Source: Clostridia bacterium (GTDB taxonomy: Bacteria; Bacillota; Clostridia; Christensenellales; Borkfalkiaceae). Taken from it: a stretch of DNA of 54,381 nt. Within the stretch, counting starts at the first letter, position 1; each line of letters begins with the position of its first letter. The position numbers and the translations under genes are program-made. The DNA lies in contig JAFTKT010000037.1 of NCBI GenBank assembly GCA_017453145.1, positions 1 to 54,381 on the forward strand, in the 5' to 3' direction. Shown here piece after piece: positions 1 through 54,381 of this stretch. The notes beneath the pieces were generated by a model. That model saw only the letters and a program-made list of their open reading frames with translations. It was not told the DNA's origin and did no database searches.

Positions 1-153
1 TCTTTCCAAATCCCCGCTATCCATTACTCTATCTTGCACTTGTTGGTTATCACGAAAAACGCCGCCTTGCGCGAGCATTTCGTTGACAAGCGTCGTTTTG
101 CCGTGGTCGACGTGTGCGATAATCGCCACGTTCCTTAAATCATTCCTAATCAC
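1..153 (-). CDS. typA: GTP-binding protein TypA/BipA, N-terminal 51 codons (continues beyond window edge)
   Basis: The reverse strand translates [51 protein letters not shown]. This shows the [10 protein letters not shown]1 motif and the typical TypA N-terminus. The GTG start at 153 is preceded by AAGGAGA. Confidence 0.85.
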
Positions 154-169
154 TGTTTGTCGTTCTCCT

Positions 170-670
170 TTACAGCTCTTGTACTTTTATATTCTTATAC
201 GTAGTAAAACGGATACTATTTCCGTTGTCGTCGAGCGGCTCGCTCATCGCAACGCAAACAAAATTTTCGTTTTCGTCCAAGTTGGGGAAAAACGTATCCG
301 CGCCGCCAACCGCGTCCACTTTGGTTACGAGCGCCTCGTGGCAATAGGGCAAAAGCTCGCGATAAATTTCGCCGCCGCCGATTACGTAAATTTCTTCGTT
401 TTTGCGGGCTTTCATTTCCTTTTTAAGCTCGTCGAACGAACGCACGATAACGCAATCATCTCGTACCTGCCCCCTCGAAAGCACGATATTTACACGGTTT
501 TTCAAGGGCTTTTGGTTGGGAAACGAGCGCAGGGTGTTCCCGCCCATCACGACGGTATGTCCGCTTGTCGTTTCTCGGAAAAATTTCATGTCTTTTGGCA
601 GGGAAAACATCATATCCCCGTTTTTGCCTATCCCCCATTCCTTGTCGGCATGCACGATTGCTTTAATCAT
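170..670 (-). CDS. folA: dihydrofolate reductase
   Basis: 166 aa. It contains [20 protein letters not shown]...[12 protein letters not shown]...VVMGGNT...YVIGGGEIY, which are DHFR motifs. It lies directly downstream of thyA with a 14-nt gap. Confidence 0.9.
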
Positions 671-684
671 TCCTTTTCTCTCCC

Positions 685-1515
685 TTAAATCGCTACGGGT
701 ATCTTTGCCTCTAACTTCTCGTATTCATAGTCCACAAGCTGGAAACTGTCTACCGTGAAATCGTAGAAATTCGTAACGTTCTTGTCGACGATAAGCTTGG
801 GCGCGGCGTGGCGAGGCTTTGCAAGCACCTCTTTCACGAGCGGAATATGCCTATCATAGATATGCGCGTCGGCAATCACGTGCACGAGCTCGCCCACTTT
901 CAAGCCCGAAACTTGCGCAAGCATAATGAGCAGCACCGAATATTGCACGACGTTCCAGTTGTTCGCCGTGAGCATGTCGTTGGAGCGTTGGTTGAGAATG
1001 CCGTTGAGCGTATCGCCCGACACGTTAAAGGTCATTGAATACGCGCAAGGATACAAATTCATTTCGTGCAGGTCTTGGAAATTGTAGATATTCGTCATAA
1101 TCCGACGGCTTGCGGGATTGTTTTTCAAATCGAACAGCACTCTGTCTACTTGGTCGAACTCTCCCTCTTTGTATTTGTGTTTCACGCCCAGCTGATACCC
1201 ATACGCTTTCCCTATCGAGCCGTTCTCGTCCGCCCAGCTGTCCCAGATATGCGAATTCAAATCGTGGATATTATTACTCTTTTTCTGCCAAATCCAAAGG
1301 AGCTCGTCCACGCACGATTTGAACGCCGTGCGGCGCATGGTCAAAATCGGAAACTCTTCTTGCAAATTGTAACGGTTGACAATCCCGAACTTTTTCACCG
1401 TATGCGCGGGCGTTCCGTCCTCCCATTTCGGGCGTACGGCAAGCTCCGTATCCCAAAACCCGTTCTCCATGATGTCTTGCATGTTTTGCGCAAAAATTTC
1501 GTCTGCTCTGCTCAT
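685..1515 (-). CDS. thyA: thymidylate synthase (ThyA type)
   Basis: 276 aa. It contains ...FPILTMRRTAFKSCVDELLWIWQ...NLYPCAYSMTFNV...NQRSNDMLTANNWNVVQYSVLL..., which are canonical ThyA motifs including the active-site PCA. Confidence 0.95.
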   Translation of the reverse strand: MSRADEIFAQNMQDIMENGFWDTELAVRPKWEDGTPAHTVKKFGIVNRYNLQEEFPILTMRRTAFKSCVDELLWIWQKKSNNIHDLNSHIWDSWADENGSIGKAYGYQLGVKHKYKEGEFDQVDRVLFDLKNNPASRRIMTNIYNFQDLHEMNLYPCAYSMTFNVSGDTLNGILNQRSNDMLTANNWNVVQYSVLLIMLAQVSGLKVGELVHVIADAHIYDRHIPLVKEVLAKPRHAAPKLIVDKNVTNFYDFTVDSFQLVDYEYEKLEAKIPVAI

Positions 1516-1614
1516 AGTTCACACCGCCTTTTTATTTTTCACGCATTATTATACCACAACTTACGCTTTTCGTCAAGGTTTCAAAAAGTTTTTTCGGATT
1601 ATTTTTCCAAAAAG

Positions 1615-1643
1615 TTGACAAAACCGAAAAAAAAGGGTATTAT
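1615..1643 (+). promoter_or_regulatory. sigmaA-type promoter upstream of pgk
   Basis: TTGACA at 1615-1620, a 17-nt spacer, then TATTAT at 1638-1643. It lies about 40 nt upstream of the AAGGAGA RBS and the ATG at 1686. Confidence 0.5.
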
Positions 1644-1685
1644 ATATAGGAAAGAGAAAATTTAAGCAACAAGGAGAAAAACACT

Positions 1686-3002
1686 ATGAACAAAAAGACA
1701 GTCAAGGATATTGACGTAAAAGGCAAAAAAGTCCTCGTCAGATGCGATTTCAACGTCCCTATGAAAGACGGCGTGATTACCGACGAGAACCGTATTATCG
1801 GCGCGCTTCCCACCATTAAATATTTAATGGAACAGGGCGCAAAAGTCGTGCTTTGCTCGCACATGGGCAAGCCCCACAACGTGTTCGATAGCAAACTCGA
1901 ACTCAACAAGAAAGAAAAAGCGAAAATCGCGGCGTTGCCTGAAAATGAACAGGCGGCGGCAACCGAAGAGGCACTTGAAAAGGCGAAAAAGGACGTGAAA
2001 AAGCTTACGCTTGCCCCCGTTGCGGCGCGTTTGAACGAGCTGTTAGACGGCAAAGTCGCATTCGCTACCGACGTTGTCGGCGACGACGCGAAAGCAAAGG
2101 TTGCTGCTTGCAAGGCAGGAGAATGCGTGCTTTTGGAAAACTTGCGTTTCCACAAGGGCGAGGAAAAGAAAACGCCCGAGTTCATGCAGGCGCTTGCGGG
2201 CTTTGCCGAAGTATACGTCAACGACGCGTTCGGTACGGCACACCGCTCTCATGCCTCGACGGCAGGTATCGTGGAAGAGGGCTTGGTCAAGACGGCGGCT
2301 TGCGGGTTCTTGATTGAGAAAGAGCTTTCCGTGATGGCGGACACGCTCGAAAATCCCCAAAGACCGTTCGTTGCGATTCTCGGCGGCGCAAAGGTTGCGG
2401 ACAAGCTTAACGTAATTTCCAACCTCCTCGAAAAATGCGACACGCTCGTTATCGGCGGCGGTATGGCGTATACGTTCATCAAGGCACAAGGCGGGAAAAT
2501 CGGCACGTCGCTTGTAGACGAGGAAAAAATCGAATACTGCAAGGAAATGATGGAAAAGGCGAAAGCGCTCGGCAAACAGCTCATTTTGCCTGTCGATACC
2601 GTTGCGGCGAACGCGTTCCCCAACCCTATCGACGCGCCTATCGAAACGCAGGTGTTCGCGTCAAACGAAATCCCCGACGATATGATGGGGCTTGATATTG
2701 GTCCGAAAACGAAAGCGTTGTTCGCGGAAGTAGTCGCAAACGCGAAATCGGTCATTTGGAACGGGCCTATGGGCGTGTTCGAAAACCCGATTTTAGCAGA
2801 GGGCACGAAAGCGGTTGCGGCGGCGCTTGCGAGCGCATACGGCAAGGCAACGACGATTATCGGCGGCGGCGATAGCGCGGCGGCGGTACAGGTGCTTGGC
2901 TACGCGGACAAGATGAGCCACATTTCAACGGGCGGCGGCGCGTCGTTGGAACTGTTCGAGGGTAAGGTTCTGCCCGGCATTGCGTGCCTGAACGATAAAT
3001 AA
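1686..3002 (+). CDS. pgk: phosphoglycerate kinase (with an extra Lys/Glu/Ala-rich segment)
   Basis: 438 aa. It contains [46 protein letters not shown] and STGGGASLE, which are PGK motifs. It is longer than the usual length of about 395 aa. Confidence 0.95.
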
Positions 3003-3025
3003 TGCGACGGTAAGCGGAAACGATT

Positions 3026-3307
3026 ATGAAAAAGCAAATGATAAAAATAGCAGCAGTCATTGCCGTTTTCAGCAGTATATTATTTGCAGGCTGCGCAAGC
3101 TGCGACCGCGAATGGAAATCTTGCAATTCCAACGTAAACGGCGGCTTGAACAGAGTTGTGAACGTGTACACGCACAACGGCGAGCTAATCGCCACTTACG
3201 AAGGCTTAATTGATATAGATGACAACGATAACGGCTCGATTATGTTTGATTTGGACGGAAAACGGTATGTGTATTATAACGCTATCGTAGAGGTTATCGA
3301 AAAATAA
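3026..3307 (+). CDS. small putative lipoprotein, unknown function
   Basis: 93 aa. It has an N-terminal signal peptide, MKKQMIKIAAVIAVFSSILFAGC, with a lipobox-like LFAG|C. It sits between pgk and tpiA. Confidence 0.55.
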   Translation: MKKQMIKIAAVIAVFSSILFAGCASCDREWKSCNSNVNGGLNRVVNVYTHNGELIATYEGLIDIDDNDNGSIMFDLDGKRYVYYNAIVEVIEK

Positions 3308-3368
3308 TAATCTGCCTTCCCTTTATACAAAACGATAACTATTATATTTTTGGAGATGAATTTGAATT

Positions 3369-4121
3369 ATGCGTAAACCTATTATTGCAGGCAACTGGAA
3401 AATGAACAACACCGCTTCGGAGGGCGTAGCGCTCGTCAAAGCGATTGCACCCCTCGTCAAAGAGGCGAATTGCGACGTGGTCGTGTGCGTACCCGCTATC
3501 GACATTCCCGCTGTGAGCGAGGCGCTCAAAGGCACGAATATCGAGCTTGGCGCGGAAAACGTGCACTTTGCGGAAAAAGGCGCGTACACAGGCGAAATCT
3601 CGGCGGCTATGCTCCTTGAATACGGCGTGAAATACGTCATTATCGGACACAGCGAACGCCGTCAGTATTTCGGCGAAACGGACGAAACGGTCAACAAGCG
3701 TACGCTCACCGCACTCAAAGCAGGGCTCACCCCTATCGTTTGCGTCGGCGAATCGCTTGAAGAGCGAGAAACGGGCAAGACGGAAAAAGTGCTTGAAAAG
3801 CAAATCAAGCTCGGCTTGAAAGACGTTGAAGACATCACCAAGCTCGTGATTGCTTACGAGCCCGTTTGGGCAATCGGCACAGGCAAAACGGCGACGGCGG
3901 CGCAAGCCAACGAAACGATTGCGTTTATCCGCAAAACGGTCGGCGAAACGTTCTGTCCGAAATGCGCGGAAAAAGTACGCATTCAATACGGCGGCAGCAT
4001 GAACGCAGGCAACTGCAAAGAGCTTATGGCAATGGCAGAAATCGACGGCGGCTTAATCGGCGGCGCGTCCCTCAAAGCACCCGATTTCGCGGCTATCGTC
4101 AATTTCGATAAAGCGGAATAA
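3369..4121 (+). CDS. tpiA: triosephosphate isomerase
   Basis: 250 aa. It contains IIAGNWKMN, IIGHSERR, AYEPVWAIGTG and QYGGS. RBS GGAGA lies upstream. Confidence 0.95.
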   Translation: MRKPIIAGNWKMNNTASEGVALVKAIAPLVKEANCDVVVCVPAIDIPAVSEALKGTNIELGAENVHFAEKGAYTGEISAAMLLEYGVKYVIIGHSERRQYFGETDETVNKRTLTALKAGLTPIVCVGESLEERETGKTEKVLEKQIKLGLKDVEDITKLVIAYEPVWAIGTGKTATAAQANETIAFIRKTVGETFCPKCAEKVRIQYGGSMNAGNCKELMAMAEIDGGLIGGASLKAPDFAAIVNFDKAE

Positions 4122-4187
4122 TCATTAAAACGAGCGGGGCAGGTATGCGTTAAAGCGTATCGTGCCCCCCTATTTTGGAGAGAAAAA

Positions 4188-5759
4188 ATGAAGAAACCTT
4201 ATGCAATTATCATTATGGACGGCTACGGTCTTAACCCCGACAAACACGGCAACGCTATCGTTGCCGACGGGAGTAAATACGTAACCGAGCTTATGCAAAA
4301 ATATCCCTCCGCAACGCTTGGCGCAAGCGGTATGTCGGTGGGACTTCCCGACGGACAAATGGGCAACAGCGAGGTCGGGCATTTGAATATCGGTGCGGGA
4401 CGCATTGTCTATCAGGATTTAACAAAAATCACGAAAGATATTCGTAGCGGCGAATTTTTCGAGAATGCCGAACTGCTCCGCGCTATGCGCGCGGCAAAAG
4501 ACGGCGGTAAAAAACTGCACCTGTTCGGGCTCGTTTCGACGGGCGGCGTACACAGCCACACCGAACACCTCTACGCGCTCGTGGAAATGGCAAAGCGCGA
4601 GGGGCTTGAAAACGTGTATATCCACGCATTCACAGACGGGCGCGACGTTGCTCCTACTTCTGGCGCGGAGTTCTTGAAAGAATTGCAAGCCAAGCTCGAC
4701 GAGCTGTCGTTCGGTAAAATCGCCTCCGTAGCGGGCAGATACTATGCAATGGACCGCGACAATAACTGGGACAGAGAAGAAAAAGCCTACGACATGCTCA
4801 CGCTCGGCACAGGCGTTGCATTCGAGGGCACGGCGGAGGACGCGGCAAAAGCCTCGTATGCAAGCGGCGTTACCGACGAGTTCATTCTGCCGACGAATTT
4901 GACGGAAAACGGCAAGCCCGTTGCGTTAATCGGTCAGGGCGATAGCATTATTTGCTTTAATTTCCGCCCCGACAGAGCACGGCAAATTTCGAGAATGTTC
5001 TCGCAAAAACAGTTCCCGTTCGTCGATAAAAAAACGGGTGCAACGCTCGGTTTTGAACGCAAAACGGGTTTCCTTGCCCCGACGTTCGTGGGCTTTGCCG
5101 TCTACGATTCCTCCTTTGAAAACGTAGGCGTAGCGTTCCCGCCCGACGAAATCAACAACACCTTGCCGCAATATATCGCCTCGCTCGGTTTGAAACAACT
5201 GCATATCGCGGAAACGGAAAAATACGCGCACGTAACCTTTTTCTTCAACGCGAAATTAGAACCCCCCGTCGAGGGCGAAACGCGCATTGTAATCCCCTCG
5301 CCGAAAGTCGCGACCTACGATTTGCAACCGGAGATGAGCGCAGAGCCCGTTACCGAAAAGGTACTCGAAGAGCTTGACAAGGGTGAATACGACGTGGTAA
5401 TTCTCAACTACGCCAACTGCGACATGGTCGGGCACACGGGCGTGATGGACGCGGCAGTGAAAGCGGTGCACACAGTAGACGCGTGCGTGAAAAAAGTAAC
5501 GGACAAAATTTTGGCAATGGGCGGTTCGGCGCTCGTTACCGCCGACCACGGCAACGCCGACCAAATGATTGCCGCCGACGGCAAAACGGCGTTCACCCAG
5601 CACACGACGTTCCCCGTGCCCGTAATCCTCGTTTCGGAAGAACTCAAAACGGCAAACCTGCGCAAAGACGGCGTTTTGGCTGACCTTGCACCTACCTTGC
5701 TTGCGATGATGAAACTTCCTCAACCCAAAGAAATGACGGGAAAATCGTTAATCGAATAA
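4188..5759 (+). CDS. gpmI: 2,3-bisphosphoglycerate-independent phosphoglycerate mutase
   Basis: 523 aa. It contains IIMDGYG, GNSEVGHLNIGAGR, HLFGLVSTGGVHSH, NYANCDMVGHTG and TADHGNA, which are iPGM motifs. Confidence 0.95.
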   Translation: MKKPYAIIIMDGYGLNPDKHGNAIVADGSKYVTELMQKYPSATLGASGMSVGLPDGQMGNSEVGHLNIGAGRIVYQDLTKITKDIRSGEFFENAELLRAMRAAKDGGKKLHLFGLVSTGGVHSHTEHLYALVEMAKREGLENVYIHAFTDGRDVAPTSGAEFLKELQAKLDELSFGKIASVAGRYYAMDRDNNWDREEKAYDMLTLGTGVAFEGTAEDAAKASYASGVTDEFILPTNLTENGKPVALIGQGDSIICFNFRPDRARQISRMFSQKQFPFVDKKTGATLGFERKTGFLAPTFVGFAVYDSSFENVGVAFPPDEINNTLPQYIASLGLKQLHIAETEKYAHVTFFFNAKLEPPVEGETRIVIPSPKVATYDLQPEMSAEPVTEKVLEELDKGEYDVVILNYANCDMVGHTGVMDAAVKAVHTVDACVKKVTDKILAMGGSALVTADHGNADQMIAADGKTAFTQHTTFPVPVILVSEELKTANLRKDGVLADLAPTLLAMMKLPQPKEMTGKSLIE

Positions 5760-5776
5760 TTTCTTGGCAAAAAACC

Positions 5777-5812
5777 GCCGCCCACCGAATTCTTCGGTGG
5801 GCGGCTTTCTCT
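5777..5812. terminator. bidirectional rho-independent terminator between gpmI and the convergent GH31 gene
   Basis: A perfect 13-bp stem, gccgcccaccgaa (5777-5789) pairing with ttcggtgggcggc (5793-5805). It is flanked by an A-run upstream and TTTCTCTTT downstream. Confidence 0.8.
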
Positions 5813-8254
5813 TTACATCAACGCTTCTTTTACTCTTTCTTTCACGCCGTCGGACAAGTCCGCAACGTCAATCAAATAGCGTATCCGTTCCTCGTCGTCA
5901 GCCTCTTTTATCTTCTTCCAAAGACTAAACTTTTCAACGTTATTCCCCTCCGCCAACATCAGCTCGCGAAGCACCTGCGCTTTCTCCTCTTCCAGCCTCG
6001 AACAAAGCGGCACGACAACGGTAATTTCATATTCGGCAAACGCCTCGAACGGCAATTCGAGCGTAACGTTGTCGCCATAGCATTTACGCACGGCAAACGC
6101 CTCGCCGTTTTTCTTGACGGTTATGTTGCCTTTCGGCGCGCCCTTGAACACGATTTTGAGCGTGCGCGTTTGCGGCACAACGCCGTCTGCCCCGCGCGAG
6201 GTGATTATAAGTGAACGAATACCTGCCCCGTCCGTTTCACGATACGAGCTGACAAACTCCGTGAAAAACTCGTTCGTTCCGCCCTCTTCTCTATCGTCCT
6301 CAAACAACGTAAATTCGCCGTTCCCTTTCCAAACCTCTATTTGCATACGCGCAGGGTTCTCCACCCCGTTTCCGCGCTCCAACGACGTCGGGAAAATCGC
6401 GCCCGAACGCGCAAACACGGGCATTTCGTCTAATTTTCTGCGCAACGTTTTTTCCACGCCGCCCTTTGGCGAAACGTAGGTTGTGCCCGTGAAAATATCC
6501 GTCCATTCCCCTTCGGGCAACCACACGCGCGTGCGCGAATACCCGTCCGCCGCCCTTGCCGTGATGACGGGCGCAACCAGCAGCTGTCCGCCGAACAGAT
6601 ATTCTGTCGAATATTCAAACGCCTTTTCGTCCGACCATTCATAGTAGAGCGGTTCGACGAGCGCTCTGCCTTGCGTGTGCGTTTTTTGCGATGCGGAATA
6701 TAAATACGGGAGCATACGGTGGCGCATACGCATCCATTCCTTTGCAATCGCACCCGCGCCGTTCCCGAACAAAAACGGTTCTTTGCAAAGCGTTTCCCAG
6801 TTGGTGCAATGCAGGCGGTTAATGGGGTTAAAAACACCGAACTGTAAATGCCGCACGTAGAGCTCGTCGTTCTTTTCACCAGAATGATGTCCGCCTATAT
6901 CATGACTCCACCACGTATACCCGACGTTGCTCGCCGTCGCCGTGAAATAAGCCAAATAGGCAAGCGTTTTCCAAGATATATCCGTATCGCCTGAAAACCC
7001 GAGCGGATAACGGTGCGCACCCACGCCCGCATACCGCGACAAAATGAGCGGCGTTGCGTGATTTTTCGCGTCGTCGTAGTAGTGGTAATGATTGAGTGCC
7101 CAAAGCGGGTCAAGCCCCTCGACCTTTGTCTTCGTGCCCTGTTGCCAATCAATCCACCAAAAGTCCACGCCCTCTGCCTCCAACGGCTTGTGCAAAAGGG
7201 AGAAATACGCATTGATAAATTTCGTATCGGCAATATCAAACGCCACCTGTTTTCCCGTCGCAGGGTCGAGCCCCATAGCCCGTGCCATATCCTCGTAGCA
7301 ATCCTCCCAAAAACGTACGCCGTCGGCAGGGTGTAAATTTAAGGTTATTTTCAAACCGCGCTCTTTAATCTCACGGAGCATTTGCTTATGGTCAGGGAAT
7401 AAATTCTTATTCCAGCTATACCCCGTCCAGCCCAGTATCCCATGCCCGCCGCGCGTGCCGTATTCCTCGCCGATTTTTCCGCTTGCGCTAATCCCTTTTT
7501 CCTCGTCCACCAAATCCGAATAATGCCAGTCCATATCAATCGTCGCAACCGTAAGCGGCACGTCGTTATCTTCAAACCGTTGCAATACTTGCATATACTC
7601 TTCTTGCGTATACGCGCGGTATCTGCTCCACCAGTTTCCGAACGCAAAACGCGGCACGAGCGGAGGCGCGCCCGTGATTTGATACAGCGCCGCGACCGCC
7701 GCGCGGAAATCGGAACCGAACGCAAAAATATATTCGTCCGTACCCTCGCCGCGCAACGGCTTTATCTCGCCGTCCTTGCCGAGCGAAAGGGAGTTCTCGT
7801 CGGGAAGCACCGCCACGCCTGTTTTTGAGCACACGCCCGTGCCAAGCTCAATCGTTTTCGTTTCCCCTCTTTGATAGCTTCTCCAAACGTTACCGTTACA
7901 GCGGTCTAACGTGCGATACGTGCCTTTAAGATTTCCCGCATTGTCAATGGCAATAGGCGCGCCGCCGTCCAAACAAATACGGCAATCCTCGCGTTTTTCT
8001 TTAATTATCAGCTTACAGCGCGACGTTTCCACAGTCAACGCGTCCTCGCCTCGCACCGCGCAAAACGCTTGCTTGGGCATATCGCGAAACCAAACGCTTT
8101 GCGTCGCATCGTCGCGAAATTTAAGCGTTTCGCTACGCTCCAAACGGAACAGTCTTTCGCCAAGCACCGTCAAACGATAGCTTTTCCAAAGCACCACGTT
8201 TTCGGGGTTTGCGTTCGGACGAACGGTTGCAATTAAATGCTTGTCTAATTTCAT
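5813..8254 (-). CDS. glycoside hydrolase family 31 protein (alpha-glucosidase/alpha-xylosidase-like)
   Basis: 813 aa. Segments IDMDWHYS, GVDFWWIDWQQG and YPLGFSGDT match the GH31 catalytic-barrel signature as I recall it. RBS GGAGGT lies upstream of the ATG at 8254. Confidence 0.75.
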   Translation of the reverse strand: MKLDKHLIATVRPNANPENVVLWKSYRLTVLGERLFRLERSETLKFRDDATQSVWFRDMPKQAFCAVRGEDALTVETSRCKLIIKEKREDCRICLDGGAPIAIDNAGNLKGTYRTLDRCNGNVWRSYQRGETKTIELGTGVCSKTGVAVLPDENSLSLGKDGEIKPLRGEGTDEYIFAFGSDFRAAVAALYQITGAPPLVPRFAFGNWWSRYRAYTQEEYMQVLQRFEDNDVPLTVATIDMDWHYSDLVDEEKGISASGKIGEEYGTRGGHGILGWTGYSWNKNLFPDHKQMLREIKERGLKITLNLHPADGVRFWEDCYEDMARAMGLDPATGKQVAFDIADTKFINAYFSLLHKPLEAEGVDFWWIDWQQGTKTKVEGLDPLWALNHYHYYDDAKNHATPLILSRYAGVGAHRYPLGFSGDTDISWKTLAYLAYFTATASNVGYTWWSHDIGGHHSGEKNDELYVRHLQFGVFNPINRLHCTNWETLCKEPFLFGNGAGAIAKEWMRMRHRMLPYLYSASQKTHTQGRALVEPLYYEWSDEKAFEYSTEYLFGGQLLVAPVITARAADGYSRTRVWLPEGEWTDIFTGTTYVSPKGGVEKTLRRKLDEMPVFARSGAIFPTSLERGNGVENPARMQIEVWKGNGEFTLFEDDREEGGTNEFFTEFVSSYRETDGAGIRSLIITSRGADGVVPQTRTLKIVFKGAPKGNITVKKNGEAFAVRKCYGDNVTLELPFEAFAEYEITVVVPLCSRLEEEKAQVLRELMLAEGNNVEKFSLWKKIKEADDEERIRYLIDVADLSDGVKERVKEALM

Positions 8255-8357
8255 CTTCCTATACCTCCAAGATATTCTGTACCCTTATTATAACATAATT
8301 TTTACGCTATTTTATCAGTATTCTTCCTGATTTTATCATAAATATTACGTTTTTTGC

Positions 8358-8386
8358 TTGACAAACTGCAAAAAAAGTTTTATACT
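8358..8386 (+). promoter_or_regulatory. sigmaA-type promoter of the AraC-family gene (apparently leaderless)
   Basis: TTGACA at 8358-8363, a 17-nt spacer, then TATACT at 8381-8386. The first ATG (8393) is only 6 nt past the -10 element, and no SD is present. Confidence 0.55.
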
Positions 8387-8392
8387 TTGACT

Positions 8393-9157
8393 ATGACGTA
8401 TTTTGAAACAAATCGCGACAAACACATTTATTACAATCAAAGAGACAACCGTTGCGCCGCACACTTGCACCGTTCGGGAGAGATTTTATATATTGTCAAG
8501 GGCGAAAAACAGGTTTGGTTAAACGGCACTCCCTATTCGCTTGTTGAGGGGGATTGCGTCATCTCGCCGCCTTATTGCGTGCACCGCTACGAGCCCTCGA
8601 CAGGCGAACAAATCGTTGCGACCGTTCCGACGGAATACTGCGAACGCTTTGAACAGCTATGCAAAACCGCACGCCCGACCACCCATCTTCTTCACGATAA
8701 TGACGGTGCTATCAAACGACTGCTTTTTTCGCTCAAAGCCCCGCCGAACGCGCTGTTTTTCACGGGCGCGGTCAATCTTTTGCTCGGCATTTTTACAAGC
8801 CGCGTGCCGTTCGTGGCTTACAGGGAAGAAAACGAACGGGAGCTCATTGAACGCATTGCGCGCTATATCGACGAAAACTACGCCGCGCCGCTTTCGCTTG
8901 CCGAGCTTTCCAAGCAGTTCGGCTATTCTCCGAACTATTTTTCCGCGCTGTTTAAGCGGCTTTTCAAAGCCTCTCTTCCGCAATATTTGAACGGCATACG
9001 CGTCTATAAATCATTGCGCGATTTAGGCAAAAAGCCCCTCTACGCGCTTGCCGCCGAATACGGATTCAACAGTCCGCAACAATATTATTTACATTTCAAA
9101 AACGCCTACGGTTGTTCTCCGAAAGAATTTTTATCGCGTAAACCGCCGAAAACGTAA
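8393..9157 (+). CDS. AraC family transcriptional regulator (cupin sensor plus C-terminal HTH)
   Basis: The C-terminus LSLAELSKQFGYSPNYFSALFKR...YGFNSPQQYYLHFKNAYGCSPKEF is a typical AraC dual HTH. The N-terminus is cupin-like. It is divergent from the GH31 gene. The start was moved from the track TTG at 8354 to the ATG at 8393, because TTGACA lies inside the longer ORF. Confidence 0.8.
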   Translation: MTYFETNRDKHIYYNQRDNRCAAHLHRSGEILYIVKGEKQVWLNGTPYSLVEGDCVISPPYCVHRYEPSTGEQIVATVPTEYCERFEQLCKTARPTTHLLHDNDGAIKRLLFSLKAPPNALFFTGAVNLLLGIFTSRVPFVAYREENERELIERIARYIDENYAAPLSLAELSKQFGYSPNYFSALFKRLFKASLPQYLNGIRVYKSLRDLGKKPLYALAAEYGFNSPQQYYLHFKNAYGCSPKEFLSRKPPKT

Positions 9158-9187
9158 AATATTTTTGAAAAGCGCACCTAAAAATGA

Positions 9188-9216
9188 TTGCAATATTTTT
9201 CAAAGTATGCTATAAT
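9188..9216 (+). promoter_or_regulatory. sigmaA-type promoter upstream of secG
   Basis: TTGCAA at 9188-9193, a 17-nt spacer, then TGcTATAAT with TATAAT at 9211-9216. Confidence 0.55.
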
Positions 9217-9260
9217 CATTTACGATATTAAATATTCTTCAAGAAAAGGACAGAAAAATT

Positions 9261-9572
9261 ATGTTAAAACTCATGAATTTACTTACCCCCGTCAGCGGCG
9301 ACGCCGCCTACGGTTTATATTTCGGATTAAGCCTGACCATGATTATTTTGATGGCAGTCGCGGCGGTAGCGGCAATCGTGCTCGTGCTTATGCAGCCGAG
9401 CAATTCCAGCGGTATCGACGCACTCGGCGGTTCAAGCGAAACGTTCTTCGGCAAGAACAAAGGCAAATCGATTGAGGCAAAAATGAAGAAATGGACTTGG
9501 ATTTGCCTTGTCGTACTCGTCATTTTCTCGATTGCGTTCTATATTTTACAGCTCGAAACTATTTGGGCGTAA
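9261..9572 (+). CDS. secG: preprotein translocase subunit SecG
   Basis: 103 aa with two TM helices and the central GIDALGGSSETFFGKNKG motif. It has the conserved position upstream of rnr-smpB. Confidence 0.8.
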   Translation: MLKLMNLLTPVSGDAAYGLYFGLSLTMIILMAVAAVAAIVLVLMQPSNSSGIDALGGSSETFFGKNKGKSIEAKMKKWTWICLVVLVIFSIAFYILQLETIWA

Positions 9573-9590
9573 CAATCGCTTTATCAACGT

Positions 9591-9624
9591 CGGCGGCTTT
9601 CCCTTTTAAGCCGCCGTTTTTCTT
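9591..9624 (+). terminator. rho-independent terminator/attenuator after secG
   Basis: Stem cggcggctt (9591-9599) pairing with aagccgccg (9608-9616), followed by TTTTT. Confidence 0.6.
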
Positions 9625-9648
9625 TCCTCTACATAACGGAGGTGCTTT

Positions 9649-11763
9649 ATGCGAGCTAGTGAGCATATTTACGCGGCGTTTCAAGACGGGACGCTCGCAG
9701 GTAAAACTTTAACGGAAATTTGTAAAACTCTCGGTATTCCCTATCGAGAGAAAAACCGCGTGGAAAAGCTTTTGGACGAGCTGATGATAAGCGGTAAGAT
9801 TTTTCAAAACGACGGGGGCAGGTATGGCACGAGCGAGCAGTTAGGACTCGTTTTCGGCAAGCTTGTTGGCAACGAACGCGGCTTTGCTTTTCTCGTGCAA
9901 GAAAACGCGGAGGACAAAGAGGATTTGTTTATCCCAAAAAAATACCTGCGCGGCGCGTTACACGGCGACACGGTGCTTGCGGAGCTGTCCCCCGTTTCGT
10001 TCGGGGAGCGCGAGGAGGCGAAAATCGTCAAAATCCTTTCGCGCGGTTTTGACAAAATCGTCGGCACGTTCCGCCGCGACAGACGGGCGGGGTATCTTCT
10101 TCCCGACGAGAAAAAATTTAGCACGGAAATTTATATCCCCCTTTCCGATTGCAGTCATATCAAAAGCGGCGTGAAAGCAGTCGCGAAAATCACTTCCTAC
10201 CCGCTCGGCAGAACGCCCGGCGGACAGATTATCGAAGTACTCGGCGACGAGGACGATTTCTTCGCGGAAGAACTTTCGATTATCCGCGCCTACCGATTAG
10301 ACAAAAAATTCCCCGAGCGCGTGGAAAAGGAGGCGAAAGCCCAAGCCGCACGCCCCATTACACAAGCGGAGCTTGCAACCAGACGGGATTTGCGTGAAAC
10401 CCTGCTTTTCACTATCGACGGCGAGGACACGCGTGATATAGACGACGCCATTTCCCTTGAAAAAACGGACGAGGGGTATCTTCTCGGCGTGCATATCGCC
10501 GACGTCTCGCACTACGTTTTCCCGCGTTCGGCCCTTGACGAAGAGGCGTTTGAGCGCGGCACGAGCGTATATTTTCCCGACAGGGTTCTGCCCATGCTCC
10601 CCCGCCCGCTCTCCAACGGAATTTGTTCCTTGAACGAGGGCGAGGACAGGCTTGCACTCTCTTGTCTTATGCACGTCGACGGGCAAGGCAGGGTGAAACA
10701 CAGCGAAATTGTGGAAAGCGTTATCCGTTCTCGGCATAAAATGACGTATACGCAAATCACGAAACTGTTAGAGGGCGACAAAGCCCTGCGCAACAAATAC
10801 GCGGATATAGCCGAAACGGTCGACCTTTGCGCCGAGCTGACGCATATTCTGCAAGAGAAACGCGCCAAAAAAGGCAGTGTGTCGTTGGACGTGAAAGAGG
10901 CGAAAATCCTGTTCGACGAAAACACAGGCGAAATCACAATCCCCGATTATGAGCGTGCGTTTTCTTATCAGATTATCGAGGCGTTTATGGTGCTTGCCAA
11001 CGAAACGGTGGCAGAATATATGCACGCTTTGGACGCGCCTTTTATCTACCGCGTCCACGAAAAGCCGACGGAAGAAAAAGCCGCCGCCTTTCGCGCGTTC
11101 GCCCAAACGCTCGGTTTGACGGCGCGTTTTCAAGCGGACGACGTCAAGCCCTACGATTATCGTAATCTTTTGAAAAGCGCGGAAAATCTACCGAGCTATT
11201 CGGTGCTCAACCGCGTGATGCTACGTTCTATGCAAAAGGCGCGCTATTCAGCGGAAAACAAGGGGCATTTCGGGCTTGCCAGCGATTGTTATTGCCATTT
11301 CACTTCCCCTATACGCCGCTATCCCGACCTTTGTATTCACCGCGTGATTAAAGAAGTATTACACGGCGGCTACGAGCAAGCCGTCCAAACCTACGGCGCG
11401 TTTATGCCCCGTGCCGCCGAACAGTCCTCCGAGCGCGAACGCCGCGCCGCCGACGCCGAACGCGACGTAGACGATTTGTATAAAGCCATGTATATGAGCG
11501 AACGCATCGGCGAGCAGTTTGAGGGCGTAATTTCAGGCGTTACTGCCTACGGTTTGTTCGTCGAACTCGCAAACACCGTCGAGGGGTTTGTGCCGATTGA
11601 GTCGCTACTGGGCAATTTCACGTTCGACGCCGACAAGTTCCGACTTATCGGCACGCACGAAAGTTTTACGATAGGCGAAAGCGTTCTTATCAAAGTAATC
11701 GACGTGGATTTCTACCGCCGCCGCGCGGAATTTCGACTGCTGGAAAAGCAGGACAAGGAGTAA
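9649..11763 (+). CDS. rnr: ribonuclease R
   Basis: 704 aa. It contains an RNB-domain motif (TIDGEDTRDIDDAISLE), FTSPIRRYPDL, and a C-terminal S1 domain (FEGVISGVTAYGLFVEL). Confidence 0.95.
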   Translation: MRASEHIYAAFQDGTLAGKTLTEICKTLGIPYREKNRVEKLLDELMISGKIFQNDGGRYGTSEQLGLVFGKLVGNERGFAFLVQENAEDKEDLFIPKKYLRGALHGDTVLAELSPVSFGEREEAKIVKILSRGFDKIVGTFRRDRRAGYLLPDEKKFSTEIYIPLSDCSHIKSGVKAVAKITSYPLGRTPGGQIIEVLGDEDDFFAEELSIIRAYRLDKKFPERVEKEAKAQAARPITQAELATRRDLRETLLFTIDGEDTRDIDDAISLEKTDEGYLLGVHIADVSHYVFPRSALDEEAFERGTSVYFPDRVLPMLPRPLSNGICSLNEGEDRLALSCLMHVDGQGRVKHSEIVESVIRSRHKMTYTQITKLLEGDKALRNKYADIAETVDLCAELTHILQEKRAKKGSVSLDVKEAKILFDENTGEITIPDYERAFSYQIIEAFMVLANETVAEYMHALDAPFIYRVHEKPTEEKAAAFRAFAQTLGLTARFQADDVKPYDYRNLLKSAENLPSYSVLNRVMLRSMQKARYSAENKGHFGLASDCYCHFTSPIRRYPDLCIHRVIKEVLHGGYEQAVQTYGAFMPRAAEQSSERERRAADAERDVDDLYKAMYMSERIGEQFEGVISGVTAYGLFVELANTVEGFVPIESLLGNFTFDADKFRLIGTHESFTIGESVLIKVIDVDFYRRRAEFRLLEKQDKE

Positions 11764-11766
11764 ATT

Positions 11767-12219
11767 ATGAAAATCATTACCACAAACAAAAGTGCCTCGT
11801 TTGAATACTTTATCGAGGAAAAATACGAGGCGGGCATTGTACTCGAAGGCAATGAAATCAAGTCCCTGCGGGCAGGTAACGTGAATATGAACGACAGCTT
11901 TTGCTTTGTGCGCGAGGGCGAAGTATCCGTGAAAAATATGCATATCGCGTTTTATGAAAATTCCGACGCGTTTTCCACCAAAGATACCCGTCGGGACCGA
12001 AAACTGCTTCTTCACAAACGCGAAATCGCAAAAATCGCAGGCAAAATCAACCGTCAGGGCTATACACTCGTACCGCTCAAACTGTATTTTAAGGACGCGC
12101 TTGTGAAAATAGAAATCGCGCTTTGTCGCGGTAAACACACCTACGACAAAAAGCGCGCAATCGCCGAGCGCGACGTGAAACGTTCGACTGACAGAGATAT
12201 TAAAAACGCAGGGTTTTAA
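11767..12219 (+). CDS. smpB: SsrA-binding protein SmpB
   Basis: 150 aa. It contains NKSASFEYFIEEKYEAGIVLEGNEIKSLR...RKLLLHKREI...GYTLVPLKLYF. Confidence 0.95.
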   Translation: MKIITTNKSASFEYFIEEKYEAGIVLEGNEIKSLRAGNVNMNDSFCFVREGEVSVKNMHIAFYENSDAFSTKDTRRDRKLLLHKREIAKIAGKINRQGYTLVPLKLYFKDALVKIEIALCRGKHTYDKKRAIAERDVKRSTDRDIKNAGF

Positions 12220-12233
12220 GCCCTGCGTTTTTT
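12202..12233. terminator. bidirectional terminator shared by smpB and the convergent nitrilase-fold gene
   Basis: Stem acgcaggg (12206-12213) pairing with ccctgcgt (12221-12228), with an A-run before it and a T-run after. The smpB stop codon lies in the loop. Confidence 0.7.
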
Positions 12234-12889
12234 CATAACGAGCCGTGTACAAACCGACGGCGCGTTTCAACGAGATGATATTCCTTTCGCACGCAAAAAT
12301 CCACGAACGCAGGACTTTGCGGAGTCGCGAACGCGATTTTCCCCTCGCCGCTGGCTATCGCCGCATACCCGTTCCCGCACAGGAAAATGGGCACGCCGTA
12401 GCAATAGGCATGCGCGCGGGCAAGTACCGAATGCATTTCCTCTATACGCTCGCAAGGACAAACGATGAAATCACTACCGCAAACGGCAAGCGCTTTGATG
12501 ACGCTCGGAAAACGCAAATCCCCGTCTACCGCAACGCCCATTTTCCCTGCTTTGGTATCGTAAATACGCAACGCCGCACCGCTACCCGCCTCGCCGTCGA
12601 CGGCGTGTAACATATCGGACACGCCCGAAAGCTTGCCACACTCCGCCACGAGAGCGGATTTGCGTTTATGACCGCGCGTATCGGTTACGCAACCGCATAC
12701 CACCACGTTTTTGGCGGTTTTGGAGAGCAGGGCGGCGTCCTCAAAAAAACGCGTTTCGCCTTTAAGCTCCCGTTCGTAGCTGACTTCGCCTATTCCTTCA
12801 AACCCGAAAATGAGAATATCTGCTTTTTCTTCGCTATGCGTTTCTTGAAACGCACCGACCCCACCACGACAAACCAAACCAACCCGCAT
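12233..12889 (-). CDS. carbon-nitrogen hydrolase (nitrilase) fold protein, probably catalytically degenerate
   Basis: 218 aa counted from the ATG at 12889, which is preceded by GGAGGGAGG. The segment KMGVAVDGDLRFPSVIKALAVCGSDFIVCP resembles the nitrilase-superfamily segment G.lICyDlrFPE...GA.il..P, but with Asp in place of the nucleophile Cys. This is an alignment by eye only. Confidence 0.45.
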   Translation of the reverse strand: MRVGLVCRGGVGAFQETHSEEKADILIFGFEGIGEVSYERELKGETRFFEDAALLSKTAKNVVVCGCVTDTRGHKRKSALVAECGKLSGVSDMLHAVDGEAGSGAALRIYDTKAGKMGVAVDGDLRFPSVIKALAVCGSDFIVCPCERIEEMHSVLARAHAYCYGVPIFLCGNGYAAIASGEGKIAFATPQSPAFVDFCVRKEYHLVETRRRFVHGSL

Positions 12890-13039
12890 AAGCAACCTCC
12901 CTCCTTTATTATATCCGTAAATGGGCAAAAAGGTTACCCCGTGCGCCTTTGACAACTTTCACAAACGGTAGGCAAAAGCACGTATATTGTATAAACGGCT
13001 TATTTTTGGCAATACTTGTAGCGTGAGGAGGAGAAAAGT

Positions 13040-13132
13040 ATGTTTTGGCTGGGTCTGGCAATCGGTGTTTTAATCGGCGGAAATTTAGGCGTATTGACAA
13101 TGGCGCTTTTCAAAATCAACCGAAATTCGTGA
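13040..13132 (+). CDS. 30-aa hydrophobic peptide (not in ORF track)
   Basis: The ATG at 13040 is preceded by GAGGAGGAG at 7-nt spacing. It translates MFWLGLAIGVLIGGNLGVLTMALFKINRNS, with a TGA stop at 13130-13132. A 14-bp-stem terminator follows immediately. Confidence 0.5.
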   Translation: MFWLGLAIGVLIGGNLGVLTMALFKINRNS

Positions 13133-13135
13133 ATG

Positions 13136-13180
13136 AAAACGCAGGACGGAGCATTTTCGCTCCGTCCTGCGTTTTATTTT
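13136..13180. terminator. bidirectional rho-independent terminator
   Basis: A perfect 14-bp stem, acgcaggacggagc (13139-13152) pairing with gctccgtcctgcgt (13159-13172). AAAA lies before it and TTTTATTTT after. It serves both the small ORF and the convergent kinase gene. Confidence 0.85.
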
Positions 13181-13187
13181 CAAACGT

Positions 13188-14297
13188 TTACTTGCAATAC
13201 TTATCCACGATTTCCTGCATCACGCCGAGCTTTGCCGCCATATCCCGCGCAAGCGTCAAATGGCATTTCGCGCGCGCCAAATTTTGGTCGGGATAATGAA
13301 TACGGAAATATTTATCGCCGTTGAGATAATCGGTCAAAAACCGCACGCCGCACTCCGCCGTCATTGCCAACGCACCGAGCGCGAGGGAATTTTTCTCTTT
13401 CTCCGTCAACATACCTTTGGTAAACCCGACGAACCCGCGCGTGAACGCCTCGTATTTCTCCAAATCGAGCGCAACCTTAGTCAAATCCTTTTCGTCCTCG
13501 TCCACCGTCGACGCCGCAACCCGAATCGCGTCGCCGAAATCAAACGCAACAAGTCCGGGCATCACCGTATCCAAATCAATCGCCGCAAGATATTCCGACG
13601 TTTCCGCGTCAAACAGCACGTTACTCGTTTTCGTGTCGTTGTGCGTAACCCGCAAAGGCAGCTCGCCCGCGCATTGCATACGATACGGCTTCGTCGCGAG
13701 CTCTTTCAACGCCTCGTAACCCTCTATCACGTCGAGAACCTCGTCCTTGCGCCAAGCCGCATTGACGGCGATTGCGTCGTATAACGCCTGATAGCGCATG
13801 AGCGTGTTATGGAAATGCGGAATCACGATATGTAAGTCCTTGACGGGATAATCGGCAAGATACCCCAAAAACGCACCGAACGCCTTGCCCGATTCCTCGA
13901 TAAGCTTCAAATCGTCTGTTTGCGTGAAAGACGCCGAACCGTCGATATACCGACAGCACCGCCAAAAACTCTTGTCCTCTAAAATTACGTAGTAGTTATC
14001 CTCGTCCGTTTTGGCATAGTGCAACACACTGCGTTTCGCCGTCCGCCCCGTCGCTTTAATTTTCGCGCGGATATACTCGGTAACCGACGAAATGTTTTGC
14101 ATAACGGCAATCGGGTTTTGGAACACGTAGGTGTTCAGCCGTTGCACGATATAGTCTTTCATCTCGCCGCCGCGAAAGAAAAACACCTTATACGTCGAAT
14201 TGATATGTCCGCTGTCAATGACCTCGAAAAAGCGGTATTCACCCGCAATCCCGAACCGACGACATACTTCTATAATTTGCTGTTCCGTTTTTTCCAT
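13188..14297 (-). CDS. aminoglycoside-phosphotransferase-fold sugar kinase, N-acetylhexosamine 1-kinase (NahK/LnpB)-like
   Basis: 369 aa. It contains GHINSTYKV near the N-terminus, the catalytic loop VTHNDTKTSNVLFD, and IDLDTVMPG. The overall layout matches NahK-type kinases as I recall them. Confidence 0.65.
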   Translation of the reverse strand: MEKTEQQIIEVCRRFGIAGEYRFFEVIDSGHINSTYKVFFFRGGEMKDYIVQRLNTYVFQNPIAVMQNISSVTEYIRAKIKATGRTAKRSVLHYAKTDEDNYYVILEDKSFWRCCRYIDGSASFTQTDDLKLIEESGKAFGAFLGYLADYPVKDLHIVIPHFHNTLMRYQALYDAIAVNAAWRKDEVLDVIEGYEALKELATKPYRMQCAGELPLRVTHNDTKTSNVLFDAETSEYLAAIDLDTVMPGLVAFDFGDAIRVAASTVDEDEKDLTKVALDLEKYEAFTRGFVGFTKGMLTEKEKNSLALGALAMTAECGVRFLTDYLNGDKYFRIHYPDQNLARAKCHLTLARDMAAKLGVMQEIVDKYCK

Positions 14298-14401
14298 TTC
14301 CTCTCCTTATTCTCACTCTATACCATATTATACCAAACCCAACGCGTTTTGTCAAGGCTTTGTCAAAGCATAAAATTCGACAAACTACGAATACTTTATA
14401 T

Positions 14402-15295
14402 ATGTCAAGATTATCTTTTTCTCGCCGTATTGCGTTGATTTTCTGTTTACCTTTTCTCGCGGTTTCCTGTCAAAAACCGCAACGACCGCCCGTCGATTTA
14501 GCGGAGCGGAATTTCCCTGAACGCATACCTGCCCCCCGCCAAGCGGAGGAAAACCTGTCGAGCGAGCAGACACCCTTGCCCGCGCCGAACGAAACCGCTC
14601 CCGATATTTGGGACGTTTCCGACGTAGATATTTCCACCGTCGACAAAACGAAAAAACTCATTTCGTTCACGTTCGACGACGCGCCCTCGCGCACGCTTGA
14701 AAACATTTTAGCGGTGTTTGCCGCGTTCAACGAACAAAACCCCGATTGTCCTGCGAACGCAACGGTATTTTTCAACGGGTATTTGTTCGACGCGCACAGC
14801 ACGCAGACCGTCCACGCCGCGCACGCGCTCGGCTTTGAGCTTGGTAATCACAGCCAATCGCATTTGGACTTGACGACTTTGGACGAGGCGACGCTTCGAG
14901 AAGAACTCGACAAAACGGACGCGTTGCTCGCCAAAATAGACGGCAAACCGAAACACCTCTTCCGCGCGCCGTTCGGTCGCGCCAACGAGCTTGTATCGCA
15001 GAGCGTTTGCACGCCCGTTATCAGTTGGACGATAGACACGCTCGACTGGACGGGCTTGGGCGAAGAGGATATTTACCGCTCCGTTTGGGACGGCCGTTTC
15101 GACGGCGCTATCGCGCTGATGCACGACGGCTATACGAATACCGTATCCGCGCTCAAACGCCTACTCCCCGACCTCAAAGCGGACGGGTATCAGGTCGTGA
15201 GCGTTTCCCAACTCGCCAAAGCGCAAGGGCAAACCCTGCGTCGAGGCAAAACCTACGGGCGCATTCGAAAACCGAACCACGCCAAAACGAACTAA
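14402..15295 (+). CDS. polysaccharide deacetylase (NodB homology domain), probable lipoprotein
   Basis: It has a signal peptide MSRLSFSRRIALIFCLPFLAVSC. NodB motifs are present: TFDDAP, ELGNHSQSH, FRAPFG and LMHD. The start is uncertain, because the track starts at 14360. Confidence 0.8.
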   Translation: MSRLSFSRRIALIFCLPFLAVSCQKPQRPPVDLAERNFPERIPAPRQAEENLSSEQTPLPAPNETAPDIWDVSDVDISTVDKTKKLISFTFDDAPSRTLENILAVFAAFNEQNPDCPANATVFFNGYLFDAHSTQTVHAAHALGFELGNHSQSHLDLTTLDEATLREELDKTDALLAKIDGKPKHLFRAPFGRANELVSQSVCTPVISWTIDTLDWTGLGEEDIYRSVWDGRFDGAIALMHDGYTNTVSALKRLLPDLKADGYQVVSVSQLAKAQGQTLRRGKTYGRIRKPNHAKTN

Positions 15296-15847
15296 TCAGG
15301 CGTTTTCGTAAACGGAGCGTTTCAACACGCCGACGTAGGGCAAATTACGGTATTCCTCCGCATAATCGAGCCCGTAGCCGACGACGAATTCGTCCTCAAT
15401 CACGAAACAGGTATATTCGGGCTCCATAGGCACTTCTCGGCGGTCGGGCTTATCCAAAAGCGTAACGATATTCACGCTGGACGGGGCACGAGCGTTGAGG
15501 AGTTTTTTAAGGTTATACAAGGTATTTCCCGAATCGATAATATCCTCCACGATAAGCACGTCGCGCCCTTTAATATCGGTTGCCAAATCCTTTTTGATAG
15601 TGAGCTCGCCCGTCGATTTCGTGCCGTTACCATAAGACGAAACGGACATAAAATCGATTGTCAAGGGCGTTTTCATATTCCGAATTAAATCGGAAAAGAA
15701 CACGACGCTCCCCTTTAAGATACATACTACGACAGGCTTTCTACCCTCGTAAAGCTTGTCAAGCTGTTTTGCAACCGCTTTGACTTTCTTGGAAATCTGC
15801 TTATCCGTAAGCATGACGTATTCTACGTTAGGATGCACTTCCACCAT
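15296..15847 (-). CDS. hpt: hypoxanthine phosphoribosyltransferase
   Basis: It contains the PRPP motif VLIVEDIIDSGNTL and the segment LKGSVVFFSDL...TIDFMSVSSYG. The ATG at 15847 is preceded by AAGGAGGG at 8 nt. The gene overlaps the tilS 3' end by 20 nt. Confidence 0.9.
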   Translation of the reverse strand: MVEVHPNVEYVMLTDKQISKKVKAVAKQLDKLYEGRKPVVVCILKGSVVFFSDLIRNMKTPLTIDFMSVSSYGNGTKSTGELTIKKDLATDIKGRDVLIVEDIIDSGNTLYNLKKLLNARAPSSVNIVTLLDKPDRREVPMEPEYTCFVIEDEFVVGYGLDYAEEYRNLPYVGVLKRSVYENA

Positions 15848-17168
15848 TGTCAAAACCCTCCTTCTTTTGTGTCGTTATATAAAGAACGCATTGCGTTTCT
15901 TCCGTAATTTTAACCCGTTCGGAAATTTCCACGCCGCAAATCGCGAACACCTCCGAGCCGTCTTTTTCCGCAATCAAAGGCAAATACGCCCTTTCCTTTA
16001 CGGGTATTTTCCGTTCGTTGAAAAATTTCTTCAAGCTCTTCTTTCCGCCAAAGCTTTGCAGAAAATCCCCGTCTTTCCGAAAACGGAACGTCGCGTCTTT
16101 GGGCAATCGGTCTTTGTCCAAGCGCAAAACGTTCTCCGCTCCTTTGGGCACATCTAAACACACATTCACCGCATACCTGCCCCCGTCAAACCCGTCCATT
16201 GAAAACTCTTTTTCATTCACAGGCAAGGGCGGCAATTTCTCTTCGTTTCCGCTCAAAAAGAAAGAGATACCCGTTTCCGTTTTCTCGGCAATCACGCCGC
16301 AAGGCAAATCCAGCCGCGCGCCGCGCTCGCTGTTTTGCAATAAAAACGCGCTTTCCAAATGCGTGCTCGTGTAATCCTTTTCTACGCCGAGCGCTTTGAG
16401 TGCCAAAAGACACGCCCGACGAAAGAGCGGCTTTTTTTGGGAAAATTGCACCGCATATCCAAAATCCGTTTGAGAGAGTAGCGGCTCGCAAAGCGCATAC
16501 AACAGCTCGTCGTCCTCGCTTGCAAGACGGGCGAAACGGGCAAGATTTACGCTCGCGTTCGGCACGGCGTTTTCAAGCGCAGGGAAAACGTTTAAGCGCA
16601 GTTTATTGCGCGTGGCGTCCGTTTGAAGATTTGTGCTATCCACGCGGTAGGTAAGCCCGTTTTCAAGGGCATAATTTTCAATCTCTTGTTTCGTCCAACT
16701 CAAAAGCGGACGAATCATATACTTTTCTCTTTGCGCGGACATACCGCTTGCCCCCGAAAGGGACGCGCCGCGCGCAAGACGAAATAGGACCGTTTCCGCC
16801 TCGTCCAAAGCGTGGTGAGCGGTTGCAATATAATCAACCTTTCCGCTTTCCACGAGCGATAAAAAGCACTCTCTTCGAAAATTCCGCGCCGCCGTTTCCA
16901 AGCTCACCCGTTCTCGCTCTGCTCGTGCAAGGCAGTTTTCGGAAAACGTGAACAGCGGCACGCCGAGCGTTTCACAAAATTTTTGCACAAACGCCGCGTC
17001 GGCAAGGCTTTCCTCGCCTCTAATCCCGTGCTCGCAATGCACGGCGGAAAGGAAAAAACCCGCTTGCTTTTCCTGTTTTTTGAGATAGTGTAACAGCGTC
17101 GTGGAATCCACGCCGCCGCTGATTGCCACACACACTCTTTTCCCAAGCAAACAAGCGAAATCTTTCAT
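15828..17168 (-). CDS. tilS: tRNA(Ile)-lysidine synthetase
   Basis: 446 aa. It has the N-terminal PP-loop VCVAISGGVDS, and HH..D..ET. The tilS-hpt synteny is conserved. Confidence 0.9.
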   Translation of the reverse strand: MKDFACLLGKRVCVAISGGVDSTTLLHYLKKQEKQAGFFLSAVHCEHGIRGEESLADAAFVQKFCETLGVPLFTFSENCLARAERERVSLETAARNFRRECFLSLVESGKVDYIATAHHALDEAETVLFRLARGASLSGASGMSAQREKYMIRPLLSWTKQEIENYALENGLTYRVDSTNLQTDATRNKLRLNVFPALENAVPNASVNLARFARLASEDDELLYALCEPLLSQTDFGYAVQFSQKKPLFRRACLLALKALGVEKDYTSTHLESAFLLQNSERGARLDLPCGVIAEKTETGISFFLSGNEEKLPPLPVNEKEFSMDGFDGGRYAVNVCLDVPKGAENVLRLDKDRLPKDATFRFRKDGDFLQSFGGKKSLKKFFNERKIPVKERAYLPLIAEKDGSEVFAICGVEISERVKITEETQCVLYITTQKKEGFDNGGSAS

Positions 17169-17184
17169 AAAAACAGTATAACAT

Positions 17185-17217
17185 ATCCGCGAAAATTTTG
17201 CAAGAATTTTCGCGGAT
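17185..17217 (-). terminator. hairpin downstream of the ABC-2 permease gene
   Basis: A perfect 13-bp stem, atccgcgaaaatt pairing with aattttcgcggat, with a 7-nt loop. The U-tract is not immediately adjacent, so terminator function is uncertain. Confidence 0.45.
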
Positions 17218-17238
17218 AATTTTCAAACGATTATATTT

Positions 17239-18258
17239 TCACGCAAGCGAAACGGACAAAAACAGCCCGCAGGCAAGCGCAACGCCTATCACGAGCCACC
17301 ATTTCGGCTCAAATCTAAACTTACGCCGAAACGCAACGCTCGCCACGATTGCCCCCACCGCCACGCCGCAAACGGCAATCAAACCGCCCGAATTCGCGTT
17401 CATAGCAAGCATCAACGCCGTATACACGGGAATCAGCGTTTTATAACCAAACCACGACTCGCTCACCTGCTCCGCGCTTTCCGCCTTTTCATAAGGGAGC
17501 AACGCGAATAACAGCGTGTAGCCCGCCACGCCCAAAACAGGCATCACGACGAACGTCAAAGGCGAAAACTTTACAAGCTCGTATTGCATAATCAAATCGC
17601 TCATTTTGTTCCCAAGCTCCGACAACCCACCGAACACAAGAAAATCCAGCTCATACGCATAATAGGACATGTCCCCCAACGACTGCATAACGTAGGCGTA
17701 AATCATCATAAAGAAAGGTATATACGCCACCATAAACACAAACCCGTCGGCGGCGGTATTCGCGCGGGTATACACGAACGCGTTAAACCCGAACAGGCAC
17801 ACACCCAGCCCCGCACCGCCGAAATACGCAGGCACGTACCAACCCATAGCATAAGGATTGCCCGCGCGGCAAAGCAAGGTCAAAGCCCCGCCCCAAAACA
17901 TTACGCTAAAAGGCACGAGCACGAGTATCAATCCCACAAGCGTTTTGACGAAATACAGCTTTTGCTTTTTCAGCGGCAACGCATAGTACCCGTCCACGCC
18001 TCTCTTGCTCATTTTGAACGAATACACGAGCGCAGGCGCAAGATAGCACAGCGCGCCGAGCGCAAAAAACGCCCAACCGATTTGCGGGGCACGAATACTC
18101 GTAATCTTTTCCCCCGTTTCCCAATGCTCGTAAACATACGACATTTGCATAGTCGAAAGCTCGGCAATATACGGGAGCGCACACACCGCCGTCAGCACGA
18201 CGAGCGCCCATAAATTCTTCTTCAGTTCAAACCGCAAAAACCGCAAAACTCTACTCAT
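17239..18258 (-). CDS. multi-pass membrane protein, ABC-2-type permease partner
   Basis: 339 aa and strongly hydrophobic, with several predicted TM helices. An ATGA overlap with the upstream ATPase stop at 18255-18258 implies translational coupling. Confidence 0.6.
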   Translation of the reverse strand: MSRVLRFLRFELKKNLWALVVLTAVCALPYIAELSTMQMSYVYEHWETGEKITSIRAPQIGWAFFALGALCYLAPALVYSFKMSKRGVDGYYALPLKKQKLYFVKTLVGLILVLVPFSVMFWGGALTLLCRAGNPYAMGWYVPAYFGGAGLGVCLFGFNAFVYTRANTAADGFVFMVAYIPFFMMIYAYVMQSLGDMSYYAYELDFLVFGGLSELGNKMSDLIMQYELVKFSPLTFVVMPVLGVAGYTLLFALLPYEKAESAEQVSESWFGYKTLIPVYTALMLAMNANSGGLIAVCGVAVGAIVASVAFRRKFRFEPKWWLVIGVALACGLFLSVSLA

Positions 18259-19136
18259 TCCAAATACCCCCTTGCCTGTACTTCACCGATAAACAGTTCT
18301 TCGAAATCCACCGCAATCTCCTCCACGAACAACGGCTCGCAGGCTTGGATTTTTCGCCGGATTTCCTCCGCGTCGCCCCGCGCAAGGATTTGCACCACGC
18401 GCCCCGTTTTTTGAAAGGACATACACGCAAAGCCGAGCATTTCGGGCGATACGTCCTTTTCAAACGCCGCTTGAAATTTATGCACTCTGCCCAAATCCCG
18501 TTCCAAATCCCCCGCACAGGTAATCGTGCCGCCATCTAAAATCCCGTAGCTATCGCACACGTCTTCGAGTTCACGCAGAGAATGGCTGGAAATGACAACG
18601 GTCGAGCCTTTTCTCTCGACTAGCTCCACCAACCCGCGCTTGAACACGAGCCGCGCGAGCGGGTCAAGCCCGTCGAACGCCTCATCCAACAGCAAATACT
18701 CGGGCGCAATGGCAAGCGCGAGCGCAACGAACACCTGCCGTTTCATACCTTTTGAAAAATTACGAATAGGTACTTTTTCGCTCAACTTAAATTTTTCCAA
18801 ATACTCCGTAAACACCGCCTCGTCGAAATCGTAGACGGCGCGATACATATCCGCAAGTGAGCGCGCCGTAACCCCCGCCGCAAAAAACGGGTCGTCGGGC
18901 AGAAAGAAAATCTTCAATTTGGCGCGTTCGTTCTCCCACACGTTTTCGCCGTCAACACATACCTGCCCCGCCTCTGCGTGCAAAACGCCTGCAATCAAAC
19001 GCAGCAACGTGGACTTGCCCGCGCCGTTAATCCCCACCAGCCCGAACACGCACGATTTTTTGACCGTCAAATTCACGTTTTGCAAAACCGTCTTTTTATC
19101 GCCGTAGCCTTTCGTCAGATTGCTAATTTCAATCAT
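18255..19136 (-). CDS. ABC transporter ATP-binding protein
   Basis: Walker A GINGAGKST, signature FSKGMKRQ and Walker B LLLDEAFDGLD are present. The ATG at 19136 is preceded by AGGAGG and overlaps the GntR gene stop by 8 nt. Confidence 0.9.
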   Translation of the reverse strand: MIEISNLTKGYGDKKTVLQNVNLTVKKSCVFGLVGINGAGKSTLLRLIAGVLHAEAGQVCVDGENVWENERAKLKIFFLPDDPFFAAGVTARSLADMYRAVYDFDEAVFTEYLEKFKLSEKVPIRNFSKGMKRQVFVALALAIAPEYLLLDEAFDGLDPLARLVFKRGLVELVERKGSTVVISSHSLRELEDVCDSYGILDGGTITCAGDLERDLGRVHKFQAAFEKDVSPEMLGFACMSFQKTGRVVQILARGDAEEIRRKIQACEPLFVEEIAVDFEELFIGEVQARGYLE

Positions 19137-19488
19137 CTGTTTTCGCCTCCTGTTCCCGATATATTTCTTCCACCGCCGCAAGCAACGCTTCTTTCGAAAG
19201 CCCCGCCGCCCGCCACGCCGTTAGCTGTCTTTTAAGCTCCGAACATTTCGCCCCTTCTTCCCGAGCGCCAAGCACGTATGCTCCTTTCTTGGGCTGTATC
19301 GCTATCAAACCCTCCCGCTCCAACGCCGCATACGCTTTTGCTACCGTATTCGGATTAACCCTTCTCTCCACCGCATACGCCCGAACGGACGGCAATTTAT
19401 CCCCCTCTTTGAGCGCGCCCACCGAAATCAAGCGTTTCAATTCGTCTTCAATCGTTTCGAATACGTTCCGTTTTCCGTCAAACCGCAC
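19129..19488 (-). CDS. GntR family transcriptional regulator, YtrA subfamily
   Basis: It contains the winged HTH GDKLPSVRAYAVERRVNPNTVAKAYAALEREGLI, and the short length is typical of YtrA. The preferred start is the GTG at 19488, 8 nt after GGAGG. The track start is the GTG at 19503. Confidence 0.8.
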   Translation of the reverse strand: MRFDGKRNVFETIEDELKRLISVGALKEGDKLPSVRAYAVERRVNPNTVAKAYAALEREGLIAIQPKKGAYVLGAREEGAKCSELKRQLTAWRAAGLSKEALLAAVEEIYREQEAKTDD

Positions 19489-19506
19489 CGCCTTGTCCTC
19501 CACTAA

Positions 19507-19524
19507 TCTGTATTATCTGTATTA
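19507..19524 (-). promoter_or_regulatory. tandem 9-bp direct repeat, candidate operator for the YtrA-type repressor
   Basis: tctgtatta occurs twice, head to tail. On the coding strand this reads TAATACAGA TAATACAGA. It sits directly between the -10 box and the RBS of the gntR-ABC operon. Confidence 0.4.
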
Positions 19525-19553
19525 AATATATCACAAAAAAAACGCCCTGTCAA
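19525..19553 (-). promoter_or_regulatory. sigmaA-type promoter of the gntR-ABC operon
   Basis: On the minus strand: TTGACA (19553-19548), a 17-nt spacer, then TATATT (19530-19525). Confidence 0.55.
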
Positions 19554-19590
19554 GCGTTTGAAGAAAAAAAGTGATAAAATTTTTGGTCGT

Positions 19591-19623
19591 ATAAAACGGG
19601 GCGCACGGCATGCCGTGCGCCCC
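19591..19623 (-). terminator. rho-independent terminator after the 81-aa coiled-coil gene
   Basis: A 26-nt perfect palindrome, ggggcgcacggca/tgccgtgcgcccc (19598-19623), followed on the minus strand by GTTTTAT. Confidence 0.75.
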
Positions 19624-19633
19624 GACCGTTGTG

Positions 19634-19879
19634 TTATTTACGGTTTTTTGCCGCGTCAATACGTTCTTGCGCCGCCGCCGTTCTTGCTTTCGCTTCGGCG
19701 ATTTGCGCCTCGCGCTCTTCCTGCATTTTCGCTTGCCGCGCCGCAGGCGACATTTTCGCCTCTTCCCAAGTCGCTTTCGCCTCCGCTTTTGCCGCCTCGA
19801 AGTTGGCTTTATCCACCTCGTGCTGTGCCTTTGCGCTCTCTTTCATGTCCCGAAACGCTTTCTTGAAAAAATTTACCAT
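19634..19879 (-). CDS. 81-aa Ala/Lys/Glu-rich predicted coiled-coil protein
   Basis: The ATG at 19879 is preceded by AAGGAGG. It translates MVNFFKKAFRDMKESAKAQHEVDKANFEAAKAEAKATWEE.... It is the 3' part of the 225-aa track ORF, whose 5' part overlaps the better-supported 114-aa gene in another frame. Confidence 0.5.
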   Translation of the reverse strand: MVNFFKKAFRDMKESAKAQHEVDKANFEAAKAEAKATWEEAKMSPAARQAKMQEEREAQIAEAKARTAAAQERIDAAKNRK

Positions 19880-19911
19880 TCGTTTTGTCCTCCTTTCATT
19901 TTTTGATTTTT

Positions 19912-20256
19912 TTATTCGCCAAGCAGACTGTCCGAAAGCTCGAAAATCTGTTTGGAATACTTTTTCTTTCTCGCCCGCAAAACGCCTTGATAGAGTGAAT
20001 ACGTAACCGAAACCATACCGATACCGATAACACCCACGACGATACCGAGCGGCATCATATTCCCAATCACTTTCATTGCCAAGCACATACCCGTGCCAAG
20101 CACCAACGCACCCACCGAGCCGAACGCGTAGGCAAACACCTCTGCGGGGCGTTTCACTCTTGCGTCCAGCTCCCGCAACGCCTCGAATTTCGTCGGTTGA
20201 CGCTCTACGTATTGCTCGCGAATACGCTCTACTGTTGCCGTTTGATAATCTTTCAT
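19912..20256 (-). CDS. small two-TM membrane protein (paralog of 20424-20807)
   Basis: 114 aa. It shares with its neighbour a helical N-terminal region, two TM helices and a C-terminal RKKKYSKQIFELSDSLL motif. RBS GGAGG lies upstream. Confidence 0.65.
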   Translation of the reverse strand: MKDYQTATVERIREQYVERQPTKFEALRELDARVKRPAEVFAYAFGSVGALVLGTGMCLAMKVIGNMMPLGIVVGVIGIGMVSVTYSLYQGVLRARKKKYSKQIFELSDSLLGE

Positions 20257-20282
20257 AAAATGTATACCTCCGTTGTTTTACG

Positions 20283-20311
20283 ATAATAGTATACACCCTA
20301 AAAGTTTTCAA
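20283..20311 (-). promoter_or_regulatory. candidate sigmaA promoter for the 114-aa/81-aa gene pair
   Basis: On the minus strand: TTGAAA (20311-20306), a 17-nt spacer, then TATTAT (20288-20283). Confidence 0.45.
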
Positions 20312-20378
20312 AACGCTAAAAAAGCGTAAGCACTTTGAAAAGATTTCGTTAAGGTTTTGTTAAACGCAAATTTCACAC

Positions 20379-20404
20379 GAAAAAACCGCCGCACTCGCGA
20401 CGGT
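20379..20404 (-). terminator. rho-independent terminator after the 127-aa gene
   Basis: On the minus strand: accgtcgc gagt gcggcggt, an 8-bp stem with one G-U pair, followed by TTTTTT. Confidence 0.7.
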
Positions 20405-20423
20405 TTCCAAACGTTTTTCGCTT

Positions 20424-20807
20424 TTATTCTTTCTTCAAAATTTCTTCGGACAAGCGCAAAATCTCCGCGCCGTACTTTTTCTTATTCCCTTTCAAAACGA
20501 GCGTATACACAGGATAGGCAAGCCCCATAGGCACGCAACCGATTACGGCGAACGCCACGCCGAGCGGCCAGTTGTTCCATTCCAAAACCAACGCTAAGCC
20601 AAACCCGAAACAAAGGCAGCCCAAAACGCCCAGAACGAGCGATATAATCACGGCGGAATTACGCACGCGCGAATCCAAACGCCGCAGGCGTTCGAGCTTG
20701 GTTTCCACTTTCTCTTGCGGGAGATACTGTTTTCTAATGCTATCGATTTCCTTTCTCTCCTCGTCCGTCGGCGCGACGTAGTTATAATTAAATTCCTTGT
20801 TTTCCAT
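20424..20807 (-). CDS. small two-TM membrane protein (paralog of 19912-20256)
   Basis: 127 aa. The segment ...ERKEIDSIRKQYLPQE...LERLRRLDSRV... is followed by two TM helices and then ...NKKKYGAEILRLSEEIL. It overlaps the upstream membrane-protein gene by 20 nt. Confidence 0.65.
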   Translation of the reverse strand: MENKEFNYNYVAPTDEERKEIDSIRKQYLPQEKVETKLERLRRLDSRVRNSAVIISLVLGVLGCLCFGFGLALVLEWNNWPLGVAFAVIGCVPMGLAYPVYTLVLKGNKKKYGAEILRLSEEILKKE

Positions 20808-21726
20808 TTGTATTCTCCGTTCGTATTTCTTTTATTTTTTTCGTTGCTTTGACAATCATATACACGCCGAGCGCGAGCGTAAAGGCACTCACGGCAATCC
20901 CCGTCAAGGTATTAAACAGCGACACGTCCACCGTTCCGTCTTGGAAGGTATGCAACAGTGCGGTTTGTAGTGCGAGAATGGAAACGGTCGCGTCCATAAG
21001 GTTAATATTCCGAATCGCCTCAATCGTCAAATCCTCTTGCTTTCTCGCTTTGAACAGATTGATAATCGACATGGTAATTTTGAAAAACGCATACGCGGCG
21101 GTGGCGAAAATCGTCCAATCCGCATACGAGAAAAACCTGTCGTCGAAAATCATTTGCGCGATTGCGGCGGACAGCGCGGTGTTGACAATCAGCAACAGCA
21201 CGCCGCTCTTTCGATACGTTTTCGCCTTTTCCAGCTCGTCGTTTTCAAGCCTCCCCGCATGCTTTTTGCCGTGATACGCAAGCACACTGCCCCGAATCAA
21301 CGCAAGGAAAATATAATACGCGGCAAGCGCACCGTACCAAATCGATTGCCCCACGAGCCCCAAATACCCGTTGAAAAGACCGTATACCACGCTCATAAAA
21401 AACGTGCCGATTGCAAAGATAATCGTTCTGTGCCCGTAGTTATGCCGAATGGCGCGCGTAAGCTCGTATTTTTCCAGCACCGCTAAAAACCAAGCCTTGA
21501 TTTTCGGCACGAGCGGAATAAGCGTATAGACCGTATAGGCAAGGGTAATTGCCGCAAGTGCATAGAGCAGGTATGCGACGAACTCTAAAACCGTGCCCGT
21601 GTAGTCGACTACAAGCATGCACAGCGCACCCGTGATAGACGCCACCGCCAAGAGATAGAACACCACCAAAAACCAAACGGGCGGCGCGTTCAAAAACCGC
21701 CAAATTTTCTTCCAAAAATCACGCAT
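20788..21726 (-). CDS. polytopic membrane protein of unknown function, co-transcribed with the two-component system
   Basis: 312 aa with about 6-8 hydrophobic helices. Its start overlaps the histidine kinase stop by 8 nt. Confidence 0.65.
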   Translation of the reverse strand: MRDFWKKIWRFLNAPPVWFLVVFYLLAVASITGALCMLVVDYTGTVLEFVAYLLYALAAITLAYTVYTLIPLVPKIKAWFLAVLEKYELTRAIRHNYGHRTIIFAIGTFFMSVVYGLFNGYLGLVGQSIWYGALAAYYIFLALIRGSVLAYHGKKHAGRLENDELEKAKTYRKSGVLLLIVNTALSAAIAQMIFDDRFFSYADWTIFATAAYAFFKITMSIINLFKARKQEDLTIEAIRNINLMDATVSILALQTALLHTFQDGTVDVSLFNTLTGIAVSAFTLALGVYMIVKATKKIKEIRTENTNGKQGI

Positions 21727-22771
21727 AGACGTTTCCTTTCAAGACAATCGTAAAGGCGCTGCCTTTCCCAACCTCGCTTGCGACGGAAATTTCTCCGCCG
21801 AGAATATCGATAACCTTTTTCACGAGCGGCAAGCCGAGCCCGTTCCCCTCGCCCGAGTGCGAAGTGTCCCCTTGATAAAATTTCTCAAAGATATGCGCGC
21901 CCGTTTCCTTTGAAATGCCACAACCGCTATCGGACACGGTAACTACCGCCGCCCCGCCTTTCACTTTCAACGACAACCCGATTATGTCGCCCGCCTCCGT
22001 GAATTTGATTGCGTTGGATAAAAGGTTGTTCCACACAATCTCCAAAAGGCTGGGCGCGGATACGATTTGTATATCGTCCAAATCACAGTCCAAAACCAAA
22101 TTTTTGTTTTCAATCACCTCTTCAAAAGCAAGCGCCGCCTGCGCTAATTGTTCGGTCAGAGAAAACCTTTCAAATTCCGGCTTAATCTCTTGATTTTCAA
22201 GTTTATTAAGTTTCAGAATATTCGTAATCAAATCGGACAACCGCTTTGCCGCCCGCGAAAGCGTTTTCGCATACCGTTGCCGCGTTTCCTCGTCCAAACC
22301 GCTATCCTGCAACAACGCCGCATAATTTTGCAACACGGAAAGCGGCGTTTTCAGCTCGTGCGACACGTTGGCGATAAAATCGGTTTTGAGCACTTCGCTT
22401 TTCCCTAGCTCCGCCGCAAGCACGTTGATATTCTCCATAATCACGTCGTAGTGGCTATACCGCCCGTAGGGGCTTTGAATATCCAACCGCACGGAAAAAT
22501 CCCCTTTTGCTATCCGTTCCGTCGCCGTCAAAATCTTCTTCACGGGTCTGTCAATGGTTATCCTACGCCGTATGACGTCAACCACCGTACAAAGCACCGC
22601 CAAAATCGCAATCACACCGAGCATTAGCACGGCAATCAACGCTTTATCCGTCGTTCTTTGGATAATATAATCGTAAATCAGCACGGCGATTTGAATAATA
22701 AGCGCAATCGTTATGAAAAAAATAATCACGCCCGCATAAGTAAATTCGCCGCCGAGCTTGCGTTTCTTCAT
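21719..22771 (-). CDS. sensor histidine kinase with a very short external loop (intramembrane-sensing type)
   Basis: 350 aa. Two N-terminal TM helices are separated by about 8 residues (IQRTTDKA). A HAMP-like segment follows, then the H-box SHELKTPL and a HATPase region (NLLSNAIKF, DSGCGI, GNGLGL). Confidence 0.9.
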   Translation of the reverse strand: MKKRKLGGEFTYAGVIIFFITIALIIQIAVLIYDYIIQRTTDKALIAVLMLGVIAILAVLCTVVDVIRRRITIDRPVKKILTATERIAKGDFSVRLDIQSPYGRYSHYDVIMENINVLAAELGKSEVLKTDFIANVSHELKTPLSVLQNYAALLQDSGLDEETRQRYAKTLSRAAKRLSDLITNILKLNKLENQEIKPEFERFSLTEQLAQAALAFEEVIENKNLVLDCDLDDIQIVSAPSLLEIVWNNLLSNAIKFTEAGDIIGLSLKVKGGAAVVTVSDSGCGISKETGAHIFEKFYQGDTSHSGEGNGLGLPLVKKVIDILGGEISVASEVGKGSAFTIVLKGNVYA

Positions 22772-23439
22772 TTGAGCACCGCCTTATAGCCCAGCCCGTG
22801 CACGGTTACGATTTCAAACCCGTCGCAAACGGCTGTCTTTTCCCGTATTTTGACGATATACACGTCGACCGTACGCGAGGTAGCGGAGGAATCATAATCC
22901 CAAAACTCCTCCATGAGCGCAGAACGCGTGAACGTTTTTTTCGGATAGGACAAAAACTTAAAGAGCATATCGAATTCTCTGACGGTGAGGGGAATTTCCT
23001 CGCCGTTACAAATCGCGGAGCGTTCCTCCGCGTTCATGGTCAAATTTCCGACCGTGAGCATATTCGAGGCTTGAATTTTTGCTCGACGCAGCAACGCGCC
23101 GATTTTCATAAGTAACACGTCCATATCGAACGGCTTGACAATATAATCGTCTATCCCGACGTTATATCCGAGCATTTTCGAGGGCTTGTCGTCCTTTGCC
23201 GTCATAAAAATAATCGGAATATTCTTATCGCTCGCGCGCACGCTCGCGGCAAAATCAAACCCGTCGAGACGGGGCATCATAATATCGGTAAGAATCATAT
23301 CCGCTTTCCACGTTTCCAGCTTTTCGAGCGCGTCCACACCGTCCGCACAAGCCACCGCCTCGTAGCCCGCGTTCCTCAAACACGTGCATACGAAACGGTT
23401 CAAATCCTTATCGTCCTCCGCGACTAAAATTTTAATCAT
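22768..23439 (-). CDS. OmpR-family response regulator
   Basis: 223 aa. The receiver domain shows ILVAEDD...DMILTDIMMP...TAKD. The winged-helix output domain shows LTVREFDMLFKFL...VTVHGLGYK. Confidence 0.95.
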   Translation of the reverse strand: MIKILVAEDDKDLNRFVCTCLRNAGYEAVACADGVDALEKLETWKADMILTDIMMPRLDGFDFAASVRASDKNIPIIFMTAKDDKPSKMLGYNVGIDDYIVKPFDMDVLLMKIGALLRRAKIQASNMLTVGNLTMNAEERSAICNGEEIPLTVREFDMLFKFLSYPKKTFTRSALMEEFWDYDSSATSRTVDVYIVKIREKTAVCDGFEIVTVHGLGYKAVLK

Positions 23440-23600
23440 AGCCCTCTCCTTTTCTTCTTGCCTCTATTATAAACGCCGTGCATTGATAAAAGGTTAAAAA
23501 AATGTTAAAGTTTTGTAAAAGCTATGATTATTATAATACAAAACGCGGCAAGCCGTCAAGCTTTTTCGCCCACTCTCGCCACCACATTGAAAACGAGCAA

Positions 23601-23650
23601 TAAAAAGTGAATAGGCTTGAGAAATTTTCATTTTCTTCGCGCCTATTCAC
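23601..23650 (-). terminator. terminator hairpin downstream of adhE
   Basis: A 10-bp stem, gtgaataggc (23607-23616) pairing with gcctattcac (23641-23650), with a 24-nt loop. On the minus strand it is followed by TTTTTATTG. Confidence 0.55.
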
Positions 23651-23664
23651 TATTTTTCTATCTT

Positions 23665-26262
23665 TTATTCCTTTTCATTCCCGTAATACGCCCTCAAATA
23701 CATCTCCTTTATCTCTTCCACAAGCGGATAACGGGGATTTGCGCCCGTGCATTGGTCGTCGAACGCGTCGCGGCTCATTTGGTCGAGCGAATCCAAAAAT
23801 TCTTTTTCACTCACCCGTTCCCCAAGCGCGGCTTGAATGGTTTGCGGCATGTTTAACTGCCCACGCAAATCTTGCAATCGCTCAATCAATTTTTCCAATA
23901 ACTCCTCGTCCGTTTTGCCCTGCAATCCGATGCTCCTTGCAATCCGCGCATACCTTGCAAGCGCGTTGGGATAGGCGTATTGCGGGAACGTACCCATTTT
24001 TTTAGGGTTTGGCGAGGCGTTAAAGCGCACCACCTCGCAAAGCAGCAACGCGTTCGCAAGCCCGTGCGGTAAATGCCACCGCGCACCCAGCTTATGCGCC
24101 ATTGAATGACACACGCCGAGAAAGGCGTTAGCAAAGGCCATCCCCGCCATCGTCGCGGCGTTCGCCACCTTTTCTCGCGCCTCCAAATCCTGCCGTCCCC
24201 GTTCAAACGCACGGGACAGGTATTCGTCGAGCAACGCAATCGCCTCAAACGCAAGCCCGTTCGTATAATCGGAGGCAAGCAAGGACGCCGCCGCCTCAAT
24301 CGCGTGCGAAAGCGCGTCGTAACCTGCATTCGCCGTGAGCGAGGGCGGAATATCCAGCATTAGCTCCGCGTCGCAAATCGCCACCGTCGGCATCAATTCA
24401 TAATCGGCAAGCGGATACTTTTCCCCCGTTTTCTCGTCGGTAATCACGGCAAAAGGCGTAACCTCGCTCCCTGTGCCCGCCGTCGTAGGGATTGCAAAAA
24501 AGACCGCCTTTTCCCCCATTTTCGGGAACATAAACACCCGCTTTCGAATATCCATAAACCGCATGGCAAGGTCGGAAAACTCCACTTCGGGGTGCTCGTA
24601 TAACACCCACATAATCTTCGCCGCGTCCATAGGCGAACCGCCGCCGACGGCAATCACGACGTCAGGCGCAAATGCCGCCATGCGCTTTGCCCCCTCTCTT
24701 GCGCAAGCGAGCGTGGGGTCGGGCGTAACCTCGAAAAATTCGGTGTGCGCTATACCCAAATCCTCTAAAATGCCCGTGATTTTTGCACAGACGCCCGATT
24801 GATACAAAAAGTTATCGGTAACCACGAACGCGCGCCTACGTTTATACACGTCTTTGAGTTCCGCAAGCGCAAACGCCAAACACCCGCGTTTGAAATATAC
24901 CTTTTGCGGCGCGCGAAACCAAAGCATATTTTCTCTGCGTTCGGCAACCGTTTTCAAATTCAACAATTCTTTCACCCCTACGTTTTCACACACGCTATTC
25001 CCGCCCCACGAGCCGCAACCGAGCGTGAGCGAGGGCGCAAGTCGGAAATTATACAAATCGCCTATCCCGCCCTGTGCGGCAGGCGTATTGACAAGAATAC
25101 GACATGCTTGCATACGCGCACAAAACCGTTCAAACCGTTCCTTTGCGCGCTCGGTATCGATAAACACGGAGGCGGTGTGTCCCAAGCCGCCGCCGCGCAC
25201 AAGCGCCTCCGCTTTGTCCAAAGCCTCTGAAAAATCCTTTGCTTTATAGACGGCTAAAATGGGCGAAAGTTTTTCCTTTGCAAACGGTTCGTCCACGCCT
25301 GCCGACGTCGTTTCCACCGCCAAAATTTTCGTTTCACTCGATACCTGCCCCGCGCCTATCCCCGCAAGCCGCGCAATTTTTTCCGCCGTTTGCCCGACGA
25401 CCTCGCTGTTTAACTTACCGTTTGGGAACACCGTCTGCGCAAGCTTTTCTTTTTCCTTTGCGGGCACAAAATACGCCCCTTGCGCCACCATTTCCGCCTT
25501 GAACGCGGCATAAATTTCTTTCTCGACGACCGCCGCCTGCTCGGAGGCGCAAATCATACCGTTATCGAACGTTTTCGAATGGAGAATGGACGAAACGGCG
25601 AGTCGAATATCCGCCGAACTATCCACGACGGCAGGCGTATTCCCCGCGCCCACGCCGATTGCGGGCTTTCCCGACGAATACGCCGCCTTGACCATTTGCG
25701 GTCCGCCTGTGGCAAGAATAATATCCGCGCTTTTCATCAGCCACGCGGAGCTTTCGACGCTCGGCTCGTCAAGCCAACCGATAATCCCGTCGGGCGCGCC
25801 CGCCGCCACCGCCGCCGCCAAGACAACGCGCGCCGCCTCAACGGTACAGTTTTTTGCGCGCGGGTGGGGTGAAATAATCAAGCCGTTTCGCGTTTTCAAG
25901 CAAATCAAGCACTTGAAAATCGCCGTCGAAGTGGGGTTCGTCGTCGGTATAATCGCCGCCGCTACCCCGACAGGCTCGGCAACGCGCGTATACCCCGCCG
26001 CCTCGTCGCGCTCAATCACACCGCACGTCTTTTCGTCTTTATAACGGTTATAGATATACTCGGCGGCGTAATGGTTTTTCAAGACCTTATCCTCCACGAC
26101 GCCCATGCCCGTTTCCTCTGCGGCAAGCTCGGCAAGTCGAATACGCTCTGCGTTCGCGGCAGTCGCCGCCGCCTTAAAAATTTTATCGACCTGTTCCTGT
26201 GAAAAGCCTGCATACGTCGCTTGCGCGGCGCGTACCCGTTCTAATATTTCCTCGTTTTTCAT
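23665..26262 (-). CDS. adhE: bifunctional acetaldehyde-CoA/alcohol dehydrogenase
   Basis: 865 aa counted from the ATG at 26262, which is preceded by AAAGGAGG. The N-terminal half is ALDH-like (..GMICASEQ..). The C-terminal half is an iron-type ADH (GGGSPMDAAK, ..GVCHSMAHKLG..). Confidence 0.95.
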   Translation of the reverse strand: MKNEEILERVRAAQATYAGFSQEQVDKIFKAAATAANAERIRLAELAAEETGMGVVEDKVLKNHYAAEYIYNRYKDEKTCGVIERDEAAGYTRVAEPVGVAAAIIPTTNPTSTAIFKCLICLKTRNGLIISPHPRAKNCTVEAARVVLAAAVAAGAPDGIIGWLDEPSVESSAWLMKSADIILATGGPQMVKAAYSSGKPAIGVGAGNTPAVVDSSADIRLAVSSILHSKTFDNGMICASEQAAVVEKEIYAAFKAEMVAQGAYFVPAKEKEKLAQTVFPNGKLNSEVVGQTAEKIARLAGIGAGQVSSETKILAVETTSAGVDEPFAKEKLSPILAVYKAKDFSEALDKAEALVRGGGLGHTASVFIDTERAKERFERFCARMQACRILVNTPAAQGGIGDLYNFRLAPSLTLGCGSWGGNSVCENVGVKELLNLKTVAERRENMLWFRAPQKVYFKRGCLAFALAELKDVYKRRRAFVVTDNFLYQSGVCAKITGILEDLGIAHTEFFEVTPDPTLACAREGAKRMAAFAPDVVIAVGGGSPMDAAKIMWVLYEHPEVEFSDLAMRFMDIRKRVFMFPKMGEKAVFFAIPTTAGTGSEVTPFAVITDEKTGEKYPLADYELMPTVAICDAELMLDIPPSLTANAGYDALSHAIEAAASLLASDYTNGLAFEAIALLDEYLSRAFERGRQDLEAREKVANAATMAGMAFANAFLGVCHSMAHKLGARWHLPHGLANALLLCEVVRFNASPNPKKMGTFPQYAYPNALARYARIARSIGLQGKTDEELLEKLIERLQDLRGQLNMPQTIQAALGERVSEKEFLDSLDQMSRDAFDDQCTGANPRYPLVEEIKEMYLRAYYGNEKE

Positions 26263-26336
26263 TAAAAATAAAACCTCCTTTCGGCGGCGATTACGCCCTC
26301 CGAAAAGAGGCAAAACCCAAAACACCCGACCGCCGT

Positions 26337-26993
26337 TTAGCGTTCGCCGGTATTATACAGCTTACCCGCAAGCATAGCAAGCGAGGCGGCAAGGTCCTCC
26401 GTTTTAATCACAATATCTTTCGGCACGCGCAACGGCGCGGGCGCAAAGTTCCAAATGGCGCGCACACCCGCCTCAACGAGCTTATTGACGACCTCTTGCG
26501 CCACACCTTTAGGCACGGTTACAATACCGATTAAAATACGCCTTGCCTTGACGAACGCGGCAAGCTCGTCCATATGCAGAACGGGTTTTCCCGCGACCAG
26601 CGAACCGACGAGCCGTTCGTTGACGTCGAATGCGGCAACGACGTTCAGCCCGTTATTCTTAAAGCCCTCATAGCCCAAAAACGCTCTACCGAGCCCGCCC
26701 GCGCCGACGATAATCGCGTCGGAAATGTTATCGTAGCCCAAAAACTTTTCAATATCGACGATTAAACGGCTGACGCCGAACCCGAGCTTGGGTCTACCGG
26801 GTTCGGAAGACACGAGCGCGAGGTCCTTGCGCACAAGCACCGACGACACAGCAATATTTTGTGCAATCACGGTCGAAGAAATGTATTGCGAGCCTTTGGA
26901 ATTTTCTTCTTGTAAAAAATGCAAATACAGCGGCATTCTCGCGATTGTCGCTTTGGAAATCTTTTCTTCCGTTTTTTCCGTTTTATTTTTCAT
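26337..26993 (-). CDS. rex: redox-sensing transcriptional repressor Rex
   Basis: 218 aa. It contains ATIARMPLYLHFL, a Rossmann motif IIVGAGGLGRAF, and IWNFAP. Confidence 0.9.
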   Translation of the reverse strand: MKNKTEKTEEKISKATIARMPLYLHFLQEENSKGSQYISSTVIAQNIAVSSVLVRKDLALVSSEPGRPKLGFGVSRLIVDIEKFLGYDNISDAIIVGAGGLGRAFLGYEGFKNNGLNVVAAFDVNERLVGSLVAGKPVLHMDELAAFVKARRILIGIVTVPKGVAQEVVNKLVEAGVRAIWNFAPAPLRVPKDIVIKTEDLAASLAMLAGKLYNTGER

Positions 26994-27054
26994 AAACCAA
27001 ACCGCCTTTTATCATAAACCGCTCCCTGCGCGAGAACGCTACGCGCCGCCAAAC

Positions 27055-27741
27055 TCACGGCTTACTCGCCACGACGCGGTGAATGGGCAACCCTCTCTCC
27101 ACCCATTTTTGTTCGTATTCGGTAACGATATTCCATGCAGGATTCCCGTTTTCGTGCAAATCGTAGGACACGTCCGCCAAAGCAAACCCGCACGCGCGGT
27201 ACTCCTCCAACGAAAACTCGAAAAAATCCCTATCGTCCGTCTTTTGCAAAATACGCCCACCCGTTTTCAAGAGCTTTTTATAAACCTCCAAAAAATTACG
27301 GTGCGTAAGTCTTTGGGTCGCATAGCCGAGCTTGGGCAAGGGCGTGGAGAAATTCAGATAAATTTCATCCAACGAATTTTCGGGGATATAACAAGGCAAG
27401 CACTCCGCGCGGATATTGAGAAAGCGTATGTTTTCCAAACCCTGCGCAAAAACGTCTTCGAGCGGTGTCAAGATAACGTTGCTCATCTTTTCCAAAGCGA
27501 GATAGTTATATGCAGGCCTACGCTTGGCAAGCTCGCAAACGAACCCGCCCTTGCCGCAACCGATTTCGAGCGCAACGGGTTTATCGTTACCGAACGCCGC
27601 CTTAAAATCAAGGAGCGCACGGAAATTCTCCGCCGCCTCTTTCATATTCAAAATCCCGTTCGTACCCCGCGCCAAAAGCAAATCGCTCCGCGCCTCCATA
27701 CGTGCCTCGAAATTACGTTTTTTCCTCATTCTCATCGACAT
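27055..27741 (-). CDS. trmB: tRNA (guanine-N7)-methyltransferase
   Basis: 228 aa. It contains the SAM motif LEIGCGKGGF, plus IYLNFSTP and TEYEQKW. Confidence 0.9.
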   Translation of the reverse strand: MSMRMRKKRNFEARMEARSDLLLARGTNGILNMKEAAENFRALLDFKAAFGNDKPVALEIGCGKGGFVCELAKRRPAYNYLALEKMSNVILTPLEDVFAQGLENIRFLNIRAECLPCYIPENSLDEIYLNFSTPLPKLGYATQRLTHRNFLEVYKKLLKTGGRILQKTDDRDFFEFSLEEYRACGFALADVSYDLHENGNPAWNIVTEYEQKWVERGLPIHRVVASKP

Positions 27742-27758
27742 AACTTGTTAATAGCTCC

Positions 27759-27784
27759 GTTCTTATTTCGTTCTTATTTCGTTC
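27759..27784. repeat. 11-bp tandem duplication spanning the dut stop codon
   Basis: gttcttatttc occurs twice, followed by a partial gttc. On the coding strand the final codons plus the stop (GGAACGAAATAA) are repeated. Confidence 0.8.
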
Positions 27785-28217
27785 CCGTGCTGCCGAACCC
27801 GCCCGTGCCGCGCACCGTTTCGGAGAGCTCGCTCGTCTCTTCAAATTCCGCTTTCAAGAACGGCGCAACGACAAGCTGTGCCACGCGCTCGCCCGCCGCG
27901 ACGGTCTGCGTCGTATTCGAATGATTGTGCAGGGCAACCATAATTTCTCCGCGATAATCAGCGTCGACCACCCCGACCTTGTTTGCAGGCGCAAGCCCGC
28001 GTTTCGCCGCAAGTCCGCTCCGCGCATAGACGAGCCCTGCGTACCCTTCGGGTATTTCCATCGCAAGCCCCGTGTGCACGAATTTCGTTTCAAAAGGCGC
28101 AAAGACGATTTCCCCCTCACTCGGCAACGCGTATAAATCCGCTCCTGCGGCGAATTCCGAGCCGTAAGTCGGCAAAATCGCGTCCTCTTTCAGTTTTTTA
28201 ACGGCAATTTTAGGCAT
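27774..28217 (-). CDS. dut: dUTP diphosphatase
   Basis: 147 aa counted from the ATG at 28217, which is preceded by AAGGAG. It contains AAGADLYA, ARSGLA, VGVVDADYRGE and GTGGFGSTG. Confidence 0.9.
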   Translation of the reverse strand: MPKIAVKKLKEDAILPTYGSEFAAGADLYALPSEGEIVFAPFETKFVHTGLAMEIPEGYAGLVYARSGLAAKRGLAPANKVGVVDADYRGEIMVALHNHSNTTQTVAAGERVAQLVVAPFLKAEFEETSELSETVRGTGGFGSTGTK

Positions 28218-28301
28218 AATCCACTCCTTCGCGGCGCACCCCACGCCGACCGATTTATTTTATCGATAATATTATATCAAAACTGAACGCAAAACGCAAG
28301 C

Positions 28302-28336
28302 AAAAAGCTCGGCTTTTTCCAAAGCCGAGCTTTTTA
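28302..28336. terminator. bidirectional terminator closing the phage-derived cassette
   Basis: An 11-bp stem, agctcggcttt (28306-28316) pairing with aaagccgagct (28321-28331), with an A-run before it and a T-run after. Confidence 0.8.
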
Positions 28337-28381
28337 TTTTTCCGCATTGTCATTGCAGACAACGCAAGCCCGCGAACCGCA

Positions 28382-28867
28382 TCACGCCTTTTTGCTTGCT
28401 TCCAAGAAATAATCGTAGAGCGGCGCGTACATATCCTCCAAATACACAACGGCGGTCTTGTCCGCCTTAAACGCTTCGAACCGCGCCGTCGCGTCCTGAA
28501 AATTCGTCTCGTAGTATTGTTTTACAATCGCCATACGCTCTTCGACGGTAAGCTCGTACTTCACGGTATACTTGCCGTTTTCCTCCGCGTCCTGCTTGGT
28601 CGAGAACCGCAAATAGAACAGGAGCGAATCGCGCAACGCCTCGATTTTCTGCTCGTATTCCTTTTGCAACTTCTCACAATACGCCGCCCAAGTCCCCGAC
28701 AGAAAGATGCCTCTGTCAATCAGGCGGTGTTTTTCTTTGAGCTTTGCCTCCGTGAGCGCGCGTTGCAAACGGTTCTTTTCGAGCTGCGCGCTTTTAATCT
28801 CCAAAATCTGTTCCTCTGTGAGCGCGGCAAACTGCTCGTCGGTAAACGGTATAATATCAATCGTCAA
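28382..28867 (-). CDS. phage-cassette protein, coiled-coil N-terminal region (possible tail needle/plug or accessory protein)
   Basis: It contains ...TDEQFAALTEEQILEIKSAQLEKNRLQRALTEAKLKEKHRLIDRG.... The preferred start is the TTG at 28867, 8 nt after GGAGG. The track start, the GTG at 28876, abuts the SD. It is the last gene of the cassette. Confidence 0.5.
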   Translation of the reverse strand: MTIDIIPFTDEQFAALTEEQILEIKSAQLEKNRLQRALTEAKLKEKHRLIDRGIFLSGTWAAYCEKLQKEYEQKIEALRDSLLFYLRFSTKQDAEENGKYTVKYELTVEERMAIVKQYYETNFQDATARFEAFKADKTAVVYLEDMYAPLYDYFLEASKKA

Positions 28868-28880
28868 GCCAATCACCTCC

Positions 28881-30236
28881 CTACTTCTCTTTGGCGAGCT
28901 TTTTCAGCCTCGCGCCGATTTTCCAAACCCGCGCACCGTACGCAAGCTGTATCGCCACGCGGAACTTCTCCCCGCACAGCCCAATTTTCGCCAACACCCC
29001 GTCCGAACGCAAAGCAAGCGTATAACTCTTTTCCCGCTTTCCGTTCCCGACGAACAGCGTAACCGTACCCTCGCCGCACAGCCGCAGACTATCGAGCGTC
29101 TTTTTCCCGTCCAAACCGAACCCGACGTTTTCGGCAACCACCTGCGCCAAACGGTGGGTAGGCAACGCGGCTTGGGCTTTCAGCTCATACGCAACCCCGT
29201 CTATCACGCCGACGATTTTTCCGCGAAGACAAGACACGCCCTCTATGGTAAACGAATGATACCATTCGTCCGTCTCCCCGTCGATAACTAACCCGTATAT
29301 CCCGTTATCGCGAGCTTTATAGGCATAGAACACGCGCCCGCCAAAACAGGCGTGTTCAAATACCTGCCCTGACCGTTTCACCTCTTCTTGCAAATGACAG
29401 ACTATTCTTTTTACGCCCGACTTATCCAATCGCCACAGCCCGTCTTCGGAAAAGAAATACACCTTTTCCCCGCTCGGCGCGGCACATGCGCAAGCGGAAT
29501 TTTTATAGATTTCCTTACCCGAATACGCCACGCGCTCCAAGCGGAATTCTCTCGCACTCCCTGCCGCCGTCAGTTTCCAAATCCCGAAACGACAAAACAC
29601 GAACAACGCCTGCGCCGTCGCCGTAAGCGCAACGATTTCTCCCGTTTGCGCAGGCAAAACGACTCTACCTCCCCCGTCAAGGCTTTCGGTAAACTCCCCC
29701 GTAGCAAACGGCGCGCTATACACAAGCTCATCTGCGCTCGCCGTAAAAATCCTGCCCGCAAAGGCACAAGCAACGGGCGCGCAAGCACTTTCCAACACGC
29801 GCACAAACCCGCCGTTATTATATCGGTATACGCCCGACGCACCGCAGAAATACAGGTGGTATTCCCCCTCCTCGTCCTGCGCCTCCACCGCCGCCGTTTC
29901 CCCGTCGAACGAATACGCGAGCGTAAACGTTCTGGTTTTCTCGTTGTAAAAATATAGATTTCCGTCGAACGATAAAAACGCGAACGTATCGCCGGCATAC
30001 AAAAATTGTTTCGGGTCGCCCAACCCCCAATCGTATAACACGGGATAACCGCTCTCCAACTGATATATTTCCACGCCTACGCCCATACGAATACCGCTTG
30101 CCAAATCGCAGTTTTCCGCCTCGTCAAAGACAAACGTGTCCGCCTCGTCATATTTTTCCAACAACGCGAACGCAGAATAATCCTTTTCCACCGCCTGCGT
30201 TTTCAAAAAAATCGCACGTTTAGGATAACTCAACAT
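28881..30236 (-). CDS. phage-cassette structural protein with beta-propeller-like repeats (possible nozzle/tail hub)
   Basis: 451 aa counted from the ATG at 30236, which lies in a TGATG overlap with the upstream stop, 8 nt after GGAGG. About seven recurring hydrophobic-strand-Gly-aromatic units are seen (FLSFDGNLYFYN, LYFCGASGVYRYN, VYFFSEDGLWRLD, RVFYAYKARDNGIYGL and others). Confidence 0.5.
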   Translation of the reverse strand: MLSYPKRAIFLKTQAVEKDYSAFALLEKYDEADTFVFDEAENCDLASGIRMGVGVEIYQLESGYPVLYDWGLGDPKQFLYAGDTFAFLSFDGNLYFYNEKTRTFTLAYSFDGETAAVEAQDEEGEYHLYFCGASGVYRYNNGGFVRVLESACAPVACAFAGRIFTASADELVYSAPFATGEFTESLDGGGRVVLPAQTGEIVALTATAQALFVFCRFGIWKLTAAGSAREFRLERVAYSGKEIYKNSACACAAPSGEKVYFFSEDGLWRLDKSGVKRIVCHLQEEVKRSGQVFEHACFGGRVFYAYKARDNGIYGLVIDGETDEWYHSFTIEGVSCLRGKIVGVIDGVAYELKAQAALPTHRLAQVVAENVGFGLDGKKTLDSLRLCGEGTVTLFVGNGKREKSYTLALRSDGVLAKIGLCGEKFRVAIQLAYGARVWKIGARLKKLAKEK

Positions 30237-30787
30237 CACGCCCACCTCCGCGAACGCAATCTCCGCGCGGGCTTGGCGCGGTACGCCGCCTCAATCGCGT
30301 TTTTATATTTTTTATCCCACACGGCTGCCTCCTCAAACAAACCGCTCGCCAGCGAATATTCAGCGGCAATCCCATAAGCAAACAACCGCACCGACGCCTG
30401 CAACACGAAATCGCTCTTATCCGCCAACGTTTTCGCTTTGGGCAAATACGTATACCGCACGACGATTTTCCCTGCCTGCGTTTTCAAATATTCGGGGAAC
30501 AAGGTAAACGGCAATGCATTGCCGAACTCGTCGTATACGCCGACCACCCGCGCCGCCTCCCGCGAGAACGAGGTATAGTGCACCGCACCCGTATCCGATT
30601 GCAATTCCTCTTCCGCGAGCAAGGGTAAATAATCAAGCGCGACCTCGTTTTCGACGAGATTAAAACAGCGCAACAGTTCGCTTGTTACCGCCTCGCCCTC
30701 CGTCGACGTGCCCAGCAGGTATGCGTTGACTTCCTCCGCAAGCCCCAGCTCCGTTGCCGCCGCCGTTAAAATTTCTTTCACCGTCAT
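30236..30787 (-). CDS. putative head-tail adaptor / head-completion protein
   Basis: 183 aa, immediately downstream of the capsid gene. Size and position match an adaptor or connector. RBS AGGAGG lies upstream. No motif-level identification was possible. Confidence 0.4.
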   Translation of the reverse strand: MTVKEILTAAATELGLAEEVNAYLLGTSTEGEAVTSELLRCFNLVENEVALDYLPLLAEEELQSDTGAVHYTSFSREAARVVGVYDEFGNALPFTLFPEYLKTQAGKIVVRYTYLPKAKTLADKSDFVLQASVRLFAYGIAAEYSLASGLFEEAAVWDKKYKNAIEAAYRAKPARRLRSRRWA

Positions 30788-30815
30788 AATGTAGCACCTC
30801 CTGTTTTTTTAATAA

Positions 30816-30840
30816 CAGCCGCCCGAAAAACGGGCGGCTG
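30816..30840 (-). terminator. hairpin just downstream of the major capsid gene (partial terminator candidate)
   Basis: A perfect 10-bp stem, cagccgcccg aaaaa cgggcggctg. On the minus strand it is followed by TTATTAAAAAAA, a weak U-tract. Confidence 0.45.
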
Positions 30841-30852
30841 TCTGTTTGGAAT

Positions 30853-32022
30853 TTACGCTTCGATAATCTCCGTCAACATACCCTGACCGTTGGGTTTTTC
30901 ACACATAAGCTCGGCGTATTTCACGAGCGTAGCCGTATAGACAGGCTTGCCGGGCACTTGTTTCAAAATCTTGCCGTCCTCGCCTTCCAGCCACTTCCAA
31001 TCGCAAAGCTGATGCACCTTGAAATCGTCGGTATTGAGCAAATACATCGTCCCTTCGGGGCAGAATCTGTCGGCAATCACGGGAATCCCGTTAAAGCTCA
31101 CCGCCTTAAATCCGCCCGCGCACTCCATCGTCGGCATCACGCTCGCATATTTACGGTAATACGCGGCAAGCGCACGTTTCACGCCCCAAGAGCAGACGAT
31201 AAAATTAACCTTTCCGCCCGAATTTTCCTCAATTGCGTCGATAGCTTTTTGAATTTTGCCCTCGTCGATTTCACCGACGCCCGTCTCGATATAAGGCTTC
31301 ATAAACGGCATTGCGGAACGGTCGATGCCGTACAACTCACCGCCGTCGGCAAAAATAGCGCCAAGCCCCGTAATCTCATAATCTTTCGAGCCGTGCAAAT
31401 ACACTTTCGCATCGCTCGTCATGTAATTTTCCAAACCACTGCCTTGCACGACAATACATCTGTTTTGGCGGTCGACCGACAAAACTTTCAGACCGGTTGC
31501 CACGCTGATAGGCGCGTCGTCATACGTCGTGAAATCGAGCACCATACCCTCTACAATGCCTTTGACGTCGGAAAGTTCGATAACGTTGTCGCTTACATCG
31601 TTTACCATAGCGAGCAGACCGGTACCGTCGCCGTAGAGCATACGTCCGAAATTAAACGACGCACTTTTCACAAGCGATTGCATCTCGTCGTTGAGAAGAT
31701 TTACGAACGCGCCCTCGCTATTCGATGACGCGCGGAGCGCCTTATCGGAAATCTCAATCGTGCCGTAGAGATTTTTCAAGGTAGAAGTGAAGAGCACTCT
31801 ATCCCCCGAAGAGGACGCGGGTAAATTCCCCGTTTCGCTACCTGCGGCGATACCGCCGTTCACGCCGTATTTCACGAGCTTTTTAACGTCCTTGCCTACC
31901 ACGTCGATAGACGAACGTTGAATTTGCGCAAGGAGGGGATTTGCTTTCAAATCGAGCGCCTCCGTAACCGCGTCAAGGTAAAAAGATTTCAATGCGTTAT
32001 CCGCTGTTTCAATAGTAATCAT
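30853..32022 (-). CDS. phage major capsid protein (HK97-fold type, no delta domain)
   Basis: 389 aa, directly after the scaffold gene. It contains the N-terminal ...ALKSFYLDAVTEAL..., plus ...LYGTIEISDKAL... and an aromatic/Gly-rich C-terminal half. Its position in the portal-scaffold-capsid order supports the call. Confidence 0.75.
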   Translation of the reverse strand: MITIETADNALKSFYLDAVTEALDLKANPLLAQIQRSSIDVVGKDVKKLVKYGVNGGIAAGSETGNLPASSSGDRVLFTSTLKNLYGTIEISDKALRASSNSEGAFVNLLNDEMQSLVKSASFNFGRMLYGDGTGLLAMVNDVSDNVIELSDVKGIVEGMVLDFTTYDDAPISVATGLKVLSVDRQNRCIVVQGSGLENYMTSDAKVYLHGSKDYEITGLGAIFADGGELYGIDRSAMPFMKPYIETGVGEIDEGKIQKAIDAIEENSGGKVNFIVCSWGVKRALAAYYRKYASVMPTMECAGGFKAVSFNGIPVIADRFCPEGTMYLLNTDDFKVHQLCDWKWLEGEDGKILKQVPGKPVYTATLVKYAELMCEKPNGQGMLTEIIEA

Positions 32023-32082
32023 AAATAATTTCTCTCCTTTTTAATCATGTTTTGTTTTTTTACACGCTCATTTTCATTGCCG

Positions 32083-32805
32083 TCAATTGACGTTTTGCGC
32101 CCCGTTTTTGAAGAACCGCAACGCCATACTTCCTGCCTCGTCAATGCTTTTCGCTTTTTTAGGCGGCGAGACGAGCGTACCCGCACCGCCGAGCGTCAAA
32201 GGCGCGCCCGATTTTCCGAGCGAAGAAAGGTATTCCCCGACGATTTTCAAGCGCACCCCCTCGTCGCGACAGACGAGCCCGTAGAGCTCATCTGCGGAAA
32301 GCACGTTCTCTCCGCGAGCGTCTGCGACGGACGGTTTCGCAATGTTTTGTATTTCCTCTGCCTGCGCCTCCGCACCGCTCACAAAGCCAACGTCTGCCAC
32401 GTCTATCGAGCCGTTCGAACCGTCTTGGCGGGTTTCCTGCGTTTGGGACAAAACTTGGGTTTCGGTTTGCGCGCCGACCGATTCTAGCTCGGAAACAAAC
32501 GCAGTAAAGCGCTTGTCCTCCTCCCTTTTTTGCGCGGCTCTTTTGCGGAGCTTTTCCACCCCGCCGCCTTGCGCATTCCCCTCGCTTTCCTCCAAGCCAT
32601 TGAAATTATCCGCTTTCGCTTCCAACTCTTTGAGCCGTTGACTGCGCCTTGTAAATTCCGCCTCCAACGCCTCGTATGCCCTCAAAAGGGCGTCTACGCT
32701 CCGAAACTTACCCAAATCCGTCGAAACCTTTCCCTCTGCTTTTTCTACTTCCGTAGCTCTTTCCGATTGCTGTGTTTCCACGTAAACGTTCTCCTTTTCT
32801 TCCAT
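32083..32805 (-). CDS. phage scaffolding protein
   Basis: 240 aa, acidic and helical. It contains LGKFRSVDALLRAYEALEAEFTRRSQRLKELE, a motif pattern I associate with Firmicutes phage scaffold proteins. It lies between the portal and capsid genes. Confidence 0.65.
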   Translation of the reverse strand: MEEKENVYVETQQSERATEVEKAEGKVSTDLGKFRSVDALLRAYEALEAEFTRRSQRLKELEAKADNFNGLEESEGNAQGGGVEKLRKRAAQKREEDKRFTAFVSELESVGAQTETQVLSQTQETRQDGSNGSIDVADVGFVSGAEAQAEEIQNIAKPSVADARGENVLSADELYGLVCRDEGVRLKIVGEYLSSLGKSGAPLTLGGAGTLVSPPKKAKSIDEAGSMALRFFKNGAQNVN

Positions 32806-32841
32806 AATTTATATTTCAACCTCCTTTTTAACCTTTCCTAA

Positions 32842-34710
32842 TTATTGTGCCTTGCTTGCCGTGAGCTGTTCTTTATGTCGTCTGATATGCGCAACAAACC
32901 TTGCTTTCACTTCGTCTAAATGCGCGCACTCCTTAAACTGTGCGGAGAGCAAAAACCGCGTATGCTCGGTGATATGCAGGTCGTGCTCGTCGTATTCGTC
33001 AGGCAAAACCGCCTCCGTTTTCAACAGCAAATTCTCCTCGCCTGCTTTTGCGATATGTAGCGCGGAAATATCCCTTGCGTTTTCAAAACTTCCGAACCCG
33101 AACGCCTCCAAAATCCTGTTCTTGTTCTCCACCGAAAGCTTCCCCTCGCCATCCGTGAGAATACCCGCCTCGTAGAGCTTCAAAATCGTCGCCTGTTTCT
33201 CTTCGGGCGATACGCCGTCCTCCGCCTCAAATTGCACGTCATTCGCCTCCAACTCACTCGCGTTGAAATAGTACACCTGCGTTTTCTTATTCTCGCCCGC
33301 GACCGTCAACAGCCTCGCGTTCCCTGCAAATTCACGATACAATCGCAAAATCTGTTTCCCAACCTTCTTCACCGCCCGTTCCGTCTCCTCAACGGTAACG
33401 GAAAGCCTTGAATCGTCTTGCGAAAGCAACAACTGCAACCCCGTCGCACTCGTAACCCTTGCAGGCGTCGAGCTTTGCGACAAATCGGACACACCGCTGA
33501 TTAACGCAAACTCCTTTTCGAGCCACGCCTCTTCGGCGGCGAACTCCGACGGTATATTCCCGCAATTGAGCATTTCAGGCGGTTTCGCGCCCTGACGGTA
33601 CACAAGCACCTTTCCGGGCAACAGCCCCTCTTCCGCTAGCTCGTCGGTATCCACCGCACCATCCTCCACCGTCAACACGCCCATAGACAATCGGTTCAAA
33701 AACTCGTGTTTTCTGTTCCGCACGGCATTATACGCCCTTTGCACGGGAATAAGCCTATCCACAACGCTCGCCCCGAAAAAGCAAGCGGGCAGCCGCATAC
33801 AGTCTTGCTTTACGAACGGAAAATCACGCTCGCCGCGCTCGCCGTTTTGATAGGGCAAATCCCCCGCAAACAACAGCTTGTTCCCCGCCACAATTTCCAG
33901 CCTACCGCGCGGATACGCTTTGGTCGGACGGGTATACCGTTCAATTAAAATCACGCTGTTTTCGTCCGTCGTGTTTTTAAAGGTCGTGCCGTCAAGCGGT
34001 AATTTCCCTGACGCAGGCTCGGCGAACGGGTCGACCGTCAAAGCCGCCGCAGACGTGCCTTGCACCTCCACGCCGAACCGCTCATACACGTCGTCCACCG
34101 TGATAAGCTTTGCATGGATAAGGCTTTGCACCTCTTCCAAGCTCTCCGCGTTCAAAAAATCGGGATAAATCTCAAACGCCGACACAGCGCTGATTTTCAC
34201 TTCCCCTTCATAGACGGGCTCGCCCGATTCCCTTTCCGCGACCTTTCTCCCCGCGTTCACGTCCCATGCGATTTTATAAAAGGCACTCCCGCAAATTTCC
34301 GCCCACGTCGTAACCTGTGAAACGGTCTGGGAAAACCCCGCCCTTTCCTGTGCATACGTCAACAACCCCGTCGCAAGCTTTGCGGCTTTTATATCCCCGT
34401 CCTCATCTGAAAAGGCACGCACGCGGAGCTTGGGCTGTAAGCGTTCGAGCTTGGCAAGTCTTGCCTCAATCGTAGGCGCGATATGATTAAACGCTCGCCG
34501 CGATTGCCAATAAAACCGCTTATCCTCTTCCGCAAGCCCTCCTAGCGGCGACACGTCGCAATACTGGTCGCCGCTGTAAAAATGCAAATTCAACAGCCAC
34601 CCGCTTTCTATTCTGCGCCTCGCCTCCCTGCGCTCCTCGAAATCGGCGACAATCTCCGCCGCCAACCTCTGCTCTGCTTTTTCCTTTTGGGAAAAATCCG
34701 TTTGTTCCAT
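32842..34710 (-). CDS. phage portal protein
   Basis: 622 aa, located after the terminase genes and before the scaffold gene. The size and overall alpha/beta character are typical of a portal. RBS AAGGAGGAG lies upstream. Confidence 0.75.
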   Translation of the reverse strand: MEQTDFSQKEKAEQRLAAEIVADFEERREARRRIESGWLLNLHFYSGDQYCDVSPLGGLAEEDKRFYWQSRRAFNHIAPTIEARLAKLERLQPKLRVRAFSDEDGDIKAAKLATGLLTYAQERAGFSQTVSQVTTWAEICGSAFYKIAWDVNAGRKVAERESGEPVYEGEVKISAVSAFEIYPDFLNAESLEEVQSLIHAKLITVDDVYERFGVEVQGTSAAALTVDPFAEPASGKLPLDGTTFKNTTDENSVILIERYTRPTKAYPRGRLEIVAGNKLLFAGDLPYQNGERGERDFPFVKQDCMRLPACFFGASVVDRLIPVQRAYNAVRNRKHEFLNRLSMGVLTVEDGAVDTDELAEEGLLPGKVLVYRQGAKPPEMLNCGNIPSEFAAEEAWLEKEFALISGVSDLSQSSTPARVTSATGLQLLLSQDDSRLSVTVEETERAVKKVGKQILRLYREFAGNARLLTVAGENKKTQVYYFNASELEANDVQFEAEDGVSPEEKQATILKLYEAGILTDGEGKLSVENKNRILEAFGFGSFENARDISALHIAKAGEENLLLKTEAVLPDEYDEHDLHITEHTRFLLSAQFKECAHLDEVKARFVAHIRRHKEQLTASKAQ

Positions 34711-34738
34711 AATACTCTCCTCCTTTTTTATTCCCTAT

Positions 34739-35122
34739 TTACTTTTCACTTTTCTCTGTTATTTTGCCACTTCTCTTCACCTTTTTTCTCGGTTTCGCGC
34801 GCGGTTTTCTCGCGACTTTCTTGCTTTCAACGCACACCTGCCCCTCTCCTTTCTCCGCCGAACGCAGCAAAGCAAACAGCCGTTCCTTTTCCGCGTTCAA
34901 TTCCTCGTCGCTCATTTTTTCAAGGCCAGTTAAACCGTTTTCACCGAGCAACAACTGCGCAGCTTTCAAATCGGGCGGCACGTCCTTTTTCGTCTTTTTA
35001 CGTTTCGTAAGCTTCAATTCCCCGTCCACTTCGGCATATTCTTCGGTAACTTCGGCGACCTGAAACCCAAGCGCCACCTTCAAAATCGCCTCCGACAGCC
35101 TTTCCTCCTCTTTTTCCGTCAT
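34739..35122 (-). CDS. small basic-tailed protein with small-terminase-like segment
   Basis: 127 aa. An ATGA overlap joins it to the TerL stop. The segment KLTKRKKTKKDVPPDLKAAQLLL resembles a conserved segment of small terminase subunits (from memory). The C-terminal tail is highly basic: KKVARKPRAKPRKKVKRSGK. Confidence 0.35.
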   Translation of the reverse strand: MTEKEEERLSEAILKVALGFQVAEVTEEYAEVDGELKLTKRKKTKKDVPPDLKAAQLLLGENGLTGLEKMSDEELNAEKERLFALLRSAEKGEGQVCVESKKVARKPRAKPRKKVKRSGKITEKSEK

Positions 35123-36549
35123 AGCATCCTTGCCCTCCTAACACGTTTCATCAATCGTTCCTTATCCTTTTGTATCACGCTCTTTTCCACAACGGGCGGT
35201 AGTTTTTTCGGTCGCGTCATCAAATAATACCTCATTTCATCCAGCGCATGGTCGTCCACCTTTTTCGGCGTATCGCCGCTCCCCCAAACGTACCCTTTCA
35301 GCTCTTTTATCAGCTCCACGCAGTTTTGGAAAATATACAAGTTCGGCAAACCGTTTTTGGTATTGAGATAACTTTTCACCCTCGCAATCCCCGAAAACAA
35401 ATCCTTGTCGACGTCGGGATTAACCAAAATACCCCGTTCGTAGAAAAGCTCCGCAACGCTTTTCACGCTCGCTAGCGTTCGTTGCTTTGCCGCGCTGTCA
35501 ATGAGGGCACGCACTCTGCCCTGCCCGTCCGTTTTCCAACCCAGCCTCGCGGAAATTTCCCTGATTTTCTCCGCGTGATAATCGACGTCCTTTCCCGCCG
35601 CAAAATGCTCGGCAAGCACGTACACGTTGTCGTCAAAATCAACGGCATACCAATGCGCGGACAGCGGATTATTGAGACCGGGGTCAATGGAAATTATATC
35701 CTGCCATTCTTTGGGCACGTCAAACGGCTCAATCACGTGCACCCGCTCGTCAAATTCGGGATAGACAAGCCCCTCGCCGCTCGCAAACTTCCCGTATCGC
35801 CGCGACTGCAAAGCCCCCTCGTCCAAACACGATTCTAACAAGGTAATTTCCGCAGGGTCAAGATAGGGATTATCCGCCCATTCCATAAACTCATACCAAA
35901 CTTCCGGGTCGTTTTTACGGTTCAGGTAAATCTCGTTATAGACGAACGTTAACCCTTTGAGCGGGGTCATCGTCCCAAAAATATCCCCTTTTTTATCGAA
36001 CACGCGCATGCGGCATTCCTCGTAAATATCACGCGGCGGCTCTTCGTCGAACCAAACGAAATCGAGCGACGTGCCTTGAAACTTTTCCCTGCCTTGGTCG
36101 CAACTTTTGAACCCGATAACAGACGTCCCGCCGAGCGCATTTTTCACGCGTATAAAATCGATTACGCCCTCACTCGGACAATCCTTACGCCCTGCAAGCA
36201 TGACAATCCCGTCAATCCATTCGCGTTTCAAATAATGCAAAATCTTTTTTTGCGCGACGTCCCTTTGCACCTGTGTAGACAGGGAAACCACCCACCCGCA
36301 CACGTCCTTTTTATTCTCGCGGTAAGGATGAATTCCCCGCGCAAGATAGACGCATTCCGCTGCCCCGCACTCCGTTTTCCCCGAACGGTTTCCCCCGAAC
36401 ACCCAGCGATTACGCTTTTCCGATTTATGAAAAGCGAGTTGTTTTTTATGTATTTTTTCACCCGTATTATAAGCGGCGAGGAAATCGTCCTGTTTTCTTC
36501 GCGCCTGCTCGCGTTCGATTAAAACGAGCTTTTCTACAATATCTCTCAT
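35119..36549 (-). CDS. phage terminase large subunit
   Basis: 476 aa. It contains Walker A GGNRSGKT, Walker B LDFVWFDEE, and nuclease-half acidic motifs (ISIDPG..., VDDHALDEMRY). Confidence 0.85.
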   Translation of the reverse strand: MRDIVEKLVLIEREQARRKQDDFLAAYNTGEKIHKKQLAFHKSEKRNRWVFGGNRSGKTECGAAECVYLARGIHPYRENKKDVCGWVVSLSTQVQRDVAQKKILHYLKREWIDGIVMLAGRKDCPSEGVIDFIRVKNALGGTSVIGFKSCDQGREKFQGTSLDFVWFDEEPPRDIYEECRMRVFDKKGDIFGTMTPLKGLTFVYNEIYLNRKNDPEVWYEFMEWADNPYLDPAEITLLESCLDEGALQSRRYGKFASGEGLVYPEFDERVHVIEPFDVPKEWQDIISIDPGLNNPLSAHWYAVDFDDNVYVLAEHFAAGKDVDYHAEKIREISARLGWKTDGQGRVRALIDSAAKQRTLASVKSVAELFYERGILVNPDVDKDLFSGIARVKSYLNTKNGLPNLYIFQNCVELIKELKGYVWGSGDTPKKVDDHALDEMRYYLMTRPKKLPPVVEKSVIQKDKERLMKRVRRARML

Positions 36550-36603
36550 AAATACCTCACAATCGGCAAAATTATATTCGCAAAACGCGTTATAATGAAA
36601 GCT

Positions 36604-37320
36604 ATGAAAAAGTTTATTTTATCGGTTTTATCGGCGACGCTGTCGCTGTTATTTTTCCTATCCCCGTTCTACCGTCCGCCGCAGCACGCACGCGGCGAGA
36701 CGCTTTCCCTTGTCGAGGGCTCGTTCGCCTGTATTCTCACGGACGAGGCGTTTTTCTATTCCGAGCGCGACGAAAAGCGCGGCTTATTTCTTCTCCCGAA
36801 AACGTATTTCGTGAAAGTCATAGAAATCGAGCCCACCTTTTGTAAAATCGAATACCTCTACGACGACGCGCACGTCCAAAAGCTTATCGGCTACGCCAAA
36901 ACGGACGCATTAACCCCCGTGCCTTTCGTGCCCAAACGCCCCTATCTCTACCGCCTAATCGAAGTAAGCTACACAATCGGCAACGGCGGTATACAGACGT
37001 CGGGCTTTTTAGACGAAATCCGTTTCACCTGCGCTTACTATGGCGACTACCGAGTGGGCTCGGAAACGTATTGTTATATCCTGCGTGAAAGCGAATTCGG
37101 GTACATACCCAAGCCGGCGGAGCTTGCTATCGAGCCCAACGGCGAATACGCCGAGTGGCAAGCCGCCCAAGCCGCACCGAGCGAGCCCACGCCCACGCCA
37201 AGCGAGCAAACGAGCCCCGCGCAAATCGCGATTTTAGTCGCGCTCTGTCTGCTCGTTCCCGTCCTCGCCGCGCTCATCTTGCGCCCCAACAAACCCTCCC
37301 CCTACGACTCCGATGAATAA
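36604..37320 (+). CDS. secreted, C-terminally membrane-anchored protein with SH3-like repeats
   Basis: It has a signal peptide MKKFILSVLSATLSLLFFL. Two beta-rich SH3b-like units follow, then a Pro/Thr/Ser linker (APSEPTPTPSEQTSP), a C-terminal TM helix and an acidic tail (YDSDE). The start was moved to the ATG at 36604, because the track ATG at 36595 lies inside a TATAAT box. Confidence 0.6.
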   Translation: MKKFILSVLSATLSLLFFLSPFYRPPQHARGETLSLVEGSFACILTDEAFFYSERDEKRGLFLLPKTYFVKVIEIEPTFCKIEYLYDDAHVQKLIGYAKTDALTPVPFVPKRPYLYRLIEVSYTIGNGGIQTSGFLDEIRFTCAYYGDYRVGSETYCYILRESEFGYIPKPAELAIEPNGEYAEWQAAQAAPSEPTPTPSEQTSPAQIAILVALCLLVPVLAALILRPNKPSPYDSDE

Positions 37321-37451
37321 CCGCCCCTTTTGCCCCACTGTTATTGCGAGCGAGTTTACGAGCGCGGCAATCTCTGCGGAATAACCTAATCGCCTTTTTT
37401 ATCATTCTGGAGCGAAGCGCAAACCACGTTTCGCCGTGCAAAACGTCGCTC

Positions 37452-37976
37452 TCACTCCGCGCCGAGCCACCTGCGTTCGCTTTGGGTAATTTTTCTATCC
37501 TTCCCCTCGCAGACAGCGCGGTAAATTTTCCGAAAAATATCCGTCTGGGCATACGTCTTTTCAAAGACCTCCGCCGTTAGCCCCTCTCTTTTGAAGATAG
37601 CGGCAAGCTTTTCACCCAGCCGTTTTTGAAAGCGGAAATACTGTCGTTCGCTCCAAGCGGCAATCGCACCGTTTTTCTTTTTCCGAGCGGCAAACAGCGT
37701 TTCCTTAAACCGTTTCCGTTTCCCGAAATAACGCGCCCCAACCAACGCCCTTTCCACGTCGGTCAACGTATCGAGCACCCCCTGCACCGTTGCTTTCAGC
37801 CAAAGCAACGCCTGCTTTTCACAAACCTCGCCTGCGAGGTATTCCGCAAACTCCCAAGCCGATTTATCACTGCGATAGGACAATACCGCCTTGTTTTGAA
37901 TATGTAACTGATAATCCTCCTCCACGTTTGCCAACAGCGGAAACGCATATAAAATTGTCTTCACGTAATTTTCCAA
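37452..37976 (-). CDS. sigma-70 region-4-like / ArpU-RinA-like putative late-gene transcriptional activator
   Basis: The segment LDTLTDVERALVGARYFGKRKR resembles sigma region 4.2 or phage late activators. Its position is upstream of the packaging module. The preferred start is the TTG at 37976, 8 nt after GAGG. The track start is the GTG at 37985. Confidence 0.4.
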   Translation of the reverse strand: MENYVKTILYAFPLLANVEEDYQLHIQNKAVLSYRSDKSAWEFAEYLAGEVCEKQALLWLKATVQGVLDTLTDVERALVGARYFGKRKRFKETLFAARKKKNGAIAAWSERQYFRFQKRLGEKLAAIFKREGLTAEVFEKTYAQTDIFRKIYRAVCEGKDRKITQSERRWLGAE

Positions 37977-38266
37977 ATCAAGCACCTCACTAAAAATTTT
38001 ATTTGTTTCTCGCCATTTTCTTCTTTCGTGTGATTATCCCTCCCCGAACGCCTGTCCCGTCGCTCGCACAATCATTCTCCCATAAAACCCAAAAATTGCA
38101 AGTCCCCGTATGCCAACTTTTTGGCAATTTTCCGAACATTTGTTCGCTTTTGAGAGTAGTATAACACATTAAATATGACAACTGCCTGCCTGATTTGAAA
38201 AATATTTCCAAAAATTACCAACTTTTTTCAAAAATTTTCGGACGGCAAAAAAACTCCGCCAAATCA

Positions 38267-38295
38267 TTGCTTTTTTTTCTAAAAAGTGGTATAAT
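38267..38295 (+). promoter_or_regulatory. extended -10 sigmaA promoter of the 790-aa surface protein gene (near-leaderless)
   Basis: TTGCTT at 38267-38272, a 17-nt spacer, then TGgTATAAT with TATAAT at 38290-38295. The ATG at 38304 lies 8 nt past the -10 element, and no SD is present. Confidence 0.6.
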
Positions 38296-38303
38296 AAAAT
38301 CGT

Positions 38304-40676
38304 ATGAAGAAAAAAGGGTTAGCGTTCATTTCCATATTGGCGGTTTTCTCGGCGGCGTTCACGCTCGTCGTAGTCCCTGCGCGCGCCGAAACGGCGACAA
38401 CGCCCATAGCGTCGCAACCGACGGAAACACTCGTTGCCCCCGTTTCCTACGAGCAATATCTGCCGCTTAACAACCCGACTGACGTTGCCGTGAGCGAAAA
38501 CTATTTGGCGATTGCGGACGGAAACGGCATTTATATCTACGACCGCGCCGACGGCGAATACCGTCTTTATAAACACGGCGAAGAAAACAAACAAGAGGAC
38601 AGAATTGCAAAATTACAATTCGACGAATACGAAACGCTGTATTTCCTCGACGGCTCGACGGCGACGAATTTCTATTCTTTCAACGTGGAAACGGGCGAAG
38701 AAACGCCCATTGCGCTCGCCTGCGGAACGTTCACGGTGCAAGGCGGCGAGTTGTATTTCACCAACGCGCAAGAAGATTTGTATAAAGCGAGCTTAAACGG
38801 ACAATCGCTTTCGCCCGTATCCTTACAATGGGAAAACGTATCCTCGCTCGCGTTTTTGAGCGGCGAGCTGTATTTCATTCAGTCGGACTATTATCTTATG
38901 AAAATCGACCCGACGCTCGCCCTGCCGCCCAACCCCGCCAAAGCGACGTATAAAATTTTCGAAAAACAAATCGCGCACGTCTCGGTATCAGACGGCGCGC
39001 TGTCCTGCACGAGCGCCGACGGCGAATTTTTCTCCTACGCGCTCACGCAAACGGAAACGCCCGTCTTTCAATCTTCGGCAGAGGGCTACGCGCGCCTTTG
39101 TGCGTTCGGCGAAAACGTGTATGCGGTGCAACCGAGCAAAGGCGCAATCAAACAATACTCCACCAAACAAGGCGCGTTCACGGACTATGAAATTTCCGCA
39201 AACTCCGCCTCCCGCCACCGTTTAAGCGGTGCAAAAACGACCTTTCTTGCAGGGGACAAGCTGTATATCGCAGACAACGGCAACGCCCGTATATCCGTCT
39301 ACGACACACGGGAAAACAAATTCCTTGCCCCGTTCAACGCGACCCTGCCCCCGTCCTATATCTGCGCAGATGAAAACTACCTGCTCGCGGCGACGGATAC
39401 GCAAGCCACGCTCTATTCCCTTTCGGCAGAAACCTACGGCGAACCGAGCGCGCAATTTTCCAACTTCAACGGCAAGCTCGTAGGCGTTGCGTGCGTATAC
39501 GGAAAATTCTATTTAGCCACCGACCACAACGAATGCTACGCGTTGACTTTACAAGCGGAAACGGGCGAATGGACGCGCGAATCGCATAGAAAAAGCTCCA
39601 CGCGCTATCCCAAAGCTTTGACCTCCGACGTCTACGGCAATTTGTATATTCTGTCAGGCCGCGAGGCATACCGTTTCACGGAACGCGAATTCCTTTCGGA
39701 CACGGAAGAGGGCGAAAAGGTAGGCGAGAATCTGCCGACGTCGACCACGCAAATCGCCGTCGATTACAATCAAACGCTCTATGCGCTTTCGGACAACGGG
39801 CTGTTTCTCGAAAGCACCGAGCTGTTCCGCTTGCGGGCACGCCCCGTCTACTACGCGGACGCACTCGCTACGCCCAGTCTCACCTCCTTTGCAATCGGCA
39901 TTGAAGAAAACGAAACGTATCTGCTTTGCGAGGGCAATTATTTATTGAAATCCACCGCGCTTTCTCTGCCCACCGTCAAAACGGTAGCGGTAAACGGCGC
40001 AAACGAGAATATCTTCTCCCAAGCGGCGGCGGAATTTTCGGTGGTAAAAACGCAAGAAAACACCTTGCTTGTCGAGTTTGACTTACACGCGACAAACGGC
40101 GCGGAATATTTCCCCTATTTGGGCTATTCCCGTGAAACAACCCCCAAAACCGCACTCAAAATCGGCGAAACACAAACGCATTACCTGCTCGCCGAATACG
40201 ACGCGGCAAAGGAAACCTATCGCACGTATCTCGCCCTGCAAGCGCATTGCACGCCGCTTGCGCCAAGCGAATACCGCACGGCGTATAGCGAAACGGAACA
40301 AAGAACCGGCTATATCACGAGCGCGATTGCGCTGTATAAATTCCCTTATTTAACCGAACTTTTAACGAGCGGTACGCTTGGACGCGGCGACGAAGTCGTT
40401 TTAATCGGCGAAGTGCGCGAGCTTGACCACGCCTACTACGAAATCGCGTTTACAGACGCGCAAGGCGAAACAATAACAGGTTACGTACCCCAAGCATTCG
40501 TAACCGATTTCAGCGGTATTCCCCCCGTTTCGGAAACGATTGAACGGGGCGAAACGGAAAGCGACCACGATTCCGTTTGGCGGCTTGCCTATCTTCTTTT
40601 GGGCTTTGCCGCAATCTGTATCTTGACCGACTTTCTGATATTACGAAAGAAAAAAGGAGGCGACGATTATGAGTGA
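38304..40676 (+). CDS. large secreted repeat (double beta-propeller-like) protein with C-terminal SH3-like domain and membrane anchor
   Basis: 790 aa with a signal peptide. About 12 or more recurring units are seen (YLAIADGNGIYIYD, KLYIADNGNARISVYD, NLYILSGREAYRF and others). The C-terminal segment GDEVVLIGEVRELDHAYYEIAF...GYVPQAFV is SH3b-like. It ends with a TM helix and an acidic tail (GGDDYE). Confidence 0.6.
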   Translation: MKKKGLAFISILAVFSAAFTLVVVPARAETATTPIASQPTETLVAPVSYEQYLPLNNPTDVAVSENYLAIADGNGIYIYDRADGEYRLYKHGEENKQEDRIAKLQFDEYETLYFLDGSTATNFYSFNVETGEETPIALACGTFTVQGGELYFTNAQEDLYKASLNGQSLSPVSLQWENVSSLAFLSGELYFIQSDYYLMKIDPTLALPPNPAKATYKIFEKQIAHVSVSDGALSCTSADGEFFSYALTQTETPVFQSSAEGYARLCAFGENVYAVQPSKGAIKQYSTKQGAFTDYEISANSASRHRLSGAKTTFLAGDKLYIADNGNARISVYDTRENKFLAPFNATLPPSYICADENYLLAATDTQATLYSLSAETYGEPSAQFSNFNGKLVGVACVYGKFYLATDHNECYALTLQAETGEWTRESHRKSSTRYPKALTSDVYGNLYILSGREAYRFTEREFLSDTEEGEKVGENLPTSTTQIAVDYNQTLYALSDNGLFLESTELFRLRARPVYYADALATPSLTSFAIGIEENETYLLCEGNYLLKSTALSLPTVKTVAVNGANENIFSQAAAEFSVVKTQENTLLVEFDLHATNGAEYFPYLGYSRETTPKTALKIGETQTHYLLAEYDAAKETYRTYLALQAHCTPLAPSEYRTAYSETEQRTGYITSAIALYKFPYLTELLTSGTLGRGDEVVLIGEVRELDHAYYEIAFTDAQGETITGYVPQAFVTDFSGIPPVSETIERGETESDHDSVWRLAYLLLGFAAICILTDFLILRKKKGGDDYE

Positions 40677-40686
40677 TTATCACAGT

Positions 40687-40714
40687 AGTAGCGTAGTTCC
40701 GCTACGTTTTGTTT
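40687..40714 (+). terminator. weak rho-independent terminator after the 790-aa gene
   Basis: A 6-bp stem, gtagcg pairing with cgctac, with a 6-nt loop, followed by GTTTTGTTTG. Confidence 0.4.
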
Positions 40715-40811
40715 GCGCGAAAAATAATCGGCTTTCTTTTTTCAGACAAACCGAACGCAATTAACGACTACGCTACCCGTTTAGAAAAATATAAAAACGA
40801 GGTAGTAAACA

Positions 40812-42170
40812 ATGGAAATCTTACAACTTTTATCGGAGCGGAAATTTGCCGCTCTGAAACCGCTTGTCGCGGCAATGAACGCCACCGACCTCGCGGAAAT
40901 TTTTGAAAAAATCGAAAACGAGCAAGACGTACCCGTTCTTTTTAGAATTCTGCCCAAAGACTTAGCGGCAGAAACGTTCGTGGAAATGGACGGCGAGCTC
41001 AAAGAACAACTGATTAAAGCACTCAACGACAAAGAACTCCGCGCCGTTATGGACGAGCTGTTTTTGGACGATACGGTCGACTTAATCGAAGAAATGCCCG
41101 CCGTCGTCGTCAAGCGCGTACTCGCACAAAGCGACAAAAAAACCCGCGAATACATCAACCTGATTTTGCAGTACCCGAAAGACAGCGCGGGTAGCGTGAT
41201 GACCATAGAGTTTGTGTCTTTGCGCAAGGACATGACGGTCGAACAGGCGTTTGAGCGTATCCGCAAAACGGCGATTGACAAGGAAACGATTTACACTTGC
41301 TACGTAACCGACCAAACCAAACGTCTTTTGGGGCTCGTAACGGCAAAGGACTTACTGCTTGCCGAAAAAGACGCTCTACTCGGCGACATTATGAACGAAA
41401 ACGTCATCTACGCGCACACGTCCGACGACAAAGAAGACGTCGCGCGGAAAATTGCGGACTACGGTTTTCTCGCCCTGCCGATTGTCGACAAGGAAATGCG
41501 GCTCGTCGGTATCGTAACCGTTGACGACGCAATGACCGTCCTTGAAGAAGAGAACACGGAAGACTTTGAAAAAATTGCGGCAGTCGTGCCGACGGACAAA
41601 CCGTATTTGAAAACGAACGCATGGCGTATTTGCGTAAACCGCCTCCCTTGGCTGTTGATTTTGCTTGTTTCGGCGACCTTTTCGGGACTGATTATTTCCG
41701 CAAACGAGGCAACGCTCAATATGCCGATATACGGCATTGTCCTCACGGCGTGCATGCCCATGCTCATGGGTACGGGCGGAAACGCAGGCTCGCAGGCAAG
41801 CGCTATGATTATTCGCGGTATCGCACTCGACGAGGTGCGCTTCTCCGATTTTTGGAGAGTGGTTTGGAAAGAACTGCGCGTGTCGGTATTGCTCGGCGGC
41901 ATTTTATCCGTCGCCTGCTTTTTGAAAACGCTGTTTTTAGACGGCTTATACGCAGTACAAAACGGTGCGCTCGTCGCGCTCGTCATTTCGGTGTCTATGT
42001 TCGCGACGGTGCTCTTTGCCAAACTAATCGGCGCGGTATTGCCCTTGCTTGCCAAAAAATGCAAGCTCGACCCCGCCGTCGTCGCCTCGCCGTTCATCAC
42101 GACGCTTGTAGACGTGCTTTCGCTCACGATTTATTGCGCGTTTGCCGTTTGGTTTCTCGGTGGCATCTAA
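40812..42170 (+). CDS. mgtE: magnesium transporter MgtE
   Basis: 452 aa. It has an N-domain, tandem CBS domains (..YVTDQTKRLLGLVTAKDLL.., ..ALPIVDKEMRLVGIVTVDD..), and a TM domain with GNAGSQ and the motif ASPFITTLVD. Confidence 0.95.
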   Translation: MEILQLLSERKFAALKPLVAAMNATDLAEIFEKIENEQDVPVLFRILPKDLAAETFVEMDGELKEQLIKALNDKELRAVMDELFLDDTVDLIEEMPAVVVKRVLAQSDKKTREYINLILQYPKDSAGSVMTIEFVSLRKDMTVEQAFERIRKTAIDKETIYTCYVTDQTKRLLGLVTAKDLLLAEKDALLGDIMNENVIYAHTSDDKEDVARKIADYGFLALPIVDKEMRLVGIVTVDDAMTVLEEENTEDFEKIAAVVPTDKPYLKTNAWRICVNRLPWLLILLVSATFSGLIISANEATLNMPIYGIVLTACMPMLMGTGGNAGSQASAMIIRGIALDEVRFSDFWRVVWKELRVSVLLGGILSVACFLKTLFLDGLYAVQNGALVALVISVSMFATVLFAKLIGAVLPLLAKKCKLDPAVVASPFITTLVDVLSLTIYCAFAVWFLGGI

Positions 42171-42184
42171 CTTTATCGCAAACA

Positions 42185-42222
42185 AAAGCGCGGTTGCTTT
42201 TTTCAAAGCAACCGCGCTTTTT
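42185..42222. terminator. bidirectional terminator between mgtE and the convergent aminopeptidase gene
   Basis: A perfect 16-bp stem, aaagcgcggttgcttt (42185-42200) pairing with aaagcaaccgcgcttt (42204-42219), with a 3-nt loop. Confidence 0.85.
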
Positions 42223-42234
42223 CTATTTGCCAAT

Positions 42235-43611
42235 TTATTTAATAAACGCTCTGCACGCCAAATACGCCTGATACACGTCCGCTTTGGACACGAGCTCAAA
42301 CGGCGAATGCATCGAGATAACGGGCACACCCAAGTCAATCGTGTCGATATTCGCTTTCGCGACGTATTTCGCAACCGTACCGCCGCCGCCGACGTCTACT
42401 CTGCCCATTTCACCCGTCTGCCAAATGACGTTATTCTCCTTAAACGTCTTGCGTAAGAACCCCATAAACTCCGCGTCCGCGTCGTTCGAACCGCTCTTGC
42501 CGCGCGCGCCCGTGAATTTGGTGATGCCCGCACCGCAGGATATATACGCCGAGTTCAACGGCTCGGACACTTCCTTGAAGTTGGGGTCAAACGCCGCGTT
42601 CACGTCTGCCGACAAGCACTTCGAGTTCGCGCGCACCGCCGCCGACGGCACACCGAACGAGTCCGCAAGCGCGTCGATTAAATCGGTAAACAGGGCGCAT
42701 TGCATACCCGTCGTACCCTCGCTGCCGATTTCTTCCTTATCCGCCAGCACGACCATCACGGTATGCTCGCTCTTTTCCTCCTCAAACAGCGCGGTGAACG
42801 CAGGATACGCGCAAACGCGGTCGTCGTGGCCGTATGCACCGATAAGCGCACGGTCAAAGCCCACGTCCGTCGCTTTATACGCAGGCACAACGCAAAGCTC
42901 TGCCGAGAGGAAATCTTCTTCCTTAATGCCGTATTTTTCGTTGAGGATTTTCAAGAGATTTTCCTTGACGGTTTTATCCTTGTCGTCCTTTGCCGCCGTG
43001 TAAGGGATATTGCCGAGCCAGATATTCAAATCCTCGCCGCCGAGCCCCTCGCCGAGCGGTTTTGCGTTCTGTTTCGCCGCAAGGTGCGGGAGCAAATCGC
43101 TGATATAGAACACGGGCTCGCCCGCGTCCTCGCCGATTTTAACTTCGACCACGCTACCGTCTGCAAGCGCGATTGCACCGTGCATAGCAAGCGGGATTGC
43201 CGCCCATTGATATTTGCGGATACCGCCGTAGTAATGCGTTTTCGCGAACGCGATATTGTCCGATTCATAAAGAGGCACTTGCTTCAAGTCAATTCTCGGG
43301 CTGTCGATATGCGCCGCAATAATACGAATTCCGTCCTCTGCGATATTCGCGCTCCCCACTTTAATCAAATAGAGATTTTTGCCGCGATTATCATAGTAAA
43401 TCTTGTCGCCCGCTTTGAGCTTGTCGCCGAATTTATAAGCCTTGTAACCCTTGTCCTCTGCGGCTTTTTTCGCCCAAGCGCAAGCCTCGCGCTCCGTTTT
43501 CCCCGCGTCGAGGAATACTTTATACCCCTCCGCATAATCAAAGATGTCGCGCATCAGTTTTTCGTCTGCTTTTTCGTAGACGTTCGTTCTTTTGTATGCA
43601 AGTTCACTCAT
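42235..43611 (-). CDS. M18-family aminopeptidase
   Basis: 458 aa. It contains IIAAHIDSPRIDLK, DKEEIGSEG, ..SADVNAAFDP.. and ISMHSP, matching M18/aminopeptidase I-type motifs. Confidence 0.8.
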   Translation of the reverse strand: MSELAYKRTNVYEKADEKLMRDIFDYAEGYKVFLDAGKTEREACAWAKKAAEDKGYKAYKFGDKLKAGDKIYYDNRGKNLYLIKVGSANIAEDGIRIIAAHIDSPRIDLKQVPLYESDNIAFAKTHYYGGIRKYQWAAIPLAMHGAIALADGSVVEVKIGEDAGEPVFYISDLLPHLAAKQNAKPLGEGLGGEDLNIWLGNIPYTAAKDDKDKTVKENLLKILNEKYGIKEEDFLSAELCVVPAYKATDVGFDRALIGAYGHDDRVCAYPAFTALFEEEKSEHTVMVVLADKEEIGSEGTTGMQCALFTDLIDALADSFGVPSAAVRANSKCLSADVNAAFDPNFKEVSEPLNSAYISCGAGITKFTGARGKSGSNDADAEFMGFLRKTFKENNVIWQTGEMGRVDVGGGGTVAKYVAKANIDTIDLGVPVISMHSPFELVSKADVYQAYLACRAFIK

Positions 43612-43664
43612 GGTTTATATACCGTCCTTTTATATTTTTATTATTTATTTTGCATTGACAAAAA

Positions 43665-44591
43665 TCAATGCAAAAACCCTTTCAAAATTTGCTCTTCCGC
43701 CTCTTTTTCCGTCAGTCCCAACGTCATGAGCTTGACGAGCTGTTCGCCCGCGATTTTCCCAATCGCCGCCTCGTGTATAAGCTCCGCGTCCACGTGCGCC
43801 GCCGAAAGGCAGGGCGCGGCGGTAACCTTTGCCCCGTCCATGATAATTGCGTCGCATTCCGTGTGCCCGTAGCAGGGCGCGTTGCCGTTCATTGTCGAAA
43901 CAAACCGTTGCACCGATTCCCCTGCCGCCACCGAGCGCGATATAATATCTGCGCGGCATTTCTCGCCGTTCATATCCACCACGAAATCGGTATCCGCCAC
44001 CTGCTGTCCGTGCGTATACAGTTTTTCCTTAACGGTAAAGCTCGCCCCCGATTTCATATCCGCTTTCGTCAAACGCTTGGTTGAATCCACGCCCTTGATT
44101 TGCGTCGTTTCCATCTCCATCTGCGCGCCCTCGTCTAAATGCACCACCGTCGTCGGGTTCATCACGTTTTTACCGTTCCCGTCCCCTTCGCCATAGTGCT
44201 TTTCCACGTATTTCACGCGCGCGTTTTTGCCGACGTAAAAGGTATGCTCGCCGTCGTGGCGCGAGGTCGTGTCCACGCCGCCGCAGTTATGAATACCACA
44301 ACCCGCAACAATGACCACGTCGCTATCCGCGCCGATATAGAAATCGTTGTAAACGACTTCCTGCAAGCCCGCCTTGCTGATAACGACGGGGATATGCACG
44401 CTCTCGTTTTTCGTGCCGGGCTTGATAAAAATATCAATCCCCGATTTCCCGTCCGTTTTCGTTACGATTTCAATGTTCGCCGTGCTGTTTCTGCTCTGCG
44501 TTTCCCCGTCGCCGCGAATGTTATACGCGCCTTCGGGCACACCGTGCAAATCGGCGATTTTTACAAGTAAATCTTTCTGAATTTCGTCCAT
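43665..44591 (-). CDS. short SufB/SufD-family Fe-S cluster assembly scaffold protein
   Basis: 308 aa with a beta-helix-like repetitive core. The C-terminal segment SRSVAAGES..., ...DAELIHEAAIGKIAGEQLVKLMTLGLTEKEAEEQILKGFL is typical of SufB/D. It is paired with sufC. Confidence 0.75.
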   Translation of the reverse strand: MDEIQKDLLVKIADLHGVPEGAYNIRGDGETQSRNSTANIEIVTKTDGKSGIDIFIKPGTKNESVHIPVVISKAGLQEVVYNDFYIGADSDVVIVAGCGIHNCGGVDTTSRHDGEHTFYVGKNARVKYVEKHYGEGDGNGKNVMNPTTVVHLDEGAQMEMETTQIKGVDSTKRLTKADMKSGASFTVKEKLYTHGQQVADTDFVVDMNGEKCRADIISRSVAAGESVQRFVSTMNGNAPCYGHTECDAIIMDGAKVTAAPCLSAAHVDAELIHEAAIGKIAGEQLVKLMTLGLTEKEAEEQILKGFLH

Positions 44592-44614
44592 TCTCTTGCT
44601 CCTTATCGCCTGTA

Positions 44615-45334
44615 TTACAGCTTGTCCGTGAGGATTTTACAAGCCTCTTGTCCCAAAAGCGAGGGCAATACCTCGTCTTTTTTGCCTTCCTCACGCACTC
44701 TGCCGTCCGCTATCACGATAATCCTGTCCGCGATATTCAAAATACGTTCTTGGTGAGAAATTATCAAAATATTCCCCTGCGTTTTTTCGTGCATTTTCTC
44801 AAAAACCTTGATGAGGTTTCCAAAGCTCCAAAGGTCAATCCCCGCCTCCGGCTCGTCGAAAATCGACAGCTGTGTGCCGCGCGCCAAAATCGTTGCAATC
44901 TCAATGCGTTTCAACTCGCCGCCCGAAAGCGACGCATTGACTTCGCGGTCGATATAATCCCGCGCGCACATGCCGACTTCCGACAAATACGCGCAAGCCT
45001 CCGACACTTTCAGCGACCGCCCCGCCGCAATCGTAATCAAATCCCGCACCGTCAAGCCCTTGAACCGCACGGGCTGTTGAAAGGCATAGGACACGCCGCG
45101 CTTGGCGCGTTCGGTAACGGAAAGCTCCGTGATGTCCTCGCCGTCCAACAATATTTGTCCCGACGTGGGCTTATAAATACCCGCAATAACTTTTGCGAGC
45201 GTAGATTTCCCACCCCCGTTCGGACCCGTGAACGCCACGAAACGCTCGTCGATTTTGAGCGTTATATCTTTGAGTATTTCCTTTTCGCCAAGCTCGTCCT
45301 CGACCTTGTAGCCTACGTTTTTAAGTTCTAACAT
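44615..45334 (-). CDS. sufC: Fe-S cluster assembly ATPase SufC-like
   Basis: 239 aa. It contains Walker A GPNGGGKST, signature LSGGELKR and Walker B LSIFDEPEAGIDL. The H-loop segment is ILIISHQ. Confidence 0.85.
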   Translation of the reverse strand: MLELKNVGYKVEDELGEKEILKDITLKIDERFVAFTGPNGGGKSTLAKVIAGIYKPTSGQILLDGEDITELSVTERAKRGVSYAFQQPVRFKGLTVRDLITIAAGRSLKVSEACAYLSEVGMCARDYIDREVNASLSGGELKRIEIATILARGTQLSIFDEPEAGIDLWSFGNLIKVFEKMHEKTQGNILIISHQERILNIADRIIVIADGRVREEGKKDEVLPSLLGQEACKILTDKL

Positions 45335-45420
45335 ACTTTCCTCGTTCGGAAATTTTATCTCCTGTTCATTTATACCGCATTTTTCGCGTTATTAAACGCT
45401 TTTTCGGCTTTTAACGGCTT

Positions 45421-46905
45421 TTATAAATTGACGATTGCGCCGAGCGGCAACACGGTATACCCGTTTCTCGTCAGCGAGCCTGCCGTAAGCGTCAAATTTT
45501 TCAAAGTTATATCGCATTGCAACGATAACGCGGTAACACTCAACTTTGTTTTCACCGCCGAAATCCCCGAAATCGTGATATTTCCCGCTTTGGGCAACAC
45601 TGCCGCCAAAAGCACGTTTTCCGCCGTAACGAGCGTTTTATTTTGTGTGGTGTTTGTCGTTATATCGAGCGTGAACGCGTACCTGCCTGCCTCGTCCGTT
45701 ACCGTTTTCAGCGCGCTGTCCAAATCGACGAACACGCCGAGCTCCGCGCCGTTCTTGCTCGCACGCACGGGCGTTACCCGTTTTTCGGAGAGGGTCGGCA
45801 AGCCGAATTGATACTCGATGCCCCATTCCTCCGTCGGGAGCGACGGCACGTGGCTCTTTGCAAATTCCGTTGCGGGTACACCGAACCACTCGCGGTGAAT
45901 GGTGTTATCCGCTCTGTCCCCCCACGTTACGTCTACCGCACGCCATTCGTCCTCTAATTTCACAATATTCCAAGCGTGTCCGCCCGAATGTTCGCCCTGC
46001 ACGCCCTCGCCCGAAACACTCACGCTTTCCACGCCGAACAAACCGCTCAGCCAGTCAAACGATTTGGCATACGTTTCGCACACGCCCAAGCCAAGCGCAA
46101 GCCCTGCGATACTGTGCGCGAACCTGTCGTCTTGCGGAGTTTGCCCGTCCGCCTCGTAAGCATAGTCGACCTTGTTAATCAAATAATCGTAAATGCCCAA
46201 CGCGCGTTCCGTTTCCGTCTGCGTTTCGTCGATATATTCCGCGCAATCGAGCGCAACCGCCTCCACCGCGCTTTGCGTTTCCAAGCGCACTTCTGCCACC
46301 GCGTACTCTGCCGCCAACAACGGATAGACCTGCTTATCGTCGTATTTAACGCGATTGCTCAACCAGAAAAATTCGGGATATTCCAAGAACACCGTTTTCC
46401 AAACCGCCGTCGCCTCTTCTCTCGTCAAGCCGTGCGTGGCGTAGTTGACGGCGTCCATATGGTAAACCCCGTCCTTTGCCGTGCCGTCCTTATCGCTCGC
46501 GTGCCACGCCGAAAACGCTGACACGAGCGCGCTGTAAAAGGCACACAAGTCCTCGCCCTTTTGCTCGTTCTGCGCAAAATACTGATAACCGTATTGCTCG
46601 GTTGCGGGCGTAGGTGTGAAATCGAGGGTTTGTTCGTCCGTTTGGGGCGGTTGTCCTGCCCCGTCGCTTGCGCTGTCCGAACTATTCGAACTGTTCGAGC
46701 TGTTCGAGCTGTTTGAACTACTATCGCCACGCGCATCCTCCGACGAGCTGTCCGAACCGTTTTCACCGCTCTCTTCTTTTGAGCTTTCAGAAGAGGATTT
46801 GAGCGAGCCGAGCCGAGAATACCAATCGCTCGCAAGCACGCAAGAGGAGAAAGAGACCGCAAGCAAAGCGGCTAAAAAGCATGAAAGCACACGCCGTTTC
46901 TTCAT
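45421..46905 (-). CDS. transglutaminase-like cysteine peptidase domain lipoprotein
   Basis: The ATG at 46905 is preceded by AAAGGAGG. The signal peptide is MKKRRVLSCFLAALLAVSFSSC, followed by a Ser/Asn/Asp-rich linker. A candidate Cys-His-Asp triad is present: GLGVCETYAKSF ... GGHAWNIVKL ... VDVTW. Confidence 0.65.
   Translation of the reverse strand: MKKRRVLSCFLAALLAVSFSSCVLASDWYSRLGSLKSSSESSKEESGENGSDSSSEDARGDSSSNSSNSSNSSNSSDSASDGAGQPPQTDEQTLDFTPTPATEQYGYQYFAQNEQKGEDLCAFYSALVSAFSAWHASDKDGTAKDGVYHMDAVNYATHGLTREEATAVWKTVFLEYPEFFWLSNRVKYDDKQVYPLLAAEYAVAEVRLETQSAVEAVALDCAEYIDETQTETERALGIYDYLINKVDYAYEADGQTPQDDRFAHSIAGLALGLGVCETYAKSFDWLSGLFGVESVSVSGEGVQGEHSGGHAWNIVKLEDEWRAVDVTWGDRADNTIHREWFGVPATEFAKSHVPSLPTEEWGIEYQFGLPTLSEKRVTPVRASKNGAELGVFVDLDSALKTVTDEAGRYAFTLDITTNTTQNKTLVTAENVLLAAVLPKAGNITISGISAVKTKLSVTALSLQCDITLKNLTLTAGSLTRNGYTVLPLGAIVNL
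46679..46723. repeat. five imperfect 9-bp tandem repeats encoding (Ser-Asn-Ser)n
   Basis: gaactattc gaactgttc gagctgttc gagctgttt gaactacta, lying inside the linker of the transglutaminase-like gene. Confidence 0.85.
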
Positions 46906-46952
46906 TTGCAGTCCTCCTTTGAAATATCTGTTTGTCGTTGCCCCAAAGCCGC

Positions 46953-47615
46953 CTAAAAAACATGCGCAAGCGCCGCGCGGGCTTTGAGCCATTGCCGTTT
47001 TGTCTTGTAATCGGGCACAAATCTTGCCACCTCATTCCAAAACGCCGCCGAGTGATTTTTATGGCGTACGTGCGCAAGCTCGTGCACGACCACGTAGTCG
47101 ATTACTTCTTTCGGGGCGTAGAGCAAACGGAACGAGTAGCGGATTTCGTCTTTCCCCGAACAACTGCCCCATTTTCTACGGGCGGAAGTAATTTTAACCG
47201 ACTGCACCGCCACGCCCATTTCCTTTGCACGCCTTTCCGTAATTTCGCAAAAAATACGCAATGCGTTTTCTTTCAGCCATTTGACAAGCCTGTCTTTCGG
47301 GTTTTTAGCGGGCAACACGAGCGTTTTATTCTCGTTATCATAAGAAACGCGAACGCCCGAAATCGCCGCGATTTTGTGTTTTTCGCCGAGCAGTAAAAAT
47401 TCGTAGCCAAGCAAATTTTCAGGCGGTAAACAAATACCTGCCACCGCCGTTTTCCTTTTTTGCTTGATAATCCAACTTTCCTTTTCCTGCAAAAACGCCA
47501 AAATACGTTTCTCGTCCAACCGACGCGGCGCACGCACCGTTACCTTGCCAAAGCAATCGACGGATACGGACAGCGTTTTTCGCGCGGAACGGATAATTTC
47601 GTCGGGCGTAATCAC
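46953..47615 (-). CDS. YgjP-like (DUF45) zinc metallohydrolase
   Basis: 220 aa with a C-terminal HExxH context, DYVVVHELAHVRHKNHSAAFW, characteristic of the YgjP/M48-like family. Confidence 0.75.
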   Translation of the reverse strand: MITPDEIIRSARKTLSVSVDCFGKVTVRAPRRLDEKRILAFLQEKESWIIKQKRKTAVAGICLPPENLLGYEFLLLGEKHKIAAISGVRVSYDNENKTLVLPAKNPKDRLVKWLKENALRIFCEITERRAKEMGVAVQSVKITSARRKWGSCSGKDEIRYSFRLLYAPKEVIDYVVVHELAHVRHKNHSAAFWNEVARFVPDYKTKRQWLKARAALAHVF

Positions 47616-47620
47616 TCGCT

Positions 47621-48634
47621 TTACGCCTCGTAGCCTCTCGGGTTACCGCTCTGCCATTTCCATTGCGAGGCGCACATTTCTTCAATGCCAAATTTCGCCT
47701 CCCAGCCGAGCTCTTTTTTCGCCTTGTCGGGACAAGCGTAGCAAGAAGCAATGTCGCCGTCGCGACGGGGGCAGATTTGATAGGGCAACTTCTTGCCGCA
47801 AGCCTTTTCAAAGGCATGAATCATATCCAAAACGCTATATCCGTGCCCCGTGCCGAGATTATAGATATGCACGCCCGCGTCGTTGCAGTTTTCGATTGCC
47901 GCAAGATGCCCGAGCGCAAGGTCCACCACGTGGATATAATCGCGCACGCCCGTGCCGTCGGGGGTGTCGTAGTCGTTGCCGAACACGTTGATTTTTTCAA
48001 GCTTACCGCTTGCCACCTGCGCGACGTAGGGCATTAAATTGTTGGGAATACCTTTCGGGTCTTCGCCGATTAAGCCGCTCTCGTGCGAGCCGACGGGGTT
48101 AAAATAACGGAGCAAAATGATGTTCCATTCCTTATCCGCTTTTTGCACGTCTTGCATAATCCCCTCCATCATCAGCTTGGTGCTGCCATAGGGGTTGGTC
48201 GTGGAAAGACGGCAATTCTCGTCCAAAGGCAAACGCTCGGGGTCGCCGTAGACAGTCGCCGACGAGGAGAACACGATTTTCTTCACAGCGTATTTTTCCA
48301 TGACCTGTAACAGCGTAATCGTGCCGCCGATATTATTTTCATAATATTTCAAAGGCAATTTACAGCTTTCGCCCACCGCTTTGAACGCCGCGAAATGAAT
48401 GACGGCGTCGAATTTATGCGCCGAAAAAATCTTTTCCAGCGCGGCTCTGTCGCGAATATCCGCCTCGTAGAACGTTACGGTTTTACCCGTAATTTTCTGT
48501 ACGCGCGCAAGCGCCTCAAAGCTTGAATTAGAGAAATTATCCACCACGACTACTTGGTAGTCCTTGTTCAAAAGTTCAAGCACGGTATGCGAACCGATAT
48601 AGCCGCAACCGCCCGTTACTAAAATCGTTGCCAT
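47621..48634 (-). CDS. galE: UDP-glucose 4-epimerase
   Basis: 337 aa. It contains the N-terminal [13 protein letters not shown], the catalytic YGSTK, and DYIHVVDLA. Confidence 0.95.
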
Positions 48635-48657
48635 TGTTTCGTTCCTTCCTTTTATTT

Positions 48658-49938
48658 TTAAGCGTTTTCGCTTTCTTCTTCAAAAAATTCTTCCGTCTTT
48701 CTCGAACGGATTTTAAGCACCTTTTGCTTGGTCGCCTTGACGATTTTAATTTCCAAATACCCGTAGCGGATTACTTCCCCGATAGGAGGAATGCCGCCGT
48801 AATTTTCCGTCGCCCAGCCGCCGACCGTGTTGGACTCGAAATTCTCGTCCTCTTCTTCCATTTCATAGAGAGAGAAATATTCGTTGAGCGGGCATTTTCC
48901 GTCCACCCAGTATTCCTCTTCGTCGATTTTACCGAACAGCACTTCCTCTTCGTCGTGCTCATCCCAAATTTCTCCGACGAGCTCTTCCAAAATGTCTTCC
49001 AACGTTACGATACCGACAAGTCCGCCGTATTCGTCGGAAACCGCCGCCAAATGGATTTTACTTTTTTGGAGCTGTTTCAAAAGCGCGGAAATACGGGTGT
49101 ATTCGGTCGTAAAGACGATATTTAGCAACAGCTTCCTGATGTCCGTTTCGCCGTTTAAGTAGCCCTCGAAAAACTCGCGTTGATGCACGAGCCCGACAAC
49201 GTGGTCAATCGTTTCTTCATACACAGGCAAGCGCGAATAGCCCGTTTTGTGGAACACTTCGCGGATTTCGTCCATCGTATGCTCGGTGCTAACTGCCGCC
49301 ACGTCCACACGCGGCACTAATATATCTTCCACCTTCAAATCGTCGAATTCGAGCGCGGAGCGCACGAGCTCCGATTCGTCCTCTTTGAGCGTTCCGTCTT
49401 CCTCCGCCTCGTCTACGAGCGAAAGGAGCTCTTCGTCGGTTACACCCACCTCTTTTTTAAGCTTGAACACTTTTTTCAGTAGCGTTTTATAACCGTCGAA
49501 CACTTTACATACGGGCACTAATATCCAGTAGAAAAGCTGCATCAAGGGGTAGAAAAAGAAACAGAATTTTTCGGGATACACGCTCGCCAAATATTTGGGC
49601 GTGATTTCGCCGAACAAAAGCACGACGACCGTCAAAACTGCGGTCGATACCGTCGTTGCGAGGTTCGGGTCGTGGGTAATCAACTGTCCGAACAAGACCG
49701 TGCCGAGCGCAGACGCCGTGATGTTCACGATATTGTTTCCGACGAGGATAGCCGTAACCAGCTTGTCGTAGTTTTCGTCGGCAAACGAAGCGACGGCTTT
49801 CGCGTGCTTTTTGCCGAGTGAAATCATACTTTTCAGTTTAATTTTATTCGCGCAGGAATACGCCGTTTCCGTGCCCGAAAAAAAGCCTGATAACAACACA
49901 AGTATCGCAATAACGATAGATAGGGGTAGGGGTTCCAT
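48658..49938 (-). CDS. hemolysin-family/CNNM (DUF21)-CBS-CorC_HlyC domain membrane protein
   Basis: 426 aa. The N-terminal DUF21 TM region contains GEITPK. A tandem CBS pair follows, then a CorC/HlyC-type C-terminal domain. Confidence 0.85.
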
Positions 49939-49999
49939 AAGATATTTTTGAATATCCTCCTGTAATAAAAAATAATTTGAGGTTTTGCCCTCATATCTT

Positions 50000-50029
50000 A
50001 TTATAATACATTTTTCCTGCGTTTGTCAA
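50000..50029 (-). promoter_or_regulatory. sigmaA-type promoter upstream of the CNNM/CorC-type gene
   Basis: On the minus strand: TTGACA (50029-50024), an 18-nt spacer, then TATAAT (50005-50000). About 60 nt lies between it and the start, with an AGGAGG RBS. Confidence 0.6.
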
Positions 50030-50085
50030 CACGAATGAAAAGCTATTTGCACTTTTTTCTGTTTTTTCTTAATTTTTTCACAGAA

Positions 50086-50112
50086 AAGCGCGCCGCTTTC
50101 ATCGGCGCGCTT
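50086..50112 (-). terminator. rho-independent terminator at the end of the peptide ABC transporter operon
   Basis: A 10-bp stem, aagcgcgccg pairing with cggcgcgctt. It overlaps the stop codon and is followed on the minus strand by TTTTCTGTG. Confidence 0.65.
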
Positions 50113-51154
50113 ATTTTCTATTCTCTCCGTATTTCCAAGCAATCTCCCGTTTTTCCTCCGCTGTCTTTTCGGCAAAATGACAGGAAACGAAATGCCCCTT
50201 TTCCACCTCGACAAGCGGGGCAGGTACGCGTTTACATATCTCTTGCGCCATAAAACAGCGGGTATGAAATTTACAGCCCGACGGCGGAGACACGGGGCTT
50301 GGGATATTGCCGCGCAGGATAATCCCCTCTTTTTCCTGCCTTTCGCCTATTTTTGGCGCGGCGGAAATCAGCGCGAGCGTGTAGGGATGACGCGGCTCGG
50401 AAAACACGCGCTTTGCCTCGCCCCGCTCGACGATATTCCCCAAGTACATCACGGCAAGGGAATCGGACACGTGCCGCACGACGGACAAGTCGTGGGATAT
50501 GAATAAATACGTCAAATTCTCCTTTTCTTTCAGCTCGGATAAAAGATTGAGGATTTGCGATTGCACGGAGGCGTCGAGCGCGGATACGCACTCGTCGCAG
50601 ACGACGAACTTGGGCTTGACGGCAAGCGCGCGGGCTATCCCCACCCTTTGGCGCTGTCCGCCCGAAAACTGATGCGGATAACGGTGCAGCGTTTCCTTTT
50701 GCAGTCCGCACTTTTGCAAAATTTCTTGCACGTATTCGCGCATTTGTCGACTGCCCTTTTTATAATAGCCGTGCGTTGCCACCCCCTCTTCGATAATCTG
50801 CCCCACCGTCATCTTGGGATTTAGCGAGGAATAGGGGTCTTGGAACACAATCTGTAAATCACTTCGTAGTCTACGCATTTCCTCTTTTTTCAGTTTCGTC
50901 AAATCAATTTCTTTTTCGTCCGTGCGATAAATCACCTGTCCCGCCGTAGGCTTATAAAGCCCTAACAGGGTTTTGCCGAGCGTGGATTTCCCCGAGCCGC
51001 TCTCCCCCACCACCGAAAAGGTTTCACCCGCCTTAATCTCTAAATCAATATTCTCGTTCGCACGCAAATATCTGCGTTTTTTGAGCAGTCCGCCCGAAAC
51101 GGGAAAATACTTTTTAAGTCCTTTGACGGACAACAAGCTCGGCGTGTCGTTCAC
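50111..51154 (-). CDS. oligopeptide/dipeptide ABC transporter ATP-binding protein (OppF/DppF-like)
   Basis: 347 aa. It contains Walker A GESGSGKST, signature FSGGQRQR and Walker B VCDECVSALD, plus a C-terminal Cys-rich oligopeptide-transporter extension. The GTG at 51154 is preceded by AAGGAGG. The gene overlaps the upstream gene by 41 nt. Confidence 0.9.
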   Translation of the reverse strand: MNDTPSLLSVKGLKKYFPVSGGLLKKRRYLRANENIDLEIKAGETFSVVGESGSGKSTLGKTLLGLYKPTAGQVIYRTDEKEIDLTKLKKEEMRRLRSDLQIVFQDPYSSLNPKMTVGQIIEEGVATHGYYKKGSRQMREYVQEILQKCGLQKETLHRYPHQFSGGQRQRVGIARALAVKPKFVVCDECVSALDASVQSQILNLLSELKEKENLTYLFISHDLSVVRHVSDSLAVMYLGNIVERGEAKRVFSEPRHPYTLALISAAPKIGERQEKEGIILRGNIPSPVSPPSGCKFHTRCFMAQEICKRVPAPLVEVEKGHFVSCHFAEKTAEEKREIAWKYGENRK

Positions 51155-52142
51155 TTTTTCGCTCCTCCTTACTCGGATAAAAACAACGTATTTTTCGCCC
51201 GTTTTTCATGGTGAAAAGAGGCGGTTCTTCCCGCACGCACCTCTCTGTGCAATAACGGCAACGCGTGGAAAATTTACAGCCTTTGGGCAAATCGTAGAGC
51301 GGCGGCACGTGCCCTTCCACCGTTTCCAGCCTTCCGCCTCTGCCCGTCGGAATAGAACGGAGTAACGCCTCCGTATACGGATGCAAATAACGGGATTTGG
51401 AAAACAGTTGCGCCTTTTCTGCCAGCTCCACCACCTGACCGCAATAGAGCACGGCAACCTCGTCCGCCATTTCATGCACCACACCCAAATCGTGCGTAAT
51501 AAACAAAATCGCCGTGCCGCGTTCCCGCTGTAAATCTTTCATCAACCGCAAAATTTGCGCCTGTATGGTAACGTCGAGCGCGGTCGTCGGCTCGTCGGCA
51601 ATCAAGAGTTTGGGGCGGCAGGCAAGCGACATGGCAATCATCACCCTTTGCCGCATTCCCCCCGAAAGCCTGTGCGGAAAATCTTTGACAATGCGTTCAG
51701 GGCTCGGAATTTGCACTGCTTTGAGCATATTTTCCGCCTCGATAAGCGCCTCTTTTTTGGACATGTTCCTGTGAATACGGAAAGGTTCGGACAACTGTTT
51801 GCCGATAGACAGCACGGGGTTGAGCGCGGTCATAGGTTCTTGAAAGACGACGGAAATACGGTTGCCGCGTATTTTACGCATTTCCTCCGCCGACGTTTTC
51901 ACAAGGTCAACGGGCTTGCCCGCCTCCTCCTCGAACAGGATTTCGCCGCCTGCAATACGCCCGTTTTCGTCCAACAGCCGCAAGATACTCATTGCCGAAA
52001 CGCTTTTTCCCGAACCGCTTTCGCCCACGAGCGCGAGCGTTTTTCCTGCGTGCACACAAAAGCTTACGTCGTCTACCGCGCGCAAGTTGCCCCGCCGCGT
52101 TTCAAACTCGACTTGTAGCCCTTTCACCTCTAATAGCGGCAT
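51114..52142 (-). CDS. oligopeptide/dipeptide ABC transporter ATP-binding protein (OppD/DppD-like)
   Basis: 342 aa. It contains Walker A GESGSGKS, signature LSGGMRQR and Walker B LIADEPTTALD. Confidence 0.9.
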   Translation of the reverse strand: MPLLEVKGLQVEFETRRGNLRAVDDVSFCVHAGKTLALVGESGSGKSVSAMSILRLLDENGRIAGGEILFEEEAGKPVDLVKTSAEEMRKIRGNRISVVFQEPMTALNPVLSIGKQLSEPFRIHRNMSKKEALIEAENMLKAVQIPSPERIVKDFPHRLSGGMRQRVMIAMSLACRPKLLIADEPTTALDVTIQAQILRLMKDLQRERGTAILFITHDLGVVHEMADEVAVLYCGQVVELAEKAQLFSKSRYLHPYTEALLRSIPTGRGGRLETVEGHVPPLYDLPKGCKFSTRCRYCTERCVREEPPLFTMKNGRKIRCFYPSKEERKSERHAELVVRQRT

Positions 52143-52183
52143 ACCTGCCCACCTCCTTTATCACTTTGCACGGCGTTTTCCGT

Positions 52184-54052
52184 TCATCGCTTTGCGCTTG
52201 ATTTCGGGTCGAGCGCGTCGCGCAGGGCATCGCCGACGACGTTGATACAAATGGTGGCAAGCGATAGAAAGAGCGCGGGGAATAGCCATTGCCACCAATA
52301 GTTTTGAATGACGATACTGTTATTGCTACCGCTCAACATATTCCCCCACGTCGGTTGCGGCTGTTGCACGCCGAACCCTAAATAGGAAAGGGAGGACTCC
52401 GTCAAAAGACACCCCGCAAAATCGAGCGTCATGCTCACAAGCACGACGGAAACGATGTTCGGGAGCACGTGCCGAAAGGCGATGGCGATTTCCCGCACGC
52501 CCATAGCCCGCGCTGCTTGCGTGTAATCCTTTTCCCGTTCGGCGAGCACTTGCGCGCGTATCATTCGCGCAAGCCCCGTCCAAGACAGCGCGCCTAAAAT
52601 CAGCATAATGATAAATATCCGCATCGTTTCTCCGATATTGTAATATTTAATAATCTGCGACAACAGCATAGCGAACGGCAAAAAGGGAATGGAAGAAAAG
52701 ATTTCGGTAATCCGCATCAAAAGCACGTCGGCAAAGCCACCGAAATACCCTGCCGCACAACCGACTAAAATGGCAATCGCGGAAGAAACGAGCACCGCCA
52801 CGCCGCCGATGGTCAACGTCATTTTTCCGCCGTGTACAATCCGCGTGAACACGTCCCGTCCCCGTCCGTCCGTGCCCATAATAGACCCTTTCAGCCCCAC
52901 GCTTTGCACGAGCCTGCCCTCTTTGTCCACCGCATACGTTTGTAGCGCGCCCGCAAACGCGCGCGCCGTGTTCCCGTCTTGTACAAGACGGCATTGTCCG
53001 TAGGCGTCGTGCCCCCACGCATAGACGTTTCCCAAATCCGTTACGCCCACAAAATGCCGCGTGCCGCCGTCTATCGACACGAATTTTTCGCCTGCTCGGA
53101 GCTTGGGCAACTGATTTTCGCCGTTTTCAAAAACGCCCGAAACGACCACCTCACCGCTTTGCAACAGCACCGCCACGCACTTGTTCGTCGCGGCGAGCTG
53201 AACGGCGTTTTGGGCTACCGTGTATTCGTTGAGCGGTATATTCACCTCGCCGTTTGCCGTCGTTACCGACGAAAAAACTCTCTGCGTACCCGTCGTAATT
53301 TCGCCGTTTTCGAGCAAGACGACAGCGGCGGAGTTGGTAAACGCGACCTGTTTCACGCCCGAAAGAAAGGACAGTTCGGCAAGGTTCTTCACGACGTTGG
53401 TATTCCCCCACAAATACGCCTCGCCCGTCCCGAGCACGAGCGCGGACGTCTGATAACCGCAAACGAGCGAGGAAACGCTTTCAGGCGCAATCCCCTCGCG
53501 GAAAATTTCAGGGGTCGGGAGCGCGCCGAGCACGCTTTCAAAGCCGTATTGTCCGCAACTTTTATCCCCCCAACCGACGAGCTTGCCCGATTTGGTTACG
53601 GCAAGAATATGGTCCTTGCCCGCCGCGACATGCGTCGCGCCGTAGTCCTTAACTTCGCTTGGGAGCTCTTTCATATCAACGCCGCTCAATCGGTCTTTGG
53701 CATTCCCCCAAACGAACACCTCGCCCGCACCCGACAAGCCGACGGTAAACCCCGCAAACCCGTCGATTTCCGCCACGTCCTCTTTCAACGCGCGCGGCAG
53801 AGAACGCATGCCGTAGTTGGGTGCGACGTTTTGTTGCAACGGGTCGGTGTAGTTGACGTCCATAGGCAAGAACGCAGGCGCGATAAACACGAACAAAAAC
53901 AGGGACAGGAGCAAGACAAGCGCGACGATTGCGGGTTTTTTGGAGAAAAACGCTTTGAAAAGTAGCCTTGACGGGCTTTCAATCTCTTCCCCCGCCGCAA
54001 GCTCGGGCAAATCCTTTCTGCCCCAAACCATACGTTTTAACCACCTAATCAT
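52184..54052 (-). CDS. OppC/DppC-type ABC permease carrying a large RCC1-like beta-propeller insertion in the first external loop
   Basis: 622 aa. TM1 is AIVALVLLLSLFLFVFIAPAF, followed by about 320 aa with seven RCC1-like units. The canonical segment MGTDGRGRDVFTRIVHGG comes next, then the BPD_transp_1 core (..LSWTGLARMIRAQVL..) and the C-terminal DALRDALDP. Confidence 0.8.
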   Translation of the reverse strand: MIRWLKRMVWGRKDLPELAAGEEIESPSRLLFKAFFSKKPAIVALVLLLSLFLFVFIAPAFLPMDVNYTDPLQQNVAPNYGMRSLPRALKEDVAEIDGFAGFTVGLSGAGEVFVWGNAKDRLSGVDMKELPSEVKDYGATHVAAGKDHILAVTKSGKLVGWGDKSCGQYGFESVLGALPTPEIFREGIAPESVSSLVCGYQTSALVLGTGEAYLWGNTNVVKNLAELSFLSGVKQVAFTNSAAVVLLENGEITTGTQRVFSSVTTANGEVNIPLNEYTVAQNAVQLAATNKCVAVLLQSGEVVVSGVFENGENQLPKLRAGEKFVSIDGGTRHFVGVTDLGNVYAWGHDAYGQCRLVQDGNTARAFAGALQTYAVDKEGRLVQSVGLKGSIMGTDGRGRDVFTRIVHGGKMTLTIGGVAVLVSSAIAILVGCAAGYFGGFADVLLMRITEIFSSIPFLPFAMLLSQIIKYYNIGETMRIFIIMLILGALSWTGLARMIRAQVLAEREKDYTQAARAMGVREIAIAFRHVLPNIVSVVLVSMTLDFAGCLLTESSLSYLGFGVQQPQPTWGNMLSGSNNSIVIQNYWWQWLFPALFLSLATICINVVGDALRDALDPKSSAKR

Positions 54053-54381
54053 TCCCGTCCTCCTACCCGCACGCGCGGGTCTACGATTCCATAGGCGAAA
54101 TCGGCGAGCAGATTTCCCGCAAGCGCCAGCACGATATAAAACATCTGCATGGCGAGCGCGACCTCGTTATCGCTAGACGTGAGCGCGTCGAAATACACCT
54201 TGCCGAGCCCGTTAATCCCGAACACGTTTTCTATCATAATCGACCCCGAAAACAGGCTCGTAAGCCAACCGACGAGCAACGGCACGATAGGGAGCAACGC
54301 ATTACGCCAAGCATGCGAGCGCACGACAAGCCGTTCGGACAAGCCTTTTGCGCGCGCCGTGCGGATACAGTCCAAGTGCAA
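54049..54381 (-). CDS. OppB/DppB-type ABC permease, C-terminal 110 codons (continues beyond window edge)
   Basis: It contains ...DCIRTARAKGLSERLVV..HAWRNALLPIV... and ends GNLLADFAYGIVDPRVR, a typical OppB C-terminus. An ATGA overlap joins it to the downstream permease start. Confidence 0.85.
   Translation of the reverse strand: MHLDCIRTARAKGLSERLVVRSHAWRNALLPIVPLLVGWLTSLFSGSIMIENVFGINGLGKVYFDALTSSDNEVALAMQMFYIVLALAGNLLADFAYGIVDPRVRVGGRE

Follow-up and report, generated by a model that had tools for sequence, protein, structure and literature searches.

A conserved cassette of P22-like head and nozzle genes in gut Clostridia that probably encodes a host-controlled particle of the gene transfer agent type

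Nine tightly packed phage-like genes lie amid ordinary cellular genes in a Clostridia bacterium, and the question raised by this locus is what kind of element they belong to. An original prediction for the window (the whole analysed stretch of 54,381 nt) held that they cannot form a self-sufficient phage and proposed a domesticated particle similar to a gene transfer agent (GTA), a capsid-forming satellite or an unusually well-preserved prophage remnant. The first statement is borne out, and among the three candidates the GTA-like particle fits best, with the satellite and the remnant rejected. The reasoning from capacity, that a portal and capsid protein of this size imply a head holding far more DNA than the cassette, is unsound, as the size of these proteins gives no capsid capacity and the T=3 heads of RcGTA and FpGTA are made of proteins of similar length (PMC12946183).

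All nine minus-strand ORFs were found where they had been placed, and the conserved unit is larger than first drawn, consisting of 11 genes (28382–40676; Table 1). Beyond the structural genes it includes the regulator s177, the opposite-strand membrane protein m241 and the 790-aa p790; the earlier boundaries were too narrow, overlooking m241, the linkage of p790 and a LexA box. The genes are not all co-oriented, as had been stated, with m241 conserved on the plus strand between the large terminase (TerL) gene and the regulator, and p790, described as a neighbouring surface protein, is part of the unit. The structural operon comprises eight genes, from TerL to g164, with strong ribosome-binding sites and a single, strong terminator, for which a direct reading of the sequence confirmed a 16-bp stem, 6 of whose pairs are GC, with a T-run on each strand. 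The ATGA overlap of the TerL stop and the g127 start (35119–35122) and the TGATG junction (30234–30238) were likewise seen, each preceded by GGAGG.

Table 1. Features of the conserved unit and its control regions (positions within the window).
Feature	Coordinates	Strand	Basis or remark
Bidirectional intrinsic terminator	28301–28336		Closes structural operon, directly before dut promoter
g164, candidate tail plug or needle	28382–28876	-	Last operon gene; position after nozzle only
g454, podovirus-type tail nozzle/hub (P22 gp10/T7 gp12 class)	28881–30245	-	Predicted structure
g183, candidate head-to-tail adaptor	30236–30787	-	Position only, between capsid gene and nozzle
Major capsid protein, HK97-type	30853–32022	-	Profile matches
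g240, candidate scaffolding protein, 240 aa	32083–32805	-	Position and composition only
Portal, P22/SU10 type	32842–34710	-	Profile matches
g127, small-terminase-derived protein	34739–35122	-	Orthologue profile matches
TerL, large terminase (ATPase and nuclease)	35119–36549	-	First gene of structural operon
TerL–m241 divergent region	36550–36603		Conserved elements; alignment of 55 upstream regions
m241, membrane protein	36595–37320	+	Signal peptide and C-terminal TM anchor
s177, phage-type late transcriptional activator (sigma-like), 177 aa	37452–37985	-	Orthologue PHROG matches
Promoter P2, sigma-A-type, points to s177	38074–38101	-	Alignment of 33 loci
LexA (Cheo/SOS) box, perfect Firmicute type, CGAACATTTGTTCG	38133–38146		Sequence match
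Extended -10, TGnTATACT	38158–38166	-	Conserved, points to s177
p790, surface protein, conserved accessory gene	38304–40676	+	Signal peptide, double beta-propeller, TM anchor

Most other profiled ORFs of the window belong to housekeeping or ordinary cellular families, with no phage-related genes among those outside the cassette. As had been noted for the borders, the window contains no tRNA and no att-like repeats, and its GC content is flat (about 0.51) across cassette and flanks; there were also no matches to Rfam families. Genes for integration, replication, lysis or fibres were absent from the window and the examined flank parts, as were holin, endolysin and receptor-binding genes from the 54-kb window and the examined flanks of relatives. 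The claim that receptor-binding genes are missing holds for classical fibres only; a tail nozzle is present.

The terminase, portal and capsid functions assigned in the original prediction were recovered by profile searches. TerL matched Terminase_6N and 6C along with phrog_2 (2.7e-31), and its Walker A (GGNR[ST]GKT), Walker B (D[FY]VWFDEE), TMTP, SIDPG and DDHxxDxxRY motifs are fully or almost fully conserved across 66 orthologues (dN/dS, 0.03–0.13). The small-terminase (TerS)-like nature of the 127-aa protein is supported through its orthologues, 24 of 34 matching phrog_309 (best, 8.6e-9) and 12 of 34 phrog_23444. The alignment of the window copy spans model columns 197–242 of 319. The g127 protein covers only the central part of the TerS profiles, without the N-terminal HTH region; it has a conserved motif (KALGY..E..EEY...K.K..K.vPPDlkA) and a Lys/Arg-rich tail. 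The 622-aa portal matched PF16510 (P22_portal, 3e-19), PF23899 (2e-11) and phrog_156 (1e-42; dN/dS, 0.04–0.13), and the 389-aa capsid protein matched phrog_14242 (8e-47) and, weakly, SU10_MCP (dN/dS, 0.04–0.18). Homologues of the capsid protein fall into >6,500 protein clusters; the nearest GenBank phage capsid protein shares only 30% identity. Between portal and capsid genes sits the acidic g240, present in 75 loci with varying length and without Pfam or PHROG matches. No prohead protease gene is present.

For the three further proteins that had been called structural-looking, the assignment stands for the 454-aa protein, while the 183-aa and 164-aa proteins have no profile matches. The AF2 model (pLDDT, 87.7; pTM, 0.82) of g454, a gene that probably starts with the ATG at 30236, was compared with the PDB using Foldseek, and the first match was the tail of phage Pa223 (9nwi_Y; 1.5e-15; TM, 0.67), followed among the top matches by GP4, Pan3, VP1, Sf6 and T7 gp12; the P22 gp1:gp4:gp5:gp10:gp9 complex was matched as well (8u10; 1.9e-11). 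The predicted structure thus confirms g454 as a podovirus tail nozzle. This gene evolves fastest in the cassette, and its strongest residual co-variation is with g183 (r = 0.61), which has no PDB match, a length of 181–205 aa in most loci and dN/dS of 0.07–0.20. The g164 protein (156–215 aa in 59 loci; dN/dS, 0.03–0.20) lacks Pfam, PHROG and PDB matches and shows residual co-variation with both g454 and g183.

The two plus-strand genes are conserved with the cassette. The m241 gene (dN/dS, 0.07–0.30) is kept between regulator and TerL wherever loci reach, distant low-GC relatives included, and its product has no Pfam, PHROG or PDB match. Two conserved elements lie in the divergent region between m241 and TerL: a TATAAT on the strand of m241, which precedes the likewise conserved start codon of that gene (ATG at 36604) by ~7 nt, and a TTTTG located ~20 nt upstream of the ATG of TerL. 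In most loci, and also in distant relatives, p790 is linked to the cassette; its profile matched two kinds of propeller in the PDB, a PknD/NHL-type ‘Pizza’ form (2.7e-13) and a PQQ-like form (7e-12), with weak matches to DUF5050 and NHL, and its C-terminal region appears SH3-like by eye. Residual co-variation of p790 with g454 (r = 0.49) and g183 (r = 0.54) accompanies this linkage, and a role as receptor or egress protein is speculative.

The regulator s177 had been described as sigma-like, which is supported by its orthologues (phrog_36 in 18 of 35, best 1.9e-6; phrog_248 in 13; phrog_351, an RNA polymerase sigma factor family, in 4), while the window's own copy fell below threshold in every profile search. 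Its fold had no PDB match; matches in BFVD were weak, yet consistently to small phage sigma-like regulators. A new finding is the LexA/SOS box upstream of this gene, which lies 11 nt downstream of the conserved extended -10 (Table 1); no other perfect match occurs anywhere in the window. A perfect box occurs upstream of s177 in 33 of 58 loci and a near-perfect one (one mismatch, AAAT or ATAT spacer) in a further 11, giving 44 of 58. In the 53 loci where BLAST detected s177 (1.0 Mb), 28 of the 34 perfect boxes fall between -450 and +150 bp from the s177 ORF start, and where p790 is displaced (loci L011, L012 and L075) the box follows s177. The promoter P2 is made up of TTGCAA, a 16–17 nt spacer and [C/G]A[T/G]AAT. 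The s177 protein is predicted to be the master switch of the cassette. Ordinary prophages, and killer particles such as PBSX, are typically under SOS control as well.

The carriers form a clade of gut Clostridia (Ca. Scatosoma, Borkfalkia and Christensenellaceae-type MAGs). Up to 430 stretches in GTDB species representatives matched the locus, and conservation was assessed in the best 80 of them. In this set gene order and orientation were identical in all 80 species-level genomes, the capsid protein was 383–401 aa in every locus and no presence/absence polymorphism was seen. The synteny and selection checks suggested earlier were run: the ORFs are unbroken and of uniform length, and dN/dS is far below 1 (about 0.03–0.2 for TerL, portal and capsid, compared to 0.03–0.08 for dut and trmB). 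For most pairs dS is ~1 or more, with synonymous sites at or near saturation, while the full-length proteins remain 56–87% identical; these dS values exclude recent horizontal copies. Distances for cassette and housekeeping genes were correlated, though only moderately (Mantel r = 0.64, 0 of 2,000 permutations as high), and in one close pair (L024/L027) near-identical structural genes alongside diverged regulator-side genes hint at some horizontal exchange. IMG/VR yielded only 14 distant fragments with matching architecture. In Maliibacterium massiliense, a related locus of phage type includes a complete TerS and a gene for a tail protein. Its activator, upstream of TerS, matches the same PHROGs as the s177 orthologues, and this locus likely reflects the ancestral state. 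In one distant relative the locus adjoins a Dcm and McrBC defence island.

Overall, the cassette is probably what remains of a short-tailed, P22-like temperate phage, domesticated, passed on vertically and kept as a host-controlled factory of GTA-type particles. This reading fits best because of the fixed synteny (best 80 of up to 430 stretches), the intact ORFs under dN/dS far below 1, the co-divergence with housekeeping genes and the predicted host LexA control. LexA would bind the box, which overlaps the start region of the s177 promoter (box and promoter are both seen in the sequence), and its cleavage after DNA damage would turn on s177, which in turn may activate the eight-gene operon. 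Scaffold and capsid protein would build a head on the P22-type portal without a protease gene, and TerL with the TerS-derived protein, which lacks the usual N-terminal DNA-recognition region, would fill it by a headful mechanism with any available chromosomal DNA. The adaptor candidate g183, the nozzle g454 and the plug candidate g164 would then seal the portal, giving a stub-tailed, fibreless particle. Release and adsorption, not encoded in the operon, may depend on genes elsewhere in the genome or on m241 and p790.

A domesticated capsid with a non-transfer role, in which particles form after DNA damage without delivery to recipients, is unlikely, whether as altruistic lysis with DNA release, PBSX-like competition or defence against phages, the last as a decoy or abortive system whose terminase, portal and capsid proteins hijack DNA or cut it up during infection. 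It would agree with the lack of fibre, receptor-binding and lysis genes nearby, with SOS control, which fits stress and defence responses too, with the adjoining defence island and with PBSX, which is conserved and packages host DNA and need not transfer it (PMC12946183). However, strong purifying selection on motor, portal and nozzle is difficult to account for if closed particles filled with DNA are of no importance, no contractile tail or other killing device is present and the defence island adjoins a single distant locus only. Very improbable is a capsid-forming satellite or phage-inducible island that packages itself and depends on a helper phage for tails, replication and lysis. As here, the head-only module of capsid-forming PICIs is compact and brings its own terminase, portal and capsid protein, and lysis and fibre genes are missing from the cassette; the satellite was rejected on the constant site and order without presence/absence polymorphism (best 80 of up to 430) and the lack of integrase, att repeats, tRNA target, replication module and repressor, and it also sits poorly with divergence that follows that of the host, the cassette's own nozzle and predicted control by host LexA instead of a helper-sensing repressor. 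An inert prophage remnant, unusually well preserved before decay, would explain the partial phage gene set without obvious release or adsorption genes but is scarcely credible and was rejected, given full-length proteins across 80 species (best 80 of up to 430) despite dS of ~1 or more, invariant catalytic motifs, conserved regulatory DNA and purifying selection that, over deep divergence, equals in strength that on dut and trmB.

For the GTA-type particle, the closest known system is FpGTA of Faecalibacterium (2026), a podovirus-like GTA shown by experiment, whose size and content are similar (PMC12946183). Its head is about 40 nm and 8.5 kb, and the same study found GTA-like packaging of random 4–7 kb fragments in Christensenellaceae MAGs, with the gene cluster not assigned (PMC12946183). 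FpGTA also has a second locus, a possible parallel for release and adsorption genes located elsewhere in the genome here. If this reading is true, the lineage has retained, under strong selection, a pared-down phage head-and-nozzle set and placed it under the control of the host's DNA-damage response.

All nine minus-strand ORFs that the original prediction had listed for the phage-particle cassette were found within 28382-37985, and the tight packing ascribed to them was confirmed at an ATGA junction (35119-35122) and a TGATG junction (30234-30238), both with GGAGG ahead. Two aspects of the layout required revision. The cassette is not fully co-oriented, with a plus-strand gene for a 241-aa membrane protein (m241) sitting between the genes for the large terminase (TerL) and the 177-aa regulator (s177), and its outer border had been drawn too tightly, as the gene for a 790-aa surface protein (p790) belongs to the conserved unit and is linked to it even in distant relatives. 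The unit consists of 11 genes (28382-40676) over ~12.3 kb. At the opposite border, the strong terminator noted earlier proved to be bidirectional and ends the block just ahead of the dut promoter. The impression that base composition does not differ from the flanks also stood (GC ~0.51, flat across cassette and flanks), as did the reported lack of border tRNA genes and att-like repeats, with 0 tRNA genes in the whole window and only short, chance-level repeats from a direct-repeat search. No Rfam families were found in the 26-43 kb portion of the window. The flanks are ordinary chromosome, consisting of adhE, rex, trmB, and dut on one side and mgtE, an M18 aminopeptidase, and sufBD on the other, with thyA, pgk, tpi, gpmI, RNase R, and smpB farther out. 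Genes for integration, excision, or replication were absent from the cassette, the 54-kb window, and the examined flanks of relatives, and genes for a baseplate, fibre, receptor-binding protein (RBP), holin, or endolysin were absent from the window and the same flanks.

Features of the cassette and its surroundings in the window, with dN/dS ranges among relatives (Nei-Gojobori; pairs with unsaturated dS included)
Feature	Position	Strand	Assignment and evidence	dN/dS
339-aa ORF	17239-18258	-	no Pfam match	
225-aa ORF	19634-20311	-	no Pfam match	
312-aa ORF	20788-21726	-	no Pfam match	
two-component system	21719-23439		response regulator and histidine kinase, beside adhE	
dut	27774-28280		dUTPase, housekeeping	0.03-0.08 (dut and trmB)
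terminator	28301-28336		bidirectional, 16-bp stem	
g164	28382-28876	-	plug candidate, from position	0.03-0.20
g454	28881-30245	-	podovirus tail nozzle; AF2 and Foldseek	0.17-0.50
g183	30236-30787	-	adaptor candidate, from position	0.07-0.20
capsid	30853-32022	-	major capsid protein; phrog_14242 8e-47	0.04-0.18
g240	32083-32805	-	scaffold candidate, from position	0.08-0.39
portal	32842-34710	-	P22/SU10 type; PF16510 3e-19, phrog_156 1e-42	0.04-0.13
g127	34739-35122	-	TerS-derived; phrog_309, weak in window copy (E 0.001)	
TerL	35119-36549	-	large terminase; Terminase_6N/6C, phrog_2 3e-31	0.03-0.13
m241 TATAAT	36591-36606		conserved in nearly all loci, on the m241 strand	
m241	36595-37320	+	signal peptide and C-terminal transmembrane anchor; no known domain	
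s177-m241 gap	37321-37451	-	convergent gap, ~21-bp hairpin	
s177	37452-37985	-	regulator	
LexA box	38133-38146		CGAACATTTGTTCG	
p790	38304-40676		signal peptide, two beta-propellers (PknD/NHL-type 2.7e-13; PQQ-like 7e-12), SH3-like region (by eye), C-terminal TM anchor	

The proposed identities of TerL and the portal were borne out by Pfam and PHROG profile searches, and that of the 389-aa capsid protein by its PHROG match. The Walker A, Walker B, coupling, and nuclease motifs of TerL were invariant across 66 orthologues. The capsid-protein profile found no informative capsid match in the PDB, thus providing no hint of a T-number. The claim that the 127-aa protein (g127) is small-terminase-like stands through its orthologues, which matched phrog_309 in 24/34 cases (best 8.6e-9) and phrog_23444 in 12, the match of the window copy itself being weak. 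The alignment is limited to the central columns of the TerS model and g127 looks like a TerS core lacking the N-terminal DNA-recognition domain. By sequence, g454 had only a weak ‘tail appendage’ match, and its AlphaFold2 model (pLDDT 87.7) matched podovirus tail nozzles over its full length, including those of Pa223, GP4, Pan3, VP1, and Sf6, the P22 gp1:gp4:gp5:gp10:gp9 complex, and T7 gp12 (Foldseek E 1.5e-15 to 1e-9, TM up to 0.67). No significant PDB sequence matches came from the profiles of g183, g164, g454, and m241, and orthologues of g183 and g164 had no PHROG matches.

The combination of a gp10/gp12-fold nozzle with a P22-type portal is a feature of P22-like tail machines, and the likeness to the P22 module (gp3/gp2/gp1/gp8/gp5/gp4/gp10/gp26) extends to a scaffold candidate, the lack of a protease gene, and the succession of a capsid protein, a ~180-aa protein, a ~450-470-aa gp10-fold nozzle, and a small last protein. 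The order and sizes of the capsid protein, g183, g454, and g164 mirror P22 gp5, gp4, gp10, and gp26, a presumed correspondence based on position for g183 and g164, which have no detectable sequence similarity to gp4 and gp26, respectively. Unlike the P22-like module, the cassette has no ejection proteins or tailspike, and its TerS-like gene is truncated and follows TerL. An extra ORF of 125-139 aa lies between the capsid gene and the g183 homologue in low-GC relatives (L085, 11225-11614; L087, 9466-9885; L093, 11247-11624) and in Maliibacterium (L096, 11509-11919), where it matches phrog_17018; the window lineage has none.

Using a scan of one genome per GTDB species, 430 matching stretches were recovered, the best 80 of which, each from another species-level genome, were fetched. 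These 80 came from Ca. Scatosoma, Ca. Borkfalkia, Christensenellaceae, Christensenella, and unnamed Clostridia MAGs, with ruminant, chicken, human, and other gut sources. The gene order [p790]-s177-m241 (opposite strand)-TerL-g127-portal-g240-capsid-g183-g454-g164 was kept with the same orientation in 80/80 of these best matches, usually followed in closer genomes by dut-trmB(-rex-adhE). ORF lengths were uniform (capsid protein 383-401 aa in 80/80), and away from contig ends there were no truncated TerL, portal, or capsid genes among the 80 loci. More broadly, the capsid protein has >6,500 homologous clusters at 90% identity, many on 100-450 kb contigs labelled as Clostridia MAGs, and 450 clusters at 50% identity with E below 1e-30. 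None of 30 cluster representatives was from Faecalibacterium; the names were ‘Clostridia bacterium’, Ca. Coproplasma, and Maliibacterium.

Comparison of the locus across relatives and estimation of dN/dS, both of which the original prediction had proposed as checks, found synteny in all of the best 80 of 430 matches and core-gene dN/dS of 0.03-0.2. Distances for TerL, portal, and capsid protein tracked those of trmB and dut (Mantel r 0.64, 0/2000 permutations as high), a pattern consistent with vertical inheritance over a long time and some recombination. In one close pair (L024/L027), dS was 0.02-0.10 for each of the eight structural genes except g127 (0.30), namely for TerL, portal, g240, capsid, g183, g454, and g164, and 0.38-0.56 for m241, s177, and p790. 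This pattern suggests that recombination broke at or close to the junction of TerL and m241 and that the structural block has been exchanged horizontally to some extent.

Several variations occur around the unit. The dut gene, directly beyond the cassette terminator in the window, has its own TATAAT, and it adjoins the terminator in ~30 other genomes (dut present in 33/80 of the best 80 loci). Phage Dut proteins act as satellite inducers in staphylococci; the dut-cassette adjacency looks like conserved chromosomal synteny. The two-component system found beside adhE in the window lies between p790 (or its former site) and s177 in five loci (L011, L012, L015, L021, and L075), a local rearrangement that splits p790 from the cassette and leaves the LexA box described below at s177. 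The 312-aa ORF of the window lacks an NCBIfam match as well and also occurs downstream of the histidine kinase in L095. Insertions of 3.5-4.9 kb between g164 and dut were seen in L010 (13883-17255), L019 (13780-16986), and L031 (6333-10400). Judged from N-terminal sequences, these carry an ECF-sigma-like gene next to one for a 428-aa protein that is a possible anti-sigma factor, along with a secreted protein (L010), unrelated genes (L019), and a 1355-aa surface-protein-like gene (L031), with no phage-, tail-, or lysis-like genes apparent in those N-terminal sequences.

The sigma-region-4-like label originally given to s177 is supported at the level of the family. The window copy had no Pfam match and fell below threshold for PHROGs, no Pfam match was found for its orthologues, the best match of its profile in the PDB was region 4 of sigma F (E 0.13, non-significant), and its AF2 model (pLDDT 81.8) had no fold match in the PDB by Foldseek. 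Against BFVD the model matched weakly (E 0.06-1) yet consistently to small phage proteins, named as ECF sigma, sigma-70 region 4, or transcriptional activator. The family was settled by a PHROG scan of 35 orthologues, with matches to phrog_36 (n = 18), phrog_248 (transcriptional activator; n = 13), and phrog_351 (RNA polymerase sigma factor; n = 4) and a best E of 1.9e-6. By this family assignment s177, located upstream of the packaging genes, is a predicted sigma-like phage late-gene activator.

A search for the LexA operator of Bacillota (Cheo box, palindrome CGAACN4GTTCG) identified a single perfect box in the window, located in the 318-bp region between s177 and p790. Upstream of s177 the box is perfect in 33/58 loci, nearly always with the spacer AAAT (s177 strand), and 11 more loci have one mismatch with an AAAT or ATAT spacer. 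In 1.0 Mb of DNA from 53 loci with BLAST-detected s177, 28/34 perfect boxes fall from -450 to +150 bp of the s177 ORF start, compared to a chance expectation of ~1 box per Mb. The box lies 11 nt 3' of a conserved extended -10 (TGnTATAAT or TATACT) directed at s177, with a second conserved s177 promoter (TTGCAA, 16-17 nt, CATAAT-like) ~45 nt farther on, and it remains at s177 in L011, L012, and L075, where the two-component system intervenes before p790. The box is absent from distant low-GC relatives. A conserved LexA box at the s177 promoter leads to the prediction that the cassette is derepressed directly by LexA cleavage, with s177 as a relay, which would place its production under the control of a host regulator.

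Further signals surround m241. The TerL-m241 intergenic region is only ~45-55 bp, and in nearly all loci a conserved TATAAT on the m241 strand lies ~7 nt before the m241 ATG (36604) with no RBS, suggesting possible translation of m241 from a leaderless transcript; the -35 position of this TATAAT carries a conserved CAAAA, which reads TTTTG on the TerL strand. In the convergent gap between s177 and m241, a stable hairpin directly follows the s177 stop codon (z-score -2.45 for the whole 146-nt stretch folded around it). A search for a terminator found no U-tract behind the hairpin, where an A-run is present instead, so that neither strand has a canonical terminator there. Transcription running on from s177 to TerL, antisense to m241, could be modulated by the hairpin.

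The two membrane-associated proteins share a layout of signal peptide and anchor. Even in the most distant low-GC relatives (capsid protein 48-58% identical), p790, s177, and m241 are still linked to TerL, with different outer flanks. Among 17 loci and under imperfect phylogenetic control, the part of p790 divergence not accounted for by TerL, portal, and capsid distances co-varied with that of g454 (r = 0.49) and g183 (r = 0.54), and correlations among the tail proteins themselves were similar (0.38-0.61). For s177, no co-variation with p790 or the tail proteins was seen among the 17 loci. These correlations are a hint that p790 is functionally coupled to the tail proteins.

The nearest GenBank phages were actinobacterial siphoviruses (capsid-protein identity 23-30%), and IMG/VR held only 14 relatives, all distant (47-60% identity) and mostly short contigs of the same architecture. 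In one of these (L094), short unrelated ORFs and then a defense island with two Dcm-type methylases, an AAA_5 ATPase, and McrBC, and no tail genes, stand in place of the g183, g454, and g164 genes (11406-19467); this may be a decayed copy or a defense hotspot. A distant relative in a phage-type context occurs in the closed genome of a cultured species, Maliibacterium massiliense (LR026983.1, 2215459-2236634), with identities of 57% for TerL, 37% for the portal, and 39% for the capsid protein. Its order is an activator (phrog_36/248), a full TerS (phrog_4102), TerL, portal, and capsid gene, followed by genes for 136, 189, and 477 aa, the last in the nozzle position, an 807-aa tail protein (phrog_21973), and further large genes. 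The Maliibacterium locus and the cassette have in common the gene order downstream of the capsid gene and an activator of the same PHROGs ahead of the packaging genes. They differ in that the former has a complete TerS before TerL, the 807-aa tail protein, and the large downstream genes, and lacks the m241-like and p790-like genes of the cassette unit. Alignment by hhalign of the s177 and g127 profiles with the Maliibacterium activator and TerS gave short motif-level matches only. The Maliibacterium locus looks like a real podovirus prophage and its arrangement is likely the undomesticated state, relative to which the cassette has likely lost both a complete TerS and the distal tail genes, along with all else.

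Overall, a gene transfer agent (GTA)-like particle, the first candidate of the original prediction, is the best-supported reading. Phage-derived structural genes are fixed in the chromosome in constant synteny, with intact ORFs, vertical inheritance, co-divergence with housekeeping genes, and purifying selection, and the cassette encodes no means of integrating, excising, or replicating itself. Near-random packaging of host DNA would be expected of such a particle, and indirect pointers to it are the missing DNA-recognition region of the TerS-like protein and the GTA-like packaging by Christensenellaceae MAGs described below. Delivery of DNA to recipient cells would likewise be expected, as would a head too small for the genes that build it; the unit spans ~12.3 kb, compared to fragments of 4-7 kb for the Christensenellaceae MAGs, which may or may not be carriers. 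A capsid-forming satellite, the second candidate, has in its favor that cf-PICIs are likewise small islands with their own terminase, portal, and capsid genes and without tail fibre or lysis genes. Such islands also possess an integrase, att sites, replication genes, a helper-responsive repressor, a patchy distribution, and self-packaging, none of which was seen for the cassette. The absence of every mobility and replication feature from the DNA examined excludes a capsid-forming PICI, and with an order fixed in all 80 loci (the best 80 of 430) other satellites are ruled out as well. The third candidate, a well-preserved but decaying prophage remnant, is excluded by the intact ORFs, low dN/dS, and co-divergence.

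Among described systems, the closest to the GTA-like cassette is the GTA of Faecalibacterium prausnitzii (FpGTA; Nat Commun 2026, PMC12946183), a chromosomal operon of ~9.6-10.5 kb and ~ten ORFs that is near-universal in its genus. It encodes TerL, a TerS without a recognizable DNA-binding domain, portal, scaffold, capsid protein, and short-tailed-phage proteins (FpGTA I capsid RCH50849.1, portal RCH50851.1), has no replication or integration genes, and makes ~40 nm capsids carrying 8.4-8.9 kb of random host DNA (PMC12946183). In strain APC918/95b (CP030777), FpGTA I and II lie at 2536737-2546346 and 2672270-2677176, respectively. The cassette shares the compact TerS/TerL/portal/scaffold/capsid operon with short-tail genes, the lack of replication and integration genes, and the setting in gut Clostridia. 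The TerS gene is upstream of TerL in FpGTA, whereas the TerS-like gene follows TerL in the cassette, which also has an opposite-strand membrane protein gene between regulator and TerL. A LexA box, a late activator, and two membrane proteins are cassette features that the accessible text does not describe for FpGTA. Conversely, the second FpGTA locus, with baseplate, fibre, RBP, holin, and endolysin genes (PMC12946183), has no counterpart in the window or the examined flanks of relatives, and FpGTA is documented there by particles, proteomics, and packaged DNA, whereas the cassette is known from its genes. The same source reports GTA-like packaging by Christensenellaceae MAGs in faecal VLPs (HGM11616, peaks at 4.1 and 7.1 kb; QANA01, 6.3 kb), with no gene cluster identified (PMC12946183). 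The assemblies concerned are MAG 928_concoct.122 (HGM11616 sp900761075) and scaffold 928T_NODE_10_length_189893 (QANA01 sp019420265).

Two older systems provide further parallels. Like the cassette, RcGTA-type agents are vertically inherited head-tail clusters under purifying selection, and they combine a TerS without DNA specificity, host-regulator control, and accessory loci elsewhere in the genome (PMC12946183). RcGTA has the tape measure and long tail of a siphovirus-like particle, in contrast to the podovirus-like cassette, and its regulators are CtrA, GafA, and quorum sensing, where the cassette would apparently be controlled directly by LexA, with a phage-type activator as intermediary. 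The cassette and RcGTA showed no relationship in sequence; they follow the same logic with different morphology and regulators. PBSX of Bacillus subtilis is a Gram-positive, SOS-inducible, defective phage-like element that packages random host DNA (PMC12946183), in which respects the predicted behavior of the cassette resembles it. Its late operon is turned on by the small sigma-like Xpf, encoded upstream of the terminase genes, comparable to s177. The cassette differs from PBSX in that the latter is a ~28 kb, myovirus-like killer particle that has a contractile tail and encodes its own lysis, and is induced through the Xre repressor, where the cassette has a LexA box on the activator gene.

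The proposed sequence of events for the GTA-like particle would begin with DNA damage and inactivation of LexA, upon which s177 would be produced and activate the TerL-to-g164 operon. Procapsids would be formed from the scaffold candidate, capsid protein, and portal, and TerL with the DNA-blind TerS-like protein would load chromosomal DNA by headful packaging. The portal would then be sealed by g183, g454, and g164 as a stub tail. Release and adsorption may depend on genes outside the operon, either at a second locus, as for FpGTA and RcGTA, or on the co-conserved membrane proteins. An extended version, which we consider improbable as a whole, is that an SOS-triggered, fibre-less, podovirus-derived GTA across a large gut Clostridia clade carries its own surface partner in p790 (perhaps with m241), which co-evolves with adaptor and nozzle as a kin-cell docking receptor or egress platform, so that DNA damage, including by antibiotics, leads to kin-restricted exchange of chromosomal DNA, and that the same unit is the missing cluster behind Christensenellaceae packaging in human stool.

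GTAs with known gene clusters outside the Alphaproteobacteria number a handful, with FpGTA (2026) the first gut, podovirus-like one. The cassette is a concrete candidate cluster that is clade-wide and strongly selected, with a testable switch from LexA box to late activator to packaging operon, and relative to the published podovirus-like gut GTA its lineage would contribute a distribution across a whole clade, a switch in which LexA acts directly on the activator gene, and a pair of co-inherited surface proteins. Long contigs of carriers include DBFWLO010000019.1 (416 kb) and CAJLRM010000003.1 (393 kb). The Maliibacterium locus offers a possible experimental handle and an outgroup for domestication, with a series running from that phage-type region through the low-GC relatives to the 11-gene unit of the window. 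Study of m241 and p790 might reveal how a particle without fibres exits cells or locates them and, if the cassette functions in the proposed way, DNA-damaging drugs would mobilize chromosomal DNA in an abundant, largely uncultured gut lineage.

Follow-up and report, generated by a model that had tools for sequence, protein, structure and literature searches.

The locus described here raises the question of what a predicted beta-propeller does within the membrane subunit of a peptide-type importer. The contact of type I ABC importers with the outside is attributed almost wholly to soluble or lipid-anchored binding proteins. Within the window, which is the whole stretch of 54,381 nucleotides that was analyzed, the gene in question, which belongs to an uncultured Clostridia bacterium from the gut, encodes a 622-aa permease that almost certainly is, as judged from sequence and structure modeling, a genuine OppC-family membrane subunit of a type I Opp/Dpp-type ABC importer with a seven-bladed propeller inserted into one of its loops. 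The following features of the gene are referred to below.

52184..54052, minus strand: oppC, 622-aa permease with inserted propeller (uninterrupted ORF)
53819..53977, minus strand: OppC_N segment (aa 26-78, PF12911), including TM1 (aa 41-62, 53867..53932)
52889..53818, minus strand: inserted extracytoplasmic domain (aa 79-388), a predicted seven-bladed RCC1/BLIP-II-type beta-propeller with short linkers (RCC1_2, AlphaFold2, Foldseek)
52187..52888, minus strand: canonical OppC core (aa 389-622) with the GTDxxGRD segment, TM2-TM6 and the EAA-type coupling loop (QAARAMGVREIAIAFRHVLP)

Architecture of the OppC permease and its insert

The sequence-only reading of this DNA had described a reading frame that is continuous over all 622 codons, which is borne out by the ORF at 52184..54052 on the minus strand, as well as a coupling to the OppB-like gene, which was likewise seen: the ATG of oppC overlaps the stop codon of the oppB-like gene as ATGA, and an AGGAGG lies 6 nt 5' of the start. 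Pfam searches yielded the domain order OppC_N, RCC1_2/WD40_RLD, and BPD_transp_1. OppC_N passed its cut-off on aa 26-78 (30.6 bits, cut-off 23.9), and BPD_transp_1 (PF00528) matched aa 427-617 with 112.5 bits. The motif QAARAMG-x9-HVLP of the EAA-type loop can be read in the sequence. In alignments, aa 389-618 corresponded to residues 81-301 of E. coli OppC (8z21_B) with an E value of 1.9e-48, and Foldseek matched the core to 8z21_B, 8z1v_B, and 8j5q_C. None of the NCBIfam equivalogs (Opp4C, OppC, DppC, NikC, and others) reaches its curated cut-off, the top model being Opp4C with 286.5 bits at a cut-off of 350. The protein can thus be placed in the superfamily, but it falls within none of the named equivalogs, and no substrate can be assigned to it on this basis.

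For comparison with canonical OppC/DppC proteins, we considered E. coli OppC (8z21_B), E. coli DppC (8z1v_B), M. tuberculosis OppC Rv1282c (8j5q_C), and DppC (8wd9_C). All of them share with the window's OppC the OppC_N TM1, the GTDxxGRD segment, the six-TM BPD_transp_1 core, and the EAA-type coupling loop. In the canonical proteins, OppC_N is followed almost immediately by the GTD segment, whereas the window's OppC has its 310-aa propeller at this position, within the extracytoplasmic TM1-TM2 loop. The solved OppC/DppC chains (287-302 aa) align only with aa 368/389-620, which leaves about 310 residues (aa 79-388) as extra, and none of the solved OppC or DppC structures has such an insert. The large insert claimed between TM1 and the GTD segment was therefore found, although with about 310 rather than the suggested 320 aa. 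Since OppC_N and TM1 precede the insert and the rest of OppC follows it, the insert splits a single gene.

TM1 has a hydropathy peak of 2.94 and is represented by a helix at aa 39-61 in the AlphaFold2 model, the next transmembrane segment by hydropathy lies at about aa 410-436, and the N-terminus is rich in K/R (nine within the first 40 aa). The position of TM1 and the K/R-rich N-terminus, together with the published Dpp topology (PMC12136057), place the insert outside the cell, in agreement with the first extracytoplasmic loop to which it had been assigned.

With regard to the fold, RCC1_2 matched the insert in three stretches with 72.6 bits, which is well above the gathering cut-off of 22, and WD40_RLD scored 101 bits at aa 91-354, which is under its cut-off of 150, whereas the classical RCC1 model PF00415 gave no significant Pfam match in the insert. 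The proposed RCC1 relationship thus holds at the profile level. The AlphaFold2 model of the insert, a predicted structure with a pLDDT of about 85-95, has seven compact blades (seven strand triplets), with which all seven repeat units listed in the sequence-only reading coincide.

53672..53779, minus strand: blade 1 (aa 92-127; GFTVGLSGAGEVFVWGN), strands 93-98, 102-107, 112-116
53516..53641, minus strand: blade 2 (aa 138-179; VAAGKDHILAVTKSGKLVGWGDKSCGQYG), strands 139-144, 148-153, 158-162
53360..53479, minus strand: blade 3 (aa 192-231; CGYQTSALVLGTGEAYLWGN), strands 193-198, 202-207, 212-217
53240..53359, minus strand: blade 4 (aa 232-271; FTNSAAVVLLENGEI), degenerate and variable, strands 233-238, 243-247, short 263-270
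53132..53209, minus strand: blade 5 (aa 282-307; ATNKCVAVLLQSGEVVVSG), variable, strands 283-288, 292-297, 302-306
53009..53086, minus strand: blade 6 (aa 323-348; GGTRHFVGVTDLGNVYAWGHDAYGQC), strands 324-329, 333-338, 343-347
52895..52966, minus strand: blade 7 (aa 363-386; GALQTYAVDKEGRLV), strands 364-367, 372-375, 381-385

Foldseek gave a probability of 1.00 for UVR8, RPGR, HERC2, RCC1, and BLIP-II, with E values of 1e-14 to 1e-10 for the first four, and HERC2, RPGR, UVR8, and RCC1 were also matched by phmmer. RCC1, UVR8, RPGR, and the HERC2 RLD have the same seven-bladed RCC1 repeat fold (sequence matches at E 1e-18 to 1e-5) and act as protein-interaction scaffolds, but their blades are longer (51-68 aa), and these eukaryotic domains are mostly cytoplasmic or nuclear, none of them being part of a transporter. 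Guanine-nucleotide exchange is not expected of an extracytoplasmic bacterial domain. The best size-matched fold match is BLIP-II from Streptomyces exfoliatus (PDB 3qi0, RCC1_2-type) with a target-normalised TM score of 0.70-0.78 and an rmsd of about 4.3 A in Foldseek. BLIP-II and the insert are alike in being compact RCC1-like propellers of seven blades, about 270-310 aa in size, in which most blades consist of three long strands; both are extracytoplasmic, and BLIP-II comes from a Gram-positive bacterium. It differs as a free secreted binder of class A beta-lactamases that is 21% identical to the insert and has no transporter link. An RCC1-like propeller as ectodomain of a membrane protein is known from plant CRINKLY4 (PMC4617170).

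Residue conservation was followed blade by blade in 82 orthologs at a threshold of at least 95%. Conserved residues are G105, W115, and G116 in blade 1; A144, G145, D147, H148, W161, G162, and Q168 in blade 2, which is also the best RCC1_2 stretch (aa 140-168); Q201, G210, W215, G216, and N217 in blade 3; G330, H333, G341, G347, and Q353 in blade 6; and Q371, Y373, and G386 in blade 7. Blade 4 is poorly conserved among the orthologs, and in blade 5 G306 alone reaches the threshold. Thus, the conserved blades 1-3 and 6-7 adjoin the two membrane connections, whereas the distal blades 4-5 are variable. Most of the conserved residues are canonical RCC1 structural ones (Gly, Trp-Gly, His, Gln), with no obvious interface patch.

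Distribution and single origin of the fused permease

The survey of long OppC homologs showed that the fused permease is widespread and present in hundreds of species. We found 120 full-length homologs of the same architecture (65-100% identity) and relatives in at least 587 species genomes, of which the best 80 all carry the insert; among sampled Clostridia genomes, 12 of 301 (about 4%) encode a fused OppC. Many carriers are gut and rumen bacteria, and cultured ones include Hungatella effluvii DSM 24995, Anaeromicropila herbilytica TB5, Butyrivibrio sp. AE2015, and Bianquea renquensis NSJ-32. No further RCC1 proteins were found in the genome of the window (135 contigs). A literature search returned no relevant paper that joins OppC with RCC1 or a propeller.

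The sequence-only reading had allowed for an assembly artefact that fused two genes. It is vanishingly improbable that misassembly or a frameshift joined an OppC gene to one for a secreted RCC1 protein: the assembly is fragmented and the family includes chimeric-looking database entries (see below), but hundreds of independent genomes, isolates and complete ones among them, contain this fusion, and both junctions are spanned by independent contigs, those of four studies crossing them without indels.

When the membrane domain was used by itself for a tree of 12 fused proteins and 15 unfused paralogs of the same genomes, all fused permeases grouped together in one clade (support 100/99). Their identity to the membrane domain of the window's OppC is 50-79%, compared to at most 41% for the conventional, unfused paralogs, from which they are a separate clade. 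A search with the membrane domain only led almost exclusively to fragments of fused proteins. Three apparently unfused closest relatives (P0302, P0363, and P0372) were discarded, since their C-terminal halves are identical to fused proteins and their N-termini unrelated, so that they are probably chimeric assemblies and not usable. The fusion arose once; its carriers make up a distinct OppC clade that spans many families of Clostridia, and purifying selection has maintained the fusion. The full seven blades have been kept since this single origin in at least 10 families, and dN/dS is 0.19-0.20 for the propeller, indicating purifying selection, and 0.04-0.07 for the membrane domain.

The opp operon and its reduced five-gene form

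The genes are arranged in the order oppA-oppB-oppC-oppD-oppF. The following features adjoin oppC in the window.

54049..54381, minus strand: 3' end of oppB (last 110 aa; BPD_transp_1 match 2.7e-20), gene cut by the window end
51114..52142, minus strand: oppD, ATPase (342 aa; ABC_tran and oligo_HPY)
50111..51154, minus strand: oppF, ATPase (347 aa; ABC_tran and oligo_HPY in one stretch)
50086..50112, minus strand: terminator-like hairpin directly 3' of the oppF stop at the operon end (10-bp stem with 8 GC pairs, then a T run)
50029..50000: sigma-70-like promoter (12/12) for the next gene, which encodes a CNNM protein

A complete OppB (340 aa) is encoded on an overlapping contig (C67). This protein can be aligned with E. 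coli DppB (8z1v_A) over the full length, scoop region included. The same contig carries oppA, which answers the question of an OppA-type binding protein upstream of the window: the gene product is a 721-aa lipoprotein. Thus, the window's operon shares the partners OppA, OppB, OppD, and OppF with canonical Opp/Dpp systems, and its ATPases likewise have the C-x5-C-x6-C-x17-C spacing of [4Fe-4S] sites, which for OppD can be read in the C-terminus of the translation.

The same gene order was found in 73 loci, and every one of the 73 complete loci has a gene for an OppA lipoprotein whose mature form comprises 600-750 aa. OppA carries lineage-dependent extensions, either N-terminal (about 205-260 aa) or C-terminal (about 170-186 aa), and a third group has neither, while the propeller is constant. 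OppA is only 12-16% identical to the solved binding proteins of cluster C, a group with binders of peptides, nickel, and metallophores; a fold search that might have provided a substrate name led only to generic cluster-C binding proteins at this level. No Rfam match for a riboswitch or T-box was obtained upstream of oppA in three loci (L001, L005, and L006). Among the neighboring genes examined there is no universal neighbor of the operon; CNNM and metY/metA genes next to it are limited to the window's lineage, and M3/M29 oligopeptidase genes account for 8 of 126 neighboring genes.

In most relatives, oppF carries an insert of about 180 aa and is followed by a gene for a small single-pass protein; both occur together with the propeller in 57 of 74 loci (insert of at least 150 aa). 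The OppF insert is absent from the window's clade (the window, L005-L008, L011-L014, and L061) and comprises only about 100 aa in L009, L010, and L015. No sixth small gene follows oppF in the window, where the terminator and then the unrelated CNNM gene are found. Hence, the window's lineage is reduced to five genes with neither OppF insert nor small gene, and the propeller is still kept. This natural five-gene version argues against a dependence of the propeller on the small gene or the OppF insert.

Possible roles of the propeller

Known RCC1/BLIP-II propellers serve as protein-binding scaffolds. Tentatively, the most likely role of the propeller in OppC, as deduced from sequence and by analogy, would be that of a protein-binding platform at the outer face which helps to dock or retain OppA. 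MalF P2 of the E. coli MalFGK2-MalE system is a large folded extracytoplasmic loop domain of a type I importer subunit that binds MalE. It consists of about 180 aa with an Ig-like fold between TM3 and TM4, and MalE binding has been shown experimentally. MalF P2 and the propeller are both extracytoplasmic loop domains, but they are unrelated in sequence and fold, and binding of OppA by the propeller is only inferred. A different arrangement is found in OpuA and GlnPQ of Gram-positive bacteria, where substrate-binding domains are covalently fused to the membrane subunit of a type I importer. These domains have a binding-protein fold and are terminal fusions, whereas the propeller lies inside a loop of a permease whose operon retains a gene for a separate binding protein.

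In the E. coli DppABCDF complex, DppB and DppC are capped by the binding protein, whose cleft is entered by a scoop motif, namely the TM1-TM2 region of DppB (PMC12136057). The propeller insert occupies the region of OppC that matches this scoop region in the partner subunit. It would stand next to the position at which OppB and OppC are capped by the lipoprotein OppA, and might help to capture, orient, or retain the large, divergent OppA of its own system through the transport cycle. It would thereby complement the scoop motif of OppB, in a manner resembling the hold of the MalF P2 loop on MalE. In the window's lineage, it would do so in the absence of both the OppF insert and the small single-pass protein found elsewhere. 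In line with such a role, every complete locus encodes an OppA, OppB retains its scoop region, and the conserved blades are those closest to the membrane connections. Propeller distances co-vary with those of OppA (0.76) and OppB (0.77), compared to about 0.35 for OppD/OppF, which was counted as no co-variation. When the membrane domain, OppB, OppD, and OppF were controlled for, the partial correlation of propeller and OppA was 0.23, a value reached by 0 of 300 permutations. For propeller and OppF, the partial correlation was 0.01. Such mirror-tree correlations can stem simply from faster evolution of external parts in the same lineages. Furthermore, since OppB keeps the canonical scoop region, ordinary docking might suffice alone, and the residues conserved in the propeller, mostly structural ones, do not form an obvious interface patch. 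The OppA N-terminal extension was considered as a general propeller partner and rejected because the extensions differ among lineages; as they vary while the propeller is constant, a single conserved extra OppA domain is not the partner. Overall, the evidence from sequence and analogy leans to protein docking, specifically of OppA.

It is also conceivable, though rather unlikely, that the propeller is itself a ligand receptor that binds cargo, a larger polypeptide, or an envelope component, and either feeds OppA or the pore or anchors the importer to the wall. Beta-propellers commonly bind ligands at the top face or in the central channel, the variable blades 4-5 could reflect different ligands, and the M3/M29 oligopeptidases in the neighborhood are compatible with a peptide or protein cargo. 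However, a dedicated binding protein is always encoded, and it is the binding protein that sets specificity in such transporters; moreover, no conserved polar pocket was seen outside the canonical RCC1 structural residues. With respect to wall anchoring, one relative (P0240) has OppC_N and a propeller followed by three SLH cell-wall-binding domains without a permease, but this is a single case that may be an assembly artefact. Pfam detected no SLH or other wall-binding motif in the 622-aa OppC, so the cell-wall docking that had been suggested for this protein found no support. That the propeller functions as an autonomous receptor for protein-sized or wall-derived ligands, or for a secreted protease, at the mouth of the importer seems improbable.

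The frequent company of the OppF insert and the small gene (57 of 74 loci) would fit a sensing or regulatory axis of which the propeller is the outer end and which gates transport or signals across the membrane. Yet the window's clade lacks the OppF insert while its propeller is still under purifying selection, L009, L010, and L015 have only the shortened form, the window's oppF ends at a terminator before an unrelated gene, and propeller and OppF distances do not co-vary, so that such an axis is very improbable. An equally low probability is given to a propeller without specific partner that would serve as a bulky, stable spacer or shield, for instance by holding wall or capsule off the docking site or by protecting against proteases. 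The conservation of mainly fold-determining residues and a propeller dN/dS of four to five times the membrane-domain value agree with this idea, but all seven blades have been retained since one origin in at least 10 families, co-variation with OppA and OppB suggests a specific role, and the fused proteins keep to a length near 600-680 aa, whereas variation in size would be expected of a spacer.

The propeller-in-OppC design is real and occurs in hundreds of gut species, and none of the papers searched describes it. The window presents a natural minimal version of it, in which the role of the 35-kDa propeller is separable from the OppF insert and the small membrane protein. To our knowledge, MalF P2 is the only well-studied folded domain within a membrane-subunit loop of type I ABC importers. 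Should the propeller dock OppA, importers would have a second, independent way of keeping a binding protein at the translocator. Binding of something else would represent a new mode of cargo recognition for importers, and as an autonomous receptor the propeller would define a new subclass of type I ABC importers in which the membrane subunit, too, recognizes something outside the cell.

The propeller-bearing OppC permease

The reading frame of oppC is continuous, as stated in the sequence-only reading. The proposed coupling overlap is present as well: the start codon and the TGA ending the OppB-like gene upstream share the sequence ATGA, and an AGGAGG sequence precedes the ATG by 6 nt. The RCC1 profile match expected from that reading was also obtained.

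Features of oppC (52184..54052, minus strand, unbroken ORF of 622 aa)
aa 26-78: OppC_N (Pfam, 30.6 bits)
52889..53818, minus strand: insert (aa 79-388, about 310 residues) separating OppC_N from the conserved GTDxxGRD motif
three stretches: RCC1_2 (Pfam, 72.6 bits, cut-off 22)
aa 91-354: WD40_RLD (Pfam, 101 bits, under the cut-off of 150)
aa 427-617: BPD_transp_1 (Pfam, 112.5 bits)
aa 92-127: blade 1 (blades from the AlphaFold2 model)
aa 138-179: blade 2
aa 192-231: blade 3
aa 232-271: blade 4
aa 282-307: blade 5
aa 323-348: blade 6
aa 363-386: blade 7

The top NCBIfam model was Opp4C (286 bits, under the cut-off of 350); by its sequence, the protein is placed within the OppC/DppC superfamily and outside every named equivalog. 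Solved OppC/DppC chains from E. coli (8z21_B, 8z1v_B) and M. tuberculosis (8j5q_C, 8wd9_C) comprise 287-302 aa and align solely to aa 368/389-620. Therefore, the insert is extra exactly between OppC_N and GTDxxGRD. Hydropathy places TM1 at aa 41-62 and the following helix at about aa 410-436, nine K/R residues occur within the first 40 residues, and the E. coli Dpp structures show the TM1-TM2 region on the periplasmic side (PMC12136057). Taken together, homology and charge bias show the predicted topology of the insert to be outward, in agreement with the TM1 and outward-facing loop proposed earlier.

An AlphaFold2 run on an alignment of 62 orthologs gave a model with a mean pLDDT of 76.8 (about 85-95 over aa 80-390), in which the insert forms seven blades, mostly built of three long strands each, that correspond one-for-one to the seven RCC1 units of the sequence-only reading. 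Foldseek against the PDB matched the insert to UVR8, RPGR, HERC2 RLDs, and RCC1 at E 1e-14 to 1e-10, whereby the best size-matched hit was the secreted, 268-aa BLIP-II (3qi0; target-normalised TM 0.70-0.78, rmsd about 4.3 A); the membrane part matched E. coli OppC and DppC as well as M. tuberculosis OppC. BLIP-II and CRINKLY4 are RCC1-related propellers with three instead of four strands per blade (PMC4617170). Profile and predicted fold assign the insert to the RCC1_2/BLIP-II propeller family.

The operon and the larger cassette

The window ends inside oppB. Its last 435 bases (53947..54381) overlap the second contig C67 of the same genome (C67:1-435) with 428/435 identical positions, which suggests strain heterogeneity as the probable cause of the assembly break. 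On C67 lie the complete oppB (340 aa) and oppA (C67:1121-3430), the latter encoding a 721-aa lipoprotein with the lipobox AAGC and an SBP_bac_5 match at aa 226-564. The OppA-type binding protein sought upstream is therefore found, and the operon reads oppA-oppB-oppC-oppD-oppF. The same five genes occur in the same order in 73/73 complete related loci. metY and metA adjoin oppA with divergent transcription, and a hairpin terminator directly 3' of oppF closes the operon. After oppF, a CNNM/CorC-type gene (48658..49938) has a promoter at 50000..50029 (minus strand) matching the sigma-70 consensus at 12/12 positions (TTGACA, 18-nt spacer, TATAAT). The genome contains two other opp systems, both conventional, and a genome search for RCC1 proteins yielded no second one.

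OppB aligns full length with E. coli DppB, scoop region included. Both ATPases, encoded by oppD (51114..52142) and oppF (50111..51154), carry C-x5-C-x6-C-x17-C near the C-terminus (CKFSTRC..C..C and CKFHTRC..C..C). The [4Fe-4S] ligands of E. coli DppD, Cys284/290/297/315 (PMC12136057), are spaced identically.

The OppA ortholog of the related locus L115 (L115:2823-4976) is predicted by AF2 as a single compact fold (pLDDT 90.7, pTM 0.88). Since it is only 12-16% identical to varied solved cluster-C binding proteins, including M. tuberculosis OppA, NikA, AppA, and L. lactis OppA, the substrate cannot be named; neither an Rfam riboswitch match upstream of oppA in three loci (L001, L005, L006) nor a universally conserved neighbour gene among the related loci was found that would point to it. 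All 49 OppA orthologs compared keep the lipobox Cys. Mature OppA comprises 600-750 aa, whereby the place of the extra segments varies by lineage: a predicted well-folded extension of about 200 aa precedes the SBP_bac_5 core in the proteins of L115 and C67, and the segments are C-terminal in others. Three loci (L066, L076, L087) have two tandem OppA paralogs upstream of a shared oppB and propeller-bearing oppC.

In most other cassette lineages (L016-L087), OppF has about 500-580 aa (e.g., L017:9881-11515, L022:9570-11192), with an insert of about 155-200 aa that shows a weak coiled-coil-like Pfam match and divides the ABC_tran domain into two stretches near position 77-82 in the numbering of the window's OppF. 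Directly 3' of oppF, 60/74 related loci carry a small gene (e.g., L017:11525-11716, L073:11785-12003) for a product of 55-120 aa whose N-terminus is charged and which has a ..GGLEKxD..AM..SA.L..P motif and one TM helix at the C-terminus. Small gene and OppF insert almost always co-occur.

OppF insert length and small gene in 74 loci
at least 150 aa: 57 loci with small gene, 2 without
about 100 aa: 1 locus with, 3 without
none: 2 loci with, 9 without

The window's OppF (347 aa) is without the insert, and the small gene is missing at 49939..50110. The whole clade (window, L005-L015, L061) is without the small gene, oppF being followed there by a terminator and a CNNM gene. The clade is also without the insert, except that L009, L010, and L015 keep about 100 aa of it. 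The window's system is a reduced version of the larger cassette.

Distribution, origin, and selection

A search of 5.8 billion proteins yielded 2805 matches among long proteins. The best 120 all have 593-674 aa, 65-100% identity, and the same architecture, and are named, where at all, only "ABC transporter permease subunit". The long homologs whose survey had been suggested are widespread: a scan of one genome per species gave at least 587 relatives, the best 80 of which (38-78% identity) are all fused. These stem from Ca. Scatosoma, Faecousia, Oscillospiraceae, Acetatifactor, Lachnospiraceae, and Ruminococcus assemblies, and from isolates such as Hungatella effluvii DSM 24995, Butyrivibrio sp. 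AE2015, Anaeromicropila herbilytica TB5, Bianquea renquensis NSJ-32, and Falcatimonas sp. MSJ-15. Among 301 evenly sampled genomes of the class, 12 (11/178 genera) have the propeller in a 609-684-aa frame, against 0/2 same-family and 0/9 same-order genomes; its distribution is thus patchy. With the insert alone as query, 31,938 matches were obtained, mostly giant multi-RCC1 proteins; the 50%-identity clusters P0135, P0137, P0150, P0151, P0172, P0223, and P0195 are again OppC fusions (34-43% identity). An assembly artefact, considered earlier as a possible source of the fusion, is excluded by the many fused relatives and by gut, bovine, and faecal metagenome contigs from four studies, which span both junctions without indels.

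Four database proteins (P0302, P0363, P0372, P0332) share identical C-terminal membrane-domain halves from GYFGGWVD on and differ in their N-termini (conventional OppC, unrelated sequence, or propeller); mis-joining within a conserved stretch during metagenome assembly is the probable cause, and recombination a possible one. P0240 (584 aa, representative search) combines OppC_N and an RCC1 propeller with three SLH domains and no permease core. From this order, the TM1-plus-propeller module may also exist alone as a wall-anchored protein, or P0240 may be a chimeric assembly.

Membrane-domain identity to the window's OppC is 50-79% for fused proteins versus at most 41% for unfused paralogs from the same genomes. 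A maximum likelihood tree built only from the membrane domain groups the 12 fused proteins (10 families) into one clade, apart from 15 unfused ones (ultrafast bootstrap 100, SH-aLRT 99), and thus shows a single origin of the fusion. dN/dS of propeller and membrane domain was 0.19 and 0.044 against the 90% identical L115 ortholog, and 0.20 and 0.066 against L008. Mean column identity over 82 orthologs is 0.49 in the propeller and 0.78 in the membrane domain; blades 1-3 and 6-7, beside the two membrane connections, are conserved, and blades 4-5 vary. Propeller residues conserved in at least 95% are mostly canonical RCC1 structural ones (Gly, Trp-Gly, His148, His333, Gln168, Gln201, Gln353, and Gln371). 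The substitution pattern shows the propeller to be maintained by selection.

Putative role of the propeller

As the role of the propeller, we tentatively favour a putative outer platform that docks or retains OppA. In E. coli Dpp, DppB and DppC are capped by the binding protein, into whose cleft the TM1-TM2 region of DppB reaches as a scoop (PMC12136057), so that the propeller would stand beside the docking site. Besides this position, it speaks for docking that conservation is concentrated in the blades close to the membrane. Propellers of the RCC1/BLIP-II type serve as scaffolds for binding proteins, which points in the same direction. In a mirror-tree analysis of 73 loci, propeller distances also track OppA and OppB (r 0.76 and 0.77) much more closely than OppD and OppF (0.36 and 0.34). 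Partial correlations controlling for membrane domain and OppD were 0.43 (OppA), 0.41 (OppB), and 0.01 (OppF), and the propeller-OppA residual correlation of 0.23, with all other parts controlled, was reached in 0/300 permutations; this evidence is weak, since rate shifts common to the external parts may be all that lies behind it. Docking is weakened by the OppA extensions that differ among lineages, the intact OppB scoop, and a propeller without a distinctive conserved interface patch.

That the propeller binds a ligand or the wall directly is less likely. A regulatory axis joining it to OppF and the small protein is improbable and is weakened by the window, which keeps the propeller without OppF insert or small gene; as the propeller is under purifying selection in this clade, its role is independent of the other two additions. 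A non-specific spacer is equally hard to credit.

In function, the closest counterpart would be the MalF P2 loop, whose fold and position are unrelated, and a full-text literature search found no paper linking OppC with RCC1 or with a propeller. A propeller-bearing OppC is moderately surprising for a transporter specialist and common in gut Clostridia, and cultured carriers make this importer open to experiment.
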